DNA of 64,000 nucleotides from Bacillota bacterium (GTDB taxonomy: Bacteria; Bacillota; UBA4882; UBA8346), in the NCBI GenBank assembly GCA_023436305.1, contig JAEZJQ010000016.1:8536-72535 (forward strand). Direction: 5' to 3'. Below the pieces are notes generated by a model. The model was not told the DNA's origin. It did not search any database and worked only from the letters and a program-made list of their open reading frames with translations. The translations under genes were made by a program, and so were the position numbers. Positions 1 to 64,000 of this stretch are shown piece after piece. How positions within the stretch are numbered: the stretch's first letter is position 1; every line of letters begins with the position of its first letter.

Positions 1-1571
1 GCGTTGCCGATATCGCCGTCGGTGGGGAACCGGATATAATCGAACTGAATCTCATCGATTCCAAACGACTGCAACTCTTCGGCAATGGCCAGGTTGTAAT
101 CCCACACTTCGCTGCAAAACGGATCGACCCAATATTCCTTAGTGGACCAGGGCTTGTCAGCCGTCCGGTTCCATACGGCGTATTTGTATTTTTGGAAACG
201 GTGCAGCCGCGGGTCTTGAAATACCACCACCCGGGCAATGACGTATATGCCGTTTTCTTTTGCTTTTTGGATGAATTTCCCTATTTTAATGTTGGCCCGG
301 ACCGCACCCGCTTCATGAGGCGTCGACAGTTTTGTGTCATAGGTGACGTAGCCGGAATCATCCTTAAAATCAACCACAATGGAATTAAATCCGTATTTTT
401 TTAGAAATTTGAGATGAGTGTCGAATTTTTGGCCCGACACACTATCGGAGCGCAAATAAATCCCGTATTTGCCGGAAGCCCGGCTTAACCGTTCCAATTT
501 GGCCTGATCCGGCTGAAATGTTTTCACCACCATATCCAGATTGCGGGCCACCGGGGTGATCCGATTCGAGTTCAGCACCCCCAAACGGATGCCATTGCCG
601 GTTCCCATCTCCAGCAGCCAGGATTGATTGCTTTCAAGAATGTTCCCTTTGGTAAAAAACAACTGGTTGCACACCTTATCAAAATCAATAGCATTTGCAG
701 TGTTGGTTTCCGCATTATCGCCGGCAGCGCCTTCAACGGGATCATTTTGGCTGACAGCGGCGACATCCACGGGAGTTACCCCTTTCCGATCCTTGGGCAA
801 CAGATATAGGCCGTTTCCAAAGCCGCAAGAAAATAAAATGGTGTCCGGTTCCTGGGGAAGATAGGTCAGTGCGGCGATCTCTTCCCAAAATCCGGCCCCC
901 TGATAGAGAAACCGTAAATTTTCGGAGATATTCCGCCAGGTTCGTCCCCGGTCCCGGGTCTCATAAATTCCGGCAAACGACGTTCCGACGGCCAGGATGT
1001 TTTGATCATGGGGTGATAAAGCAACCGCAGTTAAATAAAGACTTTGGTTGGGACTTTTAAAAGGTAGCCGCTCCCAGGTGGCGCCGGAGTCTTCCGATAT
1101 AAAAAGCGAGGAAGACGTAGTCACCGCCACTCTTTGGGGATTGAGCGAATCCACCCCGAAAGCGGAAATTACCCTGACCTTCGGCTGGGTAAATGGGTAT
1201 ACCGATTTGGTGGGCAGGCCTTCGTTCCTGGCAGACCAGGTTTTCCCGGAATCGGCGGAAAATAAAAAACCATGCTCTCGGGATATACCGTAACCAAGCC
1301 CGGTATCCGTTTTCACCGCTTGTTCCGGCAGTACCGCATCCGGGTTGTTGGATGGAAGAACCATGGCGTTACCACTTTCCATATCCGCAAAGCCAATAAT
1401 CCCCATGGAAAAAGTAAACAATAAAATTAACGCGAAGCCAAACACTACTTTAACAATAGGCCGACAATATCCCCCATCCGTAGAAGCGTATGGCCTTTTT
1501 AAAAAGTAATCCCGTAAACTAACGCCAAATCCATTGATCTTTAAAACCAGTTTTTTAACAACTCGAACCAT
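1..1571 (-). CDS. Membrane-anchored BNR-repeat / DUF4015-like putative glycoside hydrolase (3' end runs off the window)
   Basis: Absent from the ORF track because no stop lies inside the window. My minus-strand translation from ATG 1571..1569 stays open to position 3 (523 codons): MVRVVKKLVLK... It has one TM segment (VVFGFALILLFTFSMGII) and three SxDxGxTW-type BNR motifs (SADSGKTW, SEDSGATW, TRDRGRTW). It then reads FNSIVVDFKDDSGYVTYDT...EYWVDPF...IQFDYIRFP, typical of the DUF4015/GHL TIM-barrel family. Confidence 0.75.
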   Translation of the reverse strand, partial: MVRVVKKLVLKINGFGVSLRDYFLKRPYASTDGGYCRPIVKVVFGFALILLFTFSMGIIGFADMESGNAMVLPSNNPDAVLPEQAVKTDTGLGYGISREHGFLFSADSGKTWSARNEGLPTKSVYPFTQPKVRVISAFGVDSLNPQRVAVTTSSSLFISEDSGATWERLPFKSPNQSLYLTAVALSPHDQNILAVGTSFAGIYETRDRGRTWRNISENLRFLYQGAGFWEEIAALTYLPQEPDTILFSCGFGNGLYLLPKDRKGVTPVDVAAVSQNDPVEGAAGDNAETNTANAIDFDKVCNQLFFTKGNILESNQSWLLEMGTGNGIRLGVLNSNRITPVARNLDMVVKTFQPDQAKLERLSRASGKYGIYLRSDSVSGQKFDTHLKFLKKYGFNSIVVDFKDDSGYVTYDTKLSTPHEAGAVRANIKIGKFIQKAKENGIYVIARVVVFQDPRLHRFQKYKYAVWNRTADKPWSTKEYWVDPFCSEVWDYNLAIAEELQSFGIDEIQFDYIRFPTDGDIGN

Positions 1572-1638
1572 ATCGTAACCTCAATCCGTGATGTATTAAA
1601 GGGAAATACTGCAAAAATAACAGATTTTTTACATGCTT

Positions 1639-2160
1639 TTAATCGTCATCATAATGAACCAGGCTTAAGATATCATATCCGCCAAGCTTTTCCCGGCCTT
1701 TTAAGATATCCAGTTCCACAATAAACGCAATACCTACAATTTCTCCCTTAAGCTGTTTTACCAATTGCGCCGTGGCGGATATGGTTCCCCCCGTCGCCAG
1801 TAAATCATCCACAATCAGGACTTTCTGGCCGGGTTGAATAGCGTCCAAATGAATCTCCAAAGTATCCTCGCCGTATTCCAAAGCATAAGAAGCTCTAGCC
1901 ACCGCTGCCGGAAGCTTACCGGGCTTACGGACCGGAACAAACCCGCAACCCAACTTGTAGGCTAACGGAGCCCCCAAAATGAAACCCCGGGATTCGGCGC
2001 CCACAATAATATCCGGGCGCTTATCTTTAAAATAAGCCGCAAATTCATCAATTACCTGGCGCAAGGCCGCGCCGTTCTTAAGTAAAGTCGTGATGTCCTT
2101 GAAGCTGATTCCCGGTTTTGGGAAATCAGGCACTTCCCGAATTGTTGATTTTAAATCCAT
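1639..2160 (-). CDS. apt: Adenine phosphoribosyltransferase
   Basis: [27 protein letters not shown]... with PRPP motif [13 protein letters not shown]. Start moved from 2178 to ATG 2160, which follows an AAAGGGGA RBS. Confidence 0.93.
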
Positions 2161-2180
2161 CGGCCAATCCCCTTTCATTA

Positions 2181-3563
2181 TTAATCACGTAAAGAATCCA
2201 CCCACGTTCGGGCCCTTTCCAATTGCAGTTTCACTTGATCAAAAGCCGTTCCCCCAAAAGAAGTCCGCGCTCCAACCACATGGGCCATATCCAGCGCCTC
2301 AAATACATCCTGAGCAATCAAATTTGAAGCCGCCTTAAATTCGGCCAAAGTGAGCTCTTCCAGACGTATCCCCCGGTCAATGCATTCTTTAACCAATTTA
2401 CCGGAGACTTCATGGGCCAACCGGAACGGTAATCCCTTCTTCGCCAAATAATCGGCCAAATCAGTGGCGTTCAAGTAACCGTCTTTGGTGGCATCCAGCA
2501 TTTTATCCCGCCGGAAGGAAAGGGTCTCAAGCATAGGGATGAAGATTTGCAAACAGCCCTTCACCGTATCAACGGCATCAAACAAGGTCTCCTTATCTTC
2601 CTGCATATCCTTGTTATAAGCCAGCGGCAATCCTTTCATAACAGTTAATATGCCAATCAAATCACCGTAAACTCTCCCAGTCTTACCCCGAATCAACTCG
2701 GCCACATCCGGATTCTTTTTTTGGGGCATGATACTGGACCCGGTGCTATAAGCATCATCCATTTCCACGAAACCAAACTCCATGGATGACCAGAGCACCA
2801 ATTCCTCGCACCAGCGCGACAGGTGCATCATGATCAGCGAGGCATCAAAGATAAACTCCGCCACAAAATCCCGATCACTGACCGCATCCAGACTGTTGGA
2901 CGCTACCATGGGGACATCAAGTTCTTTCGCCACTTGTTGCCGGTCAATGGGAAAACCGGTTCCCGCCAGCGCCCCGGCGCCCAAAGGAGAAACGGACACT
3001 CTTTTTAGGCAATCCTCCAGCCGCTCGTAATCCCGGCAGAACATTTCGAAATAGGCCAGCCAATGATGGCCCAGCAAAACCGGCTGAGCACGTTGCAGAT
3101 GGGTGTAGCCGGGTAGAATTGTTTCTTTTTCCCGTTCGGCGATGACGAGCAATACTTGAAACAGATTCACCAACAACCGCTTTATATCATTAATTTCCTT
3201 GCGTAAGTAAAGCCGGCCATCCAGGGCCACCTGGTCGTTGCGGCTCCGGGCGGTATGCAATTTGTTGCCCAAAACGCCGATCTCTTGAACCAGCAGCTTC
3301 TCCACATTCATATGAATATCTTCGGCGCCGGGTTCCCAGGTTACTTGTCCGGAATTGACTTTTTCAAGAATCTTCGTTAAACCGCCGATGATGGTCTCCG
3401 CTTCTTGTTTGGAAACGATCCCGGTATCGCCCAGCATTCTGGCGTGGGCTATACTGCCCCGGATATCCTCTCCGGCCAACCGGCAGTCGAAATGGATCGA
3501 AGAATGAAAATCATCCATTAACGACGCCGTATCTTTTTGAAACCGTCCTCCCCAAGCTTTCAT
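2181..3563 (-). CDS. argH: Argininosuccinate lyase
   Basis: [12 protein letters not shown]..., [12 protein letters not shown] fumarate-lyase signature, 460 aa. Confidence 0.95.
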
Positions 3564-3674
3564 GAACCATCCCTCCGGTGGTTATTAAAATGTGACCGAC
3601 AACAAAGAGAAAATATTCCACAAAAATAAGGAAAACCCTTTTTTCGCCAAGGAAAATCCATGTATACAGTAAGA

Positions 3675-3700
3675 CAAAAAGCCCCCGCAGTTATGCGGAG
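3675..3700 (-). terminator. Rho-independent terminator after paaK
   Basis: Minus strand reads CTCCGCA-TAAC-TGCGGGG (7-bp stem including one G-U pair) followed by CTTTTTGTC, about 85 nt after the paaK stop. Confidence 0.6.
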
Positions 3701-3785
3701 ACTCCTAATTTTCCACGAACCTTCCGTCTTGTATAGCTTAAGACCAGGAATGAGGCTCATATTGTCATCTTCAATTATTTTAAGT

Positions 3786-5093
3786 TTACAGATCCCGTTC
3801 ATCCATTACCCGCTTGGACTTCTTCTCACTGCGCGGCAATGTCCCTATGGGCACCACTTCCACTTCAATTTGAATGCCAATCCGTTTCTTAAAGTTATGA
3901 ATAACGGCTTCTTGTAACTTCCCGAAATCCGCTCCGCTTTCCCCTTCCACCCGGAGCAACATATGATCGCGGGCTTCCACCTTGGTCAGTTTTACCTGAT
4001 ACTCACTACTGGCGCCCTTCGTCTCCTTAAGCATATCCTCGATCTGTCCGGGATAGATATTTACGGCCTTCACCTTGATCATGTCGTCACTGCGTCCCAA
4101 AATACGGTCGATACGCGGATAAATACTGCCGCAGGGACAGGTTCCGGGGATAATCCGGGTCAAATCCCGGGTACGATAGCGAATTAACGGCGCGCCTTCC
4201 TTGGTTAATGTAGTGATCACCAGTTCACCCAGTTCCCCATCGGGCAAAACCTCTCCGGTCAAAGGATTAATAATCTCAAAATACAGGAAATCGGACCAAT
4301 AATGAATTCCCTGGTGAAATTTACAGTCAATGCCGATTCCCGGCCCATATATCTCAGTTAAACCATAAATATCATAAGTTTCAATTCCCAGTTCATCCTC
4401 GATCCGGGCCCGCAACTTATCTCCCCAGCGTTCTGAACCCATAATTCCTGTTTTAAGATGGATTTTATCTTTAAGATTCCGCCGGTTCACTTCCTCCGCC
4501 AGCAGCAAAGCATACGAAGATGTGCTGCACAGCACGGTGGATTTCAGATCAGTCATCATCTGTAACTGTTTGTCCGTATTCCCAGGCCCCATGGGAATAG
4601 CCATGGCCCCCAAGTACTCCACACCCGCCTGAAACCCGATCCCCGCGGTCCATAACCCATATCCCGGTGTAATCTGGACCCGATCCTCTTTAGTCAACCC
4701 GGCGAAAACATAGCAACGGGCGAACATCAGCGCCCAATCCGCCACATCCTTTTTGGTATACGGAATAATTATCGGCTGCCCGGTGGTTCCCGAAGAAGAA
4801 TGGATACGCACCACATCCTGATCCGGCACAGCCTGTAACCCCAGTGGATACGCTTCCCGCAACTCCTCTTTGGTGGTAAACGGCAACTTCGCCAGATCAT
4901 CCAGCGTCCGGAAAGATTCCGGCTGAAACCCCGCCGCTTCCAATTTACGGCAGTAAAAAGAGTTTTGATACCCAAATACCCTTTCCAACAACCGTTTTAT
5001 CGAATTAAACCAAAATACCGTCGTATCCGCGCTCGTTAACCGGGAATACATTGCGTCATGAAAGTCTTCGTATTCCGGATGTTTGCTAATCAT
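3786..5093 (-). CDS. paaK: Phenylacetate-CoA ligase family (aryl-acetate / indoleacetate-CoA ligase)
   Basis: AMP-binding core SSGTTGQPIIIPYTKKD, YGLTE, 435 aa, typical PaaK length and N-terminus. Confidence 0.85.
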   Translation of the reverse strand: MISKHPEYEDFHDAMYSRLTSADTTVFWFNSIKRLLERVFGYQNSFYCRKLEAAGFQPESFRTLDDLAKLPFTTKEELREAYPLGLQAVPDQDVVRIHSSSGTTGQPIIIPYTKKDVADWALMFARCYVFAGLTKEDRVQITPGYGLWTAGIGFQAGVEYLGAMAIPMGPGNTDKQLQMMTDLKSTVLCSTSSYALLLAEEVNRRNLKDKIHLKTGIMGSERWGDKLRARIEDELGIETYDIYGLTEIYGPGIGIDCKFHQGIHYWSDFLYFEIINPLTGEVLPDGELGELVITTLTKEGAPLIRYRTRDLTRIIPGTCPCGSIYPRIDRILGRSDDMIKVKAVNIYPGQIEDMLKETKGASSEYQVKLTKVEARDHMLLRVEGESGADFGKLQEAVIHNFKKRIGIQIEVEVVPIGTLPRSEKKSKRVMDERDL

Positions 5094-5210
5094 TGTCGTT
5101 CCCCCTAATGAAGGGTAAAAGGTGAAATTAGAAGTTTCGGCCTTTACTCTTCACGTTTTATTTGGCCATCATATCTTTAATCCTAATTTTCACCCTTCAC
5201 ACTTCAAATT

Positions 5211-5801
5211 TCAAACTTTTATTTCCCTTCCCAGCTCAAAAGCTTTTTCGTTAACAGCTCTGGCCCGTTCAGGCACCATATCCAGCAAAACGGCTTTTAT
5301 TTCGTCCGCTGTTACCGGAAGCAATCCGGTGCTCGCCAGAGCTCCAAGCATGACGGAATTGACGGTCCGGTAATTTCCGGCGACGGTTGCCAATTCAAAA
5401 GCATTAATAAACATCATTTGTACCGGTAACGCGCATAGATATTTTTTGATATCATCCAGCGGGTAAGCCGAAGTTCCCAAAGCTACTGTGACAGGGCGAA
5501 TGGGGTGGATATTCACCAGTCCGATCCCGGATGATTTAATGAGCCCGCAAGCTCTTTGCGCTTCCGCCGGTTCGAAACCCAACAAGATATCGGCGCCCTG
5601 ATTCCCTATCAGCGGTCCGAAGTCCTTGGCCCCGATCCGGACATGGCTCTGTACCGAGCCTTCCCGTTGCGCCATTCCAATAGTTTCAGCCGTCCGAACC
5701 GTCAATCCGGCGTTTAAAGCCGCCTGTCCCAGCACCCGCGACGCTAGAACCGTACCTTGCCCGCCAACACCGGCAATCAAGATATCCATTTTTTCAAACA
5801 C
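5211..5801 (-). CDS. iorB: Indolepyruvate:ferredoxin oxidoreductase, beta subunit
   Basis: ILIAGVGGQGTVLASRVLG... pyruvate/ketoisovalerate oxidoreductase gamma-type fold, 196 aa, directly downstream of iorA. Confidence 0.88.
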   Translation of the reverse strand: MFEKMDILIAGVGGQGTVLASRVLGQAALNAGLTVRTAETIGMAQREGSVQSHVRIGAKDFGPLIGNQGADILLGFEPAEAQRACGLIKSSGIGLVNIHPIRPVTVALGTSAYPLDDIKKYLCALPVQMMFINAFELATVAGNYRTVNSVMLGALASTGLLPVTADEIKAVLLDMVPERARAVNEKAFELGREIKV

Positions 5802-5982
5802 CGATAATAGCCCTCCAATTTAAAATCAATTACAAGTTATTCAGTTACAAGTCACGAGTAACCACAAGTTATTGAGTTACGAGTTACAATTTTTAGTCAA
5901 AAAGATTCGTTCAAGATATTCTATGATTTCATCGTTACGATCGTCATTCAAGCTTTCCATTTCAAACTTCATACTTCAAACC

Positions 5983-7791
5983 TCAAACTTCCGTAATCGC
6001 GCCCTTCGGGCAGATGTAGCCACATAGCCCACAGCCGTGACAGGCCGGGCTAATCTGAATTCCGTCTTGTTCCCCGGTTTCACGGTAAAAGGCCGGGCAA
6101 CCCAGTTCCCGGAGGCAGAGGCCGCAATTGGAACATAACTCGCGGTCAATCCGGAAGCGCCGCGATGGGCGAAAAGTATTGGCACAAGGTGTCCGCATGA
6201 CGACAGCCGCTACTCCGGGGAATTCCAAAGCCCGTCGTACCACGGACTCCGCCGCCTTTAATTCGAGAGGATTGACCGTTTCCACGAATTGTACTCCACA
6301 GGCTTTCAAAATGGCCACCAAATCAATGGCCGTTCCAATATCTCCATTGGCGCATTTGCCGATGCCCGGGTGAGGCTGATGTCCGGTCATGGCGGTGGTA
6401 CTATTATCAAGGATTATCATCTTGATGGGATGCCGATTATATACAGCGTTAATCACCCCGGGAATCCCGGTATGAAAAAACGTCGAATCTCCGATAAAGG
6501 CAATCACCGGACGCTCCGGTTCGGTTCGTAACAACCCTTGGGCAATGGTCAGACCGGCGCCCATGCATAGGCAGGTGTCCACCATAGCCAAAGGCGGAGC
6601 ATTTCCCAATGTATAACAGCCGATATCACCGGTGTAAATTGCATTCCGCCCTTTGGTGGCCTTTTTCACGGCATAAAAGGAAGCCCGATGAGAACAACCG
6701 GCGCATAAAACCGGAGGGCGAACCGGCAATTCCGGAACTTTACCTTCGCTAACAGCCGGAACCCCATCGGCAACCCCCGAAATCTTCGCCAAAACACCAG
6801 CCAGTAATCCGGCGCTATACTCCCCGGCCCGTGGCAGTTCACCGGAATGTTTGCCGTGAATTCTGCCCCGGAAACCAACTTGTCCGGCCACCGTGATCAA
6901 TCCGTCTTCCAATACCGGATCAAGTTCCTCAATCACCACCACTTCTTCCACCTGGTTTAAGAAATCCCGGGCTATCGAAACCGGAAACGGGTGAGGATTT
7001 CCAATCTTCAAAACGGTGGGTTTAATTCCTAAAACCGCCGCCGCTTCCTGGGCATATAACGCCGCAACTCCGCCCGTTACAATGCCCAGTTTGGTTCCGG
7101 TTTGAATCCGGTTCCAGTGACTAGCGCTAAATTCTTGGGCTAATTTTATCTGTTGCTCTTCGAGCCATTGGTGTTTAAGGAAAGAAAGGCGGGGAAAGAT
7201 CACCCACTTGGAGTCCTTCACGAATCCATCCGGTTTGTGAACCGGGACTTCCGAATATTCGATCCCGGCGGTGGCATGGCAGACCCGGGTCGTGGGCCGT
7301 AAGAAAACCGGGATACCGTAACGATGGGATAATTCGAATGCATCCTTGACCATTGCTATAGCTTCTTCGGGTGAGGAAGGATCAAAAACCGGTAATTTGG
7401 CAAATTTGGCAAATGATCGGGTATCCTGTTCGGTTTGGGAAGAATGAGGCCCGGGATCATCGGCCACCGCTACCACTAAAGCGCCTTTAACACCGATATA
7501 TGCCAAGCTCATCAGCGGATCGCTCGCCACATTCAAGCCAACCTGCTTCATGGCCACCAGACTGTATGCCCCGGAATAAGCCGCCCCGGCCGCCACTTCC
7601 ATGGCCACCTTTTCATTCACCGACCATTCCACATAATAATCAAACTCGGAAACGTGTTCGTCGGACCATTCCGCCAGCGTCCCGATAATCTCCGATGAAG
7701 GGGTTCCGGGATACGCAGCCGCGAAATTCAATCCGGCCTCAACCGCCCCCCGGGCGATAGCTTCATTTCCCATTAATAGTTTTTTGATCAA
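5983..7791 (-). CDS. iorA: Indolepyruvate:ferredoxin oxidoreductase, alpha subunit
   Basis: 602 aa. N-terminus LMGNEAIARGAVEAG, TPP-binding GDIGCYTLG...GDSTFFHTG, C-terminal 2x[4Fe-4S] CxxCxxC...CxxCxxCxxxCP. Confidence 0.9.
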   Translation of the reverse strand: MIKKLLMGNEAIARGAVEAGLNFAAAYPGTPSSEIIGTLAEWSDEHVSEFDYYVEWSVNEKVAMEVAAGAAYSGAYSLVAMKQVGLNVASDPLMSLAYIGVKGALVVAVADDPGPHSSQTEQDTRSFAKFAKLPVFDPSSPEEAIAMVKDAFELSHRYGIPVFLRPTTRVCHATAGIEYSEVPVHKPDGFVKDSKWVIFPRLSFLKHQWLEEQQIKLAQEFSASHWNRIQTGTKLGIVTGGVAALYAQEAAAVLGIKPTVLKIGNPHPFPVSIARDFLNQVEEVVVIEELDPVLEDGLITVAGQVGFRGRIHGKHSGELPRAGEYSAGLLAGVLAKISGVADGVPAVSEGKVPELPVRPPVLCAGCSHRASFYAVKKATKGRNAIYTGDIGCYTLGNAPPLAMVDTCLCMGAGLTIAQGLLRTEPERPVIAFIGDSTFFHTGIPGVINAVYNRHPIKMIILDNSTTAMTGHQPHPGIGKCANGDIGTAIDLVAILKACGVQFVETVNPLELKAAESVVRRALEFPGVAAVVMRTPCANTFRPSRRFRIDRELCSNCGLCLRELGCPAFYRETGEQDGIQISPACHGCGLCGYICPKGAITEV

Positions 7792-7843
7792 CGAAAGTCA
7801 CCTCAAAAAATAATGCATTATTTGTCAGACATTCGAGAATAAC

Positions 7844-8635
7844 TCATACCGCCCATCCCAGCAACCGAAACGAAACCGCCGCCAAAACCAAAATAACACA
7901 ACCAGCGCCGGCAAAATAATCAGCCGGGCCAAAGTTCAACCGGCGCAAATAAGTCCGGGGGCCCAGGCCATAACCCCGGGTTTCCATAGCTATGGCCAAA
8001 CGTTCCGCTTTTTTTAAGGCAATAATCACCAGAGGAGTTATCAAAGGCAAATACGCTTTCACCTGTTTGACCGGGTTTTTGGAAGTCATTTCAAATGCCC
8101 GCGTTTTTTGAGCTTGCAAGATGTTTTCAATTTCCACAAAAAGCGTGGGAATGAAACGCAATGAAGTGACAAACATTAACGCGTATTGATAAGGAACTTT
8201 TAAGCGTTCGACTATCACCATTACCAAATCCCGCGATTGGGTCGTTGCCATTATCAAAGGCAACGAAAGCCCAAACACCGACATTCTGGCCACCATAACC
8301 AGCCCAATCATTAAACTATCGCGGTTAATGACCCCCAGCCAACCCAATACGGGAATATTCCTTGGAATATAACGTAACAATTCAGGACCGTCATGGGAAA
8401 ATAAAAGTTGCAAAACCATCATAAATAATCCGGCAAAAAACAACAAACGGCAATACGCCCAAAAAATAGTCGTCGCTTTGGCCAAACGGAATAACAGATA
8501 AATCAACCCAATCACGGCCATTAAAATAAATAAATTAGAAAAGACGATCCCCAGGCAAAAAAAGCAACATAACCCGATAAGTTTGGTCATCGGATGGAAA
8601 CGGTGGATCGGTGAATTCGTCGCCAAATATTCCAT
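7844..8635 (-). CDS. ecfT: ECF transporter transmembrane (T) component
   Basis: 263 aa polytopic protein of CbiQ/EcfT type (HPMTKLIGL..., ARxxA...ETRGY coupling helices), downstream of two EcfA ATPases. Confidence 0.85.
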   Translation of the reverse strand: MEYLATNSPIHRFHPMTKLIGLCCFFCLGIVFSNLFILMAVIGLIYLLFRLAKATTIFWAYCRLLFFAGLFMMVLQLLFSHDGPELLRYIPRNIPVLGWLGVINRDSLMIGLVMVARMSVFGLSLPLIMATTQSRDLVMVIVERLKVPYQYALMFVTSLRFIPTLFVEIENILQAQKTRAFEMTSKNPVKQVKAYLPLITPLVIIALKKAERLAIAMETRGYGLGPRTYLRRLNFGPADYFAGAGCVILVLAAVSFRLLGWAV

Positions 8636-8652
8636 AAAAACACCTCATTAAA

Positions 8653-9504
8653 TCATACGGCTTCGAGTGATTCTTGAATTGTATGACCTTTTAACCGGAA
8701 AACTTCCAGTAATTCATCAACACTGATAATATCACCGGGTATGTTATAATTGCCGAGCAGTTGCGCCAAGCGCGTAATTTGCGGCGGTTTTAGATGCGTT
8801 TCAGCCAACAGGGCATCTTGTGATAATACCTCACGAGGTGTTCCGTCCGCTAATATCTCACCTTTTCCCATCAGAATAACCCGTTTTGCATACAAAGCCA
8901 CCAACTCCATATCATGAGTGATGAAAATAATCGTATGCCCCCGATGGTTTAAAGCCGCCACCAAATCCATGATCTGAATCGCTTCGTGATAATCCTGCCC
9001 GGTGGTAGGCTCATCCAAAATTAAAATCTCTGGCTCCATGGCCAATACCGAAGCCAGCGCCACTCGTTGCCGTTGCCCCTTGCTTAAGGATAATGGCGAC
9101 TCCGCCCGCAAATGTTTAATTCCCACTTTCTCCATGGCTGTCTCAGTCCGATGCCCGATTTCTTCCGGTGTTAGTTTTAAGTTACCAGGGCCAAATGCCA
9201 CTTCTTTTTCCACGCTACTTAAAAATAACTGATGATCCGGGTTTTGAAACACATAACCTACTTTTTGAGCAAGTTGGGCAATGGATTGCTCACTGGTATC
9301 CCGGCCGTTAATCAAAATACTGCCGGACTCGGGCCGTAATAACCCGATTAAATGTTTTACCAAGGTCGTTTTACCGGCCCCATTTTGCCCGATAACCGCC
9401 AAAAAATCTCCCTTTTTAATCTCCAGATTGATTCCATTAAGAGCTATCTTTTCATTACCGTAACGTTGCGTTAATTCATTAATTTTAATAATATTCACAG
9501 CCAT
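8653..9504 (-). CDS. ecfA2: ECF transporter ATPase EcfA2
   Basis: Walker A GQNGAGKTT, signature LSKGQRQRV, Walker B ILILDEPT, C-terminal ECF-type extension. Confidence 0.88.
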   Translation of the reverse strand: MAVNIIKINELTQRYGNEKIALNGINLEIKKGDFLAVIGQNGAGKTTLVKHLIGLLRPESGSILINGRDTSEQSIAQLAQKVGYVFQNPDHQLFLSSVEKEVAFGPGNLKLTPEEIGHRTETAMEKVGIKHLRAESPLSLSKGQRQRVALASVLAMEPEILILDEPTTGQDYHEAIQIMDLVAALNHRGHTIIFITHDMELVALYAKRVILMGKGEILADGTPREVLSQDALLAETHLKPPQITRLAQLLGNYNIPGDIISVDELLEVFRLKGHTIQESLEAV

Positions 9505-9506
9505 CT

Positions 9507-10379
9507 CTACTCATCATCCTCGCCTTTTAGGAGAACCTCCAACTGTTCATGGGCTTTATCCAGCGTCACCGGGAGTTCTCCCTCATTCTCATGAAACAAT
9601 CCCAATTTCCCAAAAAATTCAGTAACTTGAGGCGGTTTTAATCCAAGAGATTGAATCTTCCGCCATTCTTTAAAAATTTTTACCGGTTCATCATTCATCA
9701 CGATTTGGCCGTTTTCCATAATCAGCAACCGGTCGCAAAAACGGGCCAAGTGTTCCATTTTATGTTCAATGATGATGATTGTAACCCCGAATTCCGCATT
9801 TAATTTTTCTAAAACCGCAAATACTTCGTCGGTGCCCACCGGGTCTAATTCCGCGGTAGGTTCATCCAGGACAATAATTTCCGGCCGCATGGCCAAAACC
9901 GCCGCGATTGCTACTCTTTGTTTTTGCCCGCCGGATAACGACTCGATGGTGGCATGCCGCAAGTGCTCTATCCCTACTGATTTTAAGGCGAATTCTATCC
10001 GAAACAAAATTTCCTCCGGAGCCACTGCTTGATTCTCCGGTCCAAAAGCCAGTTCTTCCTCAACACTCGCCGAAACCAACTGCGATTCGGGATCTTGAAA
10101 CACTGAACCCACCCATCGGGAAATCTCCTGGCCGGAAAGATCGAAAACGGATTGCCCTTTTATGGATACATCTCCACAATAAGTTCCTTCGAGAAAATAA
10201 GGAATAATGCCATTTATGCAATACGATAAAGTTGTCTTCCCGGCGCCCGTTGAACCGGTGATACCGATAAATTCTCCTTTACCGACCGAAAGCTGAATTG
10301 AGTGAAGCGCCGGTTTATTGGAACCGTTATAAGTGAAACTTAGATCCTTGATTTCGATAATTCCATCCCGGTTCAACAT
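9507..10379 (-). CDS. ecfA1: ECF transporter ATPase EcfA1
   Basis: Walker A GSTGAGKTT, LSGGQKQRV, IIVLDEPT. Start moved to ATG 10379 (MLNRDGIIEIKDLSF); the track start at 10430 is a TTG with an implausible Cys-rich extension. Confidence 0.85.
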   Translation of the reverse strand: MLNRDGIIEIKDLSFTYNGSNKPALHSIQLSVGKGEFIGITGSTGAGKTTLSYCINGIIPYFLEGTYCGDVSIKGQSVFDLSGQEISRWVGSVFQDPESQLVSASVEEELAFGPENQAVAPEEILFRIEFALKSVGIEHLRHATIESLSGGQKQRVAIAAVLAMRPEIIVLDEPTAELDPVGTDEVFAVLEKLNAEFGVTIIIIEHKMEHLARFCDRLLIMENGQIVMNDEPVKIFKEWRKIQSLGLKPPQVTEFFGKLGLFHENEGELPVTLDKAHEQLEVLLKGEDDE

Positions 10380-10451
10380 ACTCAAAATGAAAACCTCCAC
10401 CAAATGGAGGCGGCAGCAGTTTTTCCACAAAAACCACCGCCGTCCCGTGAT

Positions 10452-10982
10452 CTACTTCTTTAAAAGTTTCTTGGCCGGAAAATAAAGAACTTGAGCAATA
10501 ACTGCATTCAATACGGTTAACGTAAATACTGTTATTAACATCTGGGCGATAACCGCCACCGGTACCAAACGAAAAATATAATAAACTCCTACAAAAGTTA
10601 AACCGCTGGCTAACGTGGCCAAGGCGGTACTAATCAAAGGCGTTAATACAAAAGTTTTATTTTTCGGTTCCAACAAATAAATAATCCCTAAACAAACGAC
10701 AGCACCAACCGGTTCACTCACAAAATTCACGGGATAACCGGCCTTGGAGGATACCATGCAAACCAAACCGGCTACAATACCAATGCCCACAGCGACTCCA
10801 AATTTAGGCCGGATTAATACTATGGCCAGACAATACATGGCAATCGCGAAATTAGGAGTAATTCCAAACATGGGGGGAACAGTTAACCGGATTACCGCCC
10901 CTGCGGCAATCAAAAGCGCCGTTACCGTTAAATCAATAGCCTTCAACCCTTTTTTCTCAACTACTCTCGTCTCAACACTCAT
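10452..10982 (-). CDS. ECF S (substrate-capture) component, TrpP-like
   Basis: 176 aa with about 6 TM segments, first gene of the ECF block. Its layout resembles B. subtilis TrpP/YhaG as I remember that sequence. Substrate assignment is tentative. Confidence 0.6.
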   Translation of the reverse strand: MSVETRVVEKKGLKAIDLTVTALLIAAGAVIRLTVPPMFGITPNFAIAMYCLAIVLIRPKFGVAVGIGIVAGLVCMVSSKAGYPVNFVSEPVGAVVCLGIIYLLEPKNKTFVLTPLISTALATLASGLTFVGVYYIFRLVPVAVIAQMLITVFTLTVLNAVIAQVLYFPAKKLLKK

Positions 10983-11070
10983 TACTACTCCTCCTAAAAT
11001 AATTAAATTTATTATACGCCGCGCGCGCCCATACGGCGTACAGTCACGGCACTTTCACCGGCGAACCCGG

Positions 11071-11104
11071 AATAATAAAAGCCAGGCAAGAAGCACCTGG
11101 CTTT
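11071..11104 (-). terminator. Leader terminator/attenuator upstream of the S-component gene
   Basis: Minus strand reads AAAGCCAGG-tgcttcttg-CCTGGCTTT followed by TATTATT. It lies about 90 nt upstream of the ATG at 10982 and about 150 nt downstream of a good promoter. Confidence 0.55.
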
Positions 11105-11250
11105 ACAAAACGGATTAATTTAAGCAATTAACGTCTGCGCCACTGTACTGTTCTTCAACTCATCTCAACTTCTTTAACAATGAACTTCCGTATTACAGCT
11201 CTCATTTCTTGTTAAAAACTCAACTCATATACCATACTACTTTTAACATA

Positions 11251-11279
11251 AATATAACAAAACTAATGGCGAAAGTCAA
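11251..11279 (-). promoter_or_regulatory. Sigma-A-type promoter for the ECF/ior block
   Basis: Minus strand reads TTGACT-17 nt-TATATT. Confidence 0.45.
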
Positions 11280-11402
11280 TCGAACAAATTTCCATAAAAA
11301 ACGTCATTTTGTTGATTTTACACTGTTTTCCCTAATTTAGTATGGGAACGGAAAAATTTTAATAATATATAATTCTGATTTATACAATTCCGATATTTTC
11401 AA

Positions 11403-12398
11403 TTATTCCCCTAAAATTAACGGCAAAATCTCCATCAGATCCCGGCATTCCTGGTACATAAACGGTCGCGCCCCTCCGGCGGCAATGTTGCCACCACAAA
11501 TCCCAATTCCGGCAAATCCGGCCAGGCGAATCGCAATGATTCCCGCCGCTGAGTCCTCAATCCCGATGATCCGGTTCCTGGAATCCCAATCCAAACCCAA
11601 CCCAGTTCCCGCCGCTTCCGCATAAAGCCAAGGGTGTGGTTTTGGAGTAAACTCCCCCAGTGTTCCCATCTGTCCTCGACGGCAACTGAAACCGGCGCAA
11701 ATTATGGCATCATAATAATCAAGCGGATCGCCCAGGCCCATCACCCGAAACGCCGCCATAATTTCCGGCCAGGCTTTTTCATATAAACCGGAAGTAACCA
11801 AACCGATTTTAATACGGTACGCTTTCAGAGCGATCAAAAACTCTTTCAAATGAGGGCTGGGTACGAAAAAGCGGGCCGGGCCCCTGCCTGCCAAAATTTC
11901 CTTCATTTGATGCCGGGTAAGTTCATAATAGATACGCCGGGCTTCTTCCAATGAATGATCCGGACAATATTTTTCGATACAGTATTGCAGGTGTTCAGAA
12001 ACCGAATGCCCCGAAATATAAGGCTCATCAGCGTCTTCCAATTCAAAATGCCGGTCTTTTATTAATTGGGCAATTGTAAGTTCAATCATCCGCATCCAAA
12101 ATTCTTCACTTCGCACTGTGGTCCCGTCGAGATCCATCAATACCGCTCGCGCCGGACTCTCGAATGAAACCTCGGACAGTTTGTATATGGCCGGATAACC
12201 GAATGCCGATTTAATATAAACCAAGGTTTTATCATCAAAGGCAATCCATTCCGTTTTTCGATCAAGCGGCGTTAAAATCCGCCGCACCCCATCAACCCCT
12301 AGCCGCCAAATCCCCGCCCCTCCCTCCGTTAAATTAAGCAAGTCATCGCGGTATGATTCATGGATATAGCCAAGGCCGGGAATTCTATCACCATTCAT
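11403..12398 (-). CDS. HAD-superfamily hydrolase with N-terminal extra domain
   Basis: HAD motif I LMDLDGTT, motif II GLVTSG, motif IV GIEDSAAG. The N-terminal part of about 85 aa is unassigned. Confidence 0.7.
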   Translation of the reverse strand: MNGDRIPGLGYIHESYRDDLLNLTEGGAGIWRLGVDGVRRILTPLDRKTEWIAFDDKTLVYIKSAFGYPAIYKLSEVSFESPARAVLMDLDGTTVRSEEFWMRMIELTIAQLIKDRHFELEDADEPYISGHSVSEHLQYCIEKYCPDHSLEEARRIYYELTRHQMKEILAGRGPARFFVPSPHLKEFLIALKAYRIKIGLVTSGLYEKAWPEIMAAFRVMGLGDPLDYYDAIICAGFSCRRGQMGTLGEFTPKPHPWLYAEAAGTGLGLDWDSRNRIIGIEDSAAGIIAIRLAGFAGIGICGGNIAAGGARPFMYQECRDLMEILPLILGE

Positions 12399-12684
12399 TC
12401 GATTCGCCTTTCAAATTGATAATCATCTCTAGTATATGCCTTAACCAAAAAGGGTTATGCTTTACCAGAGATTAACCCGGCCGAAAATCCATCGGTACTA
12501 TCGATTTATAATTCAAATATTTCGTTCACGGATAACCTGCAAAATTGGTAGATTCAACAGTACAATTATTTTTAGCCAGAATTAAAAAGTTTTTGTTGTA
12601 TTTTATAATTAATTGCTTTATTCTGAAACTATAAGACGAATTTTAACGGACAATAAAAAATAATAGTGGGTGGAGATTGATCCC

Positions 12685-13125
12685 ATGCAAATTACTCAAG
12701 AATTAAATAATATTGAAAATTCAAAACACAGTTCTCCCATAAAGGGTGGACGGAACCTATTGCTGATGGACGATGAGGAGTTTCTGCTGGAGTTGTTGAA
12801 GGAAGTCCTGGAAAACATGAATTACAGCGTGGAACTATCGAAAAACGGCGAGGAAGCCATCCAAAAATACTTAACCGCCATGGAATCCGGGCAGATAATT
12901 GATGCCATCATCCTGGACCTAACGGTGAAAGGTGGCATGGGCGGCAAAAAAACCATCGAGAAACTGCTGGAAATCAACCCTCAAGTGAAAGGAATAGCCT
13001 CCAGCGGTTATTCCGAAGACCCGATTTTTGCAAATCCGAAAGAATATGGTTTCTGCGGAGCGATTAAAAAGCCGTTCAGCATTGAGAATTTATGCGAGGT
13101 ACTGGAGCAGGTGTTAAATGAGTAA
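12685..13125 (+). CDS. Stand-alone response-regulator receiver protein
   Basis: LLLMDDEE...DAIILDLTVKGGMGG...KKPF receiver signature with no output domain. Start set at ATG 12685, after a GGTGGAG RBS. Confidence 0.85.
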   Translation: MQITQELNNIENSKHSSPIKGGRNLLLMDDEEFLLELLKEVLENMNYSVELSKNGEEAIQKYLTAMESGQIIDAIILDLTVKGGMGGKKTIEKLLEINPQVKGIASSGYSEDPIFANPKEYGFCGAIKKPFSIENLCEVLEQVLNE

Positions 13126-13127
13126 CC

Positions 13128-14168
13128 TCAAGCCTGATATTTCACCACCGTAATCTTCGGGTATTGATATAAATTATAGGTCTTCCCTATCTCCCGGCCT
13201 TGAATCACCTTCACCCGGCATTCAAACCGGGAAACAAACTCTACGACTACCGTGTCTCCATCACTCAACCCCAAGACACTTCCCACCGGATACGGCGCCA
13301 TAATCCGCAAGAAACTATCCATCACCGTCTTGTCATACTTCACCATCGCCTTGGTTTTTAATTCCTGTATTACTTGATTCGGGGACATTCCTTTATAATA
13401 GCCGCGATAAACCATCGTGTCGAAATCATCGGCGACGGCGATAACCTTGGCGAAACGGTGAATTCTTTTGCTGGTCAATCCCCGGGGGTAACCGCTGCCG
13501 TCTTCCCGCTCGTGGTGCTGCAGCGCCACGTGAGCCGATAAAAAATTCAACTCCGTCTTCTTTTTCAACAGTTCATACCCCACCCGGGGATGGTTTTTAA
13601 TCAGTTCCGAATCCTGGGGATTGTAAAGATTCAGTTTCCGGCCATCTTTACGATCGCAAAACAGCATCCCCATATCGTGCAGCATGGCCCCAATACCTAA
13701 TTTGGCCAGTTCAACCCGGTTAAAACCCATTTCCGTCGCTATCATCAGTGCCACGATACAAACATTCACCGCATGGGCGAAAATATAATTCTCCTGCGAG
13801 CGAATATCGATGGTATTATACACAAAATCCAATTTACTGAAGAGCTGGCTGATAATTTCCTCAACCACAATGGATATATTTCGCAGATTCACATTCTCGT
13901 CATTTTCGAATAACCTGGTGGTTTTTTTCAACAAGCTCCGCGCTTTAAACCGGGTCTCATCATCCACCTGATCATAAATAATGCTGTCTTCCGCATCACC
14001 GGGATCAAGAACATAGATATGATTATACTTTAACTCTTGAATGCGGGTGATATAATTCGATTTCAACTCAATATTCGGGCGTAATAAAACCCCGCCGTCA
14101 TCTTCGCGATAGATGGTCCGCGCCAATTTCATCCCCGGTTTAATCTCAGCAATCGGAATAATATGCAT
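13128..14168 (-). CDS. HD-GYP domain protein (putative c-di-GMP phosphodiesterase)
   Basis: HAVNV...LHDMGM...HHEREDGSGYPRGL motifs. Confidence 0.85.
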   Translation of the reverse strand: MHIIPIAEIKPGMKLARTIYREDDGGVLLRPNIELKSNYITRIQELKYNHIYVLDPGDAEDSIIYDQVDDETRFKARSLLKKTTRLFENDENVNLRNISIVVEEIISQLFSKLDFVYNTIDIRSQENYIFAHAVNVCIVALMIATEMGFNRVELAKLGIGAMLHDMGMLFCDRKDGRKLNLYNPQDSELIKNHPRVGYELLKKKTELNFLSAHVALQHHEREDGSGYPRGLTSKRIHRFAKVIAVADDFDTMVYRGYYKGMSPNQVIQELKTKAMVKYDKTVMDSFLRIMAPYPVGSVLGLSDGDTVVVEFVSRFECRVKVIQGREIGKTYNLYQYPKITVVKYQA

Positions 14169-14279
14169 TAAAGTCCTCCGTGAAATTTTTTACATGATTA
14201 CAAAAATATACCTGATAATTCCCGATTCTTCCTTGGAAAAATAATTATTAATCGCATCGTCTAAAAAAGGAGTGAAAAC

Positions 14280-14519
14280 ATGCTAACCTGTGAAATCTCG
14301 TTAGCCCCGTTGGAAACCGTAAGTTCCGATCGGATTATTAACCAGTCCATTCAAGCTCTGAAACAGACCGGAGTAAAACATGAAGTGGGAAATATGAGTA
14401 CGTATCTTTACAGTGAAACCCCGGATAAAATTTGGGAGGGCATTCAAGCAATTTATAATGTCGCCCAAAGCGCCGGCACGGAATTTTCGATGTCAATCAA
14501 TTTAAGTAATAATACCTGA
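14280..14519 (+). CDS. MTH1187/YkoF-like (DUF77) small protein
   Basis: The pattern EISLAPLETVSS..I..SI..L...GVKHEVGNMST matches the DUF77 thiamine-binding-like family as I remember it. AAGGAG RBS upstream. Confidence 0.55.
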   Translation: MLTCEISLAPLETVSSDRIINQSIQALKQTGVKHEVGNMSTYLYSETPDKIWEGIQAIYNVAQSAGTEFSMSINLSNNT

Positions 14520-14633
14520 AAACGAAGTGATAAACCTTAATATTTAGAACTTTATACCGTCTTTCAACCCTCTCTTTCCTGTATCGAACAAAAAAAGGAC
14601 CAACTTTATACTTTTCCACCTGAATTAAAAAAA

Positions 14634-14656
14634 ATCCCGCTGTCAAAACAGTGGGA
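14634..14656 (+). terminator. Terminator hairpin
   Basis: ATCCCGCTGT-caaa-ACAGTGGGAT (one G-T pair), A-run before it and TAACTTTTTAT after it. Confidence 0.5.
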
Positions 14657-14942
14657 TAACTTTTTATAACTGGTTTAATTTTCAAGAATTACCTGCCGTT
14701 ACTAGATACATCAAAATACAATATACATCACTAATTAAGCTTGCTCCAACTTGACTTTTGCCAAGTTTGCGCTTATCATTATGTTATAATTATCCAAAAA
14801 AGTTTCTTTTTTAATTGACACGACATGATTGGTATCACCACCACCCATGAATCGGCTTTGGAAAAGCCGCGCATGAACCTATTTTCGTGTTATCTTTTGG
14901 AATAATTTAATTTATAATATCCCTTCAAGGAGGATTCGTTTC

Positions 14943-16250
14943 ATGAGTTTGATCGTCGCCAAATTTGGGGGTACTTCGCTGGCTAATGCCGCCCAATTTC
15001 GTAAAGTTCATTCAATAATTATGGAAAACCCGGAACGCCGGTATATTGTCCCGTCCGCTCCCGGAAAACGCAATTCGGATGATTATAAAATCACTGATTT
15101 ATTATATCTTTGCCACGCTCATGTAAACCAGGCCATTTCCTTTGATGAAGTTTTCAATGTAATCAGCAACCGATACCTGGAGATCATTTCGGACCTCGGC
15201 CTTTCCCTTGATCTTAAACCCTATCTCGCTGAAATCAAAGAAAAAATCGCTGAAGGAGCCTCCGCTGATTATGTGGCCAGCCGCGGCGAGTATTTAAACG
15301 GCATAATCCTCGCCAAACTCATTGGTTACGATTTTGTGGATCCGGGCCAAGTGGTTATTTTCAACGACCGGGGTCAGCTCGATCTGGAACTCGCTCAAAA
15401 TAACCTGGCCAAAGTTCTGGCCAAATCCCCTAAAGCAGTGGTACCCGGTTTTTACGGTGCCACTTCCACCGGTCAAGTCAAAACCTTCTCCCGGGGAGGA
15501 TCGGATATCTCCGGTTCCTTGGTCGCCCGTAGCGTAGAGGCAGATCTTTATGAAAACTGGACTGATGTTTCCGGGTTTCTTATGGCCGACCCCCGTATCG
15601 TCAAAGATTCGAAGCCGATGGCCAGGATTACTTACCGTGAATTGCGGGAGTTAGCTTATATGGGAGCAACAGTGCTTCATGAAGAATCGGTCTTTCCGGT
15701 GCGCCAAGCCGGAATACCCATCAATATCAAAAACACCAATGATCCGGGACATCCCGGGACCATCATTGTCAACGAAGCCGAATCTAATGATTCCATAACC
15801 GGAATAGCCGGTAAAAAGGATTTTACGGTAATCGCCGTTGAAAAAGAAATGATGAACTCCGAACTCGGATTTGGCAGGAAACTGCTCTCCATCATGGAGG
15901 CCAACACTGTGTCCTTCGAGCATATTCCTACGGGCATCGATACCATGTCCGTGGTCATTGCTGATTCCCAATTGAACGGGAAACTTGAAAAAATATTGGA
16001 AGAGATCCGTAACCAATGCAAACCGGATTCGCTAGAAGTTTATCCCAATATGGCCCTCATTGCCACTGTTGGCCGGGGCATGGTCTATACTCCCGGCATC
16101 GCCGCCAAACTGTTTAACGCCTTGGCCCAGTCCAATATCAACGTACGCATGATCGACCAGGGTTCCAGTGAATTAAATATCATTGTCGGTGTCCATACCA
16201 CCGATTTCGAAAAAGCCGTCCAAGCCATATACCAAGCGTTTGTACATTAA
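14943..16250 (+). CDS. lysC: Aspartate kinase
   Basis: MSLIVAKFGGTSLANA..., C-terminal ACT domains, GGAGG RBS. Confidence 0.93.
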   Translation: MSLIVAKFGGTSLANAAQFRKVHSIIMENPERRYIVPSAPGKRNSDDYKITDLLYLCHAHVNQAISFDEVFNVISNRYLEIISDLGLSLDLKPYLAEIKEKIAEGASADYVASRGEYLNGIILAKLIGYDFVDPGQVVIFNDRGQLDLELAQNNLAKVLAKSPKAVVPGFYGATSTGQVKTFSRGGSDISGSLVARSVEADLYENWTDVSGFLMADPRIVKDSKPMARITYRELRELAYMGATVLHEESVFPVRQAGIPINIKNTNDPGHPGTIIVNEAESNDSITGIAGKKDFTVIAVEKEMMNSELGFGRKLLSIMEANTVSFEHIPTGIDTMSVVIADSQLNGKLEKILEEIRNQCKPDSLEVYPNMALIATVGRGMVYTPGIAAKLFNALAQSNINVRMIDQGSSELNIIVGVHTTDFEKAVQAIYQAFVH

Positions 16251-16252
16251 AC

Positions 16253-16287
16253 GATAGCGTCTGGCGTATTAGACACCAGACGCTATC
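16253..16287. terminator. Bidirectional hairpin between convergent lysC and the methylase gene
   Basis: Perfect 12-bp stem GATAGCGTCTGG / CCAGACGCTATC with an 11-nt loop. Confidence 0.6.
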
Positions 16288-16289
16288 CC

Positions 16290-17378
16290 TTAGACCCCAA
16301 TCAACACCACTTCCTCAGATTGACGGTTGCTTAACACATATTGATAATTCTTGCGTTTTACTTCGATAATCCGTTTCTTATATCGTTTTAACATCGTCTC
16401 CAATTCTTCAATGGCGGGAATGCCGTCGGACCGGTAGGAGATGACCAATATACTATCCCGGAAATGATGAAATAGTTCATCAAAAGCGCGGTGAATTTTG
16501 TTTTTATCGTTCCAGGGGGAATCCCGGTGATAAAAGCGCCTGTTTTTTGTACTAAAATCGATATAGTCCTTCCATTCCGGATAATTTACCAAGCCTTCCA
16601 AAAAATGATAAAAATCGAGGTAATCGGTTCCAATCCCTTTCCTGGAAATATAAGGTGTATCGATATAAACCAGATCGTACCGTTCCTCAATGGTTAAAGC
16701 ATCTTGATTTAAGGCTCTATTGGAGAACCCGTTAGAAAAAACCGCCCCATTGGCTTCATGGATGAAGTTTTTAAAGTGATTTTCAAAAGGAGTATCCCAG
16801 GTGGTCTTATTTCCAAAATTCCGGTTCACATTGGACTGCCTGATGTATAAGTTCTTCCGGTGAAACAGATTAAACGGCCTTTTGATAATGCAGGCTTGAA
16901 ATAGGGAAAAAAAACTCAAGGCCTTCTTATAAGGGTTATGCAGTGCTTCAATATTAGCCAGTACCCGATCAATCCATTGATTTTCCTCATCGGTAAAATA
17001 GATATCCATGAAAGTATCATGAATAAAGGTGCGGTATTTCAACCGTGGATTCTCGGATACCAGAAACCGCAGCTCCTCATCCGTCAGTTTTACAGAATCG
17101 TTTTCAATCAAGGCCAAACCAATATACCAATTGAATTTTAAAATATCGTTATAAGTTACTTGTTTGCCTTGTTGTTTCAACATAAAAGCCATACTGCCGG
17201 TACCTCCGAAGGCATCCAGCGCGGTTTTAAAATTCAAATCCTTGATTGCATCCCAGATCCAATCCACGACCTTTAATTTGCTGCCTTGGAACCGGGTTGA
17301 CGGAAATTGCGGTTCGTTTTCCAATGATGGAATTTGATCCGTCCGGAAGTTCATGTAGCTTTCTCCAAAGCCTCCCAA
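16290..17378 (-). CDS. D12-class N6-adenine DNA methyltransferase (Dam-like)
   Basis: RFQGSKLKVVDWI, SAM motif DAFGGTGSMAF, catalytic DTPY (DPPY-type). Confidence 0.8.
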   Translation of the reverse strand: MGGFGESYMNFRTDQIPSLENEPQFPSTRFQGSKLKVVDWIWDAIKDLNFKTALDAFGGTGSMAFMLKQQGKQVTYNDILKFNWYIGLALIENDSVKLTDEELRFLVSENPRLKYRTFIHDTFMDIYFTDEENQWIDRVLANIEALHNPYKKALSFFSLFQACIIKRPFNLFHRKNLYIRQSNVNRNFGNKTTWDTPFENHFKNFIHEANGAVFSNGFSNRALNQDALTIEERYDLVYIDTPYISRKGIGTDYLDFYHFLEGLVNYPEWKDYIDFSTKNRRFYHRDSPWNDKNKIHRAFDELFHHFRDSILVISYRSDGIPAIEELETMLKRYKKRIIEVKRKNYQYVLSNRQSEEVVLIGV

Positions 17379-17595
17379 AGGCCTATTTCAATCGTTTACG
17401 TAATTTCGATAATCCATTGGAGATCATCCTAAAGTTTTTTATCGATCCTGCCGATGTAAAAGAATAAAATATAATTTACAGTTTAGCTTTATTCCAAAGT
17501 CTACCATACCCCATACATTAATCCATTCGGCATCGTGGCAACCATTTGCCGCATACGACCGCTTAACCATTTCGGCACATATCATTCAGCAATTA

Positions 17596-18708
17596 TCAAA
17601 TCAAGTTCTCCGGATTTAAAGATTCCAGTTCTTTGATAATAAACCGGCCATCTTTGCGTATCAAGCGATCATCAAAGTAAATCTCCCCACCACCGTATTC
17701 GGGACGTTGAATAAACACTAGGTCCCAATGGATAGCCGACTTATTTCCATTATCGCATTCCTGGTAAGAGTTGCCGGGAGTAAAATGAATACTGCCGCTG
17801 ATTTTTTCGTCGAATAGCGTATCCTTCATCGGTTTTAAAATATAAGGATTCACTCCCAGCGAAAACTCCCCGATATACCGGGCTCCTTCATCCGTATCGA
17901 AAATATGGTTCAATCTTTGGGAGTCATTGCTTTCAGCCCGAATGATTTTACCGTTTTTAAAAGTTAATTTGACATTCTCATAAGTAACTCCCTGGTATAC
18001 CGCCGGTGTATTATAGGTGATTACCCCATTGACCGATTCTTTCACGGGCGCGGTAAAAATCTCGCCATCGGGAATATTCATTTCACCCGCGCAGGGTATG
18101 GCCGGTAATCCTTTGATCGAAAAAGTAAGGTCTGTCTCCCGTCCGGTCAACCGGACCCGATCCGTTTTTTCCATTAATTCTTTCAATGGCTCCATGGCTT
18201 GCCGCATTTTTTGGTAGTTTAACGTACAAACATTAAAATAAAAATCTTCGAAAGCGGCAGTGCTCATATTGGCGGATTGAGCCATGGAAGGCGTTGGATA
18301 TCGCATGATGCACCACTTAGTATGATTCACCCGTTGATCGGTAACCGGACGCGCGTAATATTTTTGATATAACTGTTGTTGTTCCGCCGGAACATCCGAT
18401 GTTTCATTGGCATTATCCATGGCCCGGATACCGATATAGGCATCCATCGCTTTCATCTGAACCAATTCAAATTGGGCCAGTTTCTCAAGCTGATCCCGGG
18501 TCGCACCGAACATCAACTGCCGGTCAATCTGTTTATTACGGGTTGTGACAAAAGGGATTCCACCAACCTGGTAAACCTCCCGAACAATGGCCAATGCCAG
18601 CGGTATTCCGGAATCAATCACTTCGATTAATATTTTTTCACCCTTTGCGAGACGTACAGAGTAATGGATCAATCCTTCGGCCATCTTATCCAATCTGGGA
18701 TCTTTCAT
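17596..18708 (-). CDS. M29-family aminopeptidase (AmpS/PepS type)
   Basis: MKDPRLDKMAEGLIHYSVRLAKGEKILIE... and IHWDLV near the C-terminus. Start set at ATG 18708, after a GGGTG RBS. Confidence 0.88.
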   Translation of the reverse strand: MKDPRLDKMAEGLIHYSVRLAKGEKILIEVIDSGIPLALAIVREVYQVGGIPFVTTRNKQIDRQLMFGATRDQLEKLAQFELVQMKAMDAYIGIRAMDNANETSDVPAEQQQLYQKYYARPVTDQRVNHTKWCIMRYPTPSMAQSANMSTAAFEDFYFNVCTLNYQKMRQAMEPLKELMEKTDRVRLTGRETDLTFSIKGLPAIPCAGEMNIPDGEIFTAPVKESVNGVITYNTPAVYQGVTYENVKLTFKNGKIIRAESNDSQRLNHIFDTDEGARYIGEFSLGVNPYILKPMKDTLFDEKISGSIHFTPGNSYQECDNGNKSAIHWDLVFIQRPEYGGGEIYFDDRLIRKDGRFIIKELESLNPENLI

Positions 18709-18877
18709 GAAAATCACCCTTTCAATTACGATTCTAAACTAAATTTAAACCGCCGCAATACATTTGATTGGAAATAATTGTTTCTTAAGCATTTTGACCG
18801 TTTCAACCGAATAATATGGTAAGGATATTCTTAAGGGGCCGGATTAATTGTTACTAATTTTTGAATAACTTTTTACT

Positions 18878-19444
18878 ATGGCGAGGCGAAGTCACATGAC
18901 GAAAAAAACAATCAGCGATTGGGCTAAAAAAAATTTTTTACATTGGTTTGTAGAGAACTACCTGCAGGAATCGGAGGTGATCAAACAGGTATTGCTACAA
19001 ATTGCCCAAAATGAGCCCATGCTCGCCAAAGTACACATTGTGGTAGACGGTTCATATTTACGTCCGTTGCTTGTCATCTCCACCGAAGGTACCGGCATGC
19101 CTTCCTTTCTGTTAAAAACTTTCGACAGCACCATCACCAATCCGACATTAATTTTAAACCGGCTACAATTATTAAAAGATTCACCAATATATTTAACTTT
19201 ATATTTTCCGGACCGGAACAACTGTGAACCGCTCCAGGCGGTAATTGAAGAAAATCCTAAATCATTGGATTCCAATGACGCCCGGCAAATGCTGATGGAT
19301 TTCGAATTATCATTATGGAGTGAAACCATCAAACAAGATATTGAACGCCAGGAGATTATGGACCAGATCGACCAAGCCCTGGATGAAAGAAATAAACGAA
19401 AATTTAAACGTCTGGTCAAAAAATTAAAAGAGTTGAAAGCTTAA
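18878..19444 (+). CDS. YpiB-like (UPF0302) protein with C-terminal IDEAL domain
   Basis: C-terminal IDQALDERNKRKFKRLVKKL is an IDEAL-domain pattern. The N-terminal part looks like UPF0302. Confidence 0.6.
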   Translation: MARRSHMTKKTISDWAKKNFLHWFVENYLQESEVIKQVLLQIAQNEPMLAKVHIVVDGSYLRPLLVISTEGTGMPSFLLKTFDSTITNPTLILNRLQLLKDSPIYLTLYFPDRNNCEPLQAVIEENPKSLDSNDARQMLMDFELSLWSETIKQDIERQEIMDQIDQALDERNKRKFKRLVKKLKELKA

Positions 19445-19455
19445 GGTTAAAAACT

Positions 19456-20106
19456 TTAAGCGGAAATTCTTTCATCGATTAACTTTTGGACCATCTCCTC
19501 AATTTCATAGATTTCCCCAATTTCCCAAGGCATTGACTGATTACGGTCCCTATGAATATAAATAGGGGCTATTTTTATTTGTTGGGCAGCTTGCAAATTA
19601 ACCAGACAATCATCCACCAATATACATTCTTCACCTTTTGCGTCCAAATCATTCAAAACTTTTATATAACTTGACAAATTGGGTTTCCCTAAATAGTTAC
19701 AGAATTCAATATCATATGTTTTTGAAAAACAACGGTCTATTTGCAACACTTCGAGGACTCTTTGAACATAACCGGCCGGGCTATTACTAAAAATAACCTT
19801 GGTTAACTTGATACTATCCAGTGCTTTAAAAAGCCTTGGGTCCGGTTTAAGAAAATCGGAGACATTTATGTCGTAAGCATATCGCAAATATTCAGCCGGT
19901 TCAACGTGGTGGTGAAATAACAGACCGGCCATGGTCGTCCCGTATTTTTGCCAATACCCATGCCGTACCTTCGTAATTTCTTCCCCCGTCAAATTTAATT
20001 TTGAAGCGATAAAATTATCAATCCGGTTATCGATACAATCTAACATCCCTGATAAATCAGAATAAAGGGTGTTATCAAGATCACATAATAAATATTTAAA
20101 AGACAA
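19456..20106 (-). CDS. HAD hydrolase, pyrimidine 5'-nucleotidase-like
   Basis: Motif I LLCDLDNTLY, motif II VIFSNS, motif IV LVDDC. Confidence 0.7.
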   Translation of the reverse strand: MSFKYLLCDLDNTLYSDLSGMLDCIDNRIDNFIASKLNLTGEEITKVRHGYWQKYGTTMAGLLFHHHVEPAEYLRYAYDINVSDFLKPDPRLFKALDSIKLTKVIFSNSPAGYVQRVLEVLQIDRCFSKTYDIEFCNYLGKPNLSSYIKVLNDLDAKGEECILVDDCLVNLQAAQQIKIAPIYIHRDRNQSMPWEIGEIYEIEEMVQKLIDERISA

Positions 20107-20246
20107 TTTCCCGCTCCTTTATAAATTTTATGAATATCTTCACCATAATTCACATAAATTAAAGAAAAAGCTTTTAAAATAACCGTGGAGGCGTTTAATT
20201 TGCAACCTTTTTAAGAATAATTCTATAAAAAAGGGAGGGAATTTAG

Positions 20247-20579
20247 TTGGGTTTCGTAAAATATCAAAAAGAAAACAATAAAAAAGGGATATCCGCGAAA
20301 ACAATTGGGATTAATCGTAAGGGCCGGTTCGCTTTTTATAAGCCCGTAGTGGAAAAATATCTTCAAAATATGAATCATATTGAATTATATTTTGATCCGG
20401 AAACAAAACAAGTGGGCATCATGCCTTCACCGGAACCTACTCAGGATTCTTTTAAAATCCAAGGCAAAACAACTAAAATGATAATCGCCAAGAAGTTTCT
20501 AAATCGTTTTCAAATATCCGTTGAAGACCGCCGTTACGATTTCTCGGTTGAAAACGAAATGTTAATTGTCCAATTGTAG
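20247..20579 (+). CDS. Hypothetical protein (110 aa)
   Basis: GGGAGGG RBS 8 nt upstream of a TTG start. No recognisable motif. Confidence 0.4.
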   Translation: MGFVKYQKENNKKGISAKTIGINRKGRFAFYKPVVEKYLQNMNHIELYFDPETKQVGIMPSPEPTQDSFKIQGKTTKMIIAKKFLNRFQISVEDRRYDFSVENEMLIVQL

Positions 20580-20599
20580 TCAAAAATAGGACGATCGTC

Positions 20600-21985
20600 C
20601 TACGGGGCGATCGCCTTTCTTTGATTTTTCAAGTCTTCTTTCGCTAACCGTTCCCCCACTTTCCAGATGTCCCCCGCTCCCATGGTGATTAATAAATCTC
20701 CCGCCTGTAAATTTTGACAGAGATGGTCGTAAATGCGTTCAAAGTTGCCCAAATAACGCACATCATGGTGATACTTTTGAGCTTCATTGCTTAAATGAAG
20801 ACTGGATATATCCCCGGGATCAATCTCCCGCGCCGGATATATATCGGCTAAAACGAGTATATCGGCATCAATAAAGGCTTGCGCAAATTCCATCAATAAA
20901 TATTTGGTCCGGCTGAATAAATGAGGTTGAAAGGCGCACCAAATCCGTCCTTTGAAAAATTGCCGCGCCGCCGCTAAAGTGGTACGGACTGCTCCGGGGT
21001 GGTGGGCGTAATCATCCACAATTAAAGCACCGTTAAACTCACCTTTTAACTCAAAACGGTGATGCACTCCGGTGAATTCGGCGATAGTCTCCAACGATTT
21101 CGGTAAAGGAACCCCTAGTTCCGAGGCAATGGCGATAGCGCCCAAGGCATTTTGTAAATTATGGCGACCGGGAACCTTTAAGTTAATATGGCCTTGATTT
21201 TTCCCTTTATACAACAACCGGGCCGATATCCCTATGGGAGGAACCGGCCGTATGTCCTCAACCGTCCAGTCAAATTGAGTTTGATAGCCAAAAGAGATGA
21301 TTTTTCCCCTAAAACGCTTTTTTAGACTCCAGGCATTGGGATCGTCGCCCCACAAAAATAATACACCATGGGCAGGCAATAAATCCACAAAATCATCAAA
21401 TGTTTTAATTACATCTCCAAACGTCGGAAAACAATCCGGGTGGTCCCAATCTATATTGGTGATTAGTTCCATGGTTGGATTCAGTTTTAAAAAGGATCGT
21501 TTAAATTCACAGGCTTCGACAACAATCGTACCCGACTTTCCGGAACGGTGGTTTCCTTGGAAAGCATTAAGCTCACCACCGATTAAGACTGTGGGATCCA
21601 AACCGGCCTCAGTTAATATTAAGGCAGTCATCGCCGAAGTCGTTGTTTTTCCGTGAGTTCCAGCTATGGCGATTCCCTGGCCTTCATCAGCCATTAATTG
21701 CCCGAGCAATTCGGCGCCTTCCATCAAAGGTATCCCTTGCTTTTGTGCTTCCAGAACTTCGGGATTCTCCATCCCAACCGCATTGGTGTATATTATAAGA
21801 TCAGCGCCCCGAATATTGGCCGGATCATGACCCAAATAAACCGTAACGCCTTTCGCCGCCAAATTGTTCGTCTCTTTTGATTCCTGCCAATCCGAACCGG
21901 ATATAATATAACCACGGTCTAAATATATTTTTGCTAAACCACGCAACCTTGCTCCACCAATTCCTACAAAATGGAGATGCTTCAT
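20600..21985 (-). CDS. murC: UDP-N-acetylmuramate--L-alanine ligase
   Basis: MKHLHFVGIGGARLRGLA..., GTHGKTTT P-loop, Mur-ligase C-terminal domain. Start moved to ATG 21985 (GGGGAG RBS); the 33-aa track extension is not MurC-like. Confidence 0.9.
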   Translation of the reverse strand: MKHLHFVGIGGARLRGLAKIYLDRGYIISGSDWQESKETNNLAAKGVTVYLGHDPANIRGADLIIYTNAVGMENPEVLEAQKQGIPLMEGAELLGQLMADEGQGIAIAGTHGKTTTSAMTALILTEAGLDPTVLIGGELNAFQGNHRSGKSGTIVVEACEFKRSFLKLNPTMELITNIDWDHPDCFPTFGDVIKTFDDFVDLLPAHGVLFLWGDDPNAWSLKKRFRGKIISFGYQTQFDWTVEDIRPVPPIGISARLLYKGKNQGHINLKVPGRHNLQNALGAIAIASELGVPLPKSLETIAEFTGVHHRFELKGEFNGALIVDDYAHHPGAVRTTLAAARQFFKGRIWCAFQPHLFSRTKYLLMEFAQAFIDADILVLADIYPAREIDPGDISSLHLSNEAQKYHHDVRYLGNFERIYDHLCQNLQAGDLLITMGAGDIWKVGERLAKEDLKNQRKAIAP

Positions 21986-22248
21986 AAAACCACTGTTCTC
22001 CCCTCTGTCGCGCGTTTTAACACGCCTCATCCAGTTTATTATAACATATTTCTTTAATATTATTGATCTTTTTCTTGGATTCAAGTCAAAACTTATGCCA
22101 ATATTTATCCGCTTTTATGGTGCCTGACTTTAATATATTATTGGAGTAGTTTACCTGTTAACTTATGCCTCGATATTAGCCATACTATACCAGGGATATA
22201 TATTAGCGTGCCAATGGTACGCAAATAAATTCCCAGGGGGGTGAACCG

Positions 22249-22437
22249 ATGAGTCGCCACCGCAGTATTGTTTCCGATCCGGTAAAATATGAAATCGCTA
22301 AAGAACTTGGGTTTGCCGACCGGATTCAAGTCAATAACGGCAGTTACGACTATGGGAATATCACCACTCGTCAAGCCGGGTTAATCGTTCGCGGCTTAAT
22401 TCAAAAAGCGGAAGAATTGTTATCCCGGAACGGTTAG
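22249..22437 (+). CDS. Alpha/beta-type small acid-soluble spore protein
   Basis: KYEIAKELGF...GNITTRQAGLIVRGLIQKAEE is the SASP signature, 62 aa. A CATACTA -10-like element of forespore type sits at 22181-22187. Confidence 0.85.
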   Translation: MSRHRSIVSDPVKYEIAKELGFADRIQVNNGSYDYGNITTRQAGLIVRGLIQKAEELLSRNG

Positions 22438-22455
22438 GGATTTTTCCCTAACCGT
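22431..22455 (+). terminator. Hairpin overlapping the SASP stop codon
   Basis: Perfect 10-bp stem CGGTTAGGGA / TCCCTAACCG with loop TTTTT. There is no clear trailing T-run. Confidence 0.4.
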
Positions 22456-22973
22456 TCACCAACTTCTATCCTAATTCATAATATATTATTGTTCCGGCGC
22501 TTCAATAATTTGAAGGACCGGGGAAAATTTTAAATGTTGAAACGCTTCGCACTTGTGAAGTGCTAAAGTATAGACCACCGGTTCGAAGAATAAAACTCCG
22601 CTCATGTAAGAAATTGCACTTGACCCTAAACTGACCCAAGTAAAGGTAAGTAGCAAAAACCAAATAATTAACCGATGAATATCGACGGTTGGAAGGCTTG
22701 ACCCATGATATTTCATCGGTTTTTTATTATCTCTGTTTTTGAATCCGAATTTTCCGACTCCTTGATAGAATCCTCCACGGTAATTTAATTGGTTTTTCTT
22801 TCTTTTATTTACAATAATTATTAACCAGCATAAGCAGGGAATCTTATCGTAACAGCCGAAATACTAACACCAATTTGATGGATCCAAGGGATTTCCGGAT
22901 TTCAGCAAACCAGTTATTTTTTCAGATCCGTATAAACCATGGAATTCTTTTTAACTGTAGTTAGGAGGTTTAA

Positions 22974-24170
22974 ATGAAACGCATCCTTGTCATTACGGTT
23001 CTAATTTCTTTATTGATAATAACAATTCCAACCGGCGCCTCAGCTGCGAAAGCAACTCTTTCCTCGGTGACGGACCGGAAATTGACCGATCTTTCAAACC
23101 GGTTTTCATCCCTGGAAGCCAGTTGGGGCCGCTTCCGGCTTGGTGGTAGTTTTTCATTGACTCCGTATGCCAATTTTACACCCCAGCAGAATGTCCTGCC
23201 CATCATCGAATATGATCAGGAAATCGGTCTCTTTTTTGATGCTTTTATCGATAACCATTTACAATTCTCTTTAAAACTGGACAACCAAAGAGGATGGGGA
23301 ACCCAATACCAATACCTGGGTTCTCTCAACTTAAACCCGCTACAAATCGGCGAAGCTTTCTTACGAATGCAATATCCAAAGGCCTTTAATTATTTCGGCC
23401 GGTTTCGCTTTTCGTTAGGAACATTAGGAATCATTTCCGACTTTTTTACCAATCCCATCGAAGGTTTTGCTATCCAACAGGCATGGAATAAATTTCAACT
23501 GGTGGCAATTTATAACCGGGTGAGTACCCTTTACAACTCAACCACCAATCAGGTGATAAGCGGCACCGATTACCTGGCGGGCCGTATCGGCTGGTCCAAT
23601 CGTTCCGATGTGATTGGCCTGAATATTGTCCCCAAAGGGTTGGGTGGTGAACGTAATTTCAGTATGGACTGGTCCCGAAATACCGCCAATTACAAAATAG
23701 CAGCGGAACTCGGTTGGTATTCCTTTTATTCCACCGAATATTCCGATCTTAACACCGGCCCGACCCCTGGATTTATGGTTAGTTATGGCCGTAATCTAAC
23801 CAGCCGGCGCGGACAGAGTTCCAGTTTTATCCAGTTAAAAGCCGGTTACTTCACCTCCGGTTTCCAGCCGTCTTATTCAAGCCTGGCCCATGTTTCCGGG
23901 AGTGAGCGGGAATGGTTTCAGCCAAATTCGAAAGGTATTGAAATTTACTGGAATTGGCATAATCAGCTTTTCAACAATTTTCAAGTGGAAAACCGTCTAA
24001 TTGTTTTAACCCCGGTTGAAAGTAACGAACCCATTGTCAATTACCGGTTGTACAGCAAAATCTCCAAGAATATCACTCCGGTTAACCAATTACAATTGGG
24101 CGTCGACCTAAAAAACTTTAATCATGCCTTCGTGGGGCAAATATTTGTCGGGTGGGCCCTGCGTTTTTAA
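22974..24170 (+). CDS. Secreted protein with outer-membrane beta-barrel-like features
   Basis: Signal peptide MKRILVITVLISLLIITIPTGASA-AK. Many alternating-hydrophobic strands (YKIAAELGWYSFYS, SFIQLKAGYFTS, GIEIYWNWHN). C-terminus ...GQIFVGWALRF ends in Phe with alternating hydrophobics, as in an OMP beta-signal. Confidence 0.6.
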   Translation: MKRILVITVLISLLIITIPTGASAAKATLSSVTDRKLTDLSNRFSSLEASWGRFRLGGSFSLTPYANFTPQQNVLPIIEYDQEIGLFFDAFIDNHLQFSLKLDNQRGWGTQYQYLGSLNLNPLQIGEAFLRMQYPKAFNYFGRFRFSLGTLGIISDFFTNPIEGFAIQQAWNKFQLVAIYNRVSTLYNSTTNQVISGTDYLAGRIGWSNRSDVIGLNIVPKGLGGERNFSMDWSRNTANYKIAAELGWYSFYSTEYSDLNTGPTPGFMVSYGRNLTSRRGQSSSFIQLKAGYFTSGFQPSYSSLAHVSGSEREWFQPNSKGIEIYWNWHNQLFNNFQVENRLIVLTPVESNEPIVNYRLYSKISKNITPVNQLQLGVDLKNFNHAFVGQIFVGWALRF

Positions 24171-24229
24171 TTAGGATTGACCAGGATTTAGAGGATTTTC
24201 AGAATTGAAGGATATATCATCGATCAATA

Positions 24230-24264
24230 AACCGGGTTCATCCATTGAAACGACGAACCCGGTT
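24230..24264. terminator. Bidirectional hairpin between convergent genes
   Basis: Perfect 10-bp stem AACCGGGTTC / GAACCCGGTT with a 15-nt loop. Confidence 0.6.
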
Positions 24265-24315
24265 AAAACCTTTGCTTTATTAATCATGATAATCCTTTAA
24301 TCGTATAAATGCTGG

Positions 24316-24582
24316 TCATGATTTGGTACCGGTCAATACCAGGATAATTCCCAGACAGATAAGGATGATCTTTAGCCATGACAATTTGACAGCCACAGCT
24401 ACGATACCCAACGCGCTAACGGCTAAAAAGACCAATGGGCCTACCAATCCTAAAAAAGCATTCATCCGTAAAGCGCTTTCCACCTTCCCCAGTTTTAAAA
24501 AAATAATCGCCACAACGATCTCAAGCAAACCGGAAATAACCCGGATTAACGCCATATTATGAACTGTTGCCGCCTGTTCCAT
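24316..24582 (-). CDS. YqhV-like small membrane protein (DUF2619)
   Basis: 88 aa, 3 TM. ALIRVISGLLEIVVAIIFLKLG pattern resembles B. subtilis YqhV as I remember it. Confidence 0.6.
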   Translation of the reverse strand: MEQAATVHNMALIRVISGLLEIVVAIIFLKLGKVESALRMNAFLGLVGPLVFLAVSALGIVAVAVKLSWLKIILICLGIILVLTGTKS

Positions 24583-24670
24583 AAAGTTTTCCTCCCCTTA
24601 CCGATTGGCCCACTTTAATAAAATCAGAATTTGAAAGGTTACCCATTTTAAGTTGCTCCGTTACTTATGA

Positions 24671-25129
24671 TTACTTTTTGCCTAAGCCCAATAGGCTAAA
24701 AAGGAAAGCGGTAATGCCCGCCGCCGCCAACGGACCCACCGGAACTCCTTTTAATAACGATACCCCAATTACCGTTCCGATAACTAAGCCTACCACTACT
24801 TGTGGCTGAAGCTGTAACAAAATTAATCCTTGCCCGCACAAGTATGCGGCAATGACTCCACCCACAATGGCCACAATTCCCCGAACACTTTGAAACGTTA
24901 ACCAGATATCTTTAATTTTTACTTTATCCAAAGCAAAAGGGGTAAGTACCGCCACCAAAAGAAAAAGAAGCCCGATATCAAGCGCCCGCCGTTCTAATAA
25001 ACCCAAAATATACCGCATTTTAATAAGTTTTAAAACCAATAGACTCCCGGCACCCGCCGCCACCAAATTATTATTAAAAGCCAGCCCCAAAGTCAAGATA
25101 ATCAATAAGAGCATATTGTCTTGAACCAA
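24671..25129 (-). CDS. UPF0756/DUF441 membrane protein
   Basis: 152 aa, 4 TM, LLLIILTLGLAFNNNLVAAGAGSLLVLKLI N-terminus typical of YeaL/DUF441. Confidence 0.7.
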   Translation of the reverse strand: MVQDNMLLLIILTLGLAFNNNLVAAGAGSLLVLKLIKMRYILGLLERRALDIGLLFLLVAVLTPFALDKVKIKDIWLTFQSVRGIVAIVGGVIAAYLCGQGLILLQLQPQVVVGLVIGTVIGVSLLKGVPVGPLAAAGITAFLFSLLGLGKK

Positions 25130-25263
25130 ACGTATTCAACTCCTCCCTAAAATCTATGCCTATATTCCATTCTTCATGTCTGACAATTAAAAACTTTTTA
25201 CCCTCTAACTTTCAACTCTATTCACCTTTCATCATACACTATCACGAATAGGAGTGATGTTTG

Positions 25264-26040
25264 ATGAATTATGCTTGGGAGGGATTGCTGGAAGCCCCAT
25301 TGCCGGAAAGGCAAATAAAGCCGCGAAAATCGGGGATTACCATGCTCATCGACAAAGGGCTCACCGTTCATGAAACCAGGGATTTGTTATCCATGAATGC
25401 TCCGTTTATCGATTTTATGAAATTAACTTTTGGAACCGCGGCGTTATATCCAAAACCTGTTCTTATGGAAAAGATTGATTTGGCTGGTGATTATGAGATA
25501 GAGGTTTATCCTGGAGGTACTTTGTTTGAAATTGCATTATGGCAAGGAAAAAGCGAACTCTATTTTCAAAGTTTGATAGATTTAGGGTTTCAGTGGGTGG
25601 AGATATCCGACGGAAGTTTAGCGGTAAGTTCCAGTGAGCGCAGTATGGCCATTCAAAAAGCCCAAAGGTTGGGGTTAAAAGTAATTACCGAAGTCGGTAA
25701 AAAAGATGCTGTCAATCAGCCATCCACGGATTGGCTTGCTGAAACCGCCCTGCAGGACTTGGAAGAAGGCGCGGATTGGGTCATCATTGAAGGCCGGGAA
25801 TCCGGTAAAGGAATTGGCATCTATGACCAACACGGGGAGGTGATTTTTGATAAATTCAACCACTTAAGCCAGCAATTGAATTTGGAGAAAATTATCTGGG
25901 AAGCGCCGCTCAAATCGCAACAGGCCACATTGATTAATGAATTCGGGCCGAATGTAAATTTAGGCAACATCCCTCCCACGGAAATCATGGCCCTGGAAGC
26001 ATTACGGCGCGGTTATCGCAGTGATACCTGGAAAAGATAA
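25264..26040 (+). CDS. Phosphosulfolactate synthase (ComA/YitD family)
   Basis: RKSGITMLIDKGL...FIDFMKLTFGTAALY...VYPGGTLFE...WVEISDGS family blocks. Confidence 0.8.
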   Translation: MNYAWEGLLEAPLPERQIKPRKSGITMLIDKGLTVHETRDLLSMNAPFIDFMKLTFGTAALYPKPVLMEKIDLAGDYEIEVYPGGTLFEIALWQGKSELYFQSLIDLGFQWVEISDGSLAVSSSERSMAIQKAQRLGLKVITEVGKKDAVNQPSTDWLAETALQDLEEGADWVIIEGRESGKGIGIYDQHGEVIFDKFNHLSQQLNLEKIIWEAPLKSQQATLINEFGPNVNLGNIPPTEIMALEALRRGYRSDTWKR

Positions 26041-26075
26041 AAGCCGGTGCTTCCCGGCCTTATTGTTTTTTATTT
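26041..26075 (+). terminator. Terminator after the ComA-like gene
   Basis: AAGCCGG-tgcttc-CCGGCCTT followed by ATTGTTTTTTATTTTTTT. Confidence 0.6.
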
Positions 26076-26082
26076 TTTTAAG

Positions 26083-27030
26083 TTAATCTTCATCTTTATC
26101 AGATTTTGTTTGAACCTGCTTACCGGTAACCTCGGTGTTCAACGGATCCGGCTCCGGCTCCAATTGGGTGCTATCGAGATCCTGGTTTACCCCGATTACG
26201 GCGACCTTGGCGGGACAGGGCATAACCGCCAATTGTAATTGCTTCTTCTGTTTCTTTACTTTCACCACAAAATAATTGAATAACGATTGCGCCTCATCTT
26301 CGGTAAATTTACCATCTTCGTTCAAATCCATTAATATATTATCCTTCTTATAATCATTATAACAGCCGTTGGCATTGGTATCGATCAATCTAAACCTTAT
26401 GTCCTTTTCCCGGTGATCGATGGTTACAGTGAATGTTCCTTCCAAAGCACTGGTATTGATGAAACCAATCCACAAAGTATTGGTTCCATTTTTCTTCATG
26501 ATATATTGCGTATGAATATAAAAACTGAGTTTCTTGGTAATCTCCCCATAGGCTGTGCTTTTATAGGAAACCATTACCGGAACTGATTTTGGATATGTAG
26601 AACTGGAATGGATTAGTAAACTACCGTCTTTATCTTCCCATGTATCCAGATTGGGTACTTTTTCTTGACTGGTTATATTATTATCGAAATTTTGGTCTAC
26701 ATATAATTCCGAATAGTAATCAAAGTCATTTTTCCGAATGACAAACCAGACATCCTTTTCATTATTGCCAAGCCGGATGGAACCATATTGTAATCCCTTA
26801 AAAGTTGTAATCTCCGGATCAACCTTTAAAATGTCAGGTTTTGTCTCCACGACCTGGGCTTGTTTATATTTTAATATTTCTGCTTTAAAGTATTTATTAA
26901 TTTCCTTACTTTTAATTTTCGCCGGTGTTAAATCATAGATCCCTTCCACGGGGAAAGGAAAATCCATAGCGCCTAACATTCCCAAAGAAAACACGATCAA
27001 TATAAGCGCCATCAATATTTTTTTCAACAT
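26083..27030 (-). CDS. Secreted EF-hand-loop protein, paralog 1 (unknown family)
   Basis: Signal/anchor MLKKILMALILIVFSLGMLGA. Loops DQNFDNNITSQE, DTNANGCYNDY, DLNEDGKFTEDE. GAGGTGGG RBS. Confidence 0.8.
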   Translation of the reverse strand: MLKKILMALILIVFSLGMLGAMDFPFPVEGIYDLTPAKIKSKEINKYFKAEILKYKQAQVVETKPDILKVDPEITTFKGLQYGSIRLGNNEKDVWFVIRKNDFDYYSELYVDQNFDNNITSQEKVPNLDTWEDKDGSLLIHSSSTYPKSVPVMVSYKSTAYGEITKKLSFYIHTQYIMKKNGTNTLWIGFINTSALEGTFTVTIDHREKDIRFRLIDTNANGCYNDYKKDNILMDLNEDGKFTEDEAQSLFNYFVVKVKKQKKQLQLAVMPCPAKVAVIGVNQDLDSTQLEPEPDPLNTEVTGKQVQTKSDKDED

Positions 27031-27126
27031 ATCCCACCTCGCCGTAAAAAAATTTACCTCCCGATATATCTCGATAAGATTATCGGCATATTTCCAATTT
27101 TAATCCAGCATAATAAAATCTAAATA

Positions 27127-28011
27127 TTAAATCATATCCGGTTCCGGTTCCAATTTGGAAGCGTCAAATTCTTGAATGGCTTCGGTTACTTGAACCTTAC
27201 CGGGAAACGGTAAAACAATAAAATGTATTTGCTTTTTCCCGGTATCGGTCTTAATGTCAAAATATTCTGATAACGTTTGGTTTTCTTGATAAAGCCCATC
27301 GTAATTCAAATCCATACATATAACATCTTTCCCGTAATCATTAAAACAGCCGTTACTATTGGTATCTAATAGCCGAAATTTCACCAACTTCTCGTTTCTA
27401 CCAACCATTACCCGAATTAGGCCCTGGAGTGCGCTAATTGTAGCTATCGTAACCGTAGAAGTATCGGTATCATTCTTTTCAAAAATCCTGGCCCAAAGGT
27501 AAAAATAGACTTTCTTTTTAATTTCGCCAGTCATTCCTTTATACGAAACGGTCAGTGGAACCGGCGTTGTCTGGGCGGAAGCAAAATGAACCATGATTCC
27601 CTTCAGCCTGCGATCAAAAGTCTGGATATCCTGAACTTTTTCTTCATCGCTAATATTATAATCCAAATTTTGATCAATATAAATTTTTGAATAATATCCG
27701 GCTGGATCTTTCCCCATTACAAACCAGACATCTTTTTCGTTATTACCCAATTTAAAACTACCGTACCGAATATCTGTTAATTTTTCAAGTTCCGGAGCAA
27801 CCATTAACTCATTGGGTTTTGAATCAATTAAATTGGCTTCGTTAGCAGTTTGAAATACATCAGTAAAATCATTCCCGAAAAATTCATCGCGCCCGATATT
27901 CACCATTTTAAGCAGATAAGTACCGGCACTAATATAGGGTAGCTTGGTGGCTCCGAAAAACAACAAAGACAGCATTCCCAATGCAATTATCATAGAATAT
28001 TTCTTCATCAC
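27127..28011 (-). CDS. Secreted EF-hand-loop protein, paralog 2 (unknown family)
   Basis: Signal/anchor MMKKYSMIIALGMLSLLFFGA. Loops DQNLDYNISDEE, DTNSNGCFNDY, DLNYDGLYQENQ. AAGGAG RBS. Confidence 0.8.
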   Translation of the reverse strand: MMKKYSMIIALGMLSLLFFGATKLPYISAGTYLLKMVNIGRDEFFGNDFTDVFQTANEANLIDSKPNELMVAPELEKLTDIRYGSFKLGNNEKDVWFVMGKDPAGYYSKIYIDQNLDYNISDEEKVQDIQTFDRRLKGIMVHFASAQTTPVPLTVSYKGMTGEIKKKVYFYLWARIFEKNDTDTSTVTIATISALQGLIRVMVGRNEKLVKFRLLDTNSNGCFNDYGKDVICMDLNYDGLYQENQTLSEYFDIKTDTGKKQIHFIVLPFPGKVQVTEAIQEFDASKLEPEPDMI

Positions 28012-28137
28012 TGATTACACTCCTTGTCCATGTTGCCATTCATTCCAATATCATCAACCTTTTGTAGCGTTTGAAGCCGTTACGAAAAAAATCACTACTC
28101 CTTGTGAACCGATTTCGGAGAAGACTTCGGAGAGGTT

Positions 28138-29061
28138 TTAGAGAGGTTCTAGAGCGGTCTCCGGATCGGTCTCTGGCTTGGAATTATTATTGGAGGGTAA
28201 TGGTTCCAAAATAGAAGGGTCCATTTCCGAGATTGCATTGATTACCGCTATTTTTGCTGGAAATGGCGGCACAATTATCCGCCATTGTTGCCGTTTATCA
28301 GAAGAATAAGGGTATTCGGCCAACTTATCACTTTCATTTTTACGAAAATAACCATCATGGTTAAGATCCATCATTAAAAAATCGATTCCATAATCATTAA
28401 AACAGCCATTTCCGTTGACATCAATAATCCGAAATTTGACCAATCTTAATTTTCCGTTTTCCGGGATATTGAATTCACCTTCCAGGAAACTAGCTGTAAT
28501 AGCGGTCACTATTGTATCCGATAAATCATTCTTTTTATAAATACCTGTTTTAATAAAAAAATACAGCTTTTTTTCAAACTCTGTCTTTATACCTTTATAT
28601 GATACAGTAATCGATACCGGAACCAGGGATAAAGCCTCCATACTGCGAATACCGCGAACCAAATTTTGACCGGTTTGAAATCCTTTTATTTTTTCTTTTT
28701 TTTCAATCCGCTGATCCAAATTTTGATCAATATAGAATTCCGACCAATAATCCTCATCATCTTTGCCCATGAAAAACCAGATTTTTTGACCATGATTACC
28801 CAACTGAAAACAACCATATTTAACTTCACTCAAGTCCAGATCACCGATATCAACCTCTAAATCTTCAGGTTTTGATTCGAACAATTCAGCTTGATTCCAC
28901 TGGAGCATGGCCATATCTTTGGAAATTAAATCAAAAAAAGTAAAATTCCTCAATTTTACCGTATAGACATCCGGTTGTGGGATTAGCAACCGTTTTTCAA
29001 AAAAACCGTTCACCGTCATTGGAATGAATAATAAGATCAGTAACCAAGATATTCTTTTCAT
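28138..29061 (-). CDS. Secreted EF-hand-loop protein, paralog 3 (unknown family)
   Basis: Start moved to ATG 29061 (MKRISWLLILLFIPMTVNG, AAGGAG RBS). Loops DQNLDQRIEKKE, DVNGNGCFNDY, DLNHDGYFRKNE. Confidence 0.8.
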   Translation of the reverse strand: MKRISWLLILLFIPMTVNGFFEKRLLIPQPDVYTVKLRNFTFFDLISKDMAMLQWNQAELFESKPEDLEVDIGDLDLSEVKYGCFQLGNHGQKIWFFMGKDDEDYWSEFYIDQNLDQRIEKKEKIKGFQTGQNLVRGIRSMEALSLVPVSITVSYKGIKTEFEKKLYFFIKTGIYKKNDLSDTIVTAITASFLEGEFNIPENGKLRLVKFRIIDVNGNGCFNDYGIDFLMMDLNHDGYFRKNESDKLAEYPYSSDKRQQWRIIVPPFPAKIAVINAISEMDPSILEPLPSNNNSKPETDPETALEPL

Positions 29062-29247
29062 CAAAGCTCCTTTTGTCCTATGATCTTTATTCGATAGAAT
29101 ACTCAATTTCATAGAACTTGAGAATTTAATAAAAAAAATGCACGGAAAATCAACGCGCAAAAAGAAATATCAACCGTTGAATCCTGCAAATCCGGTTCAA
29201 GTTAATCATAGATCAGTTCGTGAATGGTCAATTTGTTGTGAGTTGGC

Positions 29248-29697
29248 TCATAAATGGGTTAGCTCATATCGCAATTTTCGAAAATTTACCAGGCTTTGTT
29301 CACTTTTATACTGGGTCCGGATACCCTGCGTCACTAAAAATATGGTGGAATTATTGCGGTGAATTTCACTTATTTCAATATCGATCACTGCCATATTGAG
29401 ATCGAAATCCATATGATTATGCACGATTTGGGCGGTACCTTTAATACAAGCGGCGATATCACCCTCATTTATCACCGCCAAAGCTACATTGCCATTTTCA
29501 ATGATATTGGCATAGGTCTGGTGATCTTTACAAATCGCAATTCGTAAATGTTTGGCATTCGGAGCAACAATACAATTAAAGGGAGCGGTATTGGGATGAT
29601 GCTCCTTATCGTTGGTGGCGAGAATTGCTGTATTAATCCTGCTTTCAAAGAGATACTTTAAGGCCGGGTTCAATTCGGTCCCTTGAAAAACAGCCAT
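29248..29697 (-). CDS. PNPOx/FMN-binding split-barrel-like protein
   Basis: Pattern INTAILATNDKEHHPNTAPF...LRIAI...HQTYANIIENGNVALAV resembles pyridoxamine 5'-phosphate oxidase-related FMN-binding proteins. Weak call. Confidence 0.45.
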   Translation of the reverse strand: MAVFQGTELNPALKYLFESRINTAILATNDKEHHPNTAPFNCIVAPNAKHLRIAICKDHQTYANIIENGNVALAVINEGDIAACIKGTAQIVHNHMDFDLNMAVIDIEISEIHRNNSTIFLVTQGIRTQYKSEQSLVNFRKLRYELTHL

Positions 29698-29807
29698 TGG
29701 CTCACCCCATTTTTACGAAACGAAATTTCAGCTTTACATTATTCGGTATAGAGATATTCATTTTAAAATATGGGGTTTTGTATGATTTTAGAACCAGTAA
29801 AAAGTTG

Positions 29808-30071
29808 TCAAATTCCATTTCTTTCTAAATAGGAAGCCACCAATTCTTCCAAGATCTGATCTCTTTCCAACCGTTTAATAAGAACGCGGGCATTACGGTA
29901 ACTGGTGATATACGTAGGATCACCGGAGAGTAAATAGCCCACTATCTGGTCCAATGGATCATACCCTTTTTCCTTTAAGGCTAAGCAAACTTCCCGTAAT
30001 ACAAAACCAACTTCGGTGAAATTTTCATCTTTGGCCGAAAAGCGCCTAGTAACTTCGGTTGGATCCGTCAT
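29808..30071 (-). CDS. ireB: IreB-family regulatory phosphoprotein (UPF0297)
   Basis: 87 aa, [38 protein letters not shown] is the UPF0297/IreB signature. Confidence 0.85.
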
Positions 30072-30342
30072 TTTAATTCACCTCAAGTATTTAAAGTAAT
30101 CCCCACTCACTCTTATTTGGGTAACTCAATTACAACCGGCTAAACAACCGGGAGGCAAACCCGAGGCAACGATTAAGCTACGCGTGCGTGCGCGATGTTT
30201 TCGGCTGAAGCCGAGGGTTTGAATCCCGTAGTTGAAAGAATCATGAAAACTACCGTAAGTATACCCAATATTTTAACCGAATACCATCTTGCGGTAAAAG
30301 CAAGCCGAAACTAAATTGTTAAGCATCCTGCGTGTATTTCGA

Positions 30343-30433
30343 GTTGATAGCAATGCCTTTATGCTAATGTATACCTTCATGCCAAAGCACGCCTTCATGC
30401 TAAAGCATGCCTTTCATGCTAAAGCATGCCTTC
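30343..30433. repeat. Tandem array of an 18-19-bp unit (consensus ATGCTAAAGCATGCCTTC)
   Basis: Units by eye: 30361-30378 atgctaatgtataccttc, 30379-30396 atgccaaagcacgccttc, 30397-30415 atgctaaagcatgcctttc, 30416-30433 atgctaaagcatgccttc, plus a degenerate unit at 30343-30360. Each unit contains CATGC-TAAA-GCATG. Confidence 0.8.
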
Positions 30434-30492
30434 GCAGCAGCCTTCTAATACGTTTACTCCAACGAAAAGAGTGGATAAATATGCTGGTAGCT

Positions 30493-30912
30493 TTAACCTA
30501 CGATATCATCTTTCCGTAAAGCCAGATTGATGTCAATCATGCCAAACGGAGTGTTAATTGGTATGGCTAGTGCCGTGTGAATATGCTTTAAAAATTCAGG
30601 AATAACCCCTTCCATTAAAAACAACGGCGGCGTAATCTGACAGCGATACCCGGTTAATGACAGATTTGTGCTGGCGGTTCCCACAATAATGTTTTTCAAC
30701 TCGCAGATGGCGCTTTCACCCATGCGGTCAATTTCTTGAACCGGAGAACCCATCATTTGTGAAATAATTTTCTTCGCTGTATCCGTATTCATACCACAGA
30801 TTACCTGGCCCTGTAAATCTCCTAAAACACCCACCAAAACACATACCTCGTATTTTTCCAATGGTTCGTCGTTAAAAAAAGGTTTACCGGATTCCACGTT
30901 GGGATTAAGCAT
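30493..30912 (-). CDS. CheX/CheC-like chemotaxis phosphatase family protein
   Basis: GESAICELKNIIVGTAS matches the CheC/CheX active-site block. The reading frame stays open and CheX-like upstream of the first ATG (see findings). Confidence 0.7.
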   Translation of the reverse strand: MLNPNVESGKPFFNDEPLEKYEVCVLVGVLGDLQGQVICGMNTDTAKKIISQMMGSPVQEIDRMGESAICELKNIIVGTASTNLSLTGYRCQITPPLFLMEGVIPEFLKHIHTALAIPINTPFGMIDINLALRKDDIVG

Positions 30913-31008
30913 TGTTTCAATAACGGAATAAGCCGCTTTAACAAATGAATCAATATGTTGGAAAGACAGTTTGATTACCCCCTTTTCGAATTCTCGAAAA
31001 TTTTATGA

Positions 31009-31659
31009 TTAATTATTGACAACACGTTTAAGTTTGGCAATCACCGTCTGGGGTTCCGGATCATTAAAAATAAGGGTACCGGCAACGATGACGTTTACAC
31101 CTGCCTCGGTTAAAACCATAATATTATCCCAATTCACACCGCCATCCACTTCAATTTTACAAGAAAGCCGACGTTCTTCAATCATTCGCCGTAATTCCTT
31201 AATTTTAGGAATGACCCCCGGGATGAGAGCTTGGCCGCCGAATCCTGGATTAACGGTCATCAAAAGCACCAAATCAATATCCTCCAAAATATACTCCAGA
31301 CAATTTAATGGCGTCGCCGGATTTAACGATACTCCAACTTGGCAACCCTGTTCCTTAATCATCTGAATTAACCGGTGCAAATGGGGCGAAGTTTCCGTAT
31401 GAATAATGATTCGTTTACTGCCCCCGTTTATATATAAAGGAATGAAACGCTCCGGACACTCCACCATTAAATGGGCTTCAATCGGTAGTGGAGTTATCTG
31501 TTTTAAGGCTGAAACAAACATGGGGCCAAAGGTCAAATTAGGTACAAAATGGCCATCCATCACATCAAAATGGAGCCAATCCGCTTCTTTAATCTTTTGA
31601 ACTTCCGAACCCAAATGAGTGAGATCTGAATTTAAAATTGAAGCCGCAATTTCTATCAT
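31009..31659 (-). CDS. rpe: Ribulose-phosphate 3-epimerase
   Basis: IAASILNSDL...HFDVMDGHFVPN...MTVNPGFGGQ. Start at ATG 31659 after an AGGGAG RBS. Confidence 0.92.
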   Translation of the reverse strand: MIEIAASILNSDLTHLGSEVQKIKEADWLHFDVMDGHFVPNLTFGPMFVSALKQITPLPIEAHLMVECPERFIPLYINGGSKRIIIHTETSPHLHRLIQMIKEQGCQVGVSLNPATPLNCLEYILEDIDLVLLMTVNPGFGGQALIPGVIPKIKELRRMIEERRLSCKIEVDGGVNWDNIMVLTEAGVNVIVAGTLIFNDPEPQTVIAKLKRVVNN

Positions 31660-31670
31660 TAGAAATCTCC

Positions 31671-32633
31671 CTATCGATAACGGTTTTCCCAAGCATCTCG
31701 AATCTCAATGAGTAAATCCAAATAACACTGATATCGTTTGGGGCTTATTTGACCATTTGAAACCGCTGTTTTAATCGCACAACCAGGTTCGGACTGGTGT
31801 AAACAGGTTTTAAACTTACACGAATTTAAATAGACTTCAAAATCAGGAAAACTGCTTGCCAATTCCATGGGTTTTATAAAGTCCAATGAAATCTGCGAAA
31901 ATCCGGGCGTATCGGCGATAAAACTTTCCGGCTTAATCTGTAAAAGCTGCACTTCCCGGGTGGTATGTTTCCCCCGGCTGATTTTTTCACTCAAATTCCC
32001 GGTTTGAAGTTGATACCCAGGGGCAACCATATTCACCAGAGCTGATTTCCCCACTCCGGAAGGGCCGGCCAAAACCGCCACTTTCTGGGCAAGCGCTTTT
32101 TGTAAAGTGCGCTTACCAACATGAGTGACCACGCTGGTGCATAAAACCTGATAACCATAATTCCGGTAAGTTTCCACCAACCGATTGGCTTCACTTTTAC
32201 TAGCCAAATCGGTTTTATTAAATACAATCATATAAGGAACCCCGCTTGTTTCTGCCAGAACTAAAAATTTGGCCATTAAATACTCGTTGGGATCAGGGTT
32301 CCGGTGCGCAAACACGAGCACAATCAGATCAACATTAGCGATATAAGGACGTTTTAAGACTGTCTTCCTCGGTATAATTCCGATGATTACTCCAGACCCA
32401 TCCACCATCGAGTATTCAACCTTATCACCGACGAAGATACCTTCCGAACCCAATTTAAGTTTGCCACGAATCGAACACTCCAGGGTTTTCCCCTTGCGCA
32501 CGGAATTTCTTCGGTTTTGGTCCGGTACGCTAGTGCAATCATCACAAGGTTCGATATAAAAGAAACCTCCTATTGCTCTAATGACTCTTCCAATCGGCAA
32601 ACTACGAATCCTCCCAAAGTCACCTTGGCGCAA
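31671..32633 (-). CDS. rsgA: Ribosome small-subunit-dependent GTPase A
   Basis: Circularly permuted GTPase: NKTDL...GPSGVGKSAL...DTPGF. C-terminal Zn cluster CKFKTCLHQSEPGC. Confidence 0.9.
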   Translation of the reverse strand: MRQGDFGRIRSLPIGRVIRAIGGFFYIEPCDDCTSVPDQNRRNSVRKGKTLECSIRGKLKLGSEGIFVGDKVEYSMVDGSGVIIGIIPRKTVLKRPYIANVDLIVLVFAHRNPDPNEYLMAKFLVLAETSGVPYMIVFNKTDLASKSEANRLVETYRNYGYQVLCTSVVTHVGKRTLQKALAQKVAVLAGPSGVGKSALVNMVAPGYQLQTGNLSEKISRGKHTTREVQLLQIKPESFIADTPGFSQISLDFIKPMELASSFPDFEVYLNSCKFKTCLHQSEPGCAIKTAVSNGQISPKRYQCYLDLLIEIRDAWENRYR

Positions 32634-32644
32634 CCAAGACGTAA

Positions 32645-34300
32645 TTATTTGTGATTCGGCCCGGAACTTACAAAGAAAGTCATCGCCGTTCCCTGCGGAA
32701 CTCTGAAAGAAGGCGCCGGGTCCTGATTGGTGATGGTTCCTGAAGGGTATATGTCATCCGGGGCAGAAACCGCCTTATTAAAAGATAGTCCTAAAGTGCC
32801 TAATTCCGCCCGAACCTCAGTCAATGTTCTTCCGATAAAGTTAGGGACTTGCACTAAATTTCCGGTCATTACATTAATCGTTATGGTAACACTGGATCCC
32901 CGTTGAATTTGAGCACCCGTCTCCGGGAGTTGTTTGATCACGGTCCCTTCGGTGGCAGTCGGATTATTGCCGGTTAAAATCCCTCCGAGTTTCAAGCCAA
33001 CTTCCTCCAGGGTTAATTCGGCCTCTAGTTGAGTTTTTCCAATTAAATCAGGAATTTTAACCAATTCCGGTCCCTTGCTGACCACCACTTCCACTTCAGC
33101 TTGACTCTTTTTTTTCTGGCCAGCCGCAGGTTTTTGGGATATAACTACCCCCGCGGGATACTCCGGATTATAAAGATTATATACGATCCTGATCCGTAGT
33201 TTATTGGTTTTTAAAATCTCCCGGGCTTCGGAAAGTTCCTTTCCTATCAAATCAGGAACAATAACTTCTGGCCGGGGTGGTGTAAAGACATTTAGCGCAT
33301 ATAATGTTAAAACGATTAAAAAGACCAAGGTGATTCCAATCGATCCCAAAGTCCAATAAAGCAAACTTCTTTTATTGGAAGATATGGGCTCACCTTTATG
33401 TTTGTGAACCCTTTTCCATACTTGTGTCGGTTCATTGGCTTCATCGTACCCTTGATTATCCTCATAATACTTTTCAGGACGCGATTGGCCCCGGGCTAGA
33501 TCAATATCTTTCAATAATGCTAAAGCGGAACTGTATCGATCCGTCAGGTTTTTGGCAGTGGCCCTTTTTACAATATTATCAACTTCCAAGGAGATTTCCG
33601 GCCGTACTTTCAGCAACGGCACAAATTCCCCCTGAAGGTGCTGAAAGGCAATGGAAATCGGAGTATCTCCCGTAAAAGGAACCGATCCGGTTAGCAACTC
33701 ATATAAAACACAACCCAACGAATATAAATCGGATTGAGGACCTACCGCGCCACCTCTCGCTTGCTCCGGCGACAAATACTGAACTGAACCCATCACTTCG
33801 CCGGTCTGAGTTAAAGAACCGGCGCTAACAGCCCTGGCAATCCCGAAATCCGTTACTTTGATACGGCCGTCGGGGGTCACCAAAATATTATGCGGCTTAA
33901 TATCACGGTGAATAATATTCCGTTGATGGGCATGATTTAACGCTTCAGCGATTTGACGGGTGATATTTAAAGCCCGGTCCACGGATAACGGAGCTTCATG
34001 CTTTATGATATCTTTCAAAGTGCTTCCAGGAATATATTCCATTACAATATAATCCAAGCCTTCATCCTGTCCCACATCGTAGATACTGACTACATTTGGA
34101 TGAGACAGGCTGGCGGCCGAACGGGCTTCACGCCTGAATCGTTCTACAAATTCAGCATCACTGGCAAATTGAGGGCGTAAAATTTTTATGGCAACAATGC
34201 GGCATAATAAAGAACACTCCGCTTTATAAACTAAAGCCATTCCGCCTTCACCAATTAATTCCAATAACCGATACCGATTCCCTAAAATTTTGCCAATCAC
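32645..34300 (-). CDS. prkC: Ser/Thr protein kinase with PASTA repeats
   Basis: Hanks kinase motifs (GEGGMALVYKA, HRDIKPHN, DFG, SPE), a TM segment, then three PASTA-like repeats (VPDLIGK..., IPDLIGK..., VPNFIGR...). Confidence 0.92.
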   Translation of the reverse strand: MIGKILGNRYRLLELIGEGGMALVYKAECSLLCRIVAIKILRPQFASDAEFVERFRREARSAASLSHPNVVSIYDVGQDEGLDYIVMEYIPGSTLKDIIKHEAPLSVDRALNITRQIAEALNHAHQRNIIHRDIKPHNILVTPDGRIKVTDFGIARAVSAGSLTQTGEVMGSVQYLSPEQARGGAVGPQSDLYSLGCVLYELLTGSVPFTGDTPISIAFQHLQGEFVPLLKVRPEISLEVDNIVKRATAKNLTDRYSSALALLKDIDLARGQSRPEKYYEDNQGYDEANEPTQVWKRVHKHKGEPISSNKRSLLYWTLGSIGITLVFLIVLTLYALNVFTPPRPEVIVPDLIGKELSEAREILKTNKLRIRIVYNLYNPEYPAGVVISQKPAAGQKKKSQAEVEVVVSKGPELVKIPDLIGKTQLEAELTLEEVGLKLGGILTGNNPTATEGTVIKQLPETGAQIQRGSSVTITINVMTGNLVQVPNFIGRTLTEVRAELGTLGLSFNKAVSAPDDIYPSGTITNQDPAPSFRVPQGTAMTFFVSSGPNHK

Positions 34301-34361
34301 TTTTTCACCTCAGTTCCCCGGCAGTCAATAGATTCTTCGCCACAATCTCAGCGAAATCCTC

Positions 34362-35057
34362 CTATATTTCTATTAATATCACGGTAATATTATCGGTGCC
34401 CCCAGCGTCGTTGGCCAGTGCCACCAAGTTATCCACAATCGTTTGTGGTTCATCGTCCGCCGAAATTTCTTTGAAAATCTGCGGTTCTTCTAATAAACCG
34501 CACAAACCGTCACTGCACAACAAAAATTTATCCCCATTAAGAGCTGGAACTTGACTTATCTCTAATTCCGGCATTACATCCGTTCCCAAAGCACGGGTTA
34601 ATATATTCCGCTGGGGATGATTTTTGGCTTCAGCTTCCGTCAAACCGCCACTTTTAACCAATTCAGCCACCAAGGAGTGATCACCTGTAAGCTGCAGCAA
34701 CGAGCCATTGGAATAACGATAAATACGGCTGTCCCCGATATGAGAATAATAAGCCTGATTTTCATGAAAATATAGGATGGCGACAGTGGTTCCCATTCCA
34801 TATTGACCGGGATTTTGTTCCACAGAGTCTAAGATTGCCTGATTGGCTTGATAAACCGCTTCCCTCAAAGTTTGAGCCGGTGAATTGTTACTAAAGTCCA
34901 TGGCCAGAATGGTTTGAACCGCTATGGCACTAGCGATTTCACCGGCCTGGTGCCCACCCATACCATCCGCCAATACGAATAGTTTATCATGATACCCATA
35001 GGCGTCTTCATTTTGTTCCCGAACTTTCCCTTGATCGGTTTTCGCCCCTATTTTCAT
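34362..35057 (-). CDS. prpC: PP2C-family Ser/Thr phosphatase
   Basis: NEDAYG...LADGMGGH...DNITVILIE. Start at ATG 35057 after an AAGGAG RBS. Confidence 0.9.
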   Translation of the reverse strand: MKIGAKTDQGKVREQNEDAYGYHDKLFVLADGMGGHQAGEIASAIAVQTILAMDFSNNSPAQTLREAVYQANQAILDSVEQNPGQYGMGTTVAILYFHENQAYYSHIGDSRIYRYSNGSLLQLTGDHSLVAELVKSGGLTEAEAKNHPQRNILTRALGTDVMPELEISQVPALNGDKFLLCSDGLCGLLEEPQIFKEISADDEPQTIVDNLVALANDAGGTDNITVILIEI

Positions 35058-35189
35058 TTGCCGCACTCCTTTTAAAAACATTCAACAAAGTTGAATGTTA
35101 AAGGTTAAAAGTTAAAGGTGAAAGTTAGTGATTAAAAAAATTTAACCTTAAACTTTTAGCTTTTGTTTAATCCTTGCAATTGTCAACTT

Positions 35190-36242
35190 TTATCCTTTAC
35201 TTAAATCTACCCATTTTCCTTGAAGCTGTCCGCAAGCCGCCGCTAAATTGGAGCCCCGTTCTTTTCGAATAGTGGTTTCAATACCCGTCCGATTGAGTGA
35301 AGCCGCGAACTCTTTTATTCGCTGCGGTGTGGAACGCTCAAAATTGGAAGCGGGAATTGGATTATAGGGGATTAAGTTGATGTGGTACAGCACCCTGGAA
35401 CGTTCTCCCAACTCGGCGAAGCAAGCGATCAGATTGTGAAGATCCATCGCTCGATCATTGACATTTTTAATTAATGCATATTCAAAAGTCAAACGCCGCC
35501 CGGTCCTGTCCGTATATTCCCGGCAAGCTTTAAATAGTTCTTTAAGAGGGTAACTTTTATTAATCGGCATTAATTGATTGCGCAATTCATCATCCGCCGC
35601 ATGCAAAGAAATTGCCAAATTGACCTGTAAAGATTCTCCGGCCAATTGATAAATCTTGGGAATCAATCCACAAGTGGAAATGGTGATATGTCTGGCGCCA
35701 ATTCCTAAACCATGGGGATCATTAATAATCCGGATCGCTTTCATAAGCGCTTCATAATTGGCTAACGGTTCTCCTTGACCCATGGCCACCAAATTATTGA
35801 TATTAGTTCCCGTAATTCTTCCGGCTGATAATACCTGATCAATAATTTCCGACACTGAAAGGTTCCGGGATAATCCAGTTTGGCCGGTGGCGCAAAATAT
35901 ACAACCCATCCCGCACCCTACCTGGGTGGAAAAGCAGACCGTATTCCGATCCGTTTCAGGTATATAAACACTTTCGACGGTGTGGCCATCGTCTAATTCG
36001 AACAAATACTTTACAGTGTGGTCCGGGGCAGCAGCCTGGTTAACCAATGTAAGACAACCCAAAGAAACACCGTGTTCACTAAAAAAATGCCGTAAACTTT
36101 TAGGCAAGTTGGTCATCTCTTCCCAACTGCATACTTTTTGTTGATATAACCATTCAAAGATTTGGGTGGCCCGGAATTTTGGTAAATTAAGTGAACCCAA
36201 GTAATCCTGGAGTTCCACTATGGTTAAACCCTTAATATTCAA
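35190..36242 (-). CDS. rlmN: 23S rRNA/tRNA (adenine-C2)-methyltransferase, radical SAM
   Basis: CFSTQVGCGMGCIFCATG radical-SAM cluster, C-terminal ...ACGQL. Confidence 0.93.
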   Translation of the reverse strand: MNIKGLTIVELQDYLGSLNLPKFRATQIFEWLYQQKVCSWEEMTNLPKSLRHFFSEHGVSLGCLTLVNQAAAPDHTVKYLFELDDGHTVESVYIPETDRNTVCFSTQVGCGMGCIFCATGQTGLSRNLSVSEIIDQVLSAGRITGTNINNLVAMGQGEPLANYEALMKAIRIINDPHGLGIGARHITISTCGLIPKIYQLAGESLQVNLAISLHAADDELRNQLMPINKSYPLKELFKACREYTDRTGRRLTFEYALIKNVNDRAMDLHNLIACFAELGERSRVLYHINLIPYNPIPASNFERSTPQRIKEFAASLNRTGIETTIRKERGSNLAAACGQLQGKWVDLSKG

Positions 36243-36264
36243 AGATTGTTCTCCGCATTTTCTA

Positions 36265-37059
36265 TCATACCACTTTACATTCCAAACGTAATTTATCGGC
36301 GATTTTGGCTATAAACGAAGCAGTTGTGGGAAATCGGCCCTTTTGGCTGTCAAAACCGAAAAACTCGTCGATAAATTCCGAATTTCCGCGTTCCCAACCA
36401 ACCTCTATGGTATGCCGGATGGCCGATTCCACTCCACTGGCGGTGGAATGATATTTTTCCGCGATCCGGGGATAAAGGTTCTTGGTGATATTGCCCAAAA
36501 CTTCTACTTCTTGTGTGGCAATGATAATGGCCTCCCGTAAATAGGAATAACCCCGAAAATGGGCGGGTATTCCCATTTCGTGAAATAAGCGGCTAACTTC
36601 CAACTCCAGTTGATTCACGGTCTTTTCACGGCGGTTATTATTGGTGGTGGTATATGTATACGTTTCTTCTTTAATTTTCCGAGATTGCGTCCGGCCTGAA
36701 AATTGCCGGATCCTGTCAAACAATGTCGAAGCGTCAAAAGGTTTGACCATGTAATAGGCGGCCCCAAGGCTGGTGAGTCTTTGAATCATCGATTCTTGTT
36801 CGAAGGCTGTAAGTACGATGACAATTGGCCGCTCACCAAACTCGGCCAGCCGTTCCAAAACACCAATGCCATCCAAATAAGGCATGGTAATATCTAAGAT
36901 TAAAACATCCGGTTTACATTTCTCAATCACCTGAAGGGCTTCAATTCCATCATAGGCAACCCCGGATAATTCCATATCTTCCTGCAAACCAATCAACTCG
37001 GATAAATTATCGCAAAGTTCACGGTTATTATCAGCAATCACAATCTTTATTTTTTGCAT
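36265..37059 (-). CDS. spo0A: Sporulation master regulator Spo0A
   Basis: Receiver domain (IVIADNN...DVLILDITMPYLDG) plus the Spo0A-specific C-terminal domain (GIPAHFRGYSYLREAI...ITKNLYPRIAEKYHSTASGVESAIRHTIEV). Start at ATG 37059 after a G-rich RBS. Confidence 0.93.
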   Translation of the reverse strand: MQKIKIVIADNNRELCDNLSELIGLQEDMELSGVAYDGIEALQVIEKCKPDVLILDITMPYLDGIGVLERLAEFGERPIVIVLTAFEQESMIQRLTSLGAAYYMVKPFDASTLFDRIRQFSGRTQSRKIKEETYTYTTTNNNRREKTVNQLELEVSRLFHEMGIPAHFRGYSYLREAIIIATQEVEVLGNITKNLYPRIAEKYHSTASGVESAIRHTIEVGWERGNSEFIDEFFGFDSQKGRFPTTASFIAKIADKLRLECKVV

Positions 37060-37105
37060 ATAACCCCCCCCTAAAAATTTGAAATTATTAAATCTATTTT
37101 CTATT

Positions 37106-37112
37106 TTCGACA
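37106..37112 (-). promoter_or_regulatory. Candidate 0A box (TGTCGAA) upstream of spo0A
   Basis: Exact TGTCGAA on the minus strand, 47-53 nt upstream of the spo0A ATG. An AGGAATT-N14-CGAAAAT sigma-H-like arrangement overlaps it. Confidence 0.4.
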
Positions 37113-37224
37113 GGTGAACTGCCAATTCCTCTTTATCGAAAGCCGGGGAGATCGAAGACTAATCTTACACCATCGTTAAAAAAGTAAAATTTACGAAAAT
37201 TTAATTTAAAAAATAAAAAAAAAT

Positions 37225-37761
37225 TTAACCCGCCAACGATGTATTCAACCGAAGATATTGTGCCCGCGAAATCTCCATCAAAATAATATTTTTCCAATTT
37301 GGACTGTTTCGTTTGAGAATACCGACTTGTCGAAATCCAATTTTGGAATAACAGCGGATAGCCCGCTCATTAAAATGATAAACCCGCAAATAGATCCGCT
37401 CGAAATTCTTGGCAATTAAAAGATCATCCAAAATTAACCGGAGCGCTTCCCTGCCATAACCTTGGCCCCACAAATCCTTGGCGCCGATGCGGATACGTAA
37501 CTCCGCCTCCCGTTTACTCCAACAAATATGATCGAGTTCCAGATCCCCGATAACTTGCCCTGAAAGAGTTTGGAGTACATAGATACGGTAATTGGGATCG
37601 GAAATACTGGTTTGGTACCATTGTTCTAATTCACCAAGGTTGCCCGGCAAATCGCAATCAACATAGAATTGAACCTCATCGTCACAATTCCAAACCATCA
37701 TTTGTGGTAAATCTTCAATTTGTAAACGTCTTAAACGAATTCTTAGCCCGACTAGTTCCAC
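37225..37761 (-). CDS. GNAT-family N-acetyltransferase (RimJ/RimL-like)
   Basis: LRIRLRRLQIEDL...WGQGYGREALRLILD...N.RAIRCYSKIGF acetyl-CoA binding blocks. Confidence 0.75.
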   Translation of the reverse strand: MELVGLRIRLRRLQIEDLPQMMVWNCDDEVQFYVDCDLPGNLGELEQWYQTSISDPNYRIYVLQTLSGQVIGDLELDHICWSKREAELRIRIGAKDLWGQGYGREALRLILDDLLIAKNFERIYLRVYHFNERAIRCYSKIGFRQVGILKRNSPNWKNIILMEISRAQYLRLNTSLAG

Positions 37762-37967
37762 GGTTTCCCCTCCTGCAAAAATAGATTTATTCCGGTGCGC
37801 TCCTTGCGCATCTGAGGGTTTTACCTGATATAAGTTCGAGTCCGCTAAGAATCTCCCTTTAAGTAATTATAGCCAAGACATTCGACCGATTGGAAAAAAA
37901 TAAAAGTTTCCCTGTTTGAAAACATAACAAAAGAGGGTTAAGGGAACAGAGTTCAAGATTATAATAT

Positions 37968-38753
37968 TTATCCTTCTATGCTCCTGAAAATTCTTTTTAC
38001 GTTCGTGGTTAAACCGGATTCATTGAATTCAAAGAGTACACCGTTGAATTGAATTGGACCGGTGGCTAATTCAAATTTCACGGGGCGTTTGGTTAAAAAT
38101 TTGGTGATTACCAGTTGGGGATCGATTCCTAATACTGAATTCATTGGGCCGGTCATTCCCGCATCGGTGATATAACCGGTACCCTTGGGAAGGATTCTCT
38201 GATCGGCAGTGGCAATATGGGTATGAGTCCCGATAACTGCCGATACCCGGCCATCCAAATACCATCCCAAAGCCATTTTCTCCGAAGTAGCTTCCGCGTG
38301 AATATCAACAATTACATAGGGAGTTTTTTTCTTAATCCAATTCAAACAATAATCAGCGGTTTGAAAAGGGCAAGACAGCGGCTCCAAAAAAACCTGTCCT
38401 AAAATATTAATTACCCCAACCAAATATCCCCGGGCGGTTTCAACTATATGAAAACCCTCTCCCGGAGTTCCATCAGGGTAATTAGCCGGCCGTATTACCC
38501 GCCGTTCCTGCTCCAATACCTTAGTGACTTCCCGGTTATCCCAAGTATGGTTACCGAGTGTAATCAGATCAATTCCGGAGGTTAATAATTCCTGGCATAC
38601 TTCCACGGTGATTCCAAAGCCTCCGGCTGAGTTTTCACCATTGGCAATCACCAAATCGACCTTTTCGGTACGGATAATTTCCGTTAAACAAGTTTTTACA
38701 ATTCTTCGGCCGGGACGGCCAACAATATCTCCAATAAAAAGTACTTTAAGCAA
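37968..38753 (-). CDS. ymdB: YmdB-family metallophosphoesterase (2',3'-cyclic-nucleotide phosphodiesterase)
   Basis: MLKVLFIGDIVGRPGRR..., GENSAGGFG, GNHTWD, TIGR00282-type layout. Sits downstream of rny, as in Bacillus. Confidence 0.88.
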   Translation of the reverse strand: MLKVLFIGDIVGRPGRRIVKTCLTEIIRTEKVDLVIANGENSAGGFGITVEVCQELLTSGIDLITLGNHTWDNREVTKVLEQERRVIRPANYPDGTPGEGFHIVETARGYLVGVINILGQVFLEPLSCPFQTADYCLNWIKKKTPYVIVDIHAEATSEKMALGWYLDGRVSAVIGTHTHIATADQRILPKGTGYITDAGMTGPMNSVLGIDPQLVITKFLTKRPVKFELATGPIQFNGVLFEFNESGLTTNVKRIFRSIEG

Positions 38754-38855
38754 AAAAACCCCCTAAATAATTACGAGTTTTAAAAAATTGGTCGAAAACC
38801 GGTGATACTGGAAATGTAAGCGTAAAGGATGTAAAAAAAGAGTGGAAATTGAAAT

Positions 38856-38888
38856 CGTGCGTGAAACGAGTTACTGCGTTCACGCACG
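38856..38888. repeat. Perfect 10-bp inverted repeat
   Basis: CGTGCGTGAA-13 nt-TTCACGCACG, between the 178-aa ORF and ymdB. Confidence 0.7.
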
Positions 38889-38906
38889 AATAATTTCCTG
38901 AAATGA

Positions 38907-39443
38907 TTATTTACGAATGGCGGCCCTGTTAAATACCAATACCCGGCCTTCCTCCCGAAAACCAATCAACCGTTTCTCCTGGCGGGAATCTTTTAAATCC
39001 TCCAGCATATGTTCAATCATTTCTTCCTGAAGTAATTCGTCTTCCTCCTGTAAGGTCTCCTCTTGATCCAACAGCAGAAAGCCTTCGAAAAATTGATGGA
39101 CGACTCCGATAATCAAGGCAATTTCCTCCTGGTTTAACGAATCGATATCACGCATGATTTCCAGGAAAGTTAAACCATCATATTCAGCGTAACTCACTTC
39201 AATTAAACCCGGTTCTCTGGATTGCAACTCCGAAATATTACTTAAACTGAGTACGAGCTGTTCCTTAAATGAATTAAACTCTTCTTCGATTAAGTTTTTC
39301 ACAATGACAAAAGAGAATTGCAGTGTTTTTTGCCCCGGATCAAATCGAACCGAACCAATTTCCGGATATCTTACCAGTAAAAAAGCGATCAAACTCATAG
39401 AATTGGAGAAGGACTCCCCTTCTTTCCAGAAGATGCCTTTCAT
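38907..39443 (-). CDS. Hypothetical acidic protein (178 aa)
   Basis: Open frame with GGAGGAGG upstream of the ATG, placed between rny and ymdB. Glu-rich C-terminal half. No motif recognised. Confidence 0.5.
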   Translation of the reverse strand: MKGIFWKEGESFSNSMSLIAFLLVRYPEIGSVRFDPGQKTLQFSFVIVKNLIEEEFNSFKEQLVLSLSNISELQSREPGLIEVSYAEYDGLTFLEIMRDIDSLNQEEIALIIGVVHQFFEGFLLLDQEETLQEEDELLQEEMIEHMLEDLKDSRQEKRLIGFREEGRVLVFNRAAIRK

Positions 39444-39485
39444 TATCTTCGCCTCCTCCCCAATAATTTATCCCAAATATTATAT

Positions 39486-41024
39486 TCACTTCGCATACTC
39501 AACGGCCCTGGTTTCCCGGATGACGGTAACCTTAATCTGGCCTGGATATTCCAATTCTTCCTCAATTCTTTTAACAATTTCCCTGGCAATCCGGACGGAA
39601 TTAATATCATCAATTTTATCAGGTTTTACCATAATGCGGATCTCCCGCCCAGCCTGAATGGCATATGCTTTCTCCACGCCCTCAAACGAATCGGCGATCT
39701 TTTCCAATTTCTCCAATCGTTTAATATAAGTCTCCAAAGTTTCCCGCCGGGCTCCGGGTCTTGCCCCTGAGACCGCATCGGCGGCTTGAACTAAAACTGC
39801 TTCAATACTGGTTGGTTCAACATCACCATGATGCGCGGCAATAGCATTAACCACTTGAAAACTTTCACGATATTTCTTGGCGGTATCAGCGCCAATTGTT
39901 ACATGAGTTCCCTCAACTTCATGATTGATAGCTTTACCAATATCATGCAAAAGACCAGCCCGCTTCGCCAAAGCAATATCGGCTCCCAGTTCCCCTGCCA
40001 TGACTCCACATAAATGAGATACCTCAATTGAGTGTTGTAAGACATTCTGGCCGTAACTGGTGCGGTATTTCAATCGGCCCAATAACTTAATCAATTCCGG
40101 ATGAAGTCCGTGAATCCCAGTTTCAAAAGTGGCCCGTTCGCCTTCTTCTTTGATGATAGCCTCGACTTCTTTTTGGGACTTTTCAACCATTTCCTCAATA
40201 CGCGCCGGATGAATCCGGCCATCGGAAATGAGTTTCTCCAACGCCAAACGGGCAACCTCGCGGCGAATGGGGTCAAAGCCTGATAGAATAACTGCTTCGG
40301 GAGTATCGTCAATAATCAAGTCGATGCCGGTTAACGTCTCCAATGCCCGTATATTGCGGCCTTCCCGGCCAATAATCCGTCCCTTCATCTCATCATTTGG
40401 CAAGGCCACTACTGAAACGGTGGCTTCGGTAACGTGGTCGGCGGCACAGCGTTGAATGGCTAAAGAGATAATTTCCCGGGCTTTGCGATCGGATTCTTCC
40501 TTTGCTTTGGCTTCCAGATCCCGAATCTTAATCGCAATTTCCTGCTGAATCTCTTCCTCTACATCCTTGAGCAACAACGTTTTTGCCTCGTCACTGGATA
40601 ATCCCGAAATTCGCTCTAATTCATGACGGTGCCGTTGATGAGTTTCCTGGAGTTCGTTTTTAAGTTTTTCCACCTCGGCTTCTTTTTTGGAAAGTGCTTC
40701 TTCTTTCTTTTCTAAAACCTCATATTTACGATCAATGGATTCTTCCTTTTGAAGTAATCTTTTCTCTAAACGTTGTATATCGGCGCGGCGTTCACGGTTT
40801 TCCCGTTCCAGCTCGTTTTTAACCTTTAATGCTTCTTCCTTAGCTTCCAGTAAAGCTTCCCGCTTGATGGATTCAACTTCTTTTTTCGCTGCATCCAGCA
40901 TTCGGCGCGAACTTTCTTTGGCCGATTGCATTTTGAACACTCCATAAAGATAGTTTCCAACATAGCCAAGGATAATACCAATAACAACCGTTATTATAAT
41001 GGGTAGTATGTTTATTCCAATCAC
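39486..41024 (-). CDS. rny: Ribonuclease Y
   Basis: N-terminal TM segment, coiled coil, KH domain ([12 protein letters not shown]), HD domain (LLHDIGKA). Confidence 0.95.
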
Positions 41025-41121
41025 CTCCTGATTTACTGTTAATTAATTAATTGTTCCTATTCGGCGCTCCCGTGCGCCATTTTTTTACTAAAACGGGTTA
41101 TGAGTTTTTAGAAGAAAAATG

Positions 41122-41152
41122 AATACAAAACAAGCCGAGTAGAACTCGGCTT
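41122..41152 (-). terminator. Terminator after recX
   Basis: Minus strand reads AAGCCGAGT-tct-ACTCGGCTT followed by GTTTTGTATT. Confidence 0.6.
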
Positions 41153-41198
41153 ATGTCCTGTCCTCAAGAAATCATTGTAAACTTTTTTAAAAGAGGTG

Positions 41199-41642
41199 TC
41201 AAGTGGAAGATACTTCGGGAAAACATTGATGAATTGTATTTTCAGAGAAACCCGATCTCATCAGAAAAGCAGGACCCCAAGTCTTGCTCTGCCTCTTGAC
41301 ATGGGATTTACGGCGCAGTAATTGCCATGCTATTTCAATTTCCAAGCTTTCCGGATAATAAATATTCAATAACTCCTGAATTAATTCCGGTTTAAGCCCA
41401 TTTACCAGTAAATCCCCTTCCACAAACACCCTACTTTTAAATCTGGCTTGCAAAGTAGCCATTCGATTTAGGCCATACTCTTTGTCGTTAAGATATCCCC
41501 AGCCTTTTAAGCGAATTACAGTTTCGTAAATATCTTCCGGACCAATCCCGGATTCCGATAATTTTTTCGCTAATTTATATTCCGAATAAGACCGGTGGCC
41601 CAATAAGTTCAATGCCACATCCATGGGACTTTTCCCGGACAT
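41199..41642 (-). CDS. recX: RecA regulator RecX
   Basis: 147 aa, helical-repeat pattern (ALNLLGHRSYSEYKLAKKL...), directly downstream of recA. Confidence 0.85.
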   Translation of the reverse strand: MSGKSPMDVALNLLGHRSYSEYKLAKKLSESGIGPEDIYETVIRLKGWGYLNDKEYGLNRMATLQARFKSRVFVEGDLLVNGLKPELIQELLNIYYPESLEIEIAWQLLRRKSHVKRQSKTWGPAFLMRSGFSENTIHQCFPEVSST

Positions 41643-41644
41643 GG

Positions 41645-42700
41645 TTATTTCCCCTTGGCCGTAGCCGATTCTTTTCCGGGAGCCGCTTCTTTTTTAACCG
41701 GCGGCGCATCTTTGGCCAAATTTAATTGGATCCGGATCTTTTTTTCGACCTCGCCCAAAAGATTGGGATCTTTTTTCAAAAAGTCCCGGGCGTTTTCGCG
41801 GCCTTGACCGATCCGGTTCTCACCATAAGAGAACCAAGCGCCGCTTTTATTAATGATATTCAGATCCACTCCCATATCCAAAATACATCCCGCTTTGGAA
41901 ATGCCTTCGCCATATATGATATCAAACTCTCCTTCCTTAAAGGGAGGTGCCACCTTATTTTTGACGACTTTTGCTTTGGTGCGGCTGCCTATGATATCGC
42001 TTCCTTGCTTGAGAGCTTCAACTTTGCGGATCTCCAACCGGACTGAAGCGTAGAACTTCAAAGCCCTCCCACCGGGAGTGGTCTCCGGGTTGCCAAACAT
42101 GACACCCACTTTTTCTCGGATTTGGTTGATAAAAATTACTACCGTATTCGATTTACTGATGACTCCGGTCAATTTCCGCAAGGCCTGAGACATTAAACGG
42201 GCTTGAAGTCCAACGTGGGCATCACCCATTTCTCCTTCGATTTCAGCCTGCGGAGTTAGCGCGGCCACCGAGTCGATAACGATAATATCCACGGCCCCGC
42301 TTCTAACCAGAGCTTCGGTAATTTCCAACGCCTGTTCCCCGGTATCCGGCTGCGAGATAAGTAAATTATCGATATCCACACCCAGCTTTTTCGCATAAAG
42401 GGGATCCAAGGCGTGCTCGGCATCGACGAACGCGGCAATTCCTCCGATTTTTTGGGCTTCCGCCGCAATATGCAGAGCAACAGTAGTTTTTCCGGAAGAT
42501 TCGGGCCCGTATATCTCTACAACCCTCCCCCGTGGAATTCCTCCCACACCCAACGCCAAATCAAGCGAAAGAGCCCCGGTTGGTATCACTTCAATATTCG
42601 TTTTATCTGAAGCTTCACCCATTTTCATGATCGAACCTTTGCCAAACTGCTTTTCAATTTGTAATAATGCAACTTCCAACGCTTTTTGCTTATCAGACAC
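41645..42700 (-). CDS. recA: Recombinase A
   Basis: [19 protein letters not shown], Walker [10 protein letters not shown], 351 aa. GTG start after an AAGGGGGAG RBS. Confidence 0.97.
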
Positions 42701-42803
42701 TAAAACTCCCCCTTACCGGCCATGAATTTTGATACCATGTTTCACCTTTATCGATTGATAAAAAAGTATCATTGTATGTTCGCGTTTATGCGAACGCACA
42801 TCC

Positions 42804-42815
42804 AAACATGTGTTC
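42804..42815. promoter_or_regulatory. Candidate LexA (Cheo-type) SOS box
   Basis: Minus strand reads GAACACATGTTT (GAAC-N4-GTTT, one mismatch to GAAC-N4-GTTC), starting 6 nt after the -10 element. Confidence 0.45.
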
Positions 42816-42821
42816 TCCATA

Positions 42822-42850
42822 AGTATATCAAACGACTTTATCTGTGTCAA
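42822..42850 (-). promoter_or_regulatory. recA promoter
   Basis: Minus strand reads TTGACA-17 nt-TATACT. Confidence 0.6.
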
Positions 42851-42888
42851 ACGAAGGAAACCATGTTTTTAATTTTTTAACAAATTGT

Positions 42889-43449
42889 TTATTTTTGTAA
42901 GCGATATTTTTCAACTTGCCGGTATACGGGGCCGGTAGGGTAAAGTTGGCTTTCGATTAAGGAAACTTCTTCCACAATCATGTCGCCGGTAAACTGAAAT
43001 TTCGGTTCGAGAAACTTAACCCCGGGCGAACTATCCTTTACCCTGGCAATGGTAAGATGAGGGCTGAAAGGTCGGTCCTCTTTTGAAAAGCCGTAACCAA
43101 GGCAGGCATTATCGATGGAGTCCGCCAGTTTAGTCAACTGCGATTCACCGACAGCGACTCCCAGCCAGATAATCCGGGGAATTCCTTTGGACGGAAAACA
43201 CCCGGCCTTTCCTAGTTGCAGCCGGAAAGGTTCATTATGTAGTACAGCCCGGCTAAGGGCCTGATTTATATCATTCAAACGGGATAGAGGAACTTCACCG
43301 AAAAACTTCAAGGTAAAATGCAAATTCTCCGGAGTTGTCCATTTAAACCCGTGATGTACGGGCCCCATAATTTGATCGTCTAGTTGGATAAAACGGTTGA
43401 CCTCCTCCACCATATCTTTGGCCAGATGAATTCCTACAAAAAGCCTCAT
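42889..43449 (-). CDS. thpR: RNA 2',3'-cyclic phosphodiesterase (ThpR/LigT, 2H family)
   Basis: Two HxT motifs (HFTLKF, HLTIARV), 186 aa. Overlaps the cinA stop by 4 nt. Confidence 0.85.
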   Translation of the reverse strand: MRLFVGIHLAKDMVEEVNRFIQLDDQIMGPVHHGFKWTTPENLHFTLKFFGEVPLSRLNDINQALSRAVLHNEPFRLQLGKAGCFPSKGIPRIIWLGVAVGESQLTKLADSIDNACLGYGFSKEDRPFSPHLTIARVKDSSPGVKFLEPKFQFTGDMIVEEVSLIESQLYPTGPVYRQVEKYRLQK

Positions 43450-44729
43450 GATAAAGCCCCCTCCTCACCCAATTCCGAAACCAGACCTCTCCAAAGCAGT
43501 GTTAACGCCGCTTGGGCGGAGGCATCCTTATTGCCGGTCCGGTCAAAGGGGAAAATTCTTTTTTCCACTATCAACCGCCCCGCTATATCAACCGCCAGAT
43601 ATACGAGACCCACCGGTTTTTCAGTGCTTCCGCCTCCTGGTCCGGCAATTCCGGTTACGGCTAAACCGGCTTGAGCTCCGGTTCGTACCCGTATCGCGCT
43701 GGCCAAAGCCTGGGCGGTCTCCGGACTCACCGCTCCGTATTTCTGGATCACCGGTTCCGGAACTCCTACCAAGTCTGTTTTCAATTGATTGCTGTAACAA
43801 TTCACCCCGCCCAGATAATAATCGGAACTCCCCGGTACATTGGTGAGCCGGTGGGCAATGAGCCCCCCGGTACAGGATTCGGCGGTAGCCAAAAACCAGC
43901 CGGCCTTTTTTAAAATTCGGCCGGTAACCGTTTCCAAGTTATCGGAATCATACCCATAGATATATTCTCCAATTCTCTCCCGGATTTTGGCGGCCATTGC
44001 GGCGACTAAACGCTCATTCTCACTTTTTTTAATACCTTTGGCCGTAATTCGCAAGGATACCTCTCCCTTACCGGCATAAGGCGCAATAGTGGGGTTGGTT
44101 TGCCCTTGAATCAGATCCATGATCTTTTCTTCCATGGCTGATTCACCGATTCCAGCGATTTTAAGAATCCGGGAAGTGAGTACCGGATTGTTTTCCTGTT
44201 CCAAAATAGGCCGTAAAAGCGGTTTAACTTGGGCCTCCCATATTCCTTTTAACTCAATGGGCACTCCCGGTAAAGCAATGATATAACGCTGATCTTTGGC
44301 CACGAATAATGAGGGAGCCGTACCCAAATGATTGGGAACAACTTGTCCCGACGGCGGGAACATGGCTTGACGGCGGTTGCTCTCCACAATAGGACGCTGT
44401 ACTTTATGAAAATAGGCGGAAACTTGCCGCCAAGCCTCTTCATTAAATTCCAACGGCTCGTTTAGCAGCCCGGCTACAGCTTCCCGGGTAAGATCATCCT
44501 GAGTCGGCCCCAATCCACCGGATAAAATCATTAAGTCGGCTCTGCTCCAGGCCAGCTTAAGCGTGGAGATAATTCGTTCCAAGTTATCTCCCACCGTGGT
44601 TTTGTGATATAAATCAATTCCTAAGTCTGCCAGCTCCCTGGCCATAAAGGCGGCGTTGGTGTCCACAATTTGGCCCAATAGTAATTCCGTCCCGATACAA
44701 ATAATCTCAGCTTTCATCCATTGTCCCAC
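43446..44729 (-). CDS. cinA: Competence/damage-inducible protein CinA (MoCF + NMN deamidase domains)
   Basis: MKAEIICIGTELLLGQIVDTNA... N-terminal domain, C-terminal ATAESCTGGL. Confidence 0.9.
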   Translation of the reverse strand: MGQWMKAEIICIGTELLLGQIVDTNAAFMARELADLGIDLYHKTTVGDNLERIISTLKLAWSRADLMILSGGLGPTQDDLTREAVAGLLNEPLEFNEEAWRQVSAYFHKVQRPIVESNRRQAMFPPSGQVVPNHLGTAPSLFVAKDQRYIIALPGVPIELKGIWEAQVKPLLRPILEQENNPVLTSRILKIAGIGESAMEEKIMDLIQGQTNPTIAPYAGKGEVSLRITAKGIKKSENERLVAAMAAKIRERIGEYIYGYDSDNLETVTGRILKKAGWFLATAESCTGGLIAHRLTNVPGSSDYYLGGVNCYSNQLKTDLVGVPEPVIQKYGAVSPETAQALASAIRVRTGAQAGLAVTGIAGPGGGSTEKPVGLVYLAVDIAGRLIVEKRIFPFDRTGNKDASAQAALTLLWRGLVSELGEEGALS

Positions 44730-44946
44730 CTATTGCTTGTTATAGCGAAACTTCAATCAAAAATTATCCCCCAAAAATAAAAAAATAACTTTGAAAAGAT
44801 AATTGTTTTCCTCTATATTTCGCTAAACCAAAGCCAATTCCTTTAAGAAAATAGGGGCCTGACAACCAATGCATTTTTATACCTACCGTACGTGCTTATC
44901 AGGCACAACCAGGAATGAAAAATAATGTCTATCTTTGGGTTAACTG

Positions 44947-45675
44947 TTAAGGAGCCTGATCCTGGAAATATTTTATAAGTCCATGATAAATGGCCAGCGC
45001 TAATTGTTCACGATATTGTTCCGTCGCCAATAGCCGGGCTTCCTCGGGGTTGGATAGAAACCCTGTTTCGATGATTATTCCGGGCATTTCAGTCAATTCC
45101 AACACCCGATACTGGCCTTTTTTCGCCTTCCGATGATTGGGCCCCAGGGAACTTACCAGTTGTTCTTGAACGGCTTCTGCCAATCGCCGCGACTCCGGGT
45201 TGTTTGTGTTATAAAAAGTCTGGGCGCCGTGATAAATGGTTTGAGGGAAACTATTGGCGTGAATTGACAGGAAAATATCTGCTTTGCTTTGATTGGCTAT
45301 TTGAATACGGCGGTCCAAATCCCTCCGTTTTTTGGTGCTGTAACTGTCTCCGAACCCGAAAAAATCCCGGTCGGTCTCCCTGACCATAATGCAATACACC
45401 CCAACCCTGGATAAATATTTTTTTAAACGCAAGGCCACATCAAGGTTGAGATGTTTCTCCGTTATCCCGGTATTCGATCTCGCTCCTGGATCTCCACCGC
45501 CGTGTCCGGGATCGATGACTACCTTCCGGCCGGAAACGAGTGTTCCCAAAGGAATACTGGTCCATATCGCCGGTTGTCTCAGTAACCATATCCCAATTGC
45601 GGTGAAAATCAGTAGCATTGCAAAATATAAAAAACCGCCATTCACAAAAATAATCATCAATCGTTTATGACGCAT
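44947..45675 (-). CDS. cwlD: N-acetylmuramoyl-L-alanine amidase, CwlD-like
   Basis: N-terminal TM segment, VVIDPGHGGGDPGA, ADIFLSIHANSF, ETGFLSNPEE. Start at ATG 45675 after an AAGGGTGG RBS. Confidence 0.8.
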   Translation of the reverse strand: MRHKRLMIIFVNGGFLYFAMLLIFTAIGIWLLRQPAIWTSIPLGTLVSGRKVVIDPGHGGGDPGARSNTGITEKHLNLDVALRLKKYLSRVGVYCIMVRETDRDFFGFGDSYSTKKRRDLDRRIQIANQSKADIFLSIHANSFPQTIYHGAQTFYNTNNPESRRLAEAVQEQLVSSLGPNHRKAKKGQYRVLELTEMPGIIIETGFLSNPEEARLLATEQYREQLALAIYHGLIKYFQDQAP

Positions 45676-45872
45676 AAAACCACCCTTAATGATCAAGCTT
45701 TGGTATCCTTGGAAATGAGGCCAAAATGTTATTTTAATTGAAACTAATACTCCAATTTGGTTTAAGATATTCCGATTCTCTAAAAACTAGAAGGGTTTGA
45801 ATAAGCTTTTCCATTATTCACAGCATTTTTATTGCAAAAAATATGTTTTTAAGAAAATATTCTTTCAAGCAA

Positions 45873-45901
45873 TTGACATCCGGGGACAGATTTGTTATTA
45901 T
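45873..45901 (+). promoter_or_regulatory. Sigma-A-type promoter upstream of speH
   Basis: TTGACA-17 nt-TATTAT, about 190 nt upstream of the speH ATG. Confidence 0.55.
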
Positions 45902-46099
45902 ATTTTTGTTTGCAAAAACGTTGGGGAGCGTGACAATATCCCGTTCCAAATTTAACATTCTCCTGATCTAACATATATCCCGAGGCGAGCCGAACGGCCA
46001 CAAGCCGTTTGCATCATCGGGTAAAGGGAAATCAGGGTGCTTATGGGTCAAAATATTCTTCCTGACCAGAAGATTTTTTAACGACAAGGGGTGAGGGGA

Positions 46100-46480
46100 A
46101 TGCAGAGTTTTGATACTGTAGGTGCTCACGTTCTGGCAGATTTCTGGGGGTGCCAGTTCGAAAAGCTCGATGATGCTGAACTATTAATTAATAGTTTACG
46201 ACAAGCTGCAAAAAGTGCCAAAATGACAATCCTTGGTGAAGAGTCATATAAGTTTACCCCCCAGGGTTTTACCGGGCTTTTGTTATTATCCGAGAGTCAC
46301 ATTTCGATTCATACCTACCCGGAACGCGGTTACGCCGCAATTGATGTTTATACCTGCGGTGGTGGTATGACTCAAAAAGCCATTGACTTTTTAAAAGATG
46401 TCCTAAAGCCCGAGCATGTTCAAGAAATGTTGGTACGACGGGGTGTTCCCGATATCGCATTCAATGTTCATGCATCCTAA
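46100..46480 (+). CDS. speH: S-adenosylmethionine decarboxylase proenzyme (class 1)
   Basis: GLLLLSESHISIHTYPE self-cleavage motif, about 126 aa. ATG 46100 follows a GGGGTGAGGGGA RBS. Confidence 0.9.
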   Translation: MQSFDTVGAHVLADFWGCQFEKLDDAELLINSLRQAAKSAKMTILGEESYKFTPQGFTGLLLLSESHISIHTYPERGYAAIDVYTCGGGMTQKAIDFLKDVLKPEHVQEMLVRRGVPDIAFNVHAS

Positions 46481-46503
46481 TTTCATATGATTTTACTGAA
46501 AAA

Positions 46504-46530
46504 AGCACCGAAACCAGGTGCTTTTTTGTT
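46504..46530 (+). terminator. Rho-independent terminator after speH
   Basis: AGCACC-gaaacca-GGTGCT followed by TTTTTTG. Confidence 0.75.
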
Positions 46531-46613
46531 GTCCAACCCACTTCACCGCTAAAGACCAGTCCTGAATATAAAATAATATTTCCTGGGATACTAACTAAAC
46601 GAGGTGACATGTG

Positions 46614-47432
46614 ATGCGGAATCTCTGGAAAGGGGCCATAAGTTTCGGGCTGGTGAATGTCCCGGTGAAGCTTTATACCGCCACCGAAAAAAAGGAGATT
46701 AAATTCAATTATCTTCATGAAAAATGCAAAACCCCCATCAAATATGAACGGCGCTGTCCCACCTGCAATGTGGAGGTTTCTTCGGAAGAGATCGTCTGGG
46801 GTTATGAATTTGAAAAAGGGCAATATGTGGTTTTAAAAGAGGAAGATTTCGCCAAAATTCCCGATGAGGGCGGCAAGACTATCGATATCGTCGATTTTGT
46901 CGATCTACAGGAAATCGATCCCATCTACTTTGAAAAAAGCTATTATCTGGAACCCGCTCAGGGCGGCGAAAAAGCTTACGCTCTTTTAAAAAGAGCCATG
47001 CGGGAGACAGGAAAAATCGCCGTCGCCAAAGTGATTATTCGCTCCAAGGAATCCCTGGCCGTGCTCCGGGTATACCAGAATGCGCTACTGATGGCTGTAA
47101 TTTTCTACCCCGATGAAATCCGCGCCACCACCGGACTCACCGGCATCCAAACCGAACCGGCGCTCCATGATAACGAGATTAAAATGGCCAACAATTTGAT
47201 CGCCAATCTCTCCAGCCATTTCGATCCCCAAAAATATACCAACCGTTACCGGGAAGACTTAATGGCCGTAATCCAAAGCAAAATCAGCGGTGGCGAAATC
47301 ACCCAAACCCCGGGACGCGAAACCGGCAAGATCATCGATCTCATGGAAGCCTTACGCGCCAGTATCGCTGCCACCGAAAAGCAGCCACCGGAGAAGCCCG
47401 CCAAAACTCGGGAGAGGATTAAAACCGGCTAG
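46614..47432 (+). CDS. ku: Ku protein (non-homologous end joining)
   Basis: MRNLWKGAISFGLVNVPVKLYTAT... Ku core, basic C-terminal tail. Confidence 0.9.
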   Translation: MRNLWKGAISFGLVNVPVKLYTATEKKEIKFNYLHEKCKTPIKYERRCPTCNVEVSSEEIVWGYEFEKGQYVVLKEEDFAKIPDEGGKTIDIVDFVDLQEIDPIYFEKSYYLEPAQGGEKAYALLKRAMRETGKIAVAKVIIRSKESLAVLRVYQNALLMAVIFYPDEIRATTGLTGIQTEPALHDNEIKMANNLIANLSSHFDPQKYTNRYREDLMAVIQSKISGGEITQTPGRETGKIIDLMEALRASIAATEKQPPEKPAKTRERIKTG

Positions 47433-47475
47433 AAGTCTGTGCGAGTAACACTTTTTAATAGCTTCACAGACTCCT
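47432..47475. repeat. Hairpin repeat element, short copy
   Basis: GAAGTCTGTG-cgagtaacactttttaatagctt-CACAGACTCC. Both arms and the first 23 loop nt recur at 59701-59813. Confidence 0.7.
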
Positions 47476-47616
47476 AGTCTAAAATGGCATTAACCCGGTG
47501 TCACTTCACCGCCAATTTACGCCTTGGCCATTTCCGGCGATTTCATAAAAGAAGACATTGAGTATAATATTCATCGCTTGTTTCCCATTCGACTCATAAA
47601 TGACTTTACCGGCATT

Positions 47617-48114
47617 TTACGATGTCCCTTCCTTCAGCCATTTAAAATTAAATCGGGGAATTTTGGAATCGGTAGTTATTTTTACCGATAAAACTTTATA
47701 AAAAAACTTTCCACCCGGCGCTTCAACGGCAATATTATCTCCTATTTTTCTTAAAAGTAACGCTTTACCCATGGGCGATAAAAATGAAATATCATTTATA
47801 TCGATTTTTGGCTTAAGCGGCGAAATCAATTTGTAACGATAGGTTTTACAGCTATCGGCATCCTCGACCATCACCTCACTGCCGATAACGACATAAGGAA
47901 AATCGTTGTTTGCCGTTTCCACGGTTGAAATATTACGAATCATATCTCCAAGTCGCCCTATATAATCATTCAAAATCCATTTTACTTCATCGGCTTCTTT
48001 GGATGGTTCGGGAAAAAAATCATCCATTATGCGATAAATTCCCTCTTCAATTTCCAACAAGTTGGCAAGTAACGAATCAAAGGCATCTTTTGTCAAAAAA
48101 ATGGGTTGATTCAT
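47617..48114 (-). CDS. GreA/GreB-family C-terminal-domain protein
   Basis: VVIGSEVMVED...YKLISP...ISFLSPMGKALLLRKIGDNIAVEAPGG matches the GreA C-terminal domain. The N-terminal half is not a canonical coiled coil. Confidence 0.7.
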   Translation of the reverse strand: MNQPIFLTKDAFDSLLANLLEIEEGIYRIMDDFFPEPSKEADEVKWILNDYIGRLGDMIRNISTVETANNDFPYVVIGSEVMVEDADSCKTYRYKLISPLKPKIDINDISFLSPMGKALLLRKIGDNIAVEAPGGKFFYKVLSVKITTDSKIPRFNFKWLKEGTS

Positions 48115-48288
48115 CGGTAACTCCTTTCATAATTCATATTTTGGGGGAAATATATAATTCCAAATATGGTGTATACAACCATTCTGATTGTCGATACTTG
48201 TATATAAATAATTTTCAATTGTTCATGAATACTACAAATCGAATATACAAAAACCATTTAATGTAAAAGAGGTATAAATAAAACACAA

Positions 48289-48315
48289 GGACATTTCGTC
48301 CAAAGACGAATGTCC
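48289..48315. terminator. Hairpin in a non-coding AT-rich stretch
   Basis: GGACATTTCGTC-caaa-GACGAATGTCC (one bulged T). On the minus strand it is followed by TTGTGTTTTATTT. Confidence 0.4.
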
Positions 48316-48970
48316 TCTTTAAATATTAAAATATCTATTTTGTGAAAAATTATCTTATAAAAGCGCAGGAACATTTTAATGAAACAAAATGCCATTGGTA
48401 ATATTCTATCATAATATACAGCGGTTGTAAATAGTGGAATCGTATTCCTTTTAATTGAAATGCATAAATTAAATGGATTCAGTTCAATTAAATGGTTTTC
48501 TATGACTCAACGATTACCGGTGAAAGCCTTTAATTTCAGAGCTTTTTTGATTCTATCATCGCTGCGAAATCCAAGTAGCCATAATTAGTATTGACTCTGG
48601 CCATAAAACTCCGAATGATTTTTTCATTCAATCAAATATAGCCTCTTTTTAATTGAATACTTTAAAGCTAAGCTTCAGGTAGTTTTTTAGTCAACCACTG
48701 AAGTACTTCGGCCGATGCCAGACCAAATATCGAAGTTGATATAAAATGGGAAACCACATTTTACCAAGGAACTTTTTGCATCAATGGCAATTTATCCATC
48801 AAACCGACGGCAAAAATGGCAAGCCATAACCCAATCGCAACAGGTTCTATTAAAAAGAAAAAGGCGGGACCGTCAAATACTTTTCCCATGGCAAGGAATA
48901 GAATCTCTTCCAGGACCAAAACGGTTATCAACGGAATGTGTACGGAATTACCTTCCGCAAATATCAATGT

Positions 48971-49003
48971 AAAAAGCCAGCTCTTTACAGATCTGGCTTT
49001 TTA
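48971..49003. terminator. Bidirectional terminator
   Basis: AAAAAGCCAG-ctctttacagat-CTGGCTTTTT, with A/T runs on both sides. Confidence 0.6.
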
Positions 49004-49145
49004 TATGACTAGGCGCACCAGCACGATTAACTTTACGAGCAATTATATTTCAATATATCAACCTCTGGTAAAGGATGTGAAATTCATCATACATACAGCC
49101 TACTTTTGTCACCTGTACATAATAAATTTTATCGATGGAAAGATA

Positions 49146-49772
49146 CTAATGCTGGTGCGGCTTTGTTTTTACAACTCCCTCATCGCCATGAGCAGTCTCA
49201 CTGATAAGAATATGGATTTGTTCCACATAATGCACATATTCCACATAAGCTTCCACATACTCCCTGCCGGCACTGGCACTGTCATTGGCATGTTTTTTCT
49301 TCTCCAGGACTTGCTGAAAACGTTTCCTGATTCCTTCTTCCGCCTTATTGGCGATTTCCTTGGATAATTCATCAACTTTTCCAGTGGCTAAAGCCCGGTC
49401 ACTTGCCGCGACCACCGGTTCAACCGTTCCGGCGGGTTTTAGTCCACTATACGGCGCGCCTTCTCCCGCGCGGTGCAACCGGATCAGGGTTTCAAAGAAA
49501 TAATTATCAGCCAGTTCTTTTGCTTCCGGTCCCTTGACTCTAACTGTTAATGTTTTTTGGAAAACCGCCCGGATTTCATTCTCATATTCTTTTTGGACCC
49601 ATTTGAGCACCGGAGTGACCTCTTTTTGCTCGAGAGCCTTTCTAGCTTCCGTGACCACAGGACCATCCAAAGCATCGCAATGCGCTTCCGTTTTTAACGG
49701 GATCAGGGCCAAACTACCAACGAAAACAATGACTACGAATAAACTTTTTAAAAATCTTTTGTTGTTTGTCAT
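49146..49772 (-). CDS. Secreted protein with HCDxxDGPV motif (DUF6448-like)
   Basis: Signal peptide ...LALIPLKTEA-HCDALDGPVV. His-rich C-terminus. The family name is from memory only. Confidence 0.5.
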   Translation of the reverse strand: MTNNKRFLKSLFVVIVFVGSLALIPLKTEAHCDALDGPVVTEARKALEQKEVTPVLKWVQKEYENEIRAVFQKTLTVRVKGPEAKELADNYFFETLIRLHRAGEGAPYSGLKPAGTVEPVVAASDRALATGKVDELSKEIANKAEEGIRKRFQQVLEKKKHANDSASAGREYVEAYVEYVHYVEQIHILISETAHGDEGVVKTKPHQH

Positions 49773-49840
49773 CGAAAGAATCTCCCTTCATAATGTATTC
49801 TTATTATTAGCTTTCATGGTTTAATAATAGAGTATTATAA

Positions 49841-49870
49841 AGAAAAAAACTGTGAGGCGGATCACAGTTT
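49841..49870 (-). terminator. Rho-independent terminator
   Basis: Minus strand reads AAACTGTGA-tccgcc-TCACAGTTT followed by TTTTTCT. Confidence 0.65.
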
Positions 49871-50052
49871 TAAAAATTCTTCTTTTAAATAAACTGTTTA
49901 TTGAATTGTCATGTTCTTCATCGTCCAAATCGGGTTAATCCGATAAAAAAGAAGCAAGATTTGTATGGAATTGCTGATGTGATAAAAAATAATAACGGCC
50001 ATGATACCATGAACGTTACTTTTTTTTACCTGCTTACGAACCGGGGTATATA

Positions 50053-50247
50053 TTAGTAACGACAATGAACTCGGTTTAATTCATCCAAAACCGGGTTCTT
50101 CTCCGTGACCAACAGGGCTTCTCCAAGAAATGCCCTGGCGGTGGCTTCATAAGAAGCCGGTTCTTCACTGTCCGCCAGCAATTGTTTCAGGTAATCCCAT
50201 TGTAATTGTAAACGAAGTTGGATAATACGCCCGTCGCTTTTTGACAT
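50053..50247 (-). CDS. Hypothetical small protein (64 aa)
   Basis: GAGG RBS 6 nt upstream of the ATG. No motif recognised. Confidence 0.35.
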   Translation of the reverse strand: MSKSDGRIIQLRLQLQWDYLKQLLADSEEPASYEATARAFLGEALLVTEKNPVLDELNRVHCRY

Positions 50248-50415
50248 ATTCGCCTCACATTGGTAATGGTTGCCACGATAAATAGTTCATTCGGTTGTTC
50301 CATAGCCTTTCGTTACAATACCCATCATGTTCGCGTTAGTTTACCAAAGAAATTCTTGATTCATCTTCTAAATCCTTCTTAGAAAATACGGCATTTTCAT
50401 TTATAATCCGAAATT

Positions 50416-50880
50416 TTACCGGCCCTCGGAGATCTCATCCGGTAATTCATTAACATCCCCGGCCAGACACGGGTAATAACGGGCCAGATTTTCCCCGGCC
50501 AACCGAATCCCCAGACAGACTCCCTCTAGAAATTTACCGGCACGGAATAATTGTTCCATCCCGGCTTTGGTTTCATCCCAAAAACCGGACGGCACTGCCC
50601 GGTGAATCCCCTCATCACCGATGATCGCGAATTTCCGGTCCTTAACCGCCAAATAAATTAAGACTCCGTTATGCAACTCGGTATTGGCCATGCCTAAATT
50701 TTTGAATACCGTTTCCGCTCTGACCACCGGATCAATACCAGAACAGCTTTCAACATGCACCCGGATCTCCCCTGATGTATTTTTTTCAGCATCACCGATA
50801 GCGTTCAGGATGGCTTCTTTTTCCCGGGCTTTAAAAAAACTTCGTGTATGAATGATCTGAAACAAATTATTCCCTCCCAC
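50416..50880 (-). CDS. TPM-domain protein (soluble)
   Basis: EIRVHVES...NGVLIYLAVKDRKFAIIGDEGIH is a TPM_phosphatase pattern. Confidence 0.75.
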   Translation of the reverse strand: MGGNNLFQIIHTRSFFKAREKEAILNAIGDAEKNTSGEIRVHVESCSGIDPVVRAETVFKNLGMANTELHNGVLIYLAVKDRKFAIIGDEGIHRAVPSGFWDETKAGMEQLFRAGKFLEGVCLGIRLAGENLARYYPCLAGDVNELPDEISEGR

Positions 50881-51651
50881 CTACCAACTTCCACCGGCGC
50901 CACCGCCACCAAAACCGCCTCCACCGCCCCTGAAACCGCTGCCGGAACCACCCGAAAAGCCACCGCCTCCACCGCCCCAGAACCACGGTTCACTGTAACC
51001 CCGCCGGATGCGCCGGTTATTGCGGGAATTTCCAAACAATGAAGAGATCACAAACAACAACACGATGATAATTATCAGCGGCAATGACGACCGGCCTGTT
51101 TTGGGCTGAACGGGCATTTCGGATATTTGGCCGGTTGGCAGCTGATAATCGGGAGTAATTGCCGTAATTAAAGCATAAACTCCGGCGGCAATCCCCGAAT
51201 TATAATCACCCGCTTTAAAATAAGGAGTGATCTGCTCCCGGTAAATCGTTCCCGCTTTGCCGTCCGGTACTTGCTCCTCAAGCCCATAACCGACTTCAAT
51301 TCTGATTTTTCGATCCTGCAAGGCCACCATTAAAATAATCCCGTTATCTTTGCCTTTTTGGCCGGGTTTATTTAAACTAAACAAGCTTTCGGTAAAATCA
51401 ATATAGTCTTCCCCTTCCAGACTGGGGACAGTTACCACTAAAATCTGGTTACTCGTTTGTTTGTCATATTCCGAGAGTAAATAGGAAAGCTGATCACGGG
51501 TAGTTTCCGAAAGAATCCCGGCTTGATCGGTAACATATTCCCGGATCGTAAACGGTTTCAGCCCAAAGGCCGCAACACTTACCGCCAATATGAAAATAGC
51601 GGCCAATACTATCGCTAGCCCATATTTAAGTGGGCGAATTCGTTTTAACAT
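50881..51651 (-). CDS. TPM-domain protein, YgcG-like, with TM segment and Gly-rich tail
   Basis: N-terminal signal/TM, NGIILMVALQDRKIRIEVGYGLE TPM core, second TM segment, tail GGGGGGFSGGSGSGFRGGGGGFGGGGAGGSW. Confidence 0.8.
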   Translation of the reverse strand: MLKRIRPLKYGLAIVLAAIFILAVSVAAFGLKPFTIREYVTDQAGILSETTRDQLSYLLSEYDKQTSNQILVVTVPSLEGEDYIDFTESLFSLNKPGQKGKDNGIILMVALQDRKIRIEVGYGLEEQVPDGKAGTIYREQITPYFKAGDYNSGIAAGVYALITAITPDYQLPTGQISEMPVQPKTGRSSLPLIIIIVLLFVISSLFGNSRNNRRIRRGYSEPWFWGGGGGGFSGGSGSGFRGGGGGFGGGGAGGSW

Positions 51652-51732
51652 TAAAACCTCCAGGCGTAATATCTAAGTCTCATCGACGAGAAAGCCGATT
51701 GGCGAGAAAACTATTCAGTAACTCTCAGTAAC

Positions 51733-52311
51733 TCATTCACCGAAATCAACCGTGGGATTTTCTTTGGCGGTTTGCGGCACCTCAAAATAATCCCTGGCGG
51801 ATAATCCCATCATCCCAGCCACAATACTCCCCGGGAACATAACGATTTTTTTATTATAACCTCCGACCAGATCGTTATACCGCTTTCGTTCCAACGCTAA
51901 CCGGTTCTCAGTTCCAGCCAGTTCATCCATGAGTTTGTTAAATTGTTCATTGGCTTTTAACTGGGGGTAATTCTCCACCACCATTAACAAACGCCCCAAA
52001 GCCGCTTCAAAATTACTGTTGGCCGCCGATTTTTCCTTCATGGAACCCGCTTGCATCAATTGATTCCGGGCATTATTCAAATTAGTGAAGACATCTTTTT
52101 CATGTTTAGCGTAGCCTTTCACGGTATTCACCAGATTGGGAATTAAATCATGACGCCGCAGCAACATATTATCGACCTGTTTAAGCTGGTTGTCAACATC
52201 GATTCCAGCCGATTTAAAACCATTGGAATAACTGATATACATTCCAAATGGAATAACAATTAATAAAATAATGATTACCAATACCACTAACCAGCCCATC
52301 GACTTATTCAT
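51733..52311 (-). CDS. lemA: LemA-family protein
   Basis: N-terminal TM segment, RRHDLIPNLV...YAKHEK...ENYPQLKANEQF...LEGTENR-type blocks. Confidence 0.88.
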   Translation of the reverse strand: MNKSMGWLVVLVIIILLIVIPFGMYISYSNGFKSAGIDVDNQLKQVDNMLLRRHDLIPNLVNTVKGYAKHEKDVFTNLNNARNQLMQAGSMKEKSAANSNFEAALGRLLMVVENYPQLKANEQFNKLMDELAGTENRLALERKRYNDLVGGYNKKIVMFPGSIVAGMMGLSARDYFEVPQTAKENPTVDFGE

Positions 52312-52378
52312 CGATATCCCTCCACTGTAATATTAGTATTTGTAACGGAATCAATGGCTGAAAGTTTCATTGCCCAAA

Positions 52379-53443
52379 TTAATTGCGTAACGCTTCCACG
52401 ATATATTTGGTCAAATCTGCTTTTAAATCGATATCCACCGGTTCCGGAATACTCTCCCCGTCTTTATTAAAAATCACTTTGACCTGCGGACGGGCGGGTA
52501 AATCCTCATAGATCTTCACCACCACCGCTTTTTCTCCTGTATTCAGCAACACGGTTGATCCCACCGGAAAGGGCGCTACTCTTTGCAGGAAAATCCGGCT
52601 GAATTCCGGATCGTAACGGTTCTTTCCTTTATCACGGATGAACTCAATGGTTTCATGCGGCAAAAAACGTTTCCGGTAAATCCGGTCGGTGGACAGTGAA
52701 TCAAATACGTCGGCCAGGGATACGATTCGGGCAAACTCATGAATCATATTCCCTTTCAGTCCACGCGGATAACCGGAACCGTCATAATTTTCATGATGCT
52801 GCCAGGCAACATGAGCTGAAACTTTCGGAATCAGTTCATTATTACTTAATGATTCGTACCCAAAAATGGTATGTTTCTGAATCTCCAAATATTCCATGGG
52901 AGTTAGCGGGCTGGTTTTGTTCAAGATCCGGTCGGGAACGAACACTTTGCCGATATCATGCAAAATAGCCCCAATCCCTAATTCTTTTAATTTCTGATAT
53001 CCGAAATTGGCCATGATCCCCACCAGCAGCGATAGGATACATACGGCAATGCTGTGGGAAAATGTATAATCGTTCATCGCCCTAACATCAACCAGGCTAT
53101 AAATAACATGTCGGTTGGCAATCAGTTCTTCCATCATCCGGCCCACAGTTTCCACGATTTTACCGCTGTCCCAGCCGTGTTCGTTCTTAAGGTTGGTCAT
53201 GGTTTCCTTGACGATTTTAGTGGCGTCGATCCGGGTTTGAACCGTCACCAGTTCATCCACCTCAATTCTGCCGATTTTATCGTCAATAATATATACCGAT
53301 GCCACTCCCAATTCTTTTAAACGCTCGATATATCTAACCGTTAACGGCATCCCTTCGGTTAATAAGACATTCCCTTCAGCCGAGTAAACGTTTTTAGCAA
53401 TTCGCATCTCTTCCTTAACATTGTCAACGGACAATAAACGCAT
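52379..53443 (-). CDS. HD-GYP domain protein, paralog 2
   Basis: HSIAV...LHDIGKV...HHENYDGSGYPRGL. Start moved to ATG 53443 (GGGGAGG RBS), which removes the overlap with dtd and aligns with the N-terminus of paralog 13128-14168. Confidence 0.85.
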   Translation of the reverse strand: MRLLSVDNVKEEMRIAKNVYSAEGNVLLTEGMPLTVRYIERLKELGVASVYIIDDKIGRIEVDELVTVQTRIDATKIVKETMTNLKNEHGWDSGKIVETVGRMMEELIANRHVIYSLVDVRAMNDYTFSHSIAVCILSLLVGIMANFGYQKLKELGIGAILHDIGKVFVPDRILNKTSPLTPMEYLEIQKHTIFGYESLSNNELIPKVSAHVAWQHHENYDGSGYPRGLKGNMIHEFARIVSLADVFDSLSTDRIYRKRFLPHETIEFIRDKGKNRYDPEFSRIFLQRVAPFPVGSTVLLNTGEKAVVVKIYEDLPARPQVKVIFNKDGESIPEPVDIDLKADLTKYIVEALRN

Positions 53444-53534
53444 AATTTTTTCGGCCTCCCCGGGTCGCCATATAATTAATTCGCCTATCGTTGAAAATTG
53501 TTCCTTGTCGCCCCGCCGGTAAATTGTCCCCCAA

Positions 53535-53984
53535 TTAAAACTGCCGTTTACTATCCACCAAAATCGTAACCGGACCGTCATTGATGATTTCAACCATCAT
53601 ATGACTCCGGAAACGCCCTTTCGCCACATTCAATCCTAGTTTCAAAATTGCTTCACAAAAGGTTTCGTAAAATTTTTCGGCGGCTTCGGGCGCCGCCGCT
53701 CCGGTGAAATCCGGCCGCCGCCCTTTACGGCAATCCCCGTATAATGTAAACTGGGAAACTACCAATACAGGCAACCTCAATTCCAAAGCCGAACAATTCA
53801 TCTTCCCGTCCTTATCGCTAAAAACTCTTAGATTCACAATTTTCTCCGCCAAATAAAGCGCATCATCCCTTTGGTCCTCATTTCCGACCCCCAGCAATAC
53901 TAACAACCCTGGGCCAATTTCACCGGTCACCTCGCCGCCAACAGTCACCTTACTATGTTCCACCCGTTGAACCACTGCTCTCAT
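53535..53984 (-). CDS. dtd: D-aminoacyl-tRNA deacylase
   Basis: MRAVVQRV...[10 protein letters not shown]...SQFTLYGD...GRRP.F. Confidence 0.93.
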
Positions 53985-53994
53985 ATGCTTTCTC

Positions 53995-56145
53995 CTATTT
54001 TACAACCCGGCTCATCCGGTACACCCGGTGGACGCCTTCGACTTTTTTGACCCGTTTGAAAATGGATTGAATTTGATCGGAATGAGTGATTTCCAGCGTA
54101 AGGTTAATAAAAGCCGTACCTTTTTTAGTCCGGGCCTTGGCGGCATTGAGATAAAGATTCATCTCCGAAATGGCATTCATGATATCCGTTAACAAGTTAA
54201 CCCGGTCTGAGCCTTCAATCTCAATATCCACCGGGAATGTCCCCTTCACTTCCCGATCCCATTCCACCTCGATGATCCGTTCTTGCTCTTCCCCGGCTAA
54301 GTTGGGACAATCGATCCGGTGAACGGAAACCCCTTTTCCGCGAGTGACAAAACCGATGATTTGGTCCCCGGGAACCGGATTGCAGCATTTGGAGAAACGG
54401 ACCAATAAATTTTCAACCCCTTTGACCCTGACCCCTTGCCCCGAACGGTGAGGACGGCGCTTCACCTCCGGTTCCGGTTTCAGGTCCGGTTCGGCTTCCT
54501 TTTCAATGCCCAATTTTCCGATGACCATATTGGGGGTTATTTTTAAATCGCCTACAGCGGCCAGTAAATCATGAACATTACTAAAGCCGAGCTTTTTGGC
54601 GGCTTCCAGCAGCACTTCCAACCGTAAGTTTTCATGCACCTCATAATTTTGTTTACGAAGTTCACGTTCAATTAATTCCCGGCCAATTTGAATATTTTCT
54701 TCGCGAAACTGTTCGCGCAGCCATTGCCGGATTCGGTTTTTAGCCTTGGATGTCTTGACAAACTGCAGCCAATCCCGGCTAGGCCCGGCATCCTGTTTGG
54801 AACTTATAATCTGAACAATATCGCCATTCTTTAATTGATAATCCAGCGGAACCAGCCGGTTGTTAACTTTAGCGCCGGAACACTGATGTCCTAGGGTGGT
54901 GTGAATACTATAAGCCAAATCTACCGGGGTGGAACCGGCCGGCAAACTTTTAACATCGCCTTTCGGCGTAAAAACAAACACTTCATCCACGAATAAACCG
55001 ATCTTTAGCGTTTCCATAAACTCTTCGGAGTCTTTCATTTCGCCTTGCCATTCGATCAGATGCCGCAGCCAAGCGATTTTCTCGTGGAACTCCTTACCAT
55101 CGGGGCCTTCTTTATAGATCCAGTGGGCCGCGATACCGTATTCGGCGGTACGGTGCATCTCCCAAGTCCGGATCTGAATCTCCAGCGGTTCTCCGTCGGG
55201 GCCTATCACGGTGGTGTGAAGTGATTGATACATGTTGGATTTGGGCATGGCCACATAATCTTTAAAGCGGCCCGGCATCGGTTTCCATAAAGTATGGACG
55301 ATTCCCAGAACCTCGTAACAGTCCTGCACCGTGGACACAATCACCCGCAAACCCATTAAATCATATATTTCGGAGAACTCCTTACTCTGCTCCTGCATTT
55401 TTTCATAAATACTGTAAAAATGTTTCGGCCGTCCCTGGACCTCCGCTTTCATCTCAATTTCGGTCAAAGCCCGTTGAAGGGTTTGCTTCACTTCATTGAT
55501 ATAGACTTCGCGTTCCAGTCGTTTTTTAGCGACTTTGGAGACCAAATTGTAATAGACTTCGGGTTCCAAATAGCGTAGCGCCAGATCTTCCAGTTCCCAC
55601 TTTATTTTCCACATCCCCAGCCGGTGGGTCAAGGGAGCGTATATCTCTAGAGTTTCCCGGGCGATACTGCGCTGTCTCTCCTCGGGTAACGGTTTTAAAG
55701 TCCGCATATTATGAAGACGGTCGGCCAATTTAATGATAATGACCCGTAAATCCTGGGTCATGGCCAAAAACATCTTCCGTAAATTCTCCATTTGTTGTTC
55801 TTGCTTGTTTTGGAACGCCAACCGGCTGAGTTTTGTTACTCCATCCACTAATACCGCGACTTCTTTCCCGAATTTCTTTTGAATCTGTTCAATCCCGGTT
55901 TCAGTGTCTTCCACCACATCGTGGAGCAGGGCAGCAATAATTGAAGTGATATCCATTCCCAAGTCGTAAACGATTTGCGCCACTTCCAGCGGATGAATTA
56001 TATAATCCTCCCCGGATTCCCGCTTCTGGCCTTGATGCGCCCAAGCCGCAAAATCATAAGCTGATTTGATTTTGACTACATCGGAATCAGGTTTGGTTTC
56101 ACCAATTTTTTCGAGTAAGGTTTCGATGGCGGCCTTCTGGAACAA
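53995..56145 (-). CDS. relA: Bifunctional (p)ppGpp synthetase/hydrolase
   Basis: HD hydrolase (HPLEVA...LLHDVVEDT), RelA/SpoT synthetase (YQSLHTTV), TGS and ACT domains, 716 aa. Confidence 0.95.
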
Positions 56146-56152
56146 TGAAGTT

Positions 56153-57862
56153 TTACCCCCGGGCGATGATGTCCTTGATGTTCAGTTGGATCTGGGCTGT
56201 ACCGTTCCAATGATTTTCTTCCAACGAAAACGCGAGATCCACTTCCCGGGTACTAGCCAGTTCCGATTGGACCGAACCCATATTGAATCCAATTCCTTCA
56301 AGAATGGAATCGCTTTTCGCCACTTTGATTTTAATATGTTTACCGTTTTCGCCGACATTTCGATACTCAACCAAATTAAGCGCTTGGCAGCCTAAAACGG
56401 GGGTTGGGTTCGCCGGTCCACAAGGAGCGAGCCGGCTAAGTTCACGGGCTAAATCCAAGGTAATATGATTGAGATCCACCAAAGATTCGATTTTTAAAAA
56501 TGGAATCAAGTCATCCCGGGTTAACCGGGCTTTGGAAGTCTCCAGGAACGCTTTGGCGAATGCGGGAATGTTTTCCCGGGTTACAGTGATTCCGGCGGCA
56601 AATTCGTGCCCGCCAAACTTGATTAAATATGAACTGTTGGCCTCGATGGCCTCGAAAAGGTTAAATCCGGAAATACTCCGGCCTGACCCCCGGCCTTCGT
56701 CTCCATCCATACCGATTAAAATCACCGGTTTATTATAGATCTCCACCAGTTTGGAAGCTACAATTCCAATAACTCCAAGATGCCAGTTTTCACCGGCTAA
56801 AACCAGCGCGTGTTCTTCGAGCAGTCCGGGGTTTCGTTGGATCTGGGCTAAAGCCTCCTGTAAAACCTGATTTTCAACCTCCTGGCGGATCTGATTCTCC
56901 TTATCAAGTTCTTTGGCCAAGTCTATGGCGTTCAACGGATCGCCGGTTGTAAACAATTTAACGCCTTGACTGGGATTCCCCATTCTACCGGCGGCGTTAA
57001 TCCGGGGCGCCAAGATGAAACCGATATGCCCGGCGTTAATTTCCCGATCTTTTAAACCGGCAGTTTGTAATAAGGCCTGTAAACCTACATTCTGAGTCTT
57101 GGCTAACCGGATAAGGCCATATTTCACTAAAATCCGGTTTTCTCCCAATAGGGGGACAATATCGGCCACGGTCCCCAGGGCGACCAAATCAAGATTCTCC
57201 TGTATTTTTTCTTCAAGCTCCGGAAAATAAGTAGCCAATCCCTGAAGCAATTTAAAAGCGACTCCTACTCCGGCCAATTGCCCGAACGGATATCCCATGC
57301 CATCTACTTTCGGGTTAATAATCGCATAGGCATCCGGTAGACATGGGGGCGGTTCATGATGATCCGTAATAATAATGTCAATCCCCCTGGTTTTCAGATA
57401 GGCGGACTCTTCGATGGCGCTAATTCCGCAATCCACCGTGATTATTAAGCGGACCCCTTTGGCAAGCGCTTTTTCCAGGGAAGTTAAATGGAGGCCATAG
57501 CCTTCTTCCAACCGTTTAGGGATATAATATAATAATTTGCCGGGCAATAATTTCCCCAATACCCGAATGATGACCGAAATAGAAGTGATACCGTCCACAT
57601 CATAGTCACCGTAAACCAGGATTTGTTCCTGGTTTTGAATGGCCCGGGCAATTCGTTCGACTGCCCGTTTCATATCCCGAAATTGAAACGGATCGTGAAG
57701 TCGGGCCAGATCTGGCATTAAAAACGCCTTAGCCTCCTCCGGGTCCGTTAACCCCCGGTTGACCAGCAACCGGCCCAGTAACAGAGAAATCCCCAATTCT
57801 TTTGCCAACCGGATCGCGCTGTTATCGGTGGACTCTGTCATTTTCCATACTTTCTTGGCCAT
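56153..57862 (-). CDS. recJ: Single-stranded-DNA-specific exonuclease RecJ
   Basis: DHH motifs (YGDYDVDGITS, ITVDCG, IITDHH) and DHHA1 (GGHEFAAG). Confidence 0.93.
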   Translation of the reverse strand: MAKKVWKMTESTDNSAIRLAKELGISLLLGRLLVNRGLTDPEEAKAFLMPDLARLHDPFQFRDMKRAVERIARAIQNQEQILVYGDYDVDGITSISVIIRVLGKLLPGKLLYYIPKRLEEGYGLHLTSLEKALAKGVRLIITVDCGISAIEESAYLKTRGIDIIITDHHEPPPCLPDAYAIINPKVDGMGYPFGQLAGVGVAFKLLQGLATYFPELEEKIQENLDLVALGTVADIVPLLGENRILVKYGLIRLAKTQNVGLQALLQTAGLKDREINAGHIGFILAPRINAAGRMGNPSQGVKLFTTGDPLNAIDLAKELDKENQIRQEVENQVLQEALAQIQRNPGLLEEHALVLAGENWHLGVIGIVASKLVEIYNKPVILIGMDGDEGRGSGRSISGFNLFEAIEANSSYLIKFGGHEFAAGITVTRENIPAFAKAFLETSKARLTRDDLIPFLKIESLVDLNHITLDLARELSRLAPCGPANPTPVLGCQALNLVEYRNVGENGKHIKIKVAKSDSILEGIGFNMGSVQSELASTREVDLAFSLEENHWNGTAQIQLNIKDIIARG

Positions 57863-57987
57863 ATAGCTCCTTATATTCTAATATTATTGGCAAAAGGCTG
57901 TCTATTTCTACAAACTTCTCCAGAATTTCATGAATTGAATCATCCGATAATTTGGCGCAGACCCGCATTATTTCTGACACCGTTATA

Positions 57988-58443
57988 TCAATCATTCTCC
58001 AAAAGCTCTAAAATCGTTCCCAATTGGGCTATGCCGTCAATATATGCATATCTTCCGCCTTGATAATCCCCTTTCTGGACCATCGGCATCTTTTGTTCCC
58101 CCAAAAATTCAATGGTTTGTTTCATACCTTTAATTTGAAAGGCAATATGATGGATTCCCTGCCCATGGGTATCCAAAAACTCGCGCCAGGTGCTAGGTTC
58201 CGGTCCCGGTTCAATGAGTTCAATCGTAATTTGACCCATAGGGATGAATGCCAGCTTGGCCCGTGCGGCAGTGCCTTGACCCCGATACTCCGTATGTGCT
58301 TCTTCCTGCGGGCCCGTGATCATCACCGGTGGCACCTCCATCTCCAAGAGTTTGGCCCACTGACGGGCTGTTTCCTCAATATTACGCACCACCAACCCCA
58401 CTTGGCAAACCATATTATTGTTCAAACCCGGCATTAACGACAC
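57988..58443 (-). CDS. VOC/glyoxalase-family protein (methylmalonyl-CoA epimerase-like)
   Basis: QVGLVVRNIEETARQW...IELIEP...GIHHIAFQI pattern. Confidence 0.7.
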   Translation of the reverse strand: MSLMPGLNNNMVCQVGLVVRNIEETARQWAKLLEMEVPPVMITGPQEEAHTEYRGQGTAARAKLAFIPMGQITIELIEPGPEPSTWREFLDTHGQGIHHIAFQIKGMKQTIEFLGEQKMPMVQKGDYQGGRYAYIDGIAQLGTILELLEND

Positions 58444-58716
58444 TCCTTCCTTGGCACCACGAAGTTACTTTCACAGTGCTTCAAATCGTAACGTATTATA
58501 TTCGAAGGGCATTATGGAAAAGCGATGTATACTCCTTATTTTAAACTTTTTCACACTACTTTTCAATTTATTATGATTCTAAAAAAACTCTGATTCTCCT
58601 TCTTTTTTTCCACTTTTAGAGCTGTAACATTCTATTTACGATTTTGCATTAAAATTTTAATCATTGATTTGAGCTGGTAAAATCACATGATAACCAGTTG
58701 CTGGAAAATTTCTTTA

Positions 58717-58745
58717 TTGACCCGGAAGTAAAACTTGGTTATACT
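58717..58745 (+). promoter_or_regulatory. Sigma-A-type promoter
   Basis: TTGACC-17 nt-TATACT upstream of the lytic transglycosylase gene. Confidence 0.5.
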
Positions 58746-58821
58746 CGATATAATTGTGTAAAAAAATCGAGTAAATATATTTTCGCTCGATTATTGATTT
58801 TTATTGAAAGGTGGATCTTGT

Positions 58822-59478
58822 TTGAAGTTAACGCATGACGAAGTGAATCGAAGCGCCAAGAAGATGAACCAAAATATATTAAAGTTAAAGGGTACAATCA
58901 CCAGAATCTTGATTGTGCTTCTCTTTATCGTAATTTTTATGGTAACTGGTTATTCCCGGCCGACACAAGCTGAAAAAGAACAGCAATTAATCCCTATGAG
59001 AGTAAAAGCAATTATGAGTTCGTTTCATTGTGACGACCCCCAAATACATACCGCTATTATGGAGACATTTGATCCATTGTTGGTTGCAATCATCATTGGG
59101 ATCGAGAGTGAATATAAACCAAATGCCATCAGTCCGGTAGGTTGCCGGGGTTTAATGCAATTGTCCCCAGACAAACTGGAGGATTGGCGTGATGTTACCA
59201 AAAATATTCGTGTCGGCTCGGCGTTTCTTCACGAACAACTCCGGCGTTTCGGCAGTATCGAATTGGCCATCGCCGCCTATAACGCCGGACCGGCCACTGT
59301 AAAAAAATATCACGGAATCCCTCCTTACCGGGAAACCATCCGTTACCTTTACAAAGCCCGTAAATTAAGTGCGGTCTATTATCCGGACTTATTCTCAAAA
59401 AATAAAGCCAACTTGGCCATGACTCATTTTCCATGGCACTATTGTTCAGAGCGCGCCCAAGTTTTCCATAGGGATTAA
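58822..59478 (+). CDS. Membrane-anchored lytic transglycosylase (SLT domain)
   Basis: IIIGIESEYKPNAISPVGCRGLMQL...AIAAYNAGP SLT motifs with an N-terminal TM segment. In-frame TTG 58822 follows an AAAGGTGGA RBS. Confidence 0.8.
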   Translation: MKLTHDEVNRSAKKMNQNILKLKGTITRILIVLLFIVIFMVTGYSRPTQAEKEQQLIPMRVKAIMSSFHCDDPQIHTAIMETFDPLLVAIIIGIESEYKPNAISPVGCRGLMQLSPDKLEDWRDVTKNIRVGSAFLHEQLRRFGSIELAIAAYNAGPATVKKYHGIPPYRETIRYLYKARKLSAVYYPDLFSKNKANLAMTHFPWHYCSERAQVFHRD

Positions 59479-59539
59479 AAGTTCCTTGAGACACATTATA
59501 ATTTTTTGATATGCTTCAAAATCAAGGCCATTTTACTAG

Positions 59540-59577
59540 ATCCACCTGGAAACAATGTTTTCGGTGGATTTTTTTCG
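59540..59577 (+). terminator. Rho-independent terminator
   Basis: ATCCACC-16 nt-GGTGGAT followed by TTTTTTTCG. Confidence 0.7.
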
Positions 59578-59700
59578 CAAACTGCTATAATTCAAAAAAG
59601 TTGGCATGTTTAGAATGGTAATGGTAAGGGAACCTGCTTGACCCTAGTTATTTAAAAATGGATGCAAATTTGAATGATACTGATCCGGAAAAATAAATTA

Positions 59701-59813
59701 GGAGTCTGTGTGCAAGTAACACTTTTCAATAGCTTAAAACCACTATATGTCGTATTAGAATATATCACTCGATACTAAATACGCTTCGAAAATCGATTAT
59801 CCGCACAGACTCC
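59701..59813. repeat. Hairpin repeat element, long copy
   Basis: GGAGTCTGTG-tgcaagtaacacttttcaatagctt-(about 68 nt unique)-CACAGACTCC. Related to 47432-47475. Confidence 0.7.
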
Positions 59814-59928
59814 CAGTCCAGTAACTCTGATCAGTAAAAAAATCACCATACTTTGTTTCAATAAACATTGATGAAGTTGGAGCATATTAAAATAATTAAT
59901 TTATATGTTAATTTTTTTAATCTTAAGA

Positions 59929-59957
59929 TTGACAAAATTAATGTGGAATGATAAGCT
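59929..59957 (+). promoter_or_regulatory. Promoter of the DUF2089 operon
   Basis: TTGACA-17 nt-TAAGCT, with a TG two nt upstream of the -10 element. Confidence 0.5.
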
Positions 59958-60042
59958 TTAATTGCCCAATCAATTGATCGTAAATTATTTTTGTTCATTC
60001 AAACGGAAACGATTTATTTAGTGGATAAGGAGGGCGGTTATC

Positions 60043-60432
60043 TTGAAGTACAAAGCTCCCGGCATTTGTCCGGTCTGTGGACATGAATTATCCGTGACCC
60101 ATTTAAGCTGTACCTTTTGCCCCACGAAATTGGAAGGAGATTTTGTATCATGCAAGTTTTGTCAACTTCCCAATGAGCAGCGTGAATTCATTGAAATATT
60201 TATCAAATGCCGCGGCAATATCAAGGACGTTGAGAAAGAACTAGGGATTTCGTATCCCACGGTCAGAAATCGTCTGGACTCAGCCATTGAGGCTCTGGGT
60301 TACCGGGTTGAAAAGGATGATTCCGAACTCGATGATGAGAAAAAACAGCGCCAGGAGATATTGGATTCCCTGGAGCGCGGTGAGATTTCGCCCACCGAGG
60401 CCGCGAAACAATTAAAGCGAATCGGGAAGTAA
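60043..60432 (+). CDS. DUF2089-family zinc-ribbon/HTH protein
   Basis: CPVCGHEL...CTFCPT...CKFC zinc ribbons, HTH IKDVEKELGISYPTVRNRL. TTG start after an AAGGAGGG RBS. Confidence 0.8.
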   Translation: MKYKAPGICPVCGHELSVTHLSCTFCPTKLEGDFVSCKFCQLPNEQREFIEIFIKCRGNIKDVEKELGISYPTVRNRLDSAIEALGYRVEKDDSELDDEKKQRQEILDSLERGEISPTEAAKQLKRIGK

Positions 60433-60511
60433 TATGGCGTAAGCGTTATTTCTATTAATCTTTGTCTATTCCCTAAAATCTTAGTCCAAATTATGAAAGG
60501 AGTTCAATATA

Positions 60512-60940
60512 ATGAGCGAAGAGAAACTTAAGATATTACAGATGATCCAGGAAGGAAAGATTAATGCGGCGGAAGGATTGGAGCTTCTAAAAGCGTTAGA
60601 GGAGTCGGAACCGAAATTGGACTCACCCTCCCCTACTCCCTCAAAGCTGGCCAACCGGTTTTTACGGGTCAGGGTCCAAAGCGCCGGGATTGTCAAAGCG
60701 AATGTAAATCTGCCCTTAAGTCTGGTGCGGGTTGTTTCCAAATTTACCGCATTCGGCATGAGCTATATTCCGGAGGCCGCCCACCGTGAGATGGAGCAAA
60801 AAGGGGTCGATCTCTCGAAAATCGACTTTGAGGAATTGTTGCGGCTCATCGAAGATGGCTTGGCGGATGGGAAACTGGTGGATGTGGAAGCCAATGATCC
60901 GGTGGAAGGGCCGGTTAAGGTGGAAGTCTATGTGGACTAA
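60512..60940 (+). CDS. YvlB/LiaX N-terminal-like (SHOCT-like) domain protein
   Basis: EEKLKILQMIQEGKINAAEGLELLKALEE motif. AAAGGAG RBS. Confidence 0.65.
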   Translation: MSEEKLKILQMIQEGKINAAEGLELLKALEESEPKLDSPSPTPSKLANRFLRVRVQSAGIVKANVNLPLSLVRVVSKFTAFGMSYIPEAAHREMEQKGVDLSKIDFEELLRLIEDGLADGKLVDVEANDPVEGPVKVEVYVD

Positions 60941-61301
60941 AAGCAATGGATACCGCAGTTTTTTCATGCTGGTCCGGATCCACGTCAGGAAAGGTTTCTT
61001 GATTCCCATTCCCATCCCCCTCTTTTTGCTGGACCAAACCCTGGATGCTGTTGAGGATCTGGCTTGGTTGGCCGAAAAGTTTATCCTGCCGGGAATTGTC
61101 CGCTCCGGGAACCGGCAAGATCAAGATTTTAAAAGTTTCCGGCACTGGGTGCATCAATCTGGCTCCCCGAGCCAGGCGATCAAGTTATGCCGGGGGATCA
61201 TCGAAGAATTGCGTCGTTATGGCAAATGGCGGATGGCGGAGGTGGAAACCCGCGACCCGAAAAGCCATGAACAAGTCCGGGTGTATGTAGACTTCTTTTA
61301 A
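60930..61301 (+). CDS. Hypothetical protein, start overlaps the upstream stop
   Basis: ATG 60930 lies in ATGTGGACTAA, overlapping the TAA of the preceding gene. Hydrophobic segment GFLIPIPIPLFLL. The track's longer ORF from 60786 overlaps the upstream gene and is rejected. Confidence 0.5.
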   Translation: MWTKSNGYRSFFMLVRIHVRKGFLIPIPIPLFLLDQTLDAVEDLAWLAEKFILPGIVRSGNRQDQDFKSFRHWVHQSGSPSQAIKLCRGIIEELRRYGKWRMAEVETRDPKSHEQVRVYVDFF

Positions 61302-61335
61302 TATTGCTTCGATTTTTTAGTGGAGGAATACGAGA

Positions 61336-61683
61336 ATGAGGAAACTGATCATTAAAACAGTTGCCAATGTGGCCGCATTTTATTGTGCCGCTCAAATTTT
61401 TACGGCAATCCATATGGACACCCCGGAAACGGGTTTATGGGCTGGGCTGATTCTGGCCGGAGTCAACCTCTTAATCCGCCCGTTGTTATTTTTAATTACC
61501 CTGCCGGTCAATTTCTTAACACTGGGCCTCTTTACTTTGATTGTGAATACCTGGACGGTGATGCTAACCGATACTTTTTTAGGGAGCTTATACATTCCCG
61601 GATTCTGGCTGGCGTTTGCCACGGCCTTGATTGTGTCCGCAATTAATATGCTGGGCCAGTCATTTTACCCGGAAAGAAGTTAA
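61336..61683 (+). CDS. Phage-holin-family-4 / YvlD-like membrane protein
   Basis: 115 aa with 3-4 TM segments, LIRPLLFLITLPVNFLTLGLFTLIVN pattern. GGAGGA RBS. Confidence 0.7.
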   Translation: MRKLIIKTVANVAAFYCAAQIFTAIHMDTPETGLWAGLILAGVNLLIRPLLFLITLPVNFLTLGLFTLIVNTWTVMLTDTFLGSLYIPGFWLAFATALIVSAINMLGQSFYPERS

Positions 61684-61884
61684 AAAAACAATGAAATCCT
61701 CCTATCCGGCTATTTTAGAATGTTTATATTTGACCCCAATCCAAAGTCCTATAAAATATAGGCGTTGATGTATAGTAGTAGTTTTTTGCGGGATGATCTC
61801 CTGATGAGTAATTATGTATATTCACAATGCCCACCTGTAAAAATCTTGACATACAAAATATGCGGAAAACTTATAAAAACTTGC

Positions 61885-61912
61885 TTGATTTCTTACTATT
61901 TTCTGGTAAACT
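61885..61912 (+). promoter_or_regulatory. Candidate extended -10 promoter
   Basis: TTGATT-16 nt-(TGg)TAAACT upstream of the zinc-ribbon gene. Confidence 0.4.
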
Positions 61913-61996
61913 AGATATAGTGCAATTCTATAACCCATCAGTCTCTCGATCCGGAGAAAAACAAAATTAAGCCGAACGGCGCCAGGAGGATGTTGT

Positions 61997-62281
61997 ATGT
62001 ATCAAGACAAAACGCTTACTTGCAAGGATTGTGGAACAAATTTCGTCTTTACCGCCAACGAACAGGAATTTTACGCCCAAAAAGGGTTTGCTAACGAACC
62101 CGGGCGTTGCCCGGCGTGCAGAGCGGCCAAAAAGCAACATGACGGAGGCCGGGGACGCGGCGGGGACCGCCAGATGTATGATGCAACCTGTAGCGGTTGC
62201 GGTGTAGCCACCAAAGTGCCGTTCCGGCCTACCGGAGAAAAACCCGTCTATTGCCGTGATTGCTATATGAGTCGTAGATAA
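61997..62281 (+). CDS. Zinc-ribbon domain protein with two CxxC...CxxC units
   Basis: CKDCGTNFVFTANEQEFYAQKGF...RCPACR and CSGCG...FRPTGEKPVYCRDCY, with an RGG-rich linker. AGGAGGA RBS. Confidence 0.7.
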   Translation: MYQDKTLTCKDCGTNFVFTANEQEFYAQKGFANEPGRCPACRAAKKQHDGGRGRGGDRQMYDATCSGCGVATKVPFRPTGEKPVYCRDCYMSRR

Positions 62282-62344
62282 TCCCGTATAAAACCGATTG
62301 AAAGATTCTGGTGCGGGAATAAACGCACATCCGTATCGCGAAGG

Positions 62345-62372
62345 CGCCCCGGAAATCCGGGGCGTCTATTGT
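62345..62372 (+). terminator. Terminator hairpin
   Basis: CGCCCCGG-aaat-CCGGGGCG followed by TCTATTGTAATT (weak T-run). Confidence 0.55.
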
Positions 62373-62468
62373 AATTGCCATCAAAACCAGCAAAAAATTT
62401 TTATAAATTTGAACTATCGGATCATTGGATATTGGGATAATATCGCTTTAAAGGAAACTTTTTGTTCT

Positions 62469-63979
62469 TTAAAACTTCATTAGATTTTGATCACCGTATG
62501 TATCCACGGTGGCACACTCTACTGCATTTTCTTCCGTGCGGCCATCACTCCCAAACAAGATAACTCCCATGATCAGATTGATGAAGTAGAATAAACTTAA
62601 TGCCCGCACCAAGATCACGGCGATATTCCCCTGATAACCTTGGAGATCGAAGATGAGTAAGACTCCCAGTAAAACGATCCAGACCGTATGGAACAATAAA
62701 AATTTATATCTCTCACGAATTACTTTCAATACCGTCTTTTTCCCCTCATATCCTTTCGCGGTAACCCGCCAGCCGAAAGGTTTATTCCGGTAAAAACTTA
62801 CCAGACTCATAAATTGGGTGTAATTAATGAAGGTGCGCAAAACATAGATGGACAAATACAAATACCACAGTTTCCGAAACCAGCGCAACTTTAATTTTCG
62901 GAGCTCCAAACGGTAATAATTAACAGCTTCCGCAAAACTAAGCAAGACCACCGGGATAAATCCGGTGGAAAATAACATGATTGCCGCCAGGGAATATCCG
63001 GAACGGGGATTCAACACCGCTATTAAATTCACAACATAAGCGATGGGCCCCGACCAGGAATTCAACAGATAAACGAATAAGTTAAATTTTTCATAAATGA
63101 TGAGCTTATCGCCGCTGAACACATTACGGCTATACTTATGAGTAACTTGCGCCGTTCCAAAGGTCCACCTTCGCCACATACTCTCGAAGGCGTTCAAGGA
63201 GTTGGGCACCCATTCTCCGGTTTTAATCCATAAAGTTTTTGAATAATACCCCCGGTTATAAGCCGCGATACTTTTCAGCAGGTCTTCGGCTATAATGATC
63301 TGTCCTTTATAATATTCCGTCCAATCCCCGATCCGGCCAAGCACCTCCCGGCGCCAAATGGCATTATGGCCCAGAAAAAAGGGGAAACCGCCCCCTCCCC
63401 GTCGATCCAATGCCGCAACCGGTACTGGTACATATTGACCGAGGCTACCAGGGAAAAACGGTTAAAGCTAAGATTGGTGGGAATAATCTGATATTGAATA
63501 ATCCCCAAAGTGTCATCCTGATGAAAGTATCCCAGGGAACGCCGAATAATATTTTCATGCCGGGGTAAGGTGGAATCAATATCCAACATGACCACATACT
63601 CCACCCCTTGCGGCAGATTTTCAACTCCCATATCGATGTTTCCCGGTTTGAACAGATTTTTTCGAGTATTGTACAAGAAATAAGTAGCTATCTGCTCACT
63701 TTGCGGGTATGCCTCCACGAAGGTTTTCCACCTGAGGAATTCTTCACTGGTACTATCCGGTGAATTATCGATTACAATAATGGTTTTTTTCCCCGGATAA
63801 TCATTTTCAGCTACCGAGTCAAAGGTCATTTTACAGACATCGAAGGCTTCATTGCAAGAGGGCAAAATAAAAGCCACCCCGGGATAGACTTCAAAATCCT
63901 GCAAAACATCATCTTTCGGCAGCATGGACTTAATGCCGCGAAAAAACACCTTGAGATTGATGAATGTATAGTGTAACAA
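62469..63979 (-). pseudogene. GT2 processive glycosyltransferase with multi-TM C-terminus, split by a frameshift
   Basis: The N-terminal ORF (63290-63979) has the GT-A motifs VAFILPSCNE...IVIDNSPD...MLDIDS. The C-terminal ORF (62469-63410) continues in another frame with FFLGHNAIWRR, AEDL, a WRRWTFG (QxxRW-like) motif and about 5 TM segments. The two frames overlap across a G-run at 63391-63400. Confidence 0.7.
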
Positions 63980-64000
63980 ACTAAAATTCGATAGAAAAAA

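Follow-up and report, generated by a model that had tools for sequence, protein, structure and literature searches.

A TrpP-family ECF importer clustered with indolepyruvate oxidoreductase and an aryl-acetate-CoA ligase behind predicted tryptophan sensors: a probable tryptophan-acquisition operon in anaerobic Bacillota

The window, a 64,000-nucleotide stretch of a Bacillota genome, contains seven minus-strand genes in a row which profile searches identify as an ECF S component, ecfA, ecfA', ecfT, iorA, iorB and a PaaK-family ligase. The cluster is bounded upstream by a promoter-like site (11279-11251) and downstream by a strong terminator (3706-3672), both on the minus strand. An earlier note on this DNA had proposed the same seven genes in the same order, preceded by a promoter and leader and followed by a terminator, and all of these are found, the latter as a 12-bp hairpin with a U-run at about 3706-3672. 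The features are, in the direction of transcription:

11251-11279, minus strand: promoter-like site, with TTGACT and TATATT 17 nt apart and a TG that makes it an extended -10
11105-11250, minus strand: leader with degenerate TRAP-type triplets, which aligns with same-genus leaders
11068-11104, minus strand: leader terminator hairpin of 11 pairs with a U-run, its sequence kept in most family relatives
10956-10996, minus strand: cluster of seven (G/U)AG triplets spanning the S-gene ribosome site and codons 1-9
10452-10982, minus strand: 176-aa ECF S component of the TrpP family (Pfam PF17099, 45.6 bits; cut-off 27.2)
10385-10416, minus strand: short hairpin and U-run in the gap between S gene and ecfA, covering the ecfA ribosome site
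9507-10430, minus strand: ecfA, ECF ATPase (PF00005, 97 bits; TIGR04520, 254.7 bits against a cut-off of 315)
8653-9504, minus strand: ecfA', second ECF ATPase (PF00005, 128 bits; TIGR04521, 276.5 bits against a cut-off of 330)
7844-8635, minus strand: ecfT, T component of the CbiQ family (PF02361, 113.5 bits)
5983-7791, minus strand: iorA, indolepyruvate:ferredoxin oxidoreductase (IOR) alpha subunit (TIGR03336, 759.6 bits against 650.9)
5802-5982, minus strand: 181-nt iorA/iorB spacer with heptanucleotide repeats, particular to this genome
5211-5801, minus strand: iorB, IOR beta subunit (PF01558 (POR), 118.5 bits; TIGR03334 (IOR_beta), 191.1 against 205.8, just under the cut-off)
5094-5210, minus strand: 117-nt iorB/paaK spacer, folding into a single long hairpin that stops 5 nt short of the ribosome site of paaK
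3786-5093, minus strand: PaaK-family AMP-forming aryl-acetate-CoA ligase, 435 aa (Pfam AMP-binding and AMP-binding_C_2)
3672-3706, minus strand: intrinsic terminator of the cluster, a 12-bp G+C-rich stem then UUUUU (z of the region -2.7)

The S component is the sole TrpP in the genome. Compared with TrpP and other ECF-S profiles it belongs to the TrpP family rather than to a vitamin-specific one, with no match to other S-component families at E<=0.001. Its predicted model has six helices (pLDDT 83.8), each of the best 15 PDB matches is an ECF S component, and the predicted fold matches this class in general. The TrpP match is moderate and the protein has no solved relative; only about one in ten residues is expected to match Bacillus subtilis TrpP. 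The best NCBIfam matches of the two ATPases are ECF_ATPase_1 (ecfA) and ECF_ATPase_2 (ecfA'), while the genome encodes two T components besides ecfT. Since the ATPase domain of ecfA begins about 20 codons inside the frame opened by TTG-10430, the gene probably starts at ATG 10376 instead; the gap behind the S gene would then be about 75 nt, not 21, and the S/ecfA junction given earlier (10430-10452) would be too short. The clustering of S, A, A' and T genes and the S fold are shared with the Group I (dedicated) ECF importers BioMNY and CbiMNQO, but the substrate predicted here is of the amino acid or indole type, not a vitamin or metal, and the cluster is joined to metabolic enzymes. B. subtilis TrpP, the founding member of the family and genetically linked to tryptophan uptake, is in contrast a solitary S component that relies on a shared housekeeping ECF module, whereas the EcfAA'T module here is dedicated.

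The domains of iorA (Pfam POR_N, TPP_enzyme_C and Fer4) indicate TPP and two [4Fe-4S] clusters as cofactors. The ligase reaches 414 bits with TIGR02155, under the PaaK equivalog cut-off of 646, and is equally similar to Burkholderia PaaK1 (2y27, E 3e-106) and a Bacteroides enzyme (4r1l, E 8e-105). The two unusual spacers that had been pointed out in this half of the cluster are real. The 181-nt iorA/iorB spacer, about 10-30 nt in relatives, is unstructured (z +1.5), and arrays of its heptamer units are found genome-wide; the 117-nt iorB/paaK spacer folds at -32 kcal/mol (z -3.0), with one of 200 shuffles equally stable. Neither holds a hairpin followed by a U-run, in keeping with the earlier view that internal terminators are absent, which is nevertheless only roughly true because a short hairpin and U-run lie in the S/ecfA gap at 10416-10385. 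Weak promoter-like hexamers occur in the long spacers (5947-5918 and 5214-5186). Co-transcription of all seven genes is presumptive: the long spacers with their hexamers and the S/ecfA hairpin would allow separate or unevenly abundant transcripts, which counts against a single acquisition operon.

The gene arrangement recurs widely. Among 80 species-level loci, 70 were informative, and the transporter is linked to ior/paaK in 49 of these (37 full clusters, five ended by a contig end, four with paaK only and three permuted), in the same family and beyond. The order is identical in 12 loci of same-family genomes and in one further locus, from another family, that breaks off behind iorB, and S-ecfAA'T-iorAB-paaK is kept in Pelotomaculum, Desulforamulus, Desulfosporosinus, Petroclostridium, Clostridium spp. 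and rumen MAGs. Because the identical order recurs in dozens of species, the arrangement is far beyond chance and the cluster a recurrent one in many anaerobic Bacillota. In four species the ligase alone is still joined to the transporter after iorAB loss. The earlier interpretation of an importer joined to a conversion unit is thus supported by both the TrpP assignment and the conserved gene order.

It is unlikely, in our estimate, that two separate units merely lie side by side, a TRAP-controlled tryptophan importer (S-ecfAA'T) and a housekeeping iorAB-paaK of broad Phe/Tyr/Trp use with its own signals, adjacent through shared ancestry of the region. The transporter does stand alone in 21 of the 70 informative loci, and on the tree S components from linked loci mix with those from unlinked ones. 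The transporter half of this genome also looks replaced or much diverged, with 37-54% identity to a same-genus relative against 77-80% for iorA, iorB and paaK, and its G+C is lower; the promoter-like hexamers of the long spacers fit this reading as well, as does the fact that characterised IORs take all three aryl-pyruvates (PMC13285125). However, linkage is held across several Bacillota orders, including loci where the order is permuted with the genes together, ecfT-iorA gaps in linked loci are often below 60 nt (52 nt here, without a terminator), and unlinked iorAB-paaK operons bear tryptophan-specific sensors of their own. A second iorAB in the genome (41% identity, with a different leader) could serve general needs.

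The predicted regulation of the cluster by tryptophan sensors is the new point of this analysis. The promoter-like site matches at 10 of 12 positions and ranks first in the scanned region; in relatives the homologous position holds a promoter of the TTGAC..TTGTTATA type. The leader triplets read TAG, GAG-tt-GAG, then AAG-tt-GAG-at-GAG-ttg-AAG-aa-CAG-ta-CAG. Where same-genus leaders end in a GAGacGAG block, two GAG are mutated here to GAA and CAG, leaving just about six canonical triplets with long gaps. An alternative pairing in the leader has an unremarkable z-score and is at best a putative antiterminator. The seven triplets at the S start are spaced by 3, 4, 4, 2, 2 and 2 nt and form one of five chains of at least six triplets in the genome, against seven in the shuffled genome, a number that genome-wide statistics by themselves do not make significant. 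S codons 4-6 (GAG ACG AGA) are 92-100% codon-identical in 13 relatives at about 45% protein identity, and no other degenerate conserved column of that alignment reaches 100%.

TRAP itself (mtrB; PF02081, 132 bits) is encoded immediately before trpE-trpA, and the stretch between contains triplets and a terminator, much as the B. subtilis trpEDCFBA operon is headed by a promoter, triplet array and intrinsic terminator. The leader in this window shares that layout, but its array is eroded and split and its antiterminator putative. Another parallel is B. subtilis trpP (yhaG), which codes for a tryptophan transporter of the same Pfam family (PF17099) under TRAP control and which likewise has (G/U)AG triplets round the ribosome site and start codon in a genome that encodes TRAP, and whose translation TRAP reportedly represses; a leader terminator and three downstream conversion genes are added here. 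No T-box was found in this window, and this lineage apparently uses TRAP in its place.

The signals are clearer in other genomes. TRAP is present in 37 of 41 related genomes, and the leaders of relatives and other Clostridia contain 8-12 (G/U)AG triplets with 2-3 nt spacers, then a terminator. An unbroken chain of at least six triplets occurs in 40 of 80 leaders (shuffled mean 2.0) and a T-box motif in 14. T-box leaders with a UGG (Trp) specifier head the cluster in L087, L102 and L106 (E 1.8e-12 to 5e-17), resembling the tryptophan-specific T-box leaders of Firmicutes such as that of Clostridioides difficile trpP (PMC7438776). Unlinked iorAB-paaK operons have their own TRAP-type (L124, L131) or Trp T-box leader (L123, UGG specifier, E 3.7e-17) in three of five other genomes, while L122 and L125 show no obvious tryptophan sensor before iorA; three Pelotomaculum-type loci carry a second promoter, triplets and terminator within the ecfT-iorA gap. 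Judging from these leaders, iorAB-paaK seems to belong to the tryptophan regulon even away from the transporter.

The TRAP sites, the Trp T-boxes and the like sensors on unlinked iorAB-paaK suggest that tryptophan is the metabolite in control and that the direction is reductive (biosynthetic). They favour the reductive carboxylation that the earlier note had listed as one option; its phenylacetate option is disfavoured because the sensors are tryptophan-specific. The cluster is probably a tryptophan-acquisition operon, on in tryptophan scarcity and shut by tryptophan-activated TRAP, that combines an importer with indoleacetate salvage. TRAP, the 11-mer trp RNA-binding attenuation protein, would act at two sites, binding the leader triplets so that the terminator 11104-11078 forms, and binding the seven triplets across the S-gene ribosome site and start codon. 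EcfA, EcfA' and EcfT with the S component would scavenge external tryptophan or a close indole compound, the ligase would convert indole-3-acetate to indoleacetyl-CoA, IorAB with reduced ferredoxin would carboxylate this reductively to indolepyruvate, and an aminotransferase encoded elsewhere would yield tryptophan. A conversion of indoleacetate to tryptophan via reductive carboxylation is said to occur in rumen anaerobes, and IOR reportedly serves aryl-acid assimilation in Methanococcus. While we infer the running direction of IOR and the substrates of S component and ligase, the 'degradative' enzymes most likely rebuild tryptophan from indoleacetate, because the cluster recurs behind tryptophan sensors that would turn it on in starvation. 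The AMP-forming ligase likewise favours the anabolic direction, as such enzymes are argued to favour acyl-CoA synthesis and hence a biosynthetic IOR role (PMC13285125).

The opposite direction would make this a catabolic unit in which imported tryptophan is transaminated, IorAB oxidatively decarboxylates indolepyruvate to indoleacetyl-CoA and indoleacetate is excreted, as in aromatic amino acid fermentation. Degradative enzymes commonly have an importer encoded beside them. The first descriptions of IOR cast it as an enzyme of peptide fermentation, which is still its usual annotation, and the IOR of Bacteroides thetaiotaomicron contributes to phenylacetate formation (PMC13285125). We nevertheless regard a catabolic role as very improbable: TRAP with tryptophan and T-boxes sensing uncharged tRNA-Trp switch genes off in tryptophan plenty, the opposite of what a catabolic operon needs, an AMP-forming ligase in reverse conserves no energy, and fermenters employ ADP-forming synthetases or kinase routes (PMC13285125).

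There is a small chance that the S component imports a precursor, indole-3-acetate or indolepyruvate, the seven genes then forming a linear pathway from uptake to indolepyruvate. The pairing of a dedicated ECF module with the conversion enzymes, seen in 49 of the 70 informative loci, the four species that keep only the ligase with it, and the moderate TrpP match would suit such a pathway. But the same S clades occur without ior/paaK yet with the same tryptophan sensors, which makes tryptophan itself the simplest substrate; the genetic link of B. subtilis TrpP to tryptophan uptake speaks for the same, and protonated indoleacetate passes membranes without a transporter.

Several observations also weigh against the acquisition operon that we favour, among them the degenerate leader with its two mutated triplets, its unremarkable alternative pairing, the count of five start-site chains against seven shuffled, the 21 loci with the transporter alone, the sensorless L122 and L125, and the ligase score under the PaaK equivalog cut-off. 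The cluster contains no aminotransferase gene, and the genome has a complete trp operon; salvage is therefore not essential. The same three-gene module of iorAB and an AMP-forming arylacetate-CoA ligase exists in Bacteroides and methanogens, where the IOR-adjacent ligase of Bacteroides is an arylacetate-CoA ligase and a biosynthetic direction has been proposed (PMC13285125), but no transporter or amino-acid-specific sensors are reported with those clusters. Here the module is tied to a tryptophan importer and to predicted tryptophan-specific TRAP or T-box control, which would specify the aromatic amino acid that it serves.

The cluster that leads from a TrpP-like ECF importer to indolepyruvate:ferredoxin oxidoreductase (IOR) and an aryl-acetate-CoA ligase was described in the earlier note as one same-strand block, and open reading frame listing and profile searches bear this out: all seven genes are consecutive on the minus strand, with a HAD hydrolase gene upstream and argH downstream.

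Features of the cluster
11279-11251, minus strand: promoter-like site
10982-10452, minus strand: S component, 176 aa, TrpP family (PF17099, 45.6 bits against a cut-off of 27.2)
10430-9507, minus strand: ecfA, ECF-type ABC ATPase (PF00005; best NCBIfam match ECF_ATPase_1, 254.7 against an equivalog cut-off of 315)
9504-8653, minus strand: ecfA', ECF-type ABC ATPase (PF00005; best NCBIfam match ECF_ATPase_2, 276.5 against an equivalog cut-off of 330)
8635-7844, minus strand: ecfT, T component of the CbiQ/EcfT family (PF02361, 113.5 bits)
7791-5983, minus strand: iorA (TIGR03336, 759.6 bits against 650.9)
5801-5211, minus strand: iorB, beta subunit of the POR gamma type (IOR_beta, 191.1 against 205.8; Pfam POR, 118.5 against 27.4)
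5093-3786, minus strand: paaK, PaaK-family AMP-forming ligase (TIGR02155, 414 bits against an equivalog cut-off of 646.3)
about 3706-3672, minus strand: strong terminator after paaK

The S component aligns through residues 17-174 with positions 4-168 of the 169 in the PF17099 profile; it passes the threshold of this family and matches no other S-component family, as expected from the earlier TrpP-like assignment. Both ATPase genes are located directly upstream of the T component gene. IorA passes the equivalog cut-off for the alpha subunit and carries TPP and two [4Fe-4S] motifs, while IorB lies slightly under the IOR_beta equivalog cut-off and passes the Pfam POR threshold. The ligase does not reach the PaaK equivalog cut-off and is therefore filed as a PaaK-family aryl-acetate-CoA ligase, not as PaaK proper; it matches PDB entry 2y27 at E 3e-106 and is equally near to Burkholderia PaaK1 and the Bacteroides ligase 4r1l. 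An 80-aa minus-strand ORF (3560-3802) without a family match overlaps both the paaK stop and the cluster terminator, and is probably not a gene.

The structure model of the S component (pLDDT 83.8) contains six helices, and its top 15 matches in the PDB are RibU, ThiT, PanT, FolT, HmpT and BioY, with TM-scores of 0.5-0.69 and probabilities of about 1.0 but weak E-values of 0.03-0.3. The model is thus consistent with the ECF S-component fold, matched only in general, and a search of solved-structure sequences with the S-component profile returned a chance-level match only. The ECF module of the cluster is a dedicated one: the genome encodes two T components besides the cluster's ecfT, and a genome search found a single copy of TrpP. 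That the module might be the shared housekeeping module of the genome was considered and rejected, given the two other T components and its location within a cluster under predicted tryptophan regulation.

With the S component as query against 40 related genomes, homologues were found in 17 of 24 members of the window's own family and in a single genome from a different one. Mapping the window proteins onto the regions fetched from these relatives showed that the order S-ecfA-ecfA'-ecfT-iorA-iorB-paaK, the conservation of which the earlier note had left to be checked, is kept wherever the contig is long enough, with three exceptions in which paaK follows straight after ecfT and iorAB is absent; one of the three retains an iorA remnant. 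A broader pattern scan, limited to one genome per species, yielded 80 loci.

Gene order at the 80 loci of the pattern scan
Full order: 37 of 80
Locus truncated by a contig end beyond the start of iorA: 5 of 80
S-ecfAA'T-paaK: 4 of 80
Permuted order iorAB-paaK-S-ecfAA'T (Pseudobacteroides group): 3 of 80
Transporter only: 21 of 80
Uninformative: 10 of 80

The full order is present in Pelotomaculum propionicicum, Desulforamulus putei, D. aeronauticus and one Desulfosporosinus MAG, and also in Petroclostridium sp. X23, Clostridium sp. MCC353 and chh4-2, and rumen Clostridia. On the tree of S components, those with and without linked enzyme genes are intermingled, requiring at least 12 changes, which means that S components of one kind have repeatedly gained or lost the conversion genes beside them. 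Deletion of iorAB has left S-ecfAA'T-paaK in a clade of related MAGs (loci L046, L054, L055 and L056, as well as L024, L032 and L033), with a 48-aa remnant of iorA in L032 and a remnant of iorB in L054. A contig labelled 'uncultured Geobacter sp.' (L060) carries a Bacillota-like TrpP-EcfAA'T cluster that nests within the window's family on the S tree, a placement which may reflect a binning error or transfer.

The two halves of the cluster differ in sequence divergence. Compared with a genome of the same genus (G001), the S component, ecfA, ecfA' and ecfT are 45, 49, 54 and 37% identical, whereas iorA, iorB, paaK and argH reach 77-82%. The G+C content of the transporter half (7844-10982) is 42-45% against 51-54% in the enzyme half (3786-7791), and on the S tree the window's S component groups with those of two other MAGs in a small, long-branched clade. 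Low identity, lower G+C and the long branch together suggest a mosaic cluster, in which the transporter module was replaced or diverged rapidly in situ.

The genome encodes the tryptophan-activated trp RNA-binding attenuation protein TRAP (PF02081, 132 bits; G000:C35:12397-12594), which binds (G/U)AG triplets and the gene for which is found in 37 of 41 relatives. The TRAP gene, mtrB, is located directly upstream of a complete trpE-to-trpA operon. The gap of 336 nt between mtrB and trpE (locus L041, G000:C35:12040-12630) contains dispersed (G/U)AG triplets as well as a terminator hairpin, and TRAP may thus be encoded at the head of an operon that it attenuates itself. In the S gene of the cluster, seven (G/U)AG triplets extend over the Shine-Dalgarno sequence, the start codon and the first nine codons (beginning at 10993, 10987, 10980, 10973, 10968, 10963 and 10958, with spacers of 3, 4, 4, 2, 2 and 2 nt). 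A similar triplet layout has been described at the start of B. subtilis trpP. Taken alone this triplet cluster is statistically unremarkable, with five such chains in the genome against seven in the shuffled genome, and the genome-wide scan was rejected as stand-alone evidence, most of the real matches being heptamer repeats. Conservation is more telling. The triplets are almost unchanged at the nucleotide level in relatives that share only about 45% identity in the S protein, and codons 4-6 (GAG ACG AGA) are 92-100% codon-identical in 13 sequences, among which no other degenerate, amino-acid-conserved column of the S gene reaches 100% codon identity. Conservation at the level of codons is therefore a signature of selection on the RNA.

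The leaders of the relatives consist of a promoter, 8-12 (G/U)AG triplets with spacers of 2-3 nt, and a conserved terminator hairpin; an unbroken chain of at least six triplets occurs in 40 of the 80 leaders, against a shuffled mean of 2.0. In the window leader this conserved terminator (11104-11078) is intact, and the triplet array is eroded relative to same-genus leaders by a short deletion and the change of two GAG triplets to GAA and CAG. Folding of the leader revealed no clear switch between antiterminator and terminator, the energies being no better than those of shuffles; the last leader triplets pair with the 5' arm of the terminator when the 3' arm is withheld, a pairing without statistical support. 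Measured against an array of about 6-11 triplets spaced 2-3 nt apart, the features of these predicted TRAP sites are clear in the relatives and only partial in the window.

Gut and rumen Clostridia and Oscillospiraceae have a T-box in place of the TRAP-type leader. Matches to the T-box family RF00230 at three of these loci (L102, E 5e-17; L087, E 8e-15; L106, E 2e-12) are under the Rfam gathering score and highly significant, the specifier is in each case the tryptophan codon UGG, and in both L087 and L106 all seven genes follow the T-box in the full order. The T-box core motif is present in 14 of the 80 leaders, while a search of window positions 1-20000 with Rfam families including the T-box gave no match at E<=1 in the window leader. 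A precedent exists in C. difficile, where trpP is under T-box control (PMC7438776).

Three lines of evidence tie the enzyme genes to the tryptophan signal. Firstly, the gap between ecfT and iorA is short and free of terminators in many species (52 nt in the window, about 30 nt in L106). Secondly, Pelotomaculum-type loci (L058, L061 and L079) have a longer gap with a promoter-like site, a run of UAG/GAG triplets and a terminator, which would amount to a separate tryptophan-type attenuator for the enzyme genes. Thirdly, unlinked operons have tryptophan sensors of their own. The best iorA homologue was located in five genomes whose TrpP-ECF cluster is without ior and paaK, and in at least four of these it is the first gene of an iorA-iorB-paaK operon. 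In a Pelotomaculum MAG (L124) and Desulfofundulus thermobenzoicus (L131) the leader of the unlinked iorA is of the TRAP type, with triplets and terminator; in an Oscillospiraceae genome (L123) it is a T-box with a UGG specifier (E 3.7e-17), and the remaining two genomes show no obvious tryptophan sensor at this place. The window's genome also encodes a second iorAB, 41% identical and with a different leader (G000:C128:39680-42395), and further PaaK paralogues, which fits a specialised role of the linked set. This second leader contains a GGTGAGTCCAA-like word three times and, downstream of it, a hairpin with a U-run, and it may be an attenuator of another RNA-binding-protein or riboswitch type, for a different aryl acid.

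IorAB and PaaK-type ligases of the Bacillota are routinely annotated as enzymes of aromatic amino acid degradation. Yet both predicted sensors would allow expression only at low tryptophan or low charged tRNA-Trp, and a catabolic unit would have the reverse regulation. The ligase is moreover AMP-forming, and ligases of this type drive the reaction towards acyl-CoA. In Bacteroides, a 2026 study identifies the IOR-adjacent ligase as an arylacetate-CoA ligase and argues from this that IOR has a biosynthetic role (PMC13285125). Starvation-type sensors, the kind of ligase and this argument together make tryptophan acquisition, by uptake and indoleacetate salvage, the most likely function of the cluster. 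TrpP-EcfAA'T would provide high-affinity tryptophan uptake, the ligase would convert indoleacetate to indoleacetyl-CoA, IorAB with reduced ferredoxin and CO2 would convert indoleacetyl-CoA to indolepyruvate, and an aminotransferase encoded elsewhere would complete the path to tryptophan. Classical labelling work in rumen anaerobes matches a route from indoleacetate to tryptophan, as does the aryl-acid route of Methanococcus.

On the basis of the predicted tryptophan-specific regulation only, the S component is favoured as a carrier of tryptophan itself, since S components of the same clades are also found behind these sensors where the enzymes are absent. The ligase is still attached after the loss of iorAB in four species, which keeps alive the rather improbable option that the S component imports indole-3-acetate (or indolepyruvate), not tryptophan, as the entry of a self-contained seven-gene pathway under TRAP or T-box sensors. 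Were this so, no aryl-acid importer would have been known among ECF transporters before it, and the operon would provide the genes for the 'tryptophan from indoleacetate' route of anaerobes, a route long known but, to our knowledge, without genes assigned to it.

In the literature searched, no report connects TrpP/ECF with IOR, and none connects IOR with tryptophan-specific TRAP or T-box control. All components of the cluster are of known kinds; what is new is their coupling and the regulatory logic. The window contributes an example of the TRAP type from an uncultured family of Bacillota, in which the leader array is eroded, the transporter half is far more diverged than the enzyme half, and repeats specific to this genome are inserted between the enzyme genes. 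The position of the cluster behind two unrelated sensors of tryptophan starvation, seen in many species, argues that in these anaerobes the enzymes form a route of tryptophan salvage from indoleacetate, a common fermentation product and a plant or gut signal. This reading would supply candidate genes for a physiological observation of the 1960s, assign one set of IOR paralogues to one specific aromatic amino acid and extend the TRAP regulon beyond Bacillus. ECF transporters, otherwise importers of vitamins and metals, would gain an amino-acid-linked and enzyme-coupled case, and models of indoleacetate turnover in anaerobic communities (digesters, sediments, rumen and gut) would change.

Some junctions of the cluster deserve comment. 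The ATPase domain of ecfA starts about 20 codons into the frame opened by TTG 10430, and the true start is therefore probably ATG 10376. The gap between S and ecfA that was first read at 10430-10452 is indeed there, but with the ATG start it measures about 75 nt, and it includes a short hairpin and a U-run over the ecfA ribosome site. The two unusual spacers remarked on earlier are real, at 181 nt between iorA and iorB (5802-5982) and 117 nt between iorB and paaK (5094-5210), and folding detected a canonical terminator in neither. The former is unstructured; the latter forms one long stable hairpin without a U-run (-32 kcal/mol, z -3.0). That the spacers are repeated mobile elements was rejected, as only heptamer-repeat words of 15-25 nt recur elsewhere, not whole spacers. 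The iorA-iorB spacer, which relatives lack, is filled with heptanucleotide tandem repeats (with units such as GTTTGAA, GAGTTAC and AATAACT), and the same repeats open the iorB-paaK spacer. Seven is the commonest period of short tandem repeats genome-wide, with 236 arrays at a low threshold, among them a 22-unit heptamer array on another contig (G000:C143:10565-10713).

Follow-up and report, generated by a model that had tools for sequence, protein, structure and literature searches.

Three neighbouring genes in the window, by which we mean the whole 64,000-nt stretch of Bacillota DNA that was analysed, raise the questions of what kind of protein they encode, what such a protein might do for the cell, and when the copies arose. 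An initial annotation had described them as three same-strand genes arranged head to tail and encoding an unrecognised secreted protein family. Three ORFs on the minus strand are indeed found. The genes and their associated sites (positions in the window) are:

28138-29061, minus strand: g3, 307 aa, the clade A "slot" copy (from ORF, orthologue N-termini, synteny, tree, and AF2 model)
29067-29073: Shine-Dalgarno-like site AAAGGAG of g3
27127-28008, minus strand: g2, 293 aa from ATG, a clade B paralogue (from ORF, motifs, and tree)
28020-28025: Shine-Dalgarno-like site AAGGAG of g2
26083-27030, minus strand: g1, 315 aa, a clade B paralogue of the second subclade (from ORF, motifs, and tree)
27035-27040: Shine-Dalgarno-like site GAGGTG of g1
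26040-26061: terminator-like hairpin, bidirectional, separating the g1 end from the ComA gene that converges on it

The mechanical ORF of g3 extends to a TTG at 29160, but all orthologues begin with MK[KR], and the start was thus placed at the ATG at 29061. An alternative GTG start of g2 corresponds to an ORF of 294 aa (27127-28011). Upstream spacers of 95-125 bp had been annotated; this holds for the distance between g2 and g1 (96 bp) and approximately for that between g3 and g2 (126-129 bp), but not for the region upstream of g3 (186 bp). Each gene has a Shine-Dalgarno-like site, in line with the ribosome-binding sites that had been assigned, and a search for terminator-like sites between g3, g2, and g1 found none. 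The genes are real: homologues match at E-values down to 1e-157, and independent assemblies from three samples contain this array of three genes.

Scans of the three proteins against Pfam, NCBIfam, PADLOC, and PHROGs returned nothing above threshold, and a 36-sequence profile had no match among PDB sequences at E up to 10. The AF2 models of g3 (pLDDT 92.9, pTM 0.86) and g2 (pLDDT 89.8, pTM 0.84) are all-beta and have the same strand order, with antiparallel strands as long as 17-20 residues. Foldseek searches of the PDB with two independent models, and of BFVD with the first of them, produced no match at E ≤0.001. The top-ranked, non-significant matches were LpqN (6e5d), Mtc28 (4ol4/4pws), LprG (3mh8), BPI (1bp1), and lipocalins; every match had an E-value of at least 0.075, a probability of at most 0.21, a TM-score of at most 0.16 on the query, and an rmsd above 12 Å. 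Judged from the models, this is no real superposition. The profile-HMM, PDB-sequence, and Foldseek searches thus bear out that the family had not been recognised. It comprises 51 representatives among 1.84 billion proteins, all annotated as "hypothetical" and all from Bacillota MAGs.

The proteins are acidic (pI ~5) and have a mass of ~30 kDa. All motif blocks described as shared by g1-g3 are present, with minor deviations such as GNHGQKIWFF in g3 and RFRLID in g1. The blocks include three loops rich in Asp and Asn:

28693-28728, minus strand: g3 loop 1, DQNLDQRIEKKE, aa 112-123, following strand 108-111 in the model
28381-28422, minus strand: g3 loop 2, DVNGNGCFNDYGID, aa 214-227, conserved in distant relatives (alignment)
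28333-28368, minus strand: g3 loop 3, DLNHDGYFRKNE, aa 232-243, conserved in distant relatives (alignment)
27640-27675, minus strand: g2 loop 1, DQNLDYNISDEE, aa 112-123
27325-27366, minus strand: g2 loop 2, DTNSNGCFNDYGKD, aa 215-228
27283-27312, minus strand: g2 loop 3, DLNYDGLYQE, aa 233-242, shorter by two residues than its counterparts in g1 and g3
26662-26697, minus strand: g1 loop 1, DQNFDNNITSQE, aa 112-123
26341-26382, minus strand: g1 loop 2, DTNANGCYNDYKKD, aa 217-230
26293-26328, minus strand: g1 loop 3, DLNEDGKFTEDE, aa 235-246

Nothing in the core family is more strongly conserved than these loops. Seven residues are invariant in the alignment (D112, Q113, D215, C221, N223, D228, and E242), and positions N114, D116, I119, and E123 of loop 1 are at least 90% conserved. 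The core of loop 2 reads DTNANG in g1, DTNSNG in g2, and DVNGNG in g3. In every window protein the D-x-[DN]-x-[DN]-G motif is found twice, alongside one or two loops of 12 residues. In its relaxed form, the 12-residue pattern was counted one to three times in each of 109 family proteins, compared to 0.017 times per shuffled sequence. The loops are kept in homologues of ~20% identity, so that an objection foreseen in the initial annotation, namely that they might not be conserved in homologues, does not apply. One clade has a loop 3 without two of the ligand positions (INLAGDGAF), and therefore not every site is essential.

The loops invite comparison with known calcium-binding families. Loops 1 and 3 had been likened to the EF-hand (calmodulin type; Pfam EF-hand_1/5/6/7), and they do share its residue pattern, with Asp or Asn in positions 1, 3, and 5, a hydrophobic side chain in position 8, and Glu in position 12. 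Loop 2 agrees at positions 1, 3, and 5, with Gly-6 and a hydrophobic position 8, but does not have Glu 12. Beyond the relaxed motif, the likeness is not upheld. The PROSITE regular expression PS00018 matches none of g1-g3 and only one of the 109 family proteins; loop 1 departs from this pattern in that position 4 is hydrophobic, and loop 3 in that position 8 is Phe. EF-hand HMMs score 7.6-17.5 bits on the window proteins versus cut-offs of 25-30, and any single EF-hand model reaches E ≤0.1 in just 2-5 of 42 family members. In place of the helix-loop-helix, strands are predicted to flank the loops: in both AF2 models, DSSP assigns a strand ahead of every loop and either a strand or a helix of three residues behind it, with loops 2 and 3 starting 18 residues apart and flanking one short strand. 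The proteins are EF-hand-like in sequence only, and these tests do not place them in the EF-hand superfamily.

Dockerin and FG-GAP had been named as counterparts of loop 2. The D-x-N-x-N-G motif itself is present, but the Pfam Dockerin_1 cut-off is not reached and FG-GAP does not match. Type I dockerins resemble the family in that D-x-N-x-D-G loops occur twice at close spacing, in exported proteins of a Firmicute lineage that degrades polysaccharides; their loops are, however, followed by helices in a unit of ~70 aa, whereas the family body is all-beta and spans ~260 aa. A weak Dockerin_1 match in one of 42 members (E 0.01) does not establish membership. In integrin-alpha FG-GAP/VCBS proteins, D-x-[ND]-x-[DN]-G loops connect consecutive strands, as loops 2 and 3 do, but the family models consist of long meander strands and not of repeated four-stranded propeller blades. 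No FG-GAP or VCBS Pfam match was obtained at E up to 10 for the window proteins or 0.1 for the 42 members, and there were no propellers among Foldseek matches with meaningful scores. GEVED (PF20009) shows weak local similarity over ~30 residues around loop 3 in 6 of the 42 members; g3 scores 17.1 bits (profile positions 6-39) and P0049 22.4 bits (positions 3-32) against a cut-off of 24.4, and the match, which spans under half of the 78-position profile, is at motif level only. Across the 42 members, weak Pfam matches are to Ca-loop families only (GEVED, EF-hand_5, EF-hand_1, and Dockerin_1), and all are sporadic and sub-threshold. In 2004, Rigden and Galperin reportedly described DxDxDG calcium-binding loops in non-EF-hand contexts. 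This same short ligand pattern on a different scaffold describes the family loops best, and from the pattern conserved across homologues they appear to belong to this class, which is a motif class rather than a family and is uninformative on the fold or function of the whole protein.

An N-terminal signal or anchor, as proposed, is present in all three proteins:

29005-29061, minus strand: g3 signal or anchor, MKRISWLLILLFIPMTVNG (orthologue alignment; model helix 2-19)
27946-28008, minus strand: g2 signal or anchor, MKKYSMIIALGMLSLLFFGAT (orthologue alignment; model helix 2-16)
26968-27030, minus strand: g1 signal or anchor, MLKKILMALILIVFSLGMLGA (motif and N-terminus alignment)

Hydrophobic N-terminal signals occur in every full-length family member. 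Among 36 N-termini examined (33 locus copies and the three window genes), about 14 have L-x-G-C at the aligned position, and there are more lipobox members among other homologues. The lipobox [LVI]-x-[GAS]-C is absent in g3, g2, and g1, where the aligned position reads G-F, G-A, and G-A; the Phe that follows the g3 signal aligns with the lipobox Cys of the ~14 orthologues. A lipoprotein signal was probably ancestral, with the lipobox Cys replaced in all three window copies. At the other end, the acidic, Pro-rich C-termini that had been noted consist of a conserved "...D-x-x-x-L-E-P" end, in which the Glu of the LEP motif is invariant, followed by a variable acidic Pro-rich tail.

Orthologues were found in UBA8346 and UBA8347 MAGs, and UBA8346 has been equated with OPB54. 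In most relatives there is just one copy, which frequently has a lipoprotein signal and occupies a slot (PrkC, RsgA, Rpe, IreB, PNPOx, X, ComA) whose conservation was recovered in ~24 loci. The wider neighbourhood comprises PrpC, PrkC, RsgA, Rpe, CheX, IreB, PNPOx, and X, followed by ComA, DUF441, DUF2619, a gene for an OMP-like protein (22974-24170 in the window), and a Mur ligase. The gene g3 is the ancestral slot copy, being the ortholog of the single copy found at the same position in most related genomes. It had been suggested to survey whether homologues always form tandem arrays; arrays are not the rule, since ~19 of the 26 genomes underlying the 32 loci (grouped by accession prefix) are single-copy. 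In these ~19 genomes it is the A copy that stands alone, and pairing therefore cannot be obligatory in the core lineage, which disposes of an obligatory A+B heteromer. Some relatives have a second copy at another locus, where the context differs from that of the slot, and tandem pairs occur in distant lineages. The conserved neighbourhood consists mostly of housekeeping genes and could mirror inheritance rather than function. Together with MurA, which lies directly upstream at locus L036, and LptF_LptG in the L038 cluster, these settings nevertheless have an envelope theme that speaks for a role in the envelope. Three distant relatives are fusions, with the domain placed after a BlaR1-type M56 membrane domain (P0076 and P0080) or before a TlpA-like thioredoxin (P0079). 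The family is confined to a few uncultured Bacillota that probably have two membranes: an outer membrane was seen by TEM in a cultured OPB54 member, and the orphan OMP-like protein encoded near the array ends in W-x-h-x-F in the window copy and in all 14 orthologues. The connection of the window to OPB54 and to an envelope with two membranes is an indirect one.

The three genes are old paralogues of an exported, predicted all-beta family, and we consider the chances about even that it serves as a Ca2+-dependent binding or scaffold module in the envelope of an OPB54-like lineage. Each gene encodes a signal, a compact body predicted to be all-beta, a conserved LEP-type end, and a variable acidic tail. 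The loop sequences suggest that about three Ca2+ ions are bound, which might keep the module rigid or form part of a binding surface. The protein would be periplasmic, sitting on the outside of the cytoplasmic membrane in an OPB54-like and probably two-membraned Bacillota cell, where it would probably act on an envelope component. A role as periplasmic module is proposed because distant relatives are fused to M56 or thioredoxin and because no catalytic triad is conserved. A His, Ser, or Cys triad was sought in the alignments, and the invariant residues proved to be Gly, Asp, Asn, Glu, Pro, and aromatic only, in agreement with the earlier statement that no catalytic motif is visible; the module is probably not an enzyme.

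The module might more specifically be a Ca2+-dependent, lectin- or CBM-like glycan-binding domain that captures polysaccharide or binds peptidoglycan or wall glycans at the cell surface. Calcium together with aromatic residues is a common sugar-binding design. A conserved aromatic cluster (G-Y-W-S-E-F-Y-I-D-Q-N; W95, F96, and Y110 at least 90% conserved) adjoins loop 1, although these aromatics may be mere core residues. OPB54 MAGs have been described as rich in plant-polysaccharide enzymes, but the gene lies among housekeeping genes and not in glycoside hydrolase or transporter loci. The domain is a sensor-type add-on in the BlaR1-like proteins, which would also fit. No CBM or lectin Pfam match was found, however, and the lectin fold matches are not meaningful (rotavirus VP8* at E >0.25, TM ~0.12). 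We thus regard glycan binding as possible but rather unlikely.

That the protein binds Ca2+ specifically during sporulation, in the envelope of the forespore, the cortex, or the coat, as the initial annotation had hinted, is improbable. Spo0A and a SpoIIE/PP2C-type phosphatase are encoded nearby, and the host therefore belongs to a sporulating lineage; OPB54 isolates have been described as spore-forming. Spores accumulate Ca2+, and their envelopes commonly contain acidic proteins that are exported. Against this, no sporulation structural genes are adjacent, and inspection of the aligned upstream regions revealed no conserved sporulation-type promoter. Moreover, the proteins that carry the distant domains fused to M56 (BlaR1-type) or thioredoxin look, on reading, Planctomycete- or Bacteroidota-like. 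Planctomycete and Bacteroidota lineages do not sporulate.

The preferred reading of an envelope module can also be extended. With only a slim chance of being correct, the family could be a new Ca2+-binding beta fold and a lineage-defining envelope lipoprotein of the OPB54/Limnochordia side, with a diverged partner pair, that forms together with the equally orphan OMP-like protein encoded ~2 kb away a new component of outer-membrane tethering or biogenesis. Two-membraned Bacillota of this side have been reported to be devoid of the classical Lol, Lpp, and Pal systems. By BLASTP, the window OMP-like protein has no similarity to the barrel-like neighbours of the distant pair at L038. The N-termini of these L038 neighbours looked SLH-like or OstA-like by eye, but Pfam finds nothing there and we have set this aside.

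Still less probable is a carrier of lipid or lipoprotein cargo with a curved beta sheet (LpqN/Mtc28/LprG-, BPI-, or lipocalin-like) that serves outer-membrane lipid traffic. The long 17-20-residue antiparallel strands of the models would suit such a carrier, many members are lipoproteins as judged from their signals, and the L038 cluster with its distant pair contains LptF_LptG. The top Foldseek matches are enriched in carriers, but with the values given above (E at least 0.075, rmsd above 12 Å) they do not support membership in an LpqN/Mtc28- or LprG/BPI-like fold. The mycobacterial LpqN and Mtc28 are likewise exported envelope proteins (LpqN is a lipoprotein) and rank at the top, yet at E 0.075-0.24, TM 0.12-0.14 on the query, and rmsd 15-17 Å the match is structurally not meaningful. 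Three Ca loops are not used by known carriers, and we know of no Ca-binding loops in LpqN or Mtc28.

Two-membraned Bacillota are central to the debate on the origin of one-membraned bacteria, and since hardly any of these organisms have been cultured, little is known of their envelope proteins. A conserved, usually single-copy exported family near a conserved orphan OMP-like gene is a concrete candidate for an envelope component. Its confidently predicted fold has no solved neighbour and may represent a novel structural context in which calcium is bound. Should the protein be only a calcium-stabilised domain, the gain would be modest, namely a further family to be named, with Ca loops and domain boundaries defined.

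With respect to the age of the array, the suggestion of a fairly recent duplication or conversion is contradicted by the sequences. The paralogues share 33-42% amino-acid and 49-56% nucleotide identity, their third-position identity is ~0.4, and no aligned stretch is identical over more than 21 nt. In the tree, g1 and g2 are separated from g3, which lies in another clade, and orthologues of each copy occur in other genomes (for g1, P0008, P0017, P0030, and P0021 with 49-67% identity; for g2, P0004, P0011, P0012, and L001 9926-10873). Thus, g1, g2, and g3 are old, diverged paralogues. The block is AT-rich, as had been noted by eye: its GC content is 0.366 compared to 0.436 for the window, which corresponds to the 0.9th percentile of equal-size windows. 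Low GC relative to the flanks is found in 27 of 28 homologous genes and, being a family trait, is no mark of foreign DNA. Scans of the context for tRNAs and against Rfam, PHROGs, and PADLOC gave no matches and no mobile-element signature, and a mobile, phage, or defence setting was rejected. A recent tandem amplification, a gene-conversion tract, or a horizontally acquired AT-rich islet, to which the lowest-GC 3 kb of the window and the short nucleotide runs shared at motif codons (D1-D4 repeat families, 63-83% identity) might have pointed, is refuted by these identities, the separate old clades, the conserved slot, and the family-wide low GC, and retains next to no probability.

We envisage that the ancestral state is the slot copy of the g3 type, mostly present alone, and that the g1 and g2 types stem from old duplications and were retained and specialised in this sublineage. 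When the upstream regions of ~35 homologues were aligned for a shared promoter, clade A showed no conserved element. In clade B, the copies at the second locus have a common upstream block, ...AAAACAGGACAATTTAACATCGTATGGAATTATTAAG....

The region 26083-29160 carries three head-to-tail ORFs on the minus strand, designated g1, g2, and g3:

26083-27030, minus strand: g1, ORF of 315 aa
27127-28008, minus strand: g2, ORF of 293 aa from ATG (294 aa if GTG at 28011 is used)
28138-29061, minus strand: g3, ORF of 307 aa, start set by the MK[KR] beginning of its orthologs
26040-26061: terminator-like hairpin between g1 and the convergent ComA gene

The mechanical ORF of g3 reaches a TTG at 29160; all orthologs start at MK[KR]. 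The three proteins align end-to-end with 33-42% sequence identity and have common motif blocks, which confirms the initial annotation of three head-to-tail paralogs. The AT-rich character noted there also holds (GC 0.366 compared to 0.436 for the window; 0.9th percentile among equal-sized windows). Each gene is preceded by a Shine-Dalgarno-like site as described, but only the 96 bp spacer falls within the 95-125 bp originally given, the others being 126-129 bp and, upstream of g3, 186 bp. No terminator-like hairpins were found between g3, g2, and g1. The identical three-gene array was recovered by independent assembly of three samples. The ComA-type (2R)-phospho-3-sulfolactate synthase gene (25261-26040, plus strand) keeps its convergent orientation toward the family gene in almost every related locus; after it come genes for two small membrane proteins, DUF441 and DUF2619.

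Among 5.8 billion clusters, a word-indexed search returned 36 members (all with E <=1e-74). A broader profile found 75, and when 1.84 billion representatives were scanned exhaustively with HMMER, 51 reached E <=0.001. Members that bear a name are, without exception, "hypothetical protein", and no Pfam domain occurs among the found members. Apart from one contig binned as Bacteroidota, all of them come from MAGs of Bacillota or Firmicutes. When one genome per GTDB species was scanned, 32 loci were found, including UBA8346 and UBA8347, all in Bacillota-labelled MAGs save that same Bacteroidota-binned one. According to one paper, family UBA8346 is the OPB54 lineage. Capillibacterium thermochitinicola, a cultured member of OPB54, is spore-forming and has an outer membrane, peptidoglycan, and a plasma membrane as seen by TEM. 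From orthology and synteny we infer that the window is tied to OPB54.

The proteins had been described as an unrecognized family, and this stands. Pfam gave only below-threshold EF-hand and GEVED matches for the three window proteins, and scans of NCBIfam, PADLOC, and PHROGs gave none. Among 42 diverse members, weak and scattered Pfam matches (GEVED, 6/42; EF-hand_5, 5/42; EF-hand_1, 3/42; Dockerin_1, 1/42) are confined to Ca-loop families. Searching PDB sequences with the 36-sequence profile returned nothing at E up to 10. The AlphaFold2 models of g2 (pLDDT 89.8, pTM 0.84) and g3 (broader alignment; pLDDT 92.9, pTM 0.86) agree in their predicted layout. A signal helix opens the protein and an all-beta body follows, in which several strands span 17-20 residues; a short helix marks the conserved D-x-x-x-L-E-P end, and the tail is disordered. 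Foldseek found no neighbor in PDB and BFVD (best E 0.06-0.12, TM <=0.16 on the query), and the rmsd was at least 11 A for all alignments of more than about 65 columns. The family lacks annotation and has no structural match in PDB or BFVD, two libraries on which a new fold cannot be claimed outright. It is an orphan whose Ca-loop motif is familiar and whose scaffold is not, a candidate of putative function that concerns workers on the diderm-Firmicute envelope as well as structural genomics.

Invariant or near-invariant residues of the core family cluster in three loops:

Loop 1: Y-[IV]-D-Q-N-x-D-x-x-I-x-x-x-E
Loop 2: D-x-N-x-N-G-C-[FY]-N-D-[YF]-x-x-D
Loop 3: D-x-N-x-D-G-x-[FY]-x-x-x-E

Loop conservation across homologs had been named beforehand as a check, and relatives of about 20% identity retain all three, the loop 2 Cys being lost beyond the core clade. 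Each protein has 1-3 matches to a relaxed 12-residue pattern, compared to 0.017 in shuffled sequences. The proposed EF-hand likeness holds at the motif level only: the strict PROSITE EF-hand pattern matches none of the three window copies and 1 of 109 family proteins, the EF-hand HMM scores of the window proteins are under the cut-off, and both models place a beta strand before each loop and a strand or a 3-residue helix after it. The loops are best described as belonging to the DxDxDG class, here placed in a beta scaffold, and are predicted to bind Ca2+.

An N-terminal hydrophobic signal is present in every full-length member. In about 14 orthologs the aligned position is occupied by a lipobox (L-x-G-C); in the remaining members, the three window copies among them, it reads G-F or G-A. 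The ancestral state was probably a lipoprotein, and the window proteins are probably either cleaved by signal peptidase I or retain the anchor.

Conserved features are the export signal, the three Ca-type loops, aromatic and Gly/Pro structural residues, and the C-terminal L-E-P. Catalytic-type residues are not conserved, in agreement with the reported absence of a catalytic motif. In distant proteins, homologous domains are attached behind M56 membrane domains of BlaR1 type or ahead of a TlpA-like thioredoxin domain, as a periplasmic binding or sensing module would be. The neighborhoods of the family are envelope-flavored (PASTA kinase, IreB, MurA, Mur ligase, OMP-like protein, LptFG), though gene order kept by descent may account for most of this. 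Export signal, Ca loops, fusions, and neighborhoods together favor a Ca2+-stabilized, membrane-tethered binding or scaffold module at the periplasmic face of the envelope, a prediction to which we give about an even chance. A Ca-dependent glycan binder is unlikely. The window is from a sporulating-Firmicute chromosome (Spo0A, PrkC, PrpC, RlmN, RsgA, Rpe, IreB, RNase Y, YmdB); that the family is a sporulation-specific envelope protein is nevertheless improbable. Least probable, by a little, is a lipid carrier: the weak top Foldseek matches tend to be curved sheets that bind lipid (LpqN, Mtc28, LprG, BPI, lipocalins), with superposition in no case.

The copies had been thought to result from fairly recent duplication or conversion, which the data contradict: inter-copy nucleotide identity is 49-56% (about 0.4 at third positions), no identical aligned run exceeds 21 nt, and the short repeats between copies are codons of conserved motifs. 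In a neighbor-joining tree, g3 falls into the main clade A, and g1 and g2, each with orthologs in other assemblies, into a separate clade B. Low GC is a family trait (27/28 homologs are under their flanks, by a mean of 0.029) and is in keeping with proteins in which Phe, Tyr, Ile, Asn, and Lys together make up 33-34% of the residues. Recent amplification or horizontal transfer was rejected on the basis of low inter-copy identity, separate clades, slot conservation, and family-wide low GC.

A survey of the homologs showed that tandem arrays are not the rule in the core lineage: in about 24 of the 32 loci, the slot is the same and is filled by a lone clade A gene. The gene order there is Spo0A, RlmN, PrpC, PrkC, RsgA, Rpe, CheX, IreB, PNPOx, family gene, and ComA (reverse), then DUF441, DUF2619, an OMP-like gene (reverse), and a Mur ligase. 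One locus (L001) has two tandem copies, of g3 and g2 type, and three are present in the window lineage. In six genomes, a clade B copy lies at an unlinked locus adjoining M23 and M14 peptidases, DinG, PspC, and an LPG-synthase-like gene; there, the clade A copy has a degenerate loop 3 and the clade B copy retains it. In distant, higher-GC Bacillota, tandem pairs have partners from two distinct subgroups. In L036, overlapping P0049-type and P0057-type genes occupy that same slot (PrkC...IreB, MurA, the pair, DegV, ComA); L038 and L041 also have pairs, that of L038 coming after LptF_LptG, DUF3084, and several genes without Pfam match. Divergence, tree, and synteny thus indicate that the duplication is old, that core-lineage arrays are exceptional, and that two diverged copies per genome recur.

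Loop 3 is degenerate in one clade (INLAGDGAF): the clade A copies of L017, L021, L025-L027, L029, and L030 have I-N-L-A-G-D-G-A-F or M-N-L-R-Q-D-G-S-F, and 6/7 of these genomes have an unlinked clade B copy with canonical loop 3. This pattern suggests that the paralogs share out labor. A conserved block about 60-100 nt upstream of the dispersed clade B gene in L002-L006 and L031 (...CTCAAAACAGGACAATTTAACATCGTATGGAATTATTAAGTATC...) could be a promoter or operator. On the short MAG contig L012, the family gene at 1581-2606 is interrupted, giving two ORFs (1581-2060 and 2064-2606); it is a pseudogene, or the assembly is at fault here.

In L036 (4701-7781), the family pair directly follows a MurA-type enolpyruvyl transferase gene, itself after IreB, an order matching what we take to be the known ReoM/IreB-MurA regulatory pairing. 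In L038 (GC 0.61), seven same-strand genes without Pfam match (1548-7758), ending with the tandem pair, lie between LptF_LptG/DUF3084 and QueH/RecO. By eye, a 378-aa product has an SLH-like N-terminus (ending ...FIYRF) and a 424-aa product an OstA/LptA-like one (ending ...GISF); the run may be an outer-membrane biogenesis cluster, which Pfam does not confirm. In the window, 22974-24170 (plus strand) codes for a 398-aa protein with a signal peptide, no Pfam match, and, by eye, about 14-16 amphipathic beta-strand-like segments. It ends ...FVGWALRF, and the W-x-h-x-F end, present in 14/14 syntenic orthologs, resembles an outer-membrane-barrel C-terminal signal. Its family, too, is an orphan restricted to the lineage, with 37 clusters and no annotation for any of them. 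The contigs that carry several of its members match in length contigs recorded for the Ca-loop family, as would fit the two families sharing contigs. A 178-aa ORF without Pfam match (38907-39443, minus strand) lies between the YmdB-like and RNase Y genes, and 16290-17378 (minus strand) is a D12-class N6-adenine DNA methyltransferase gene.
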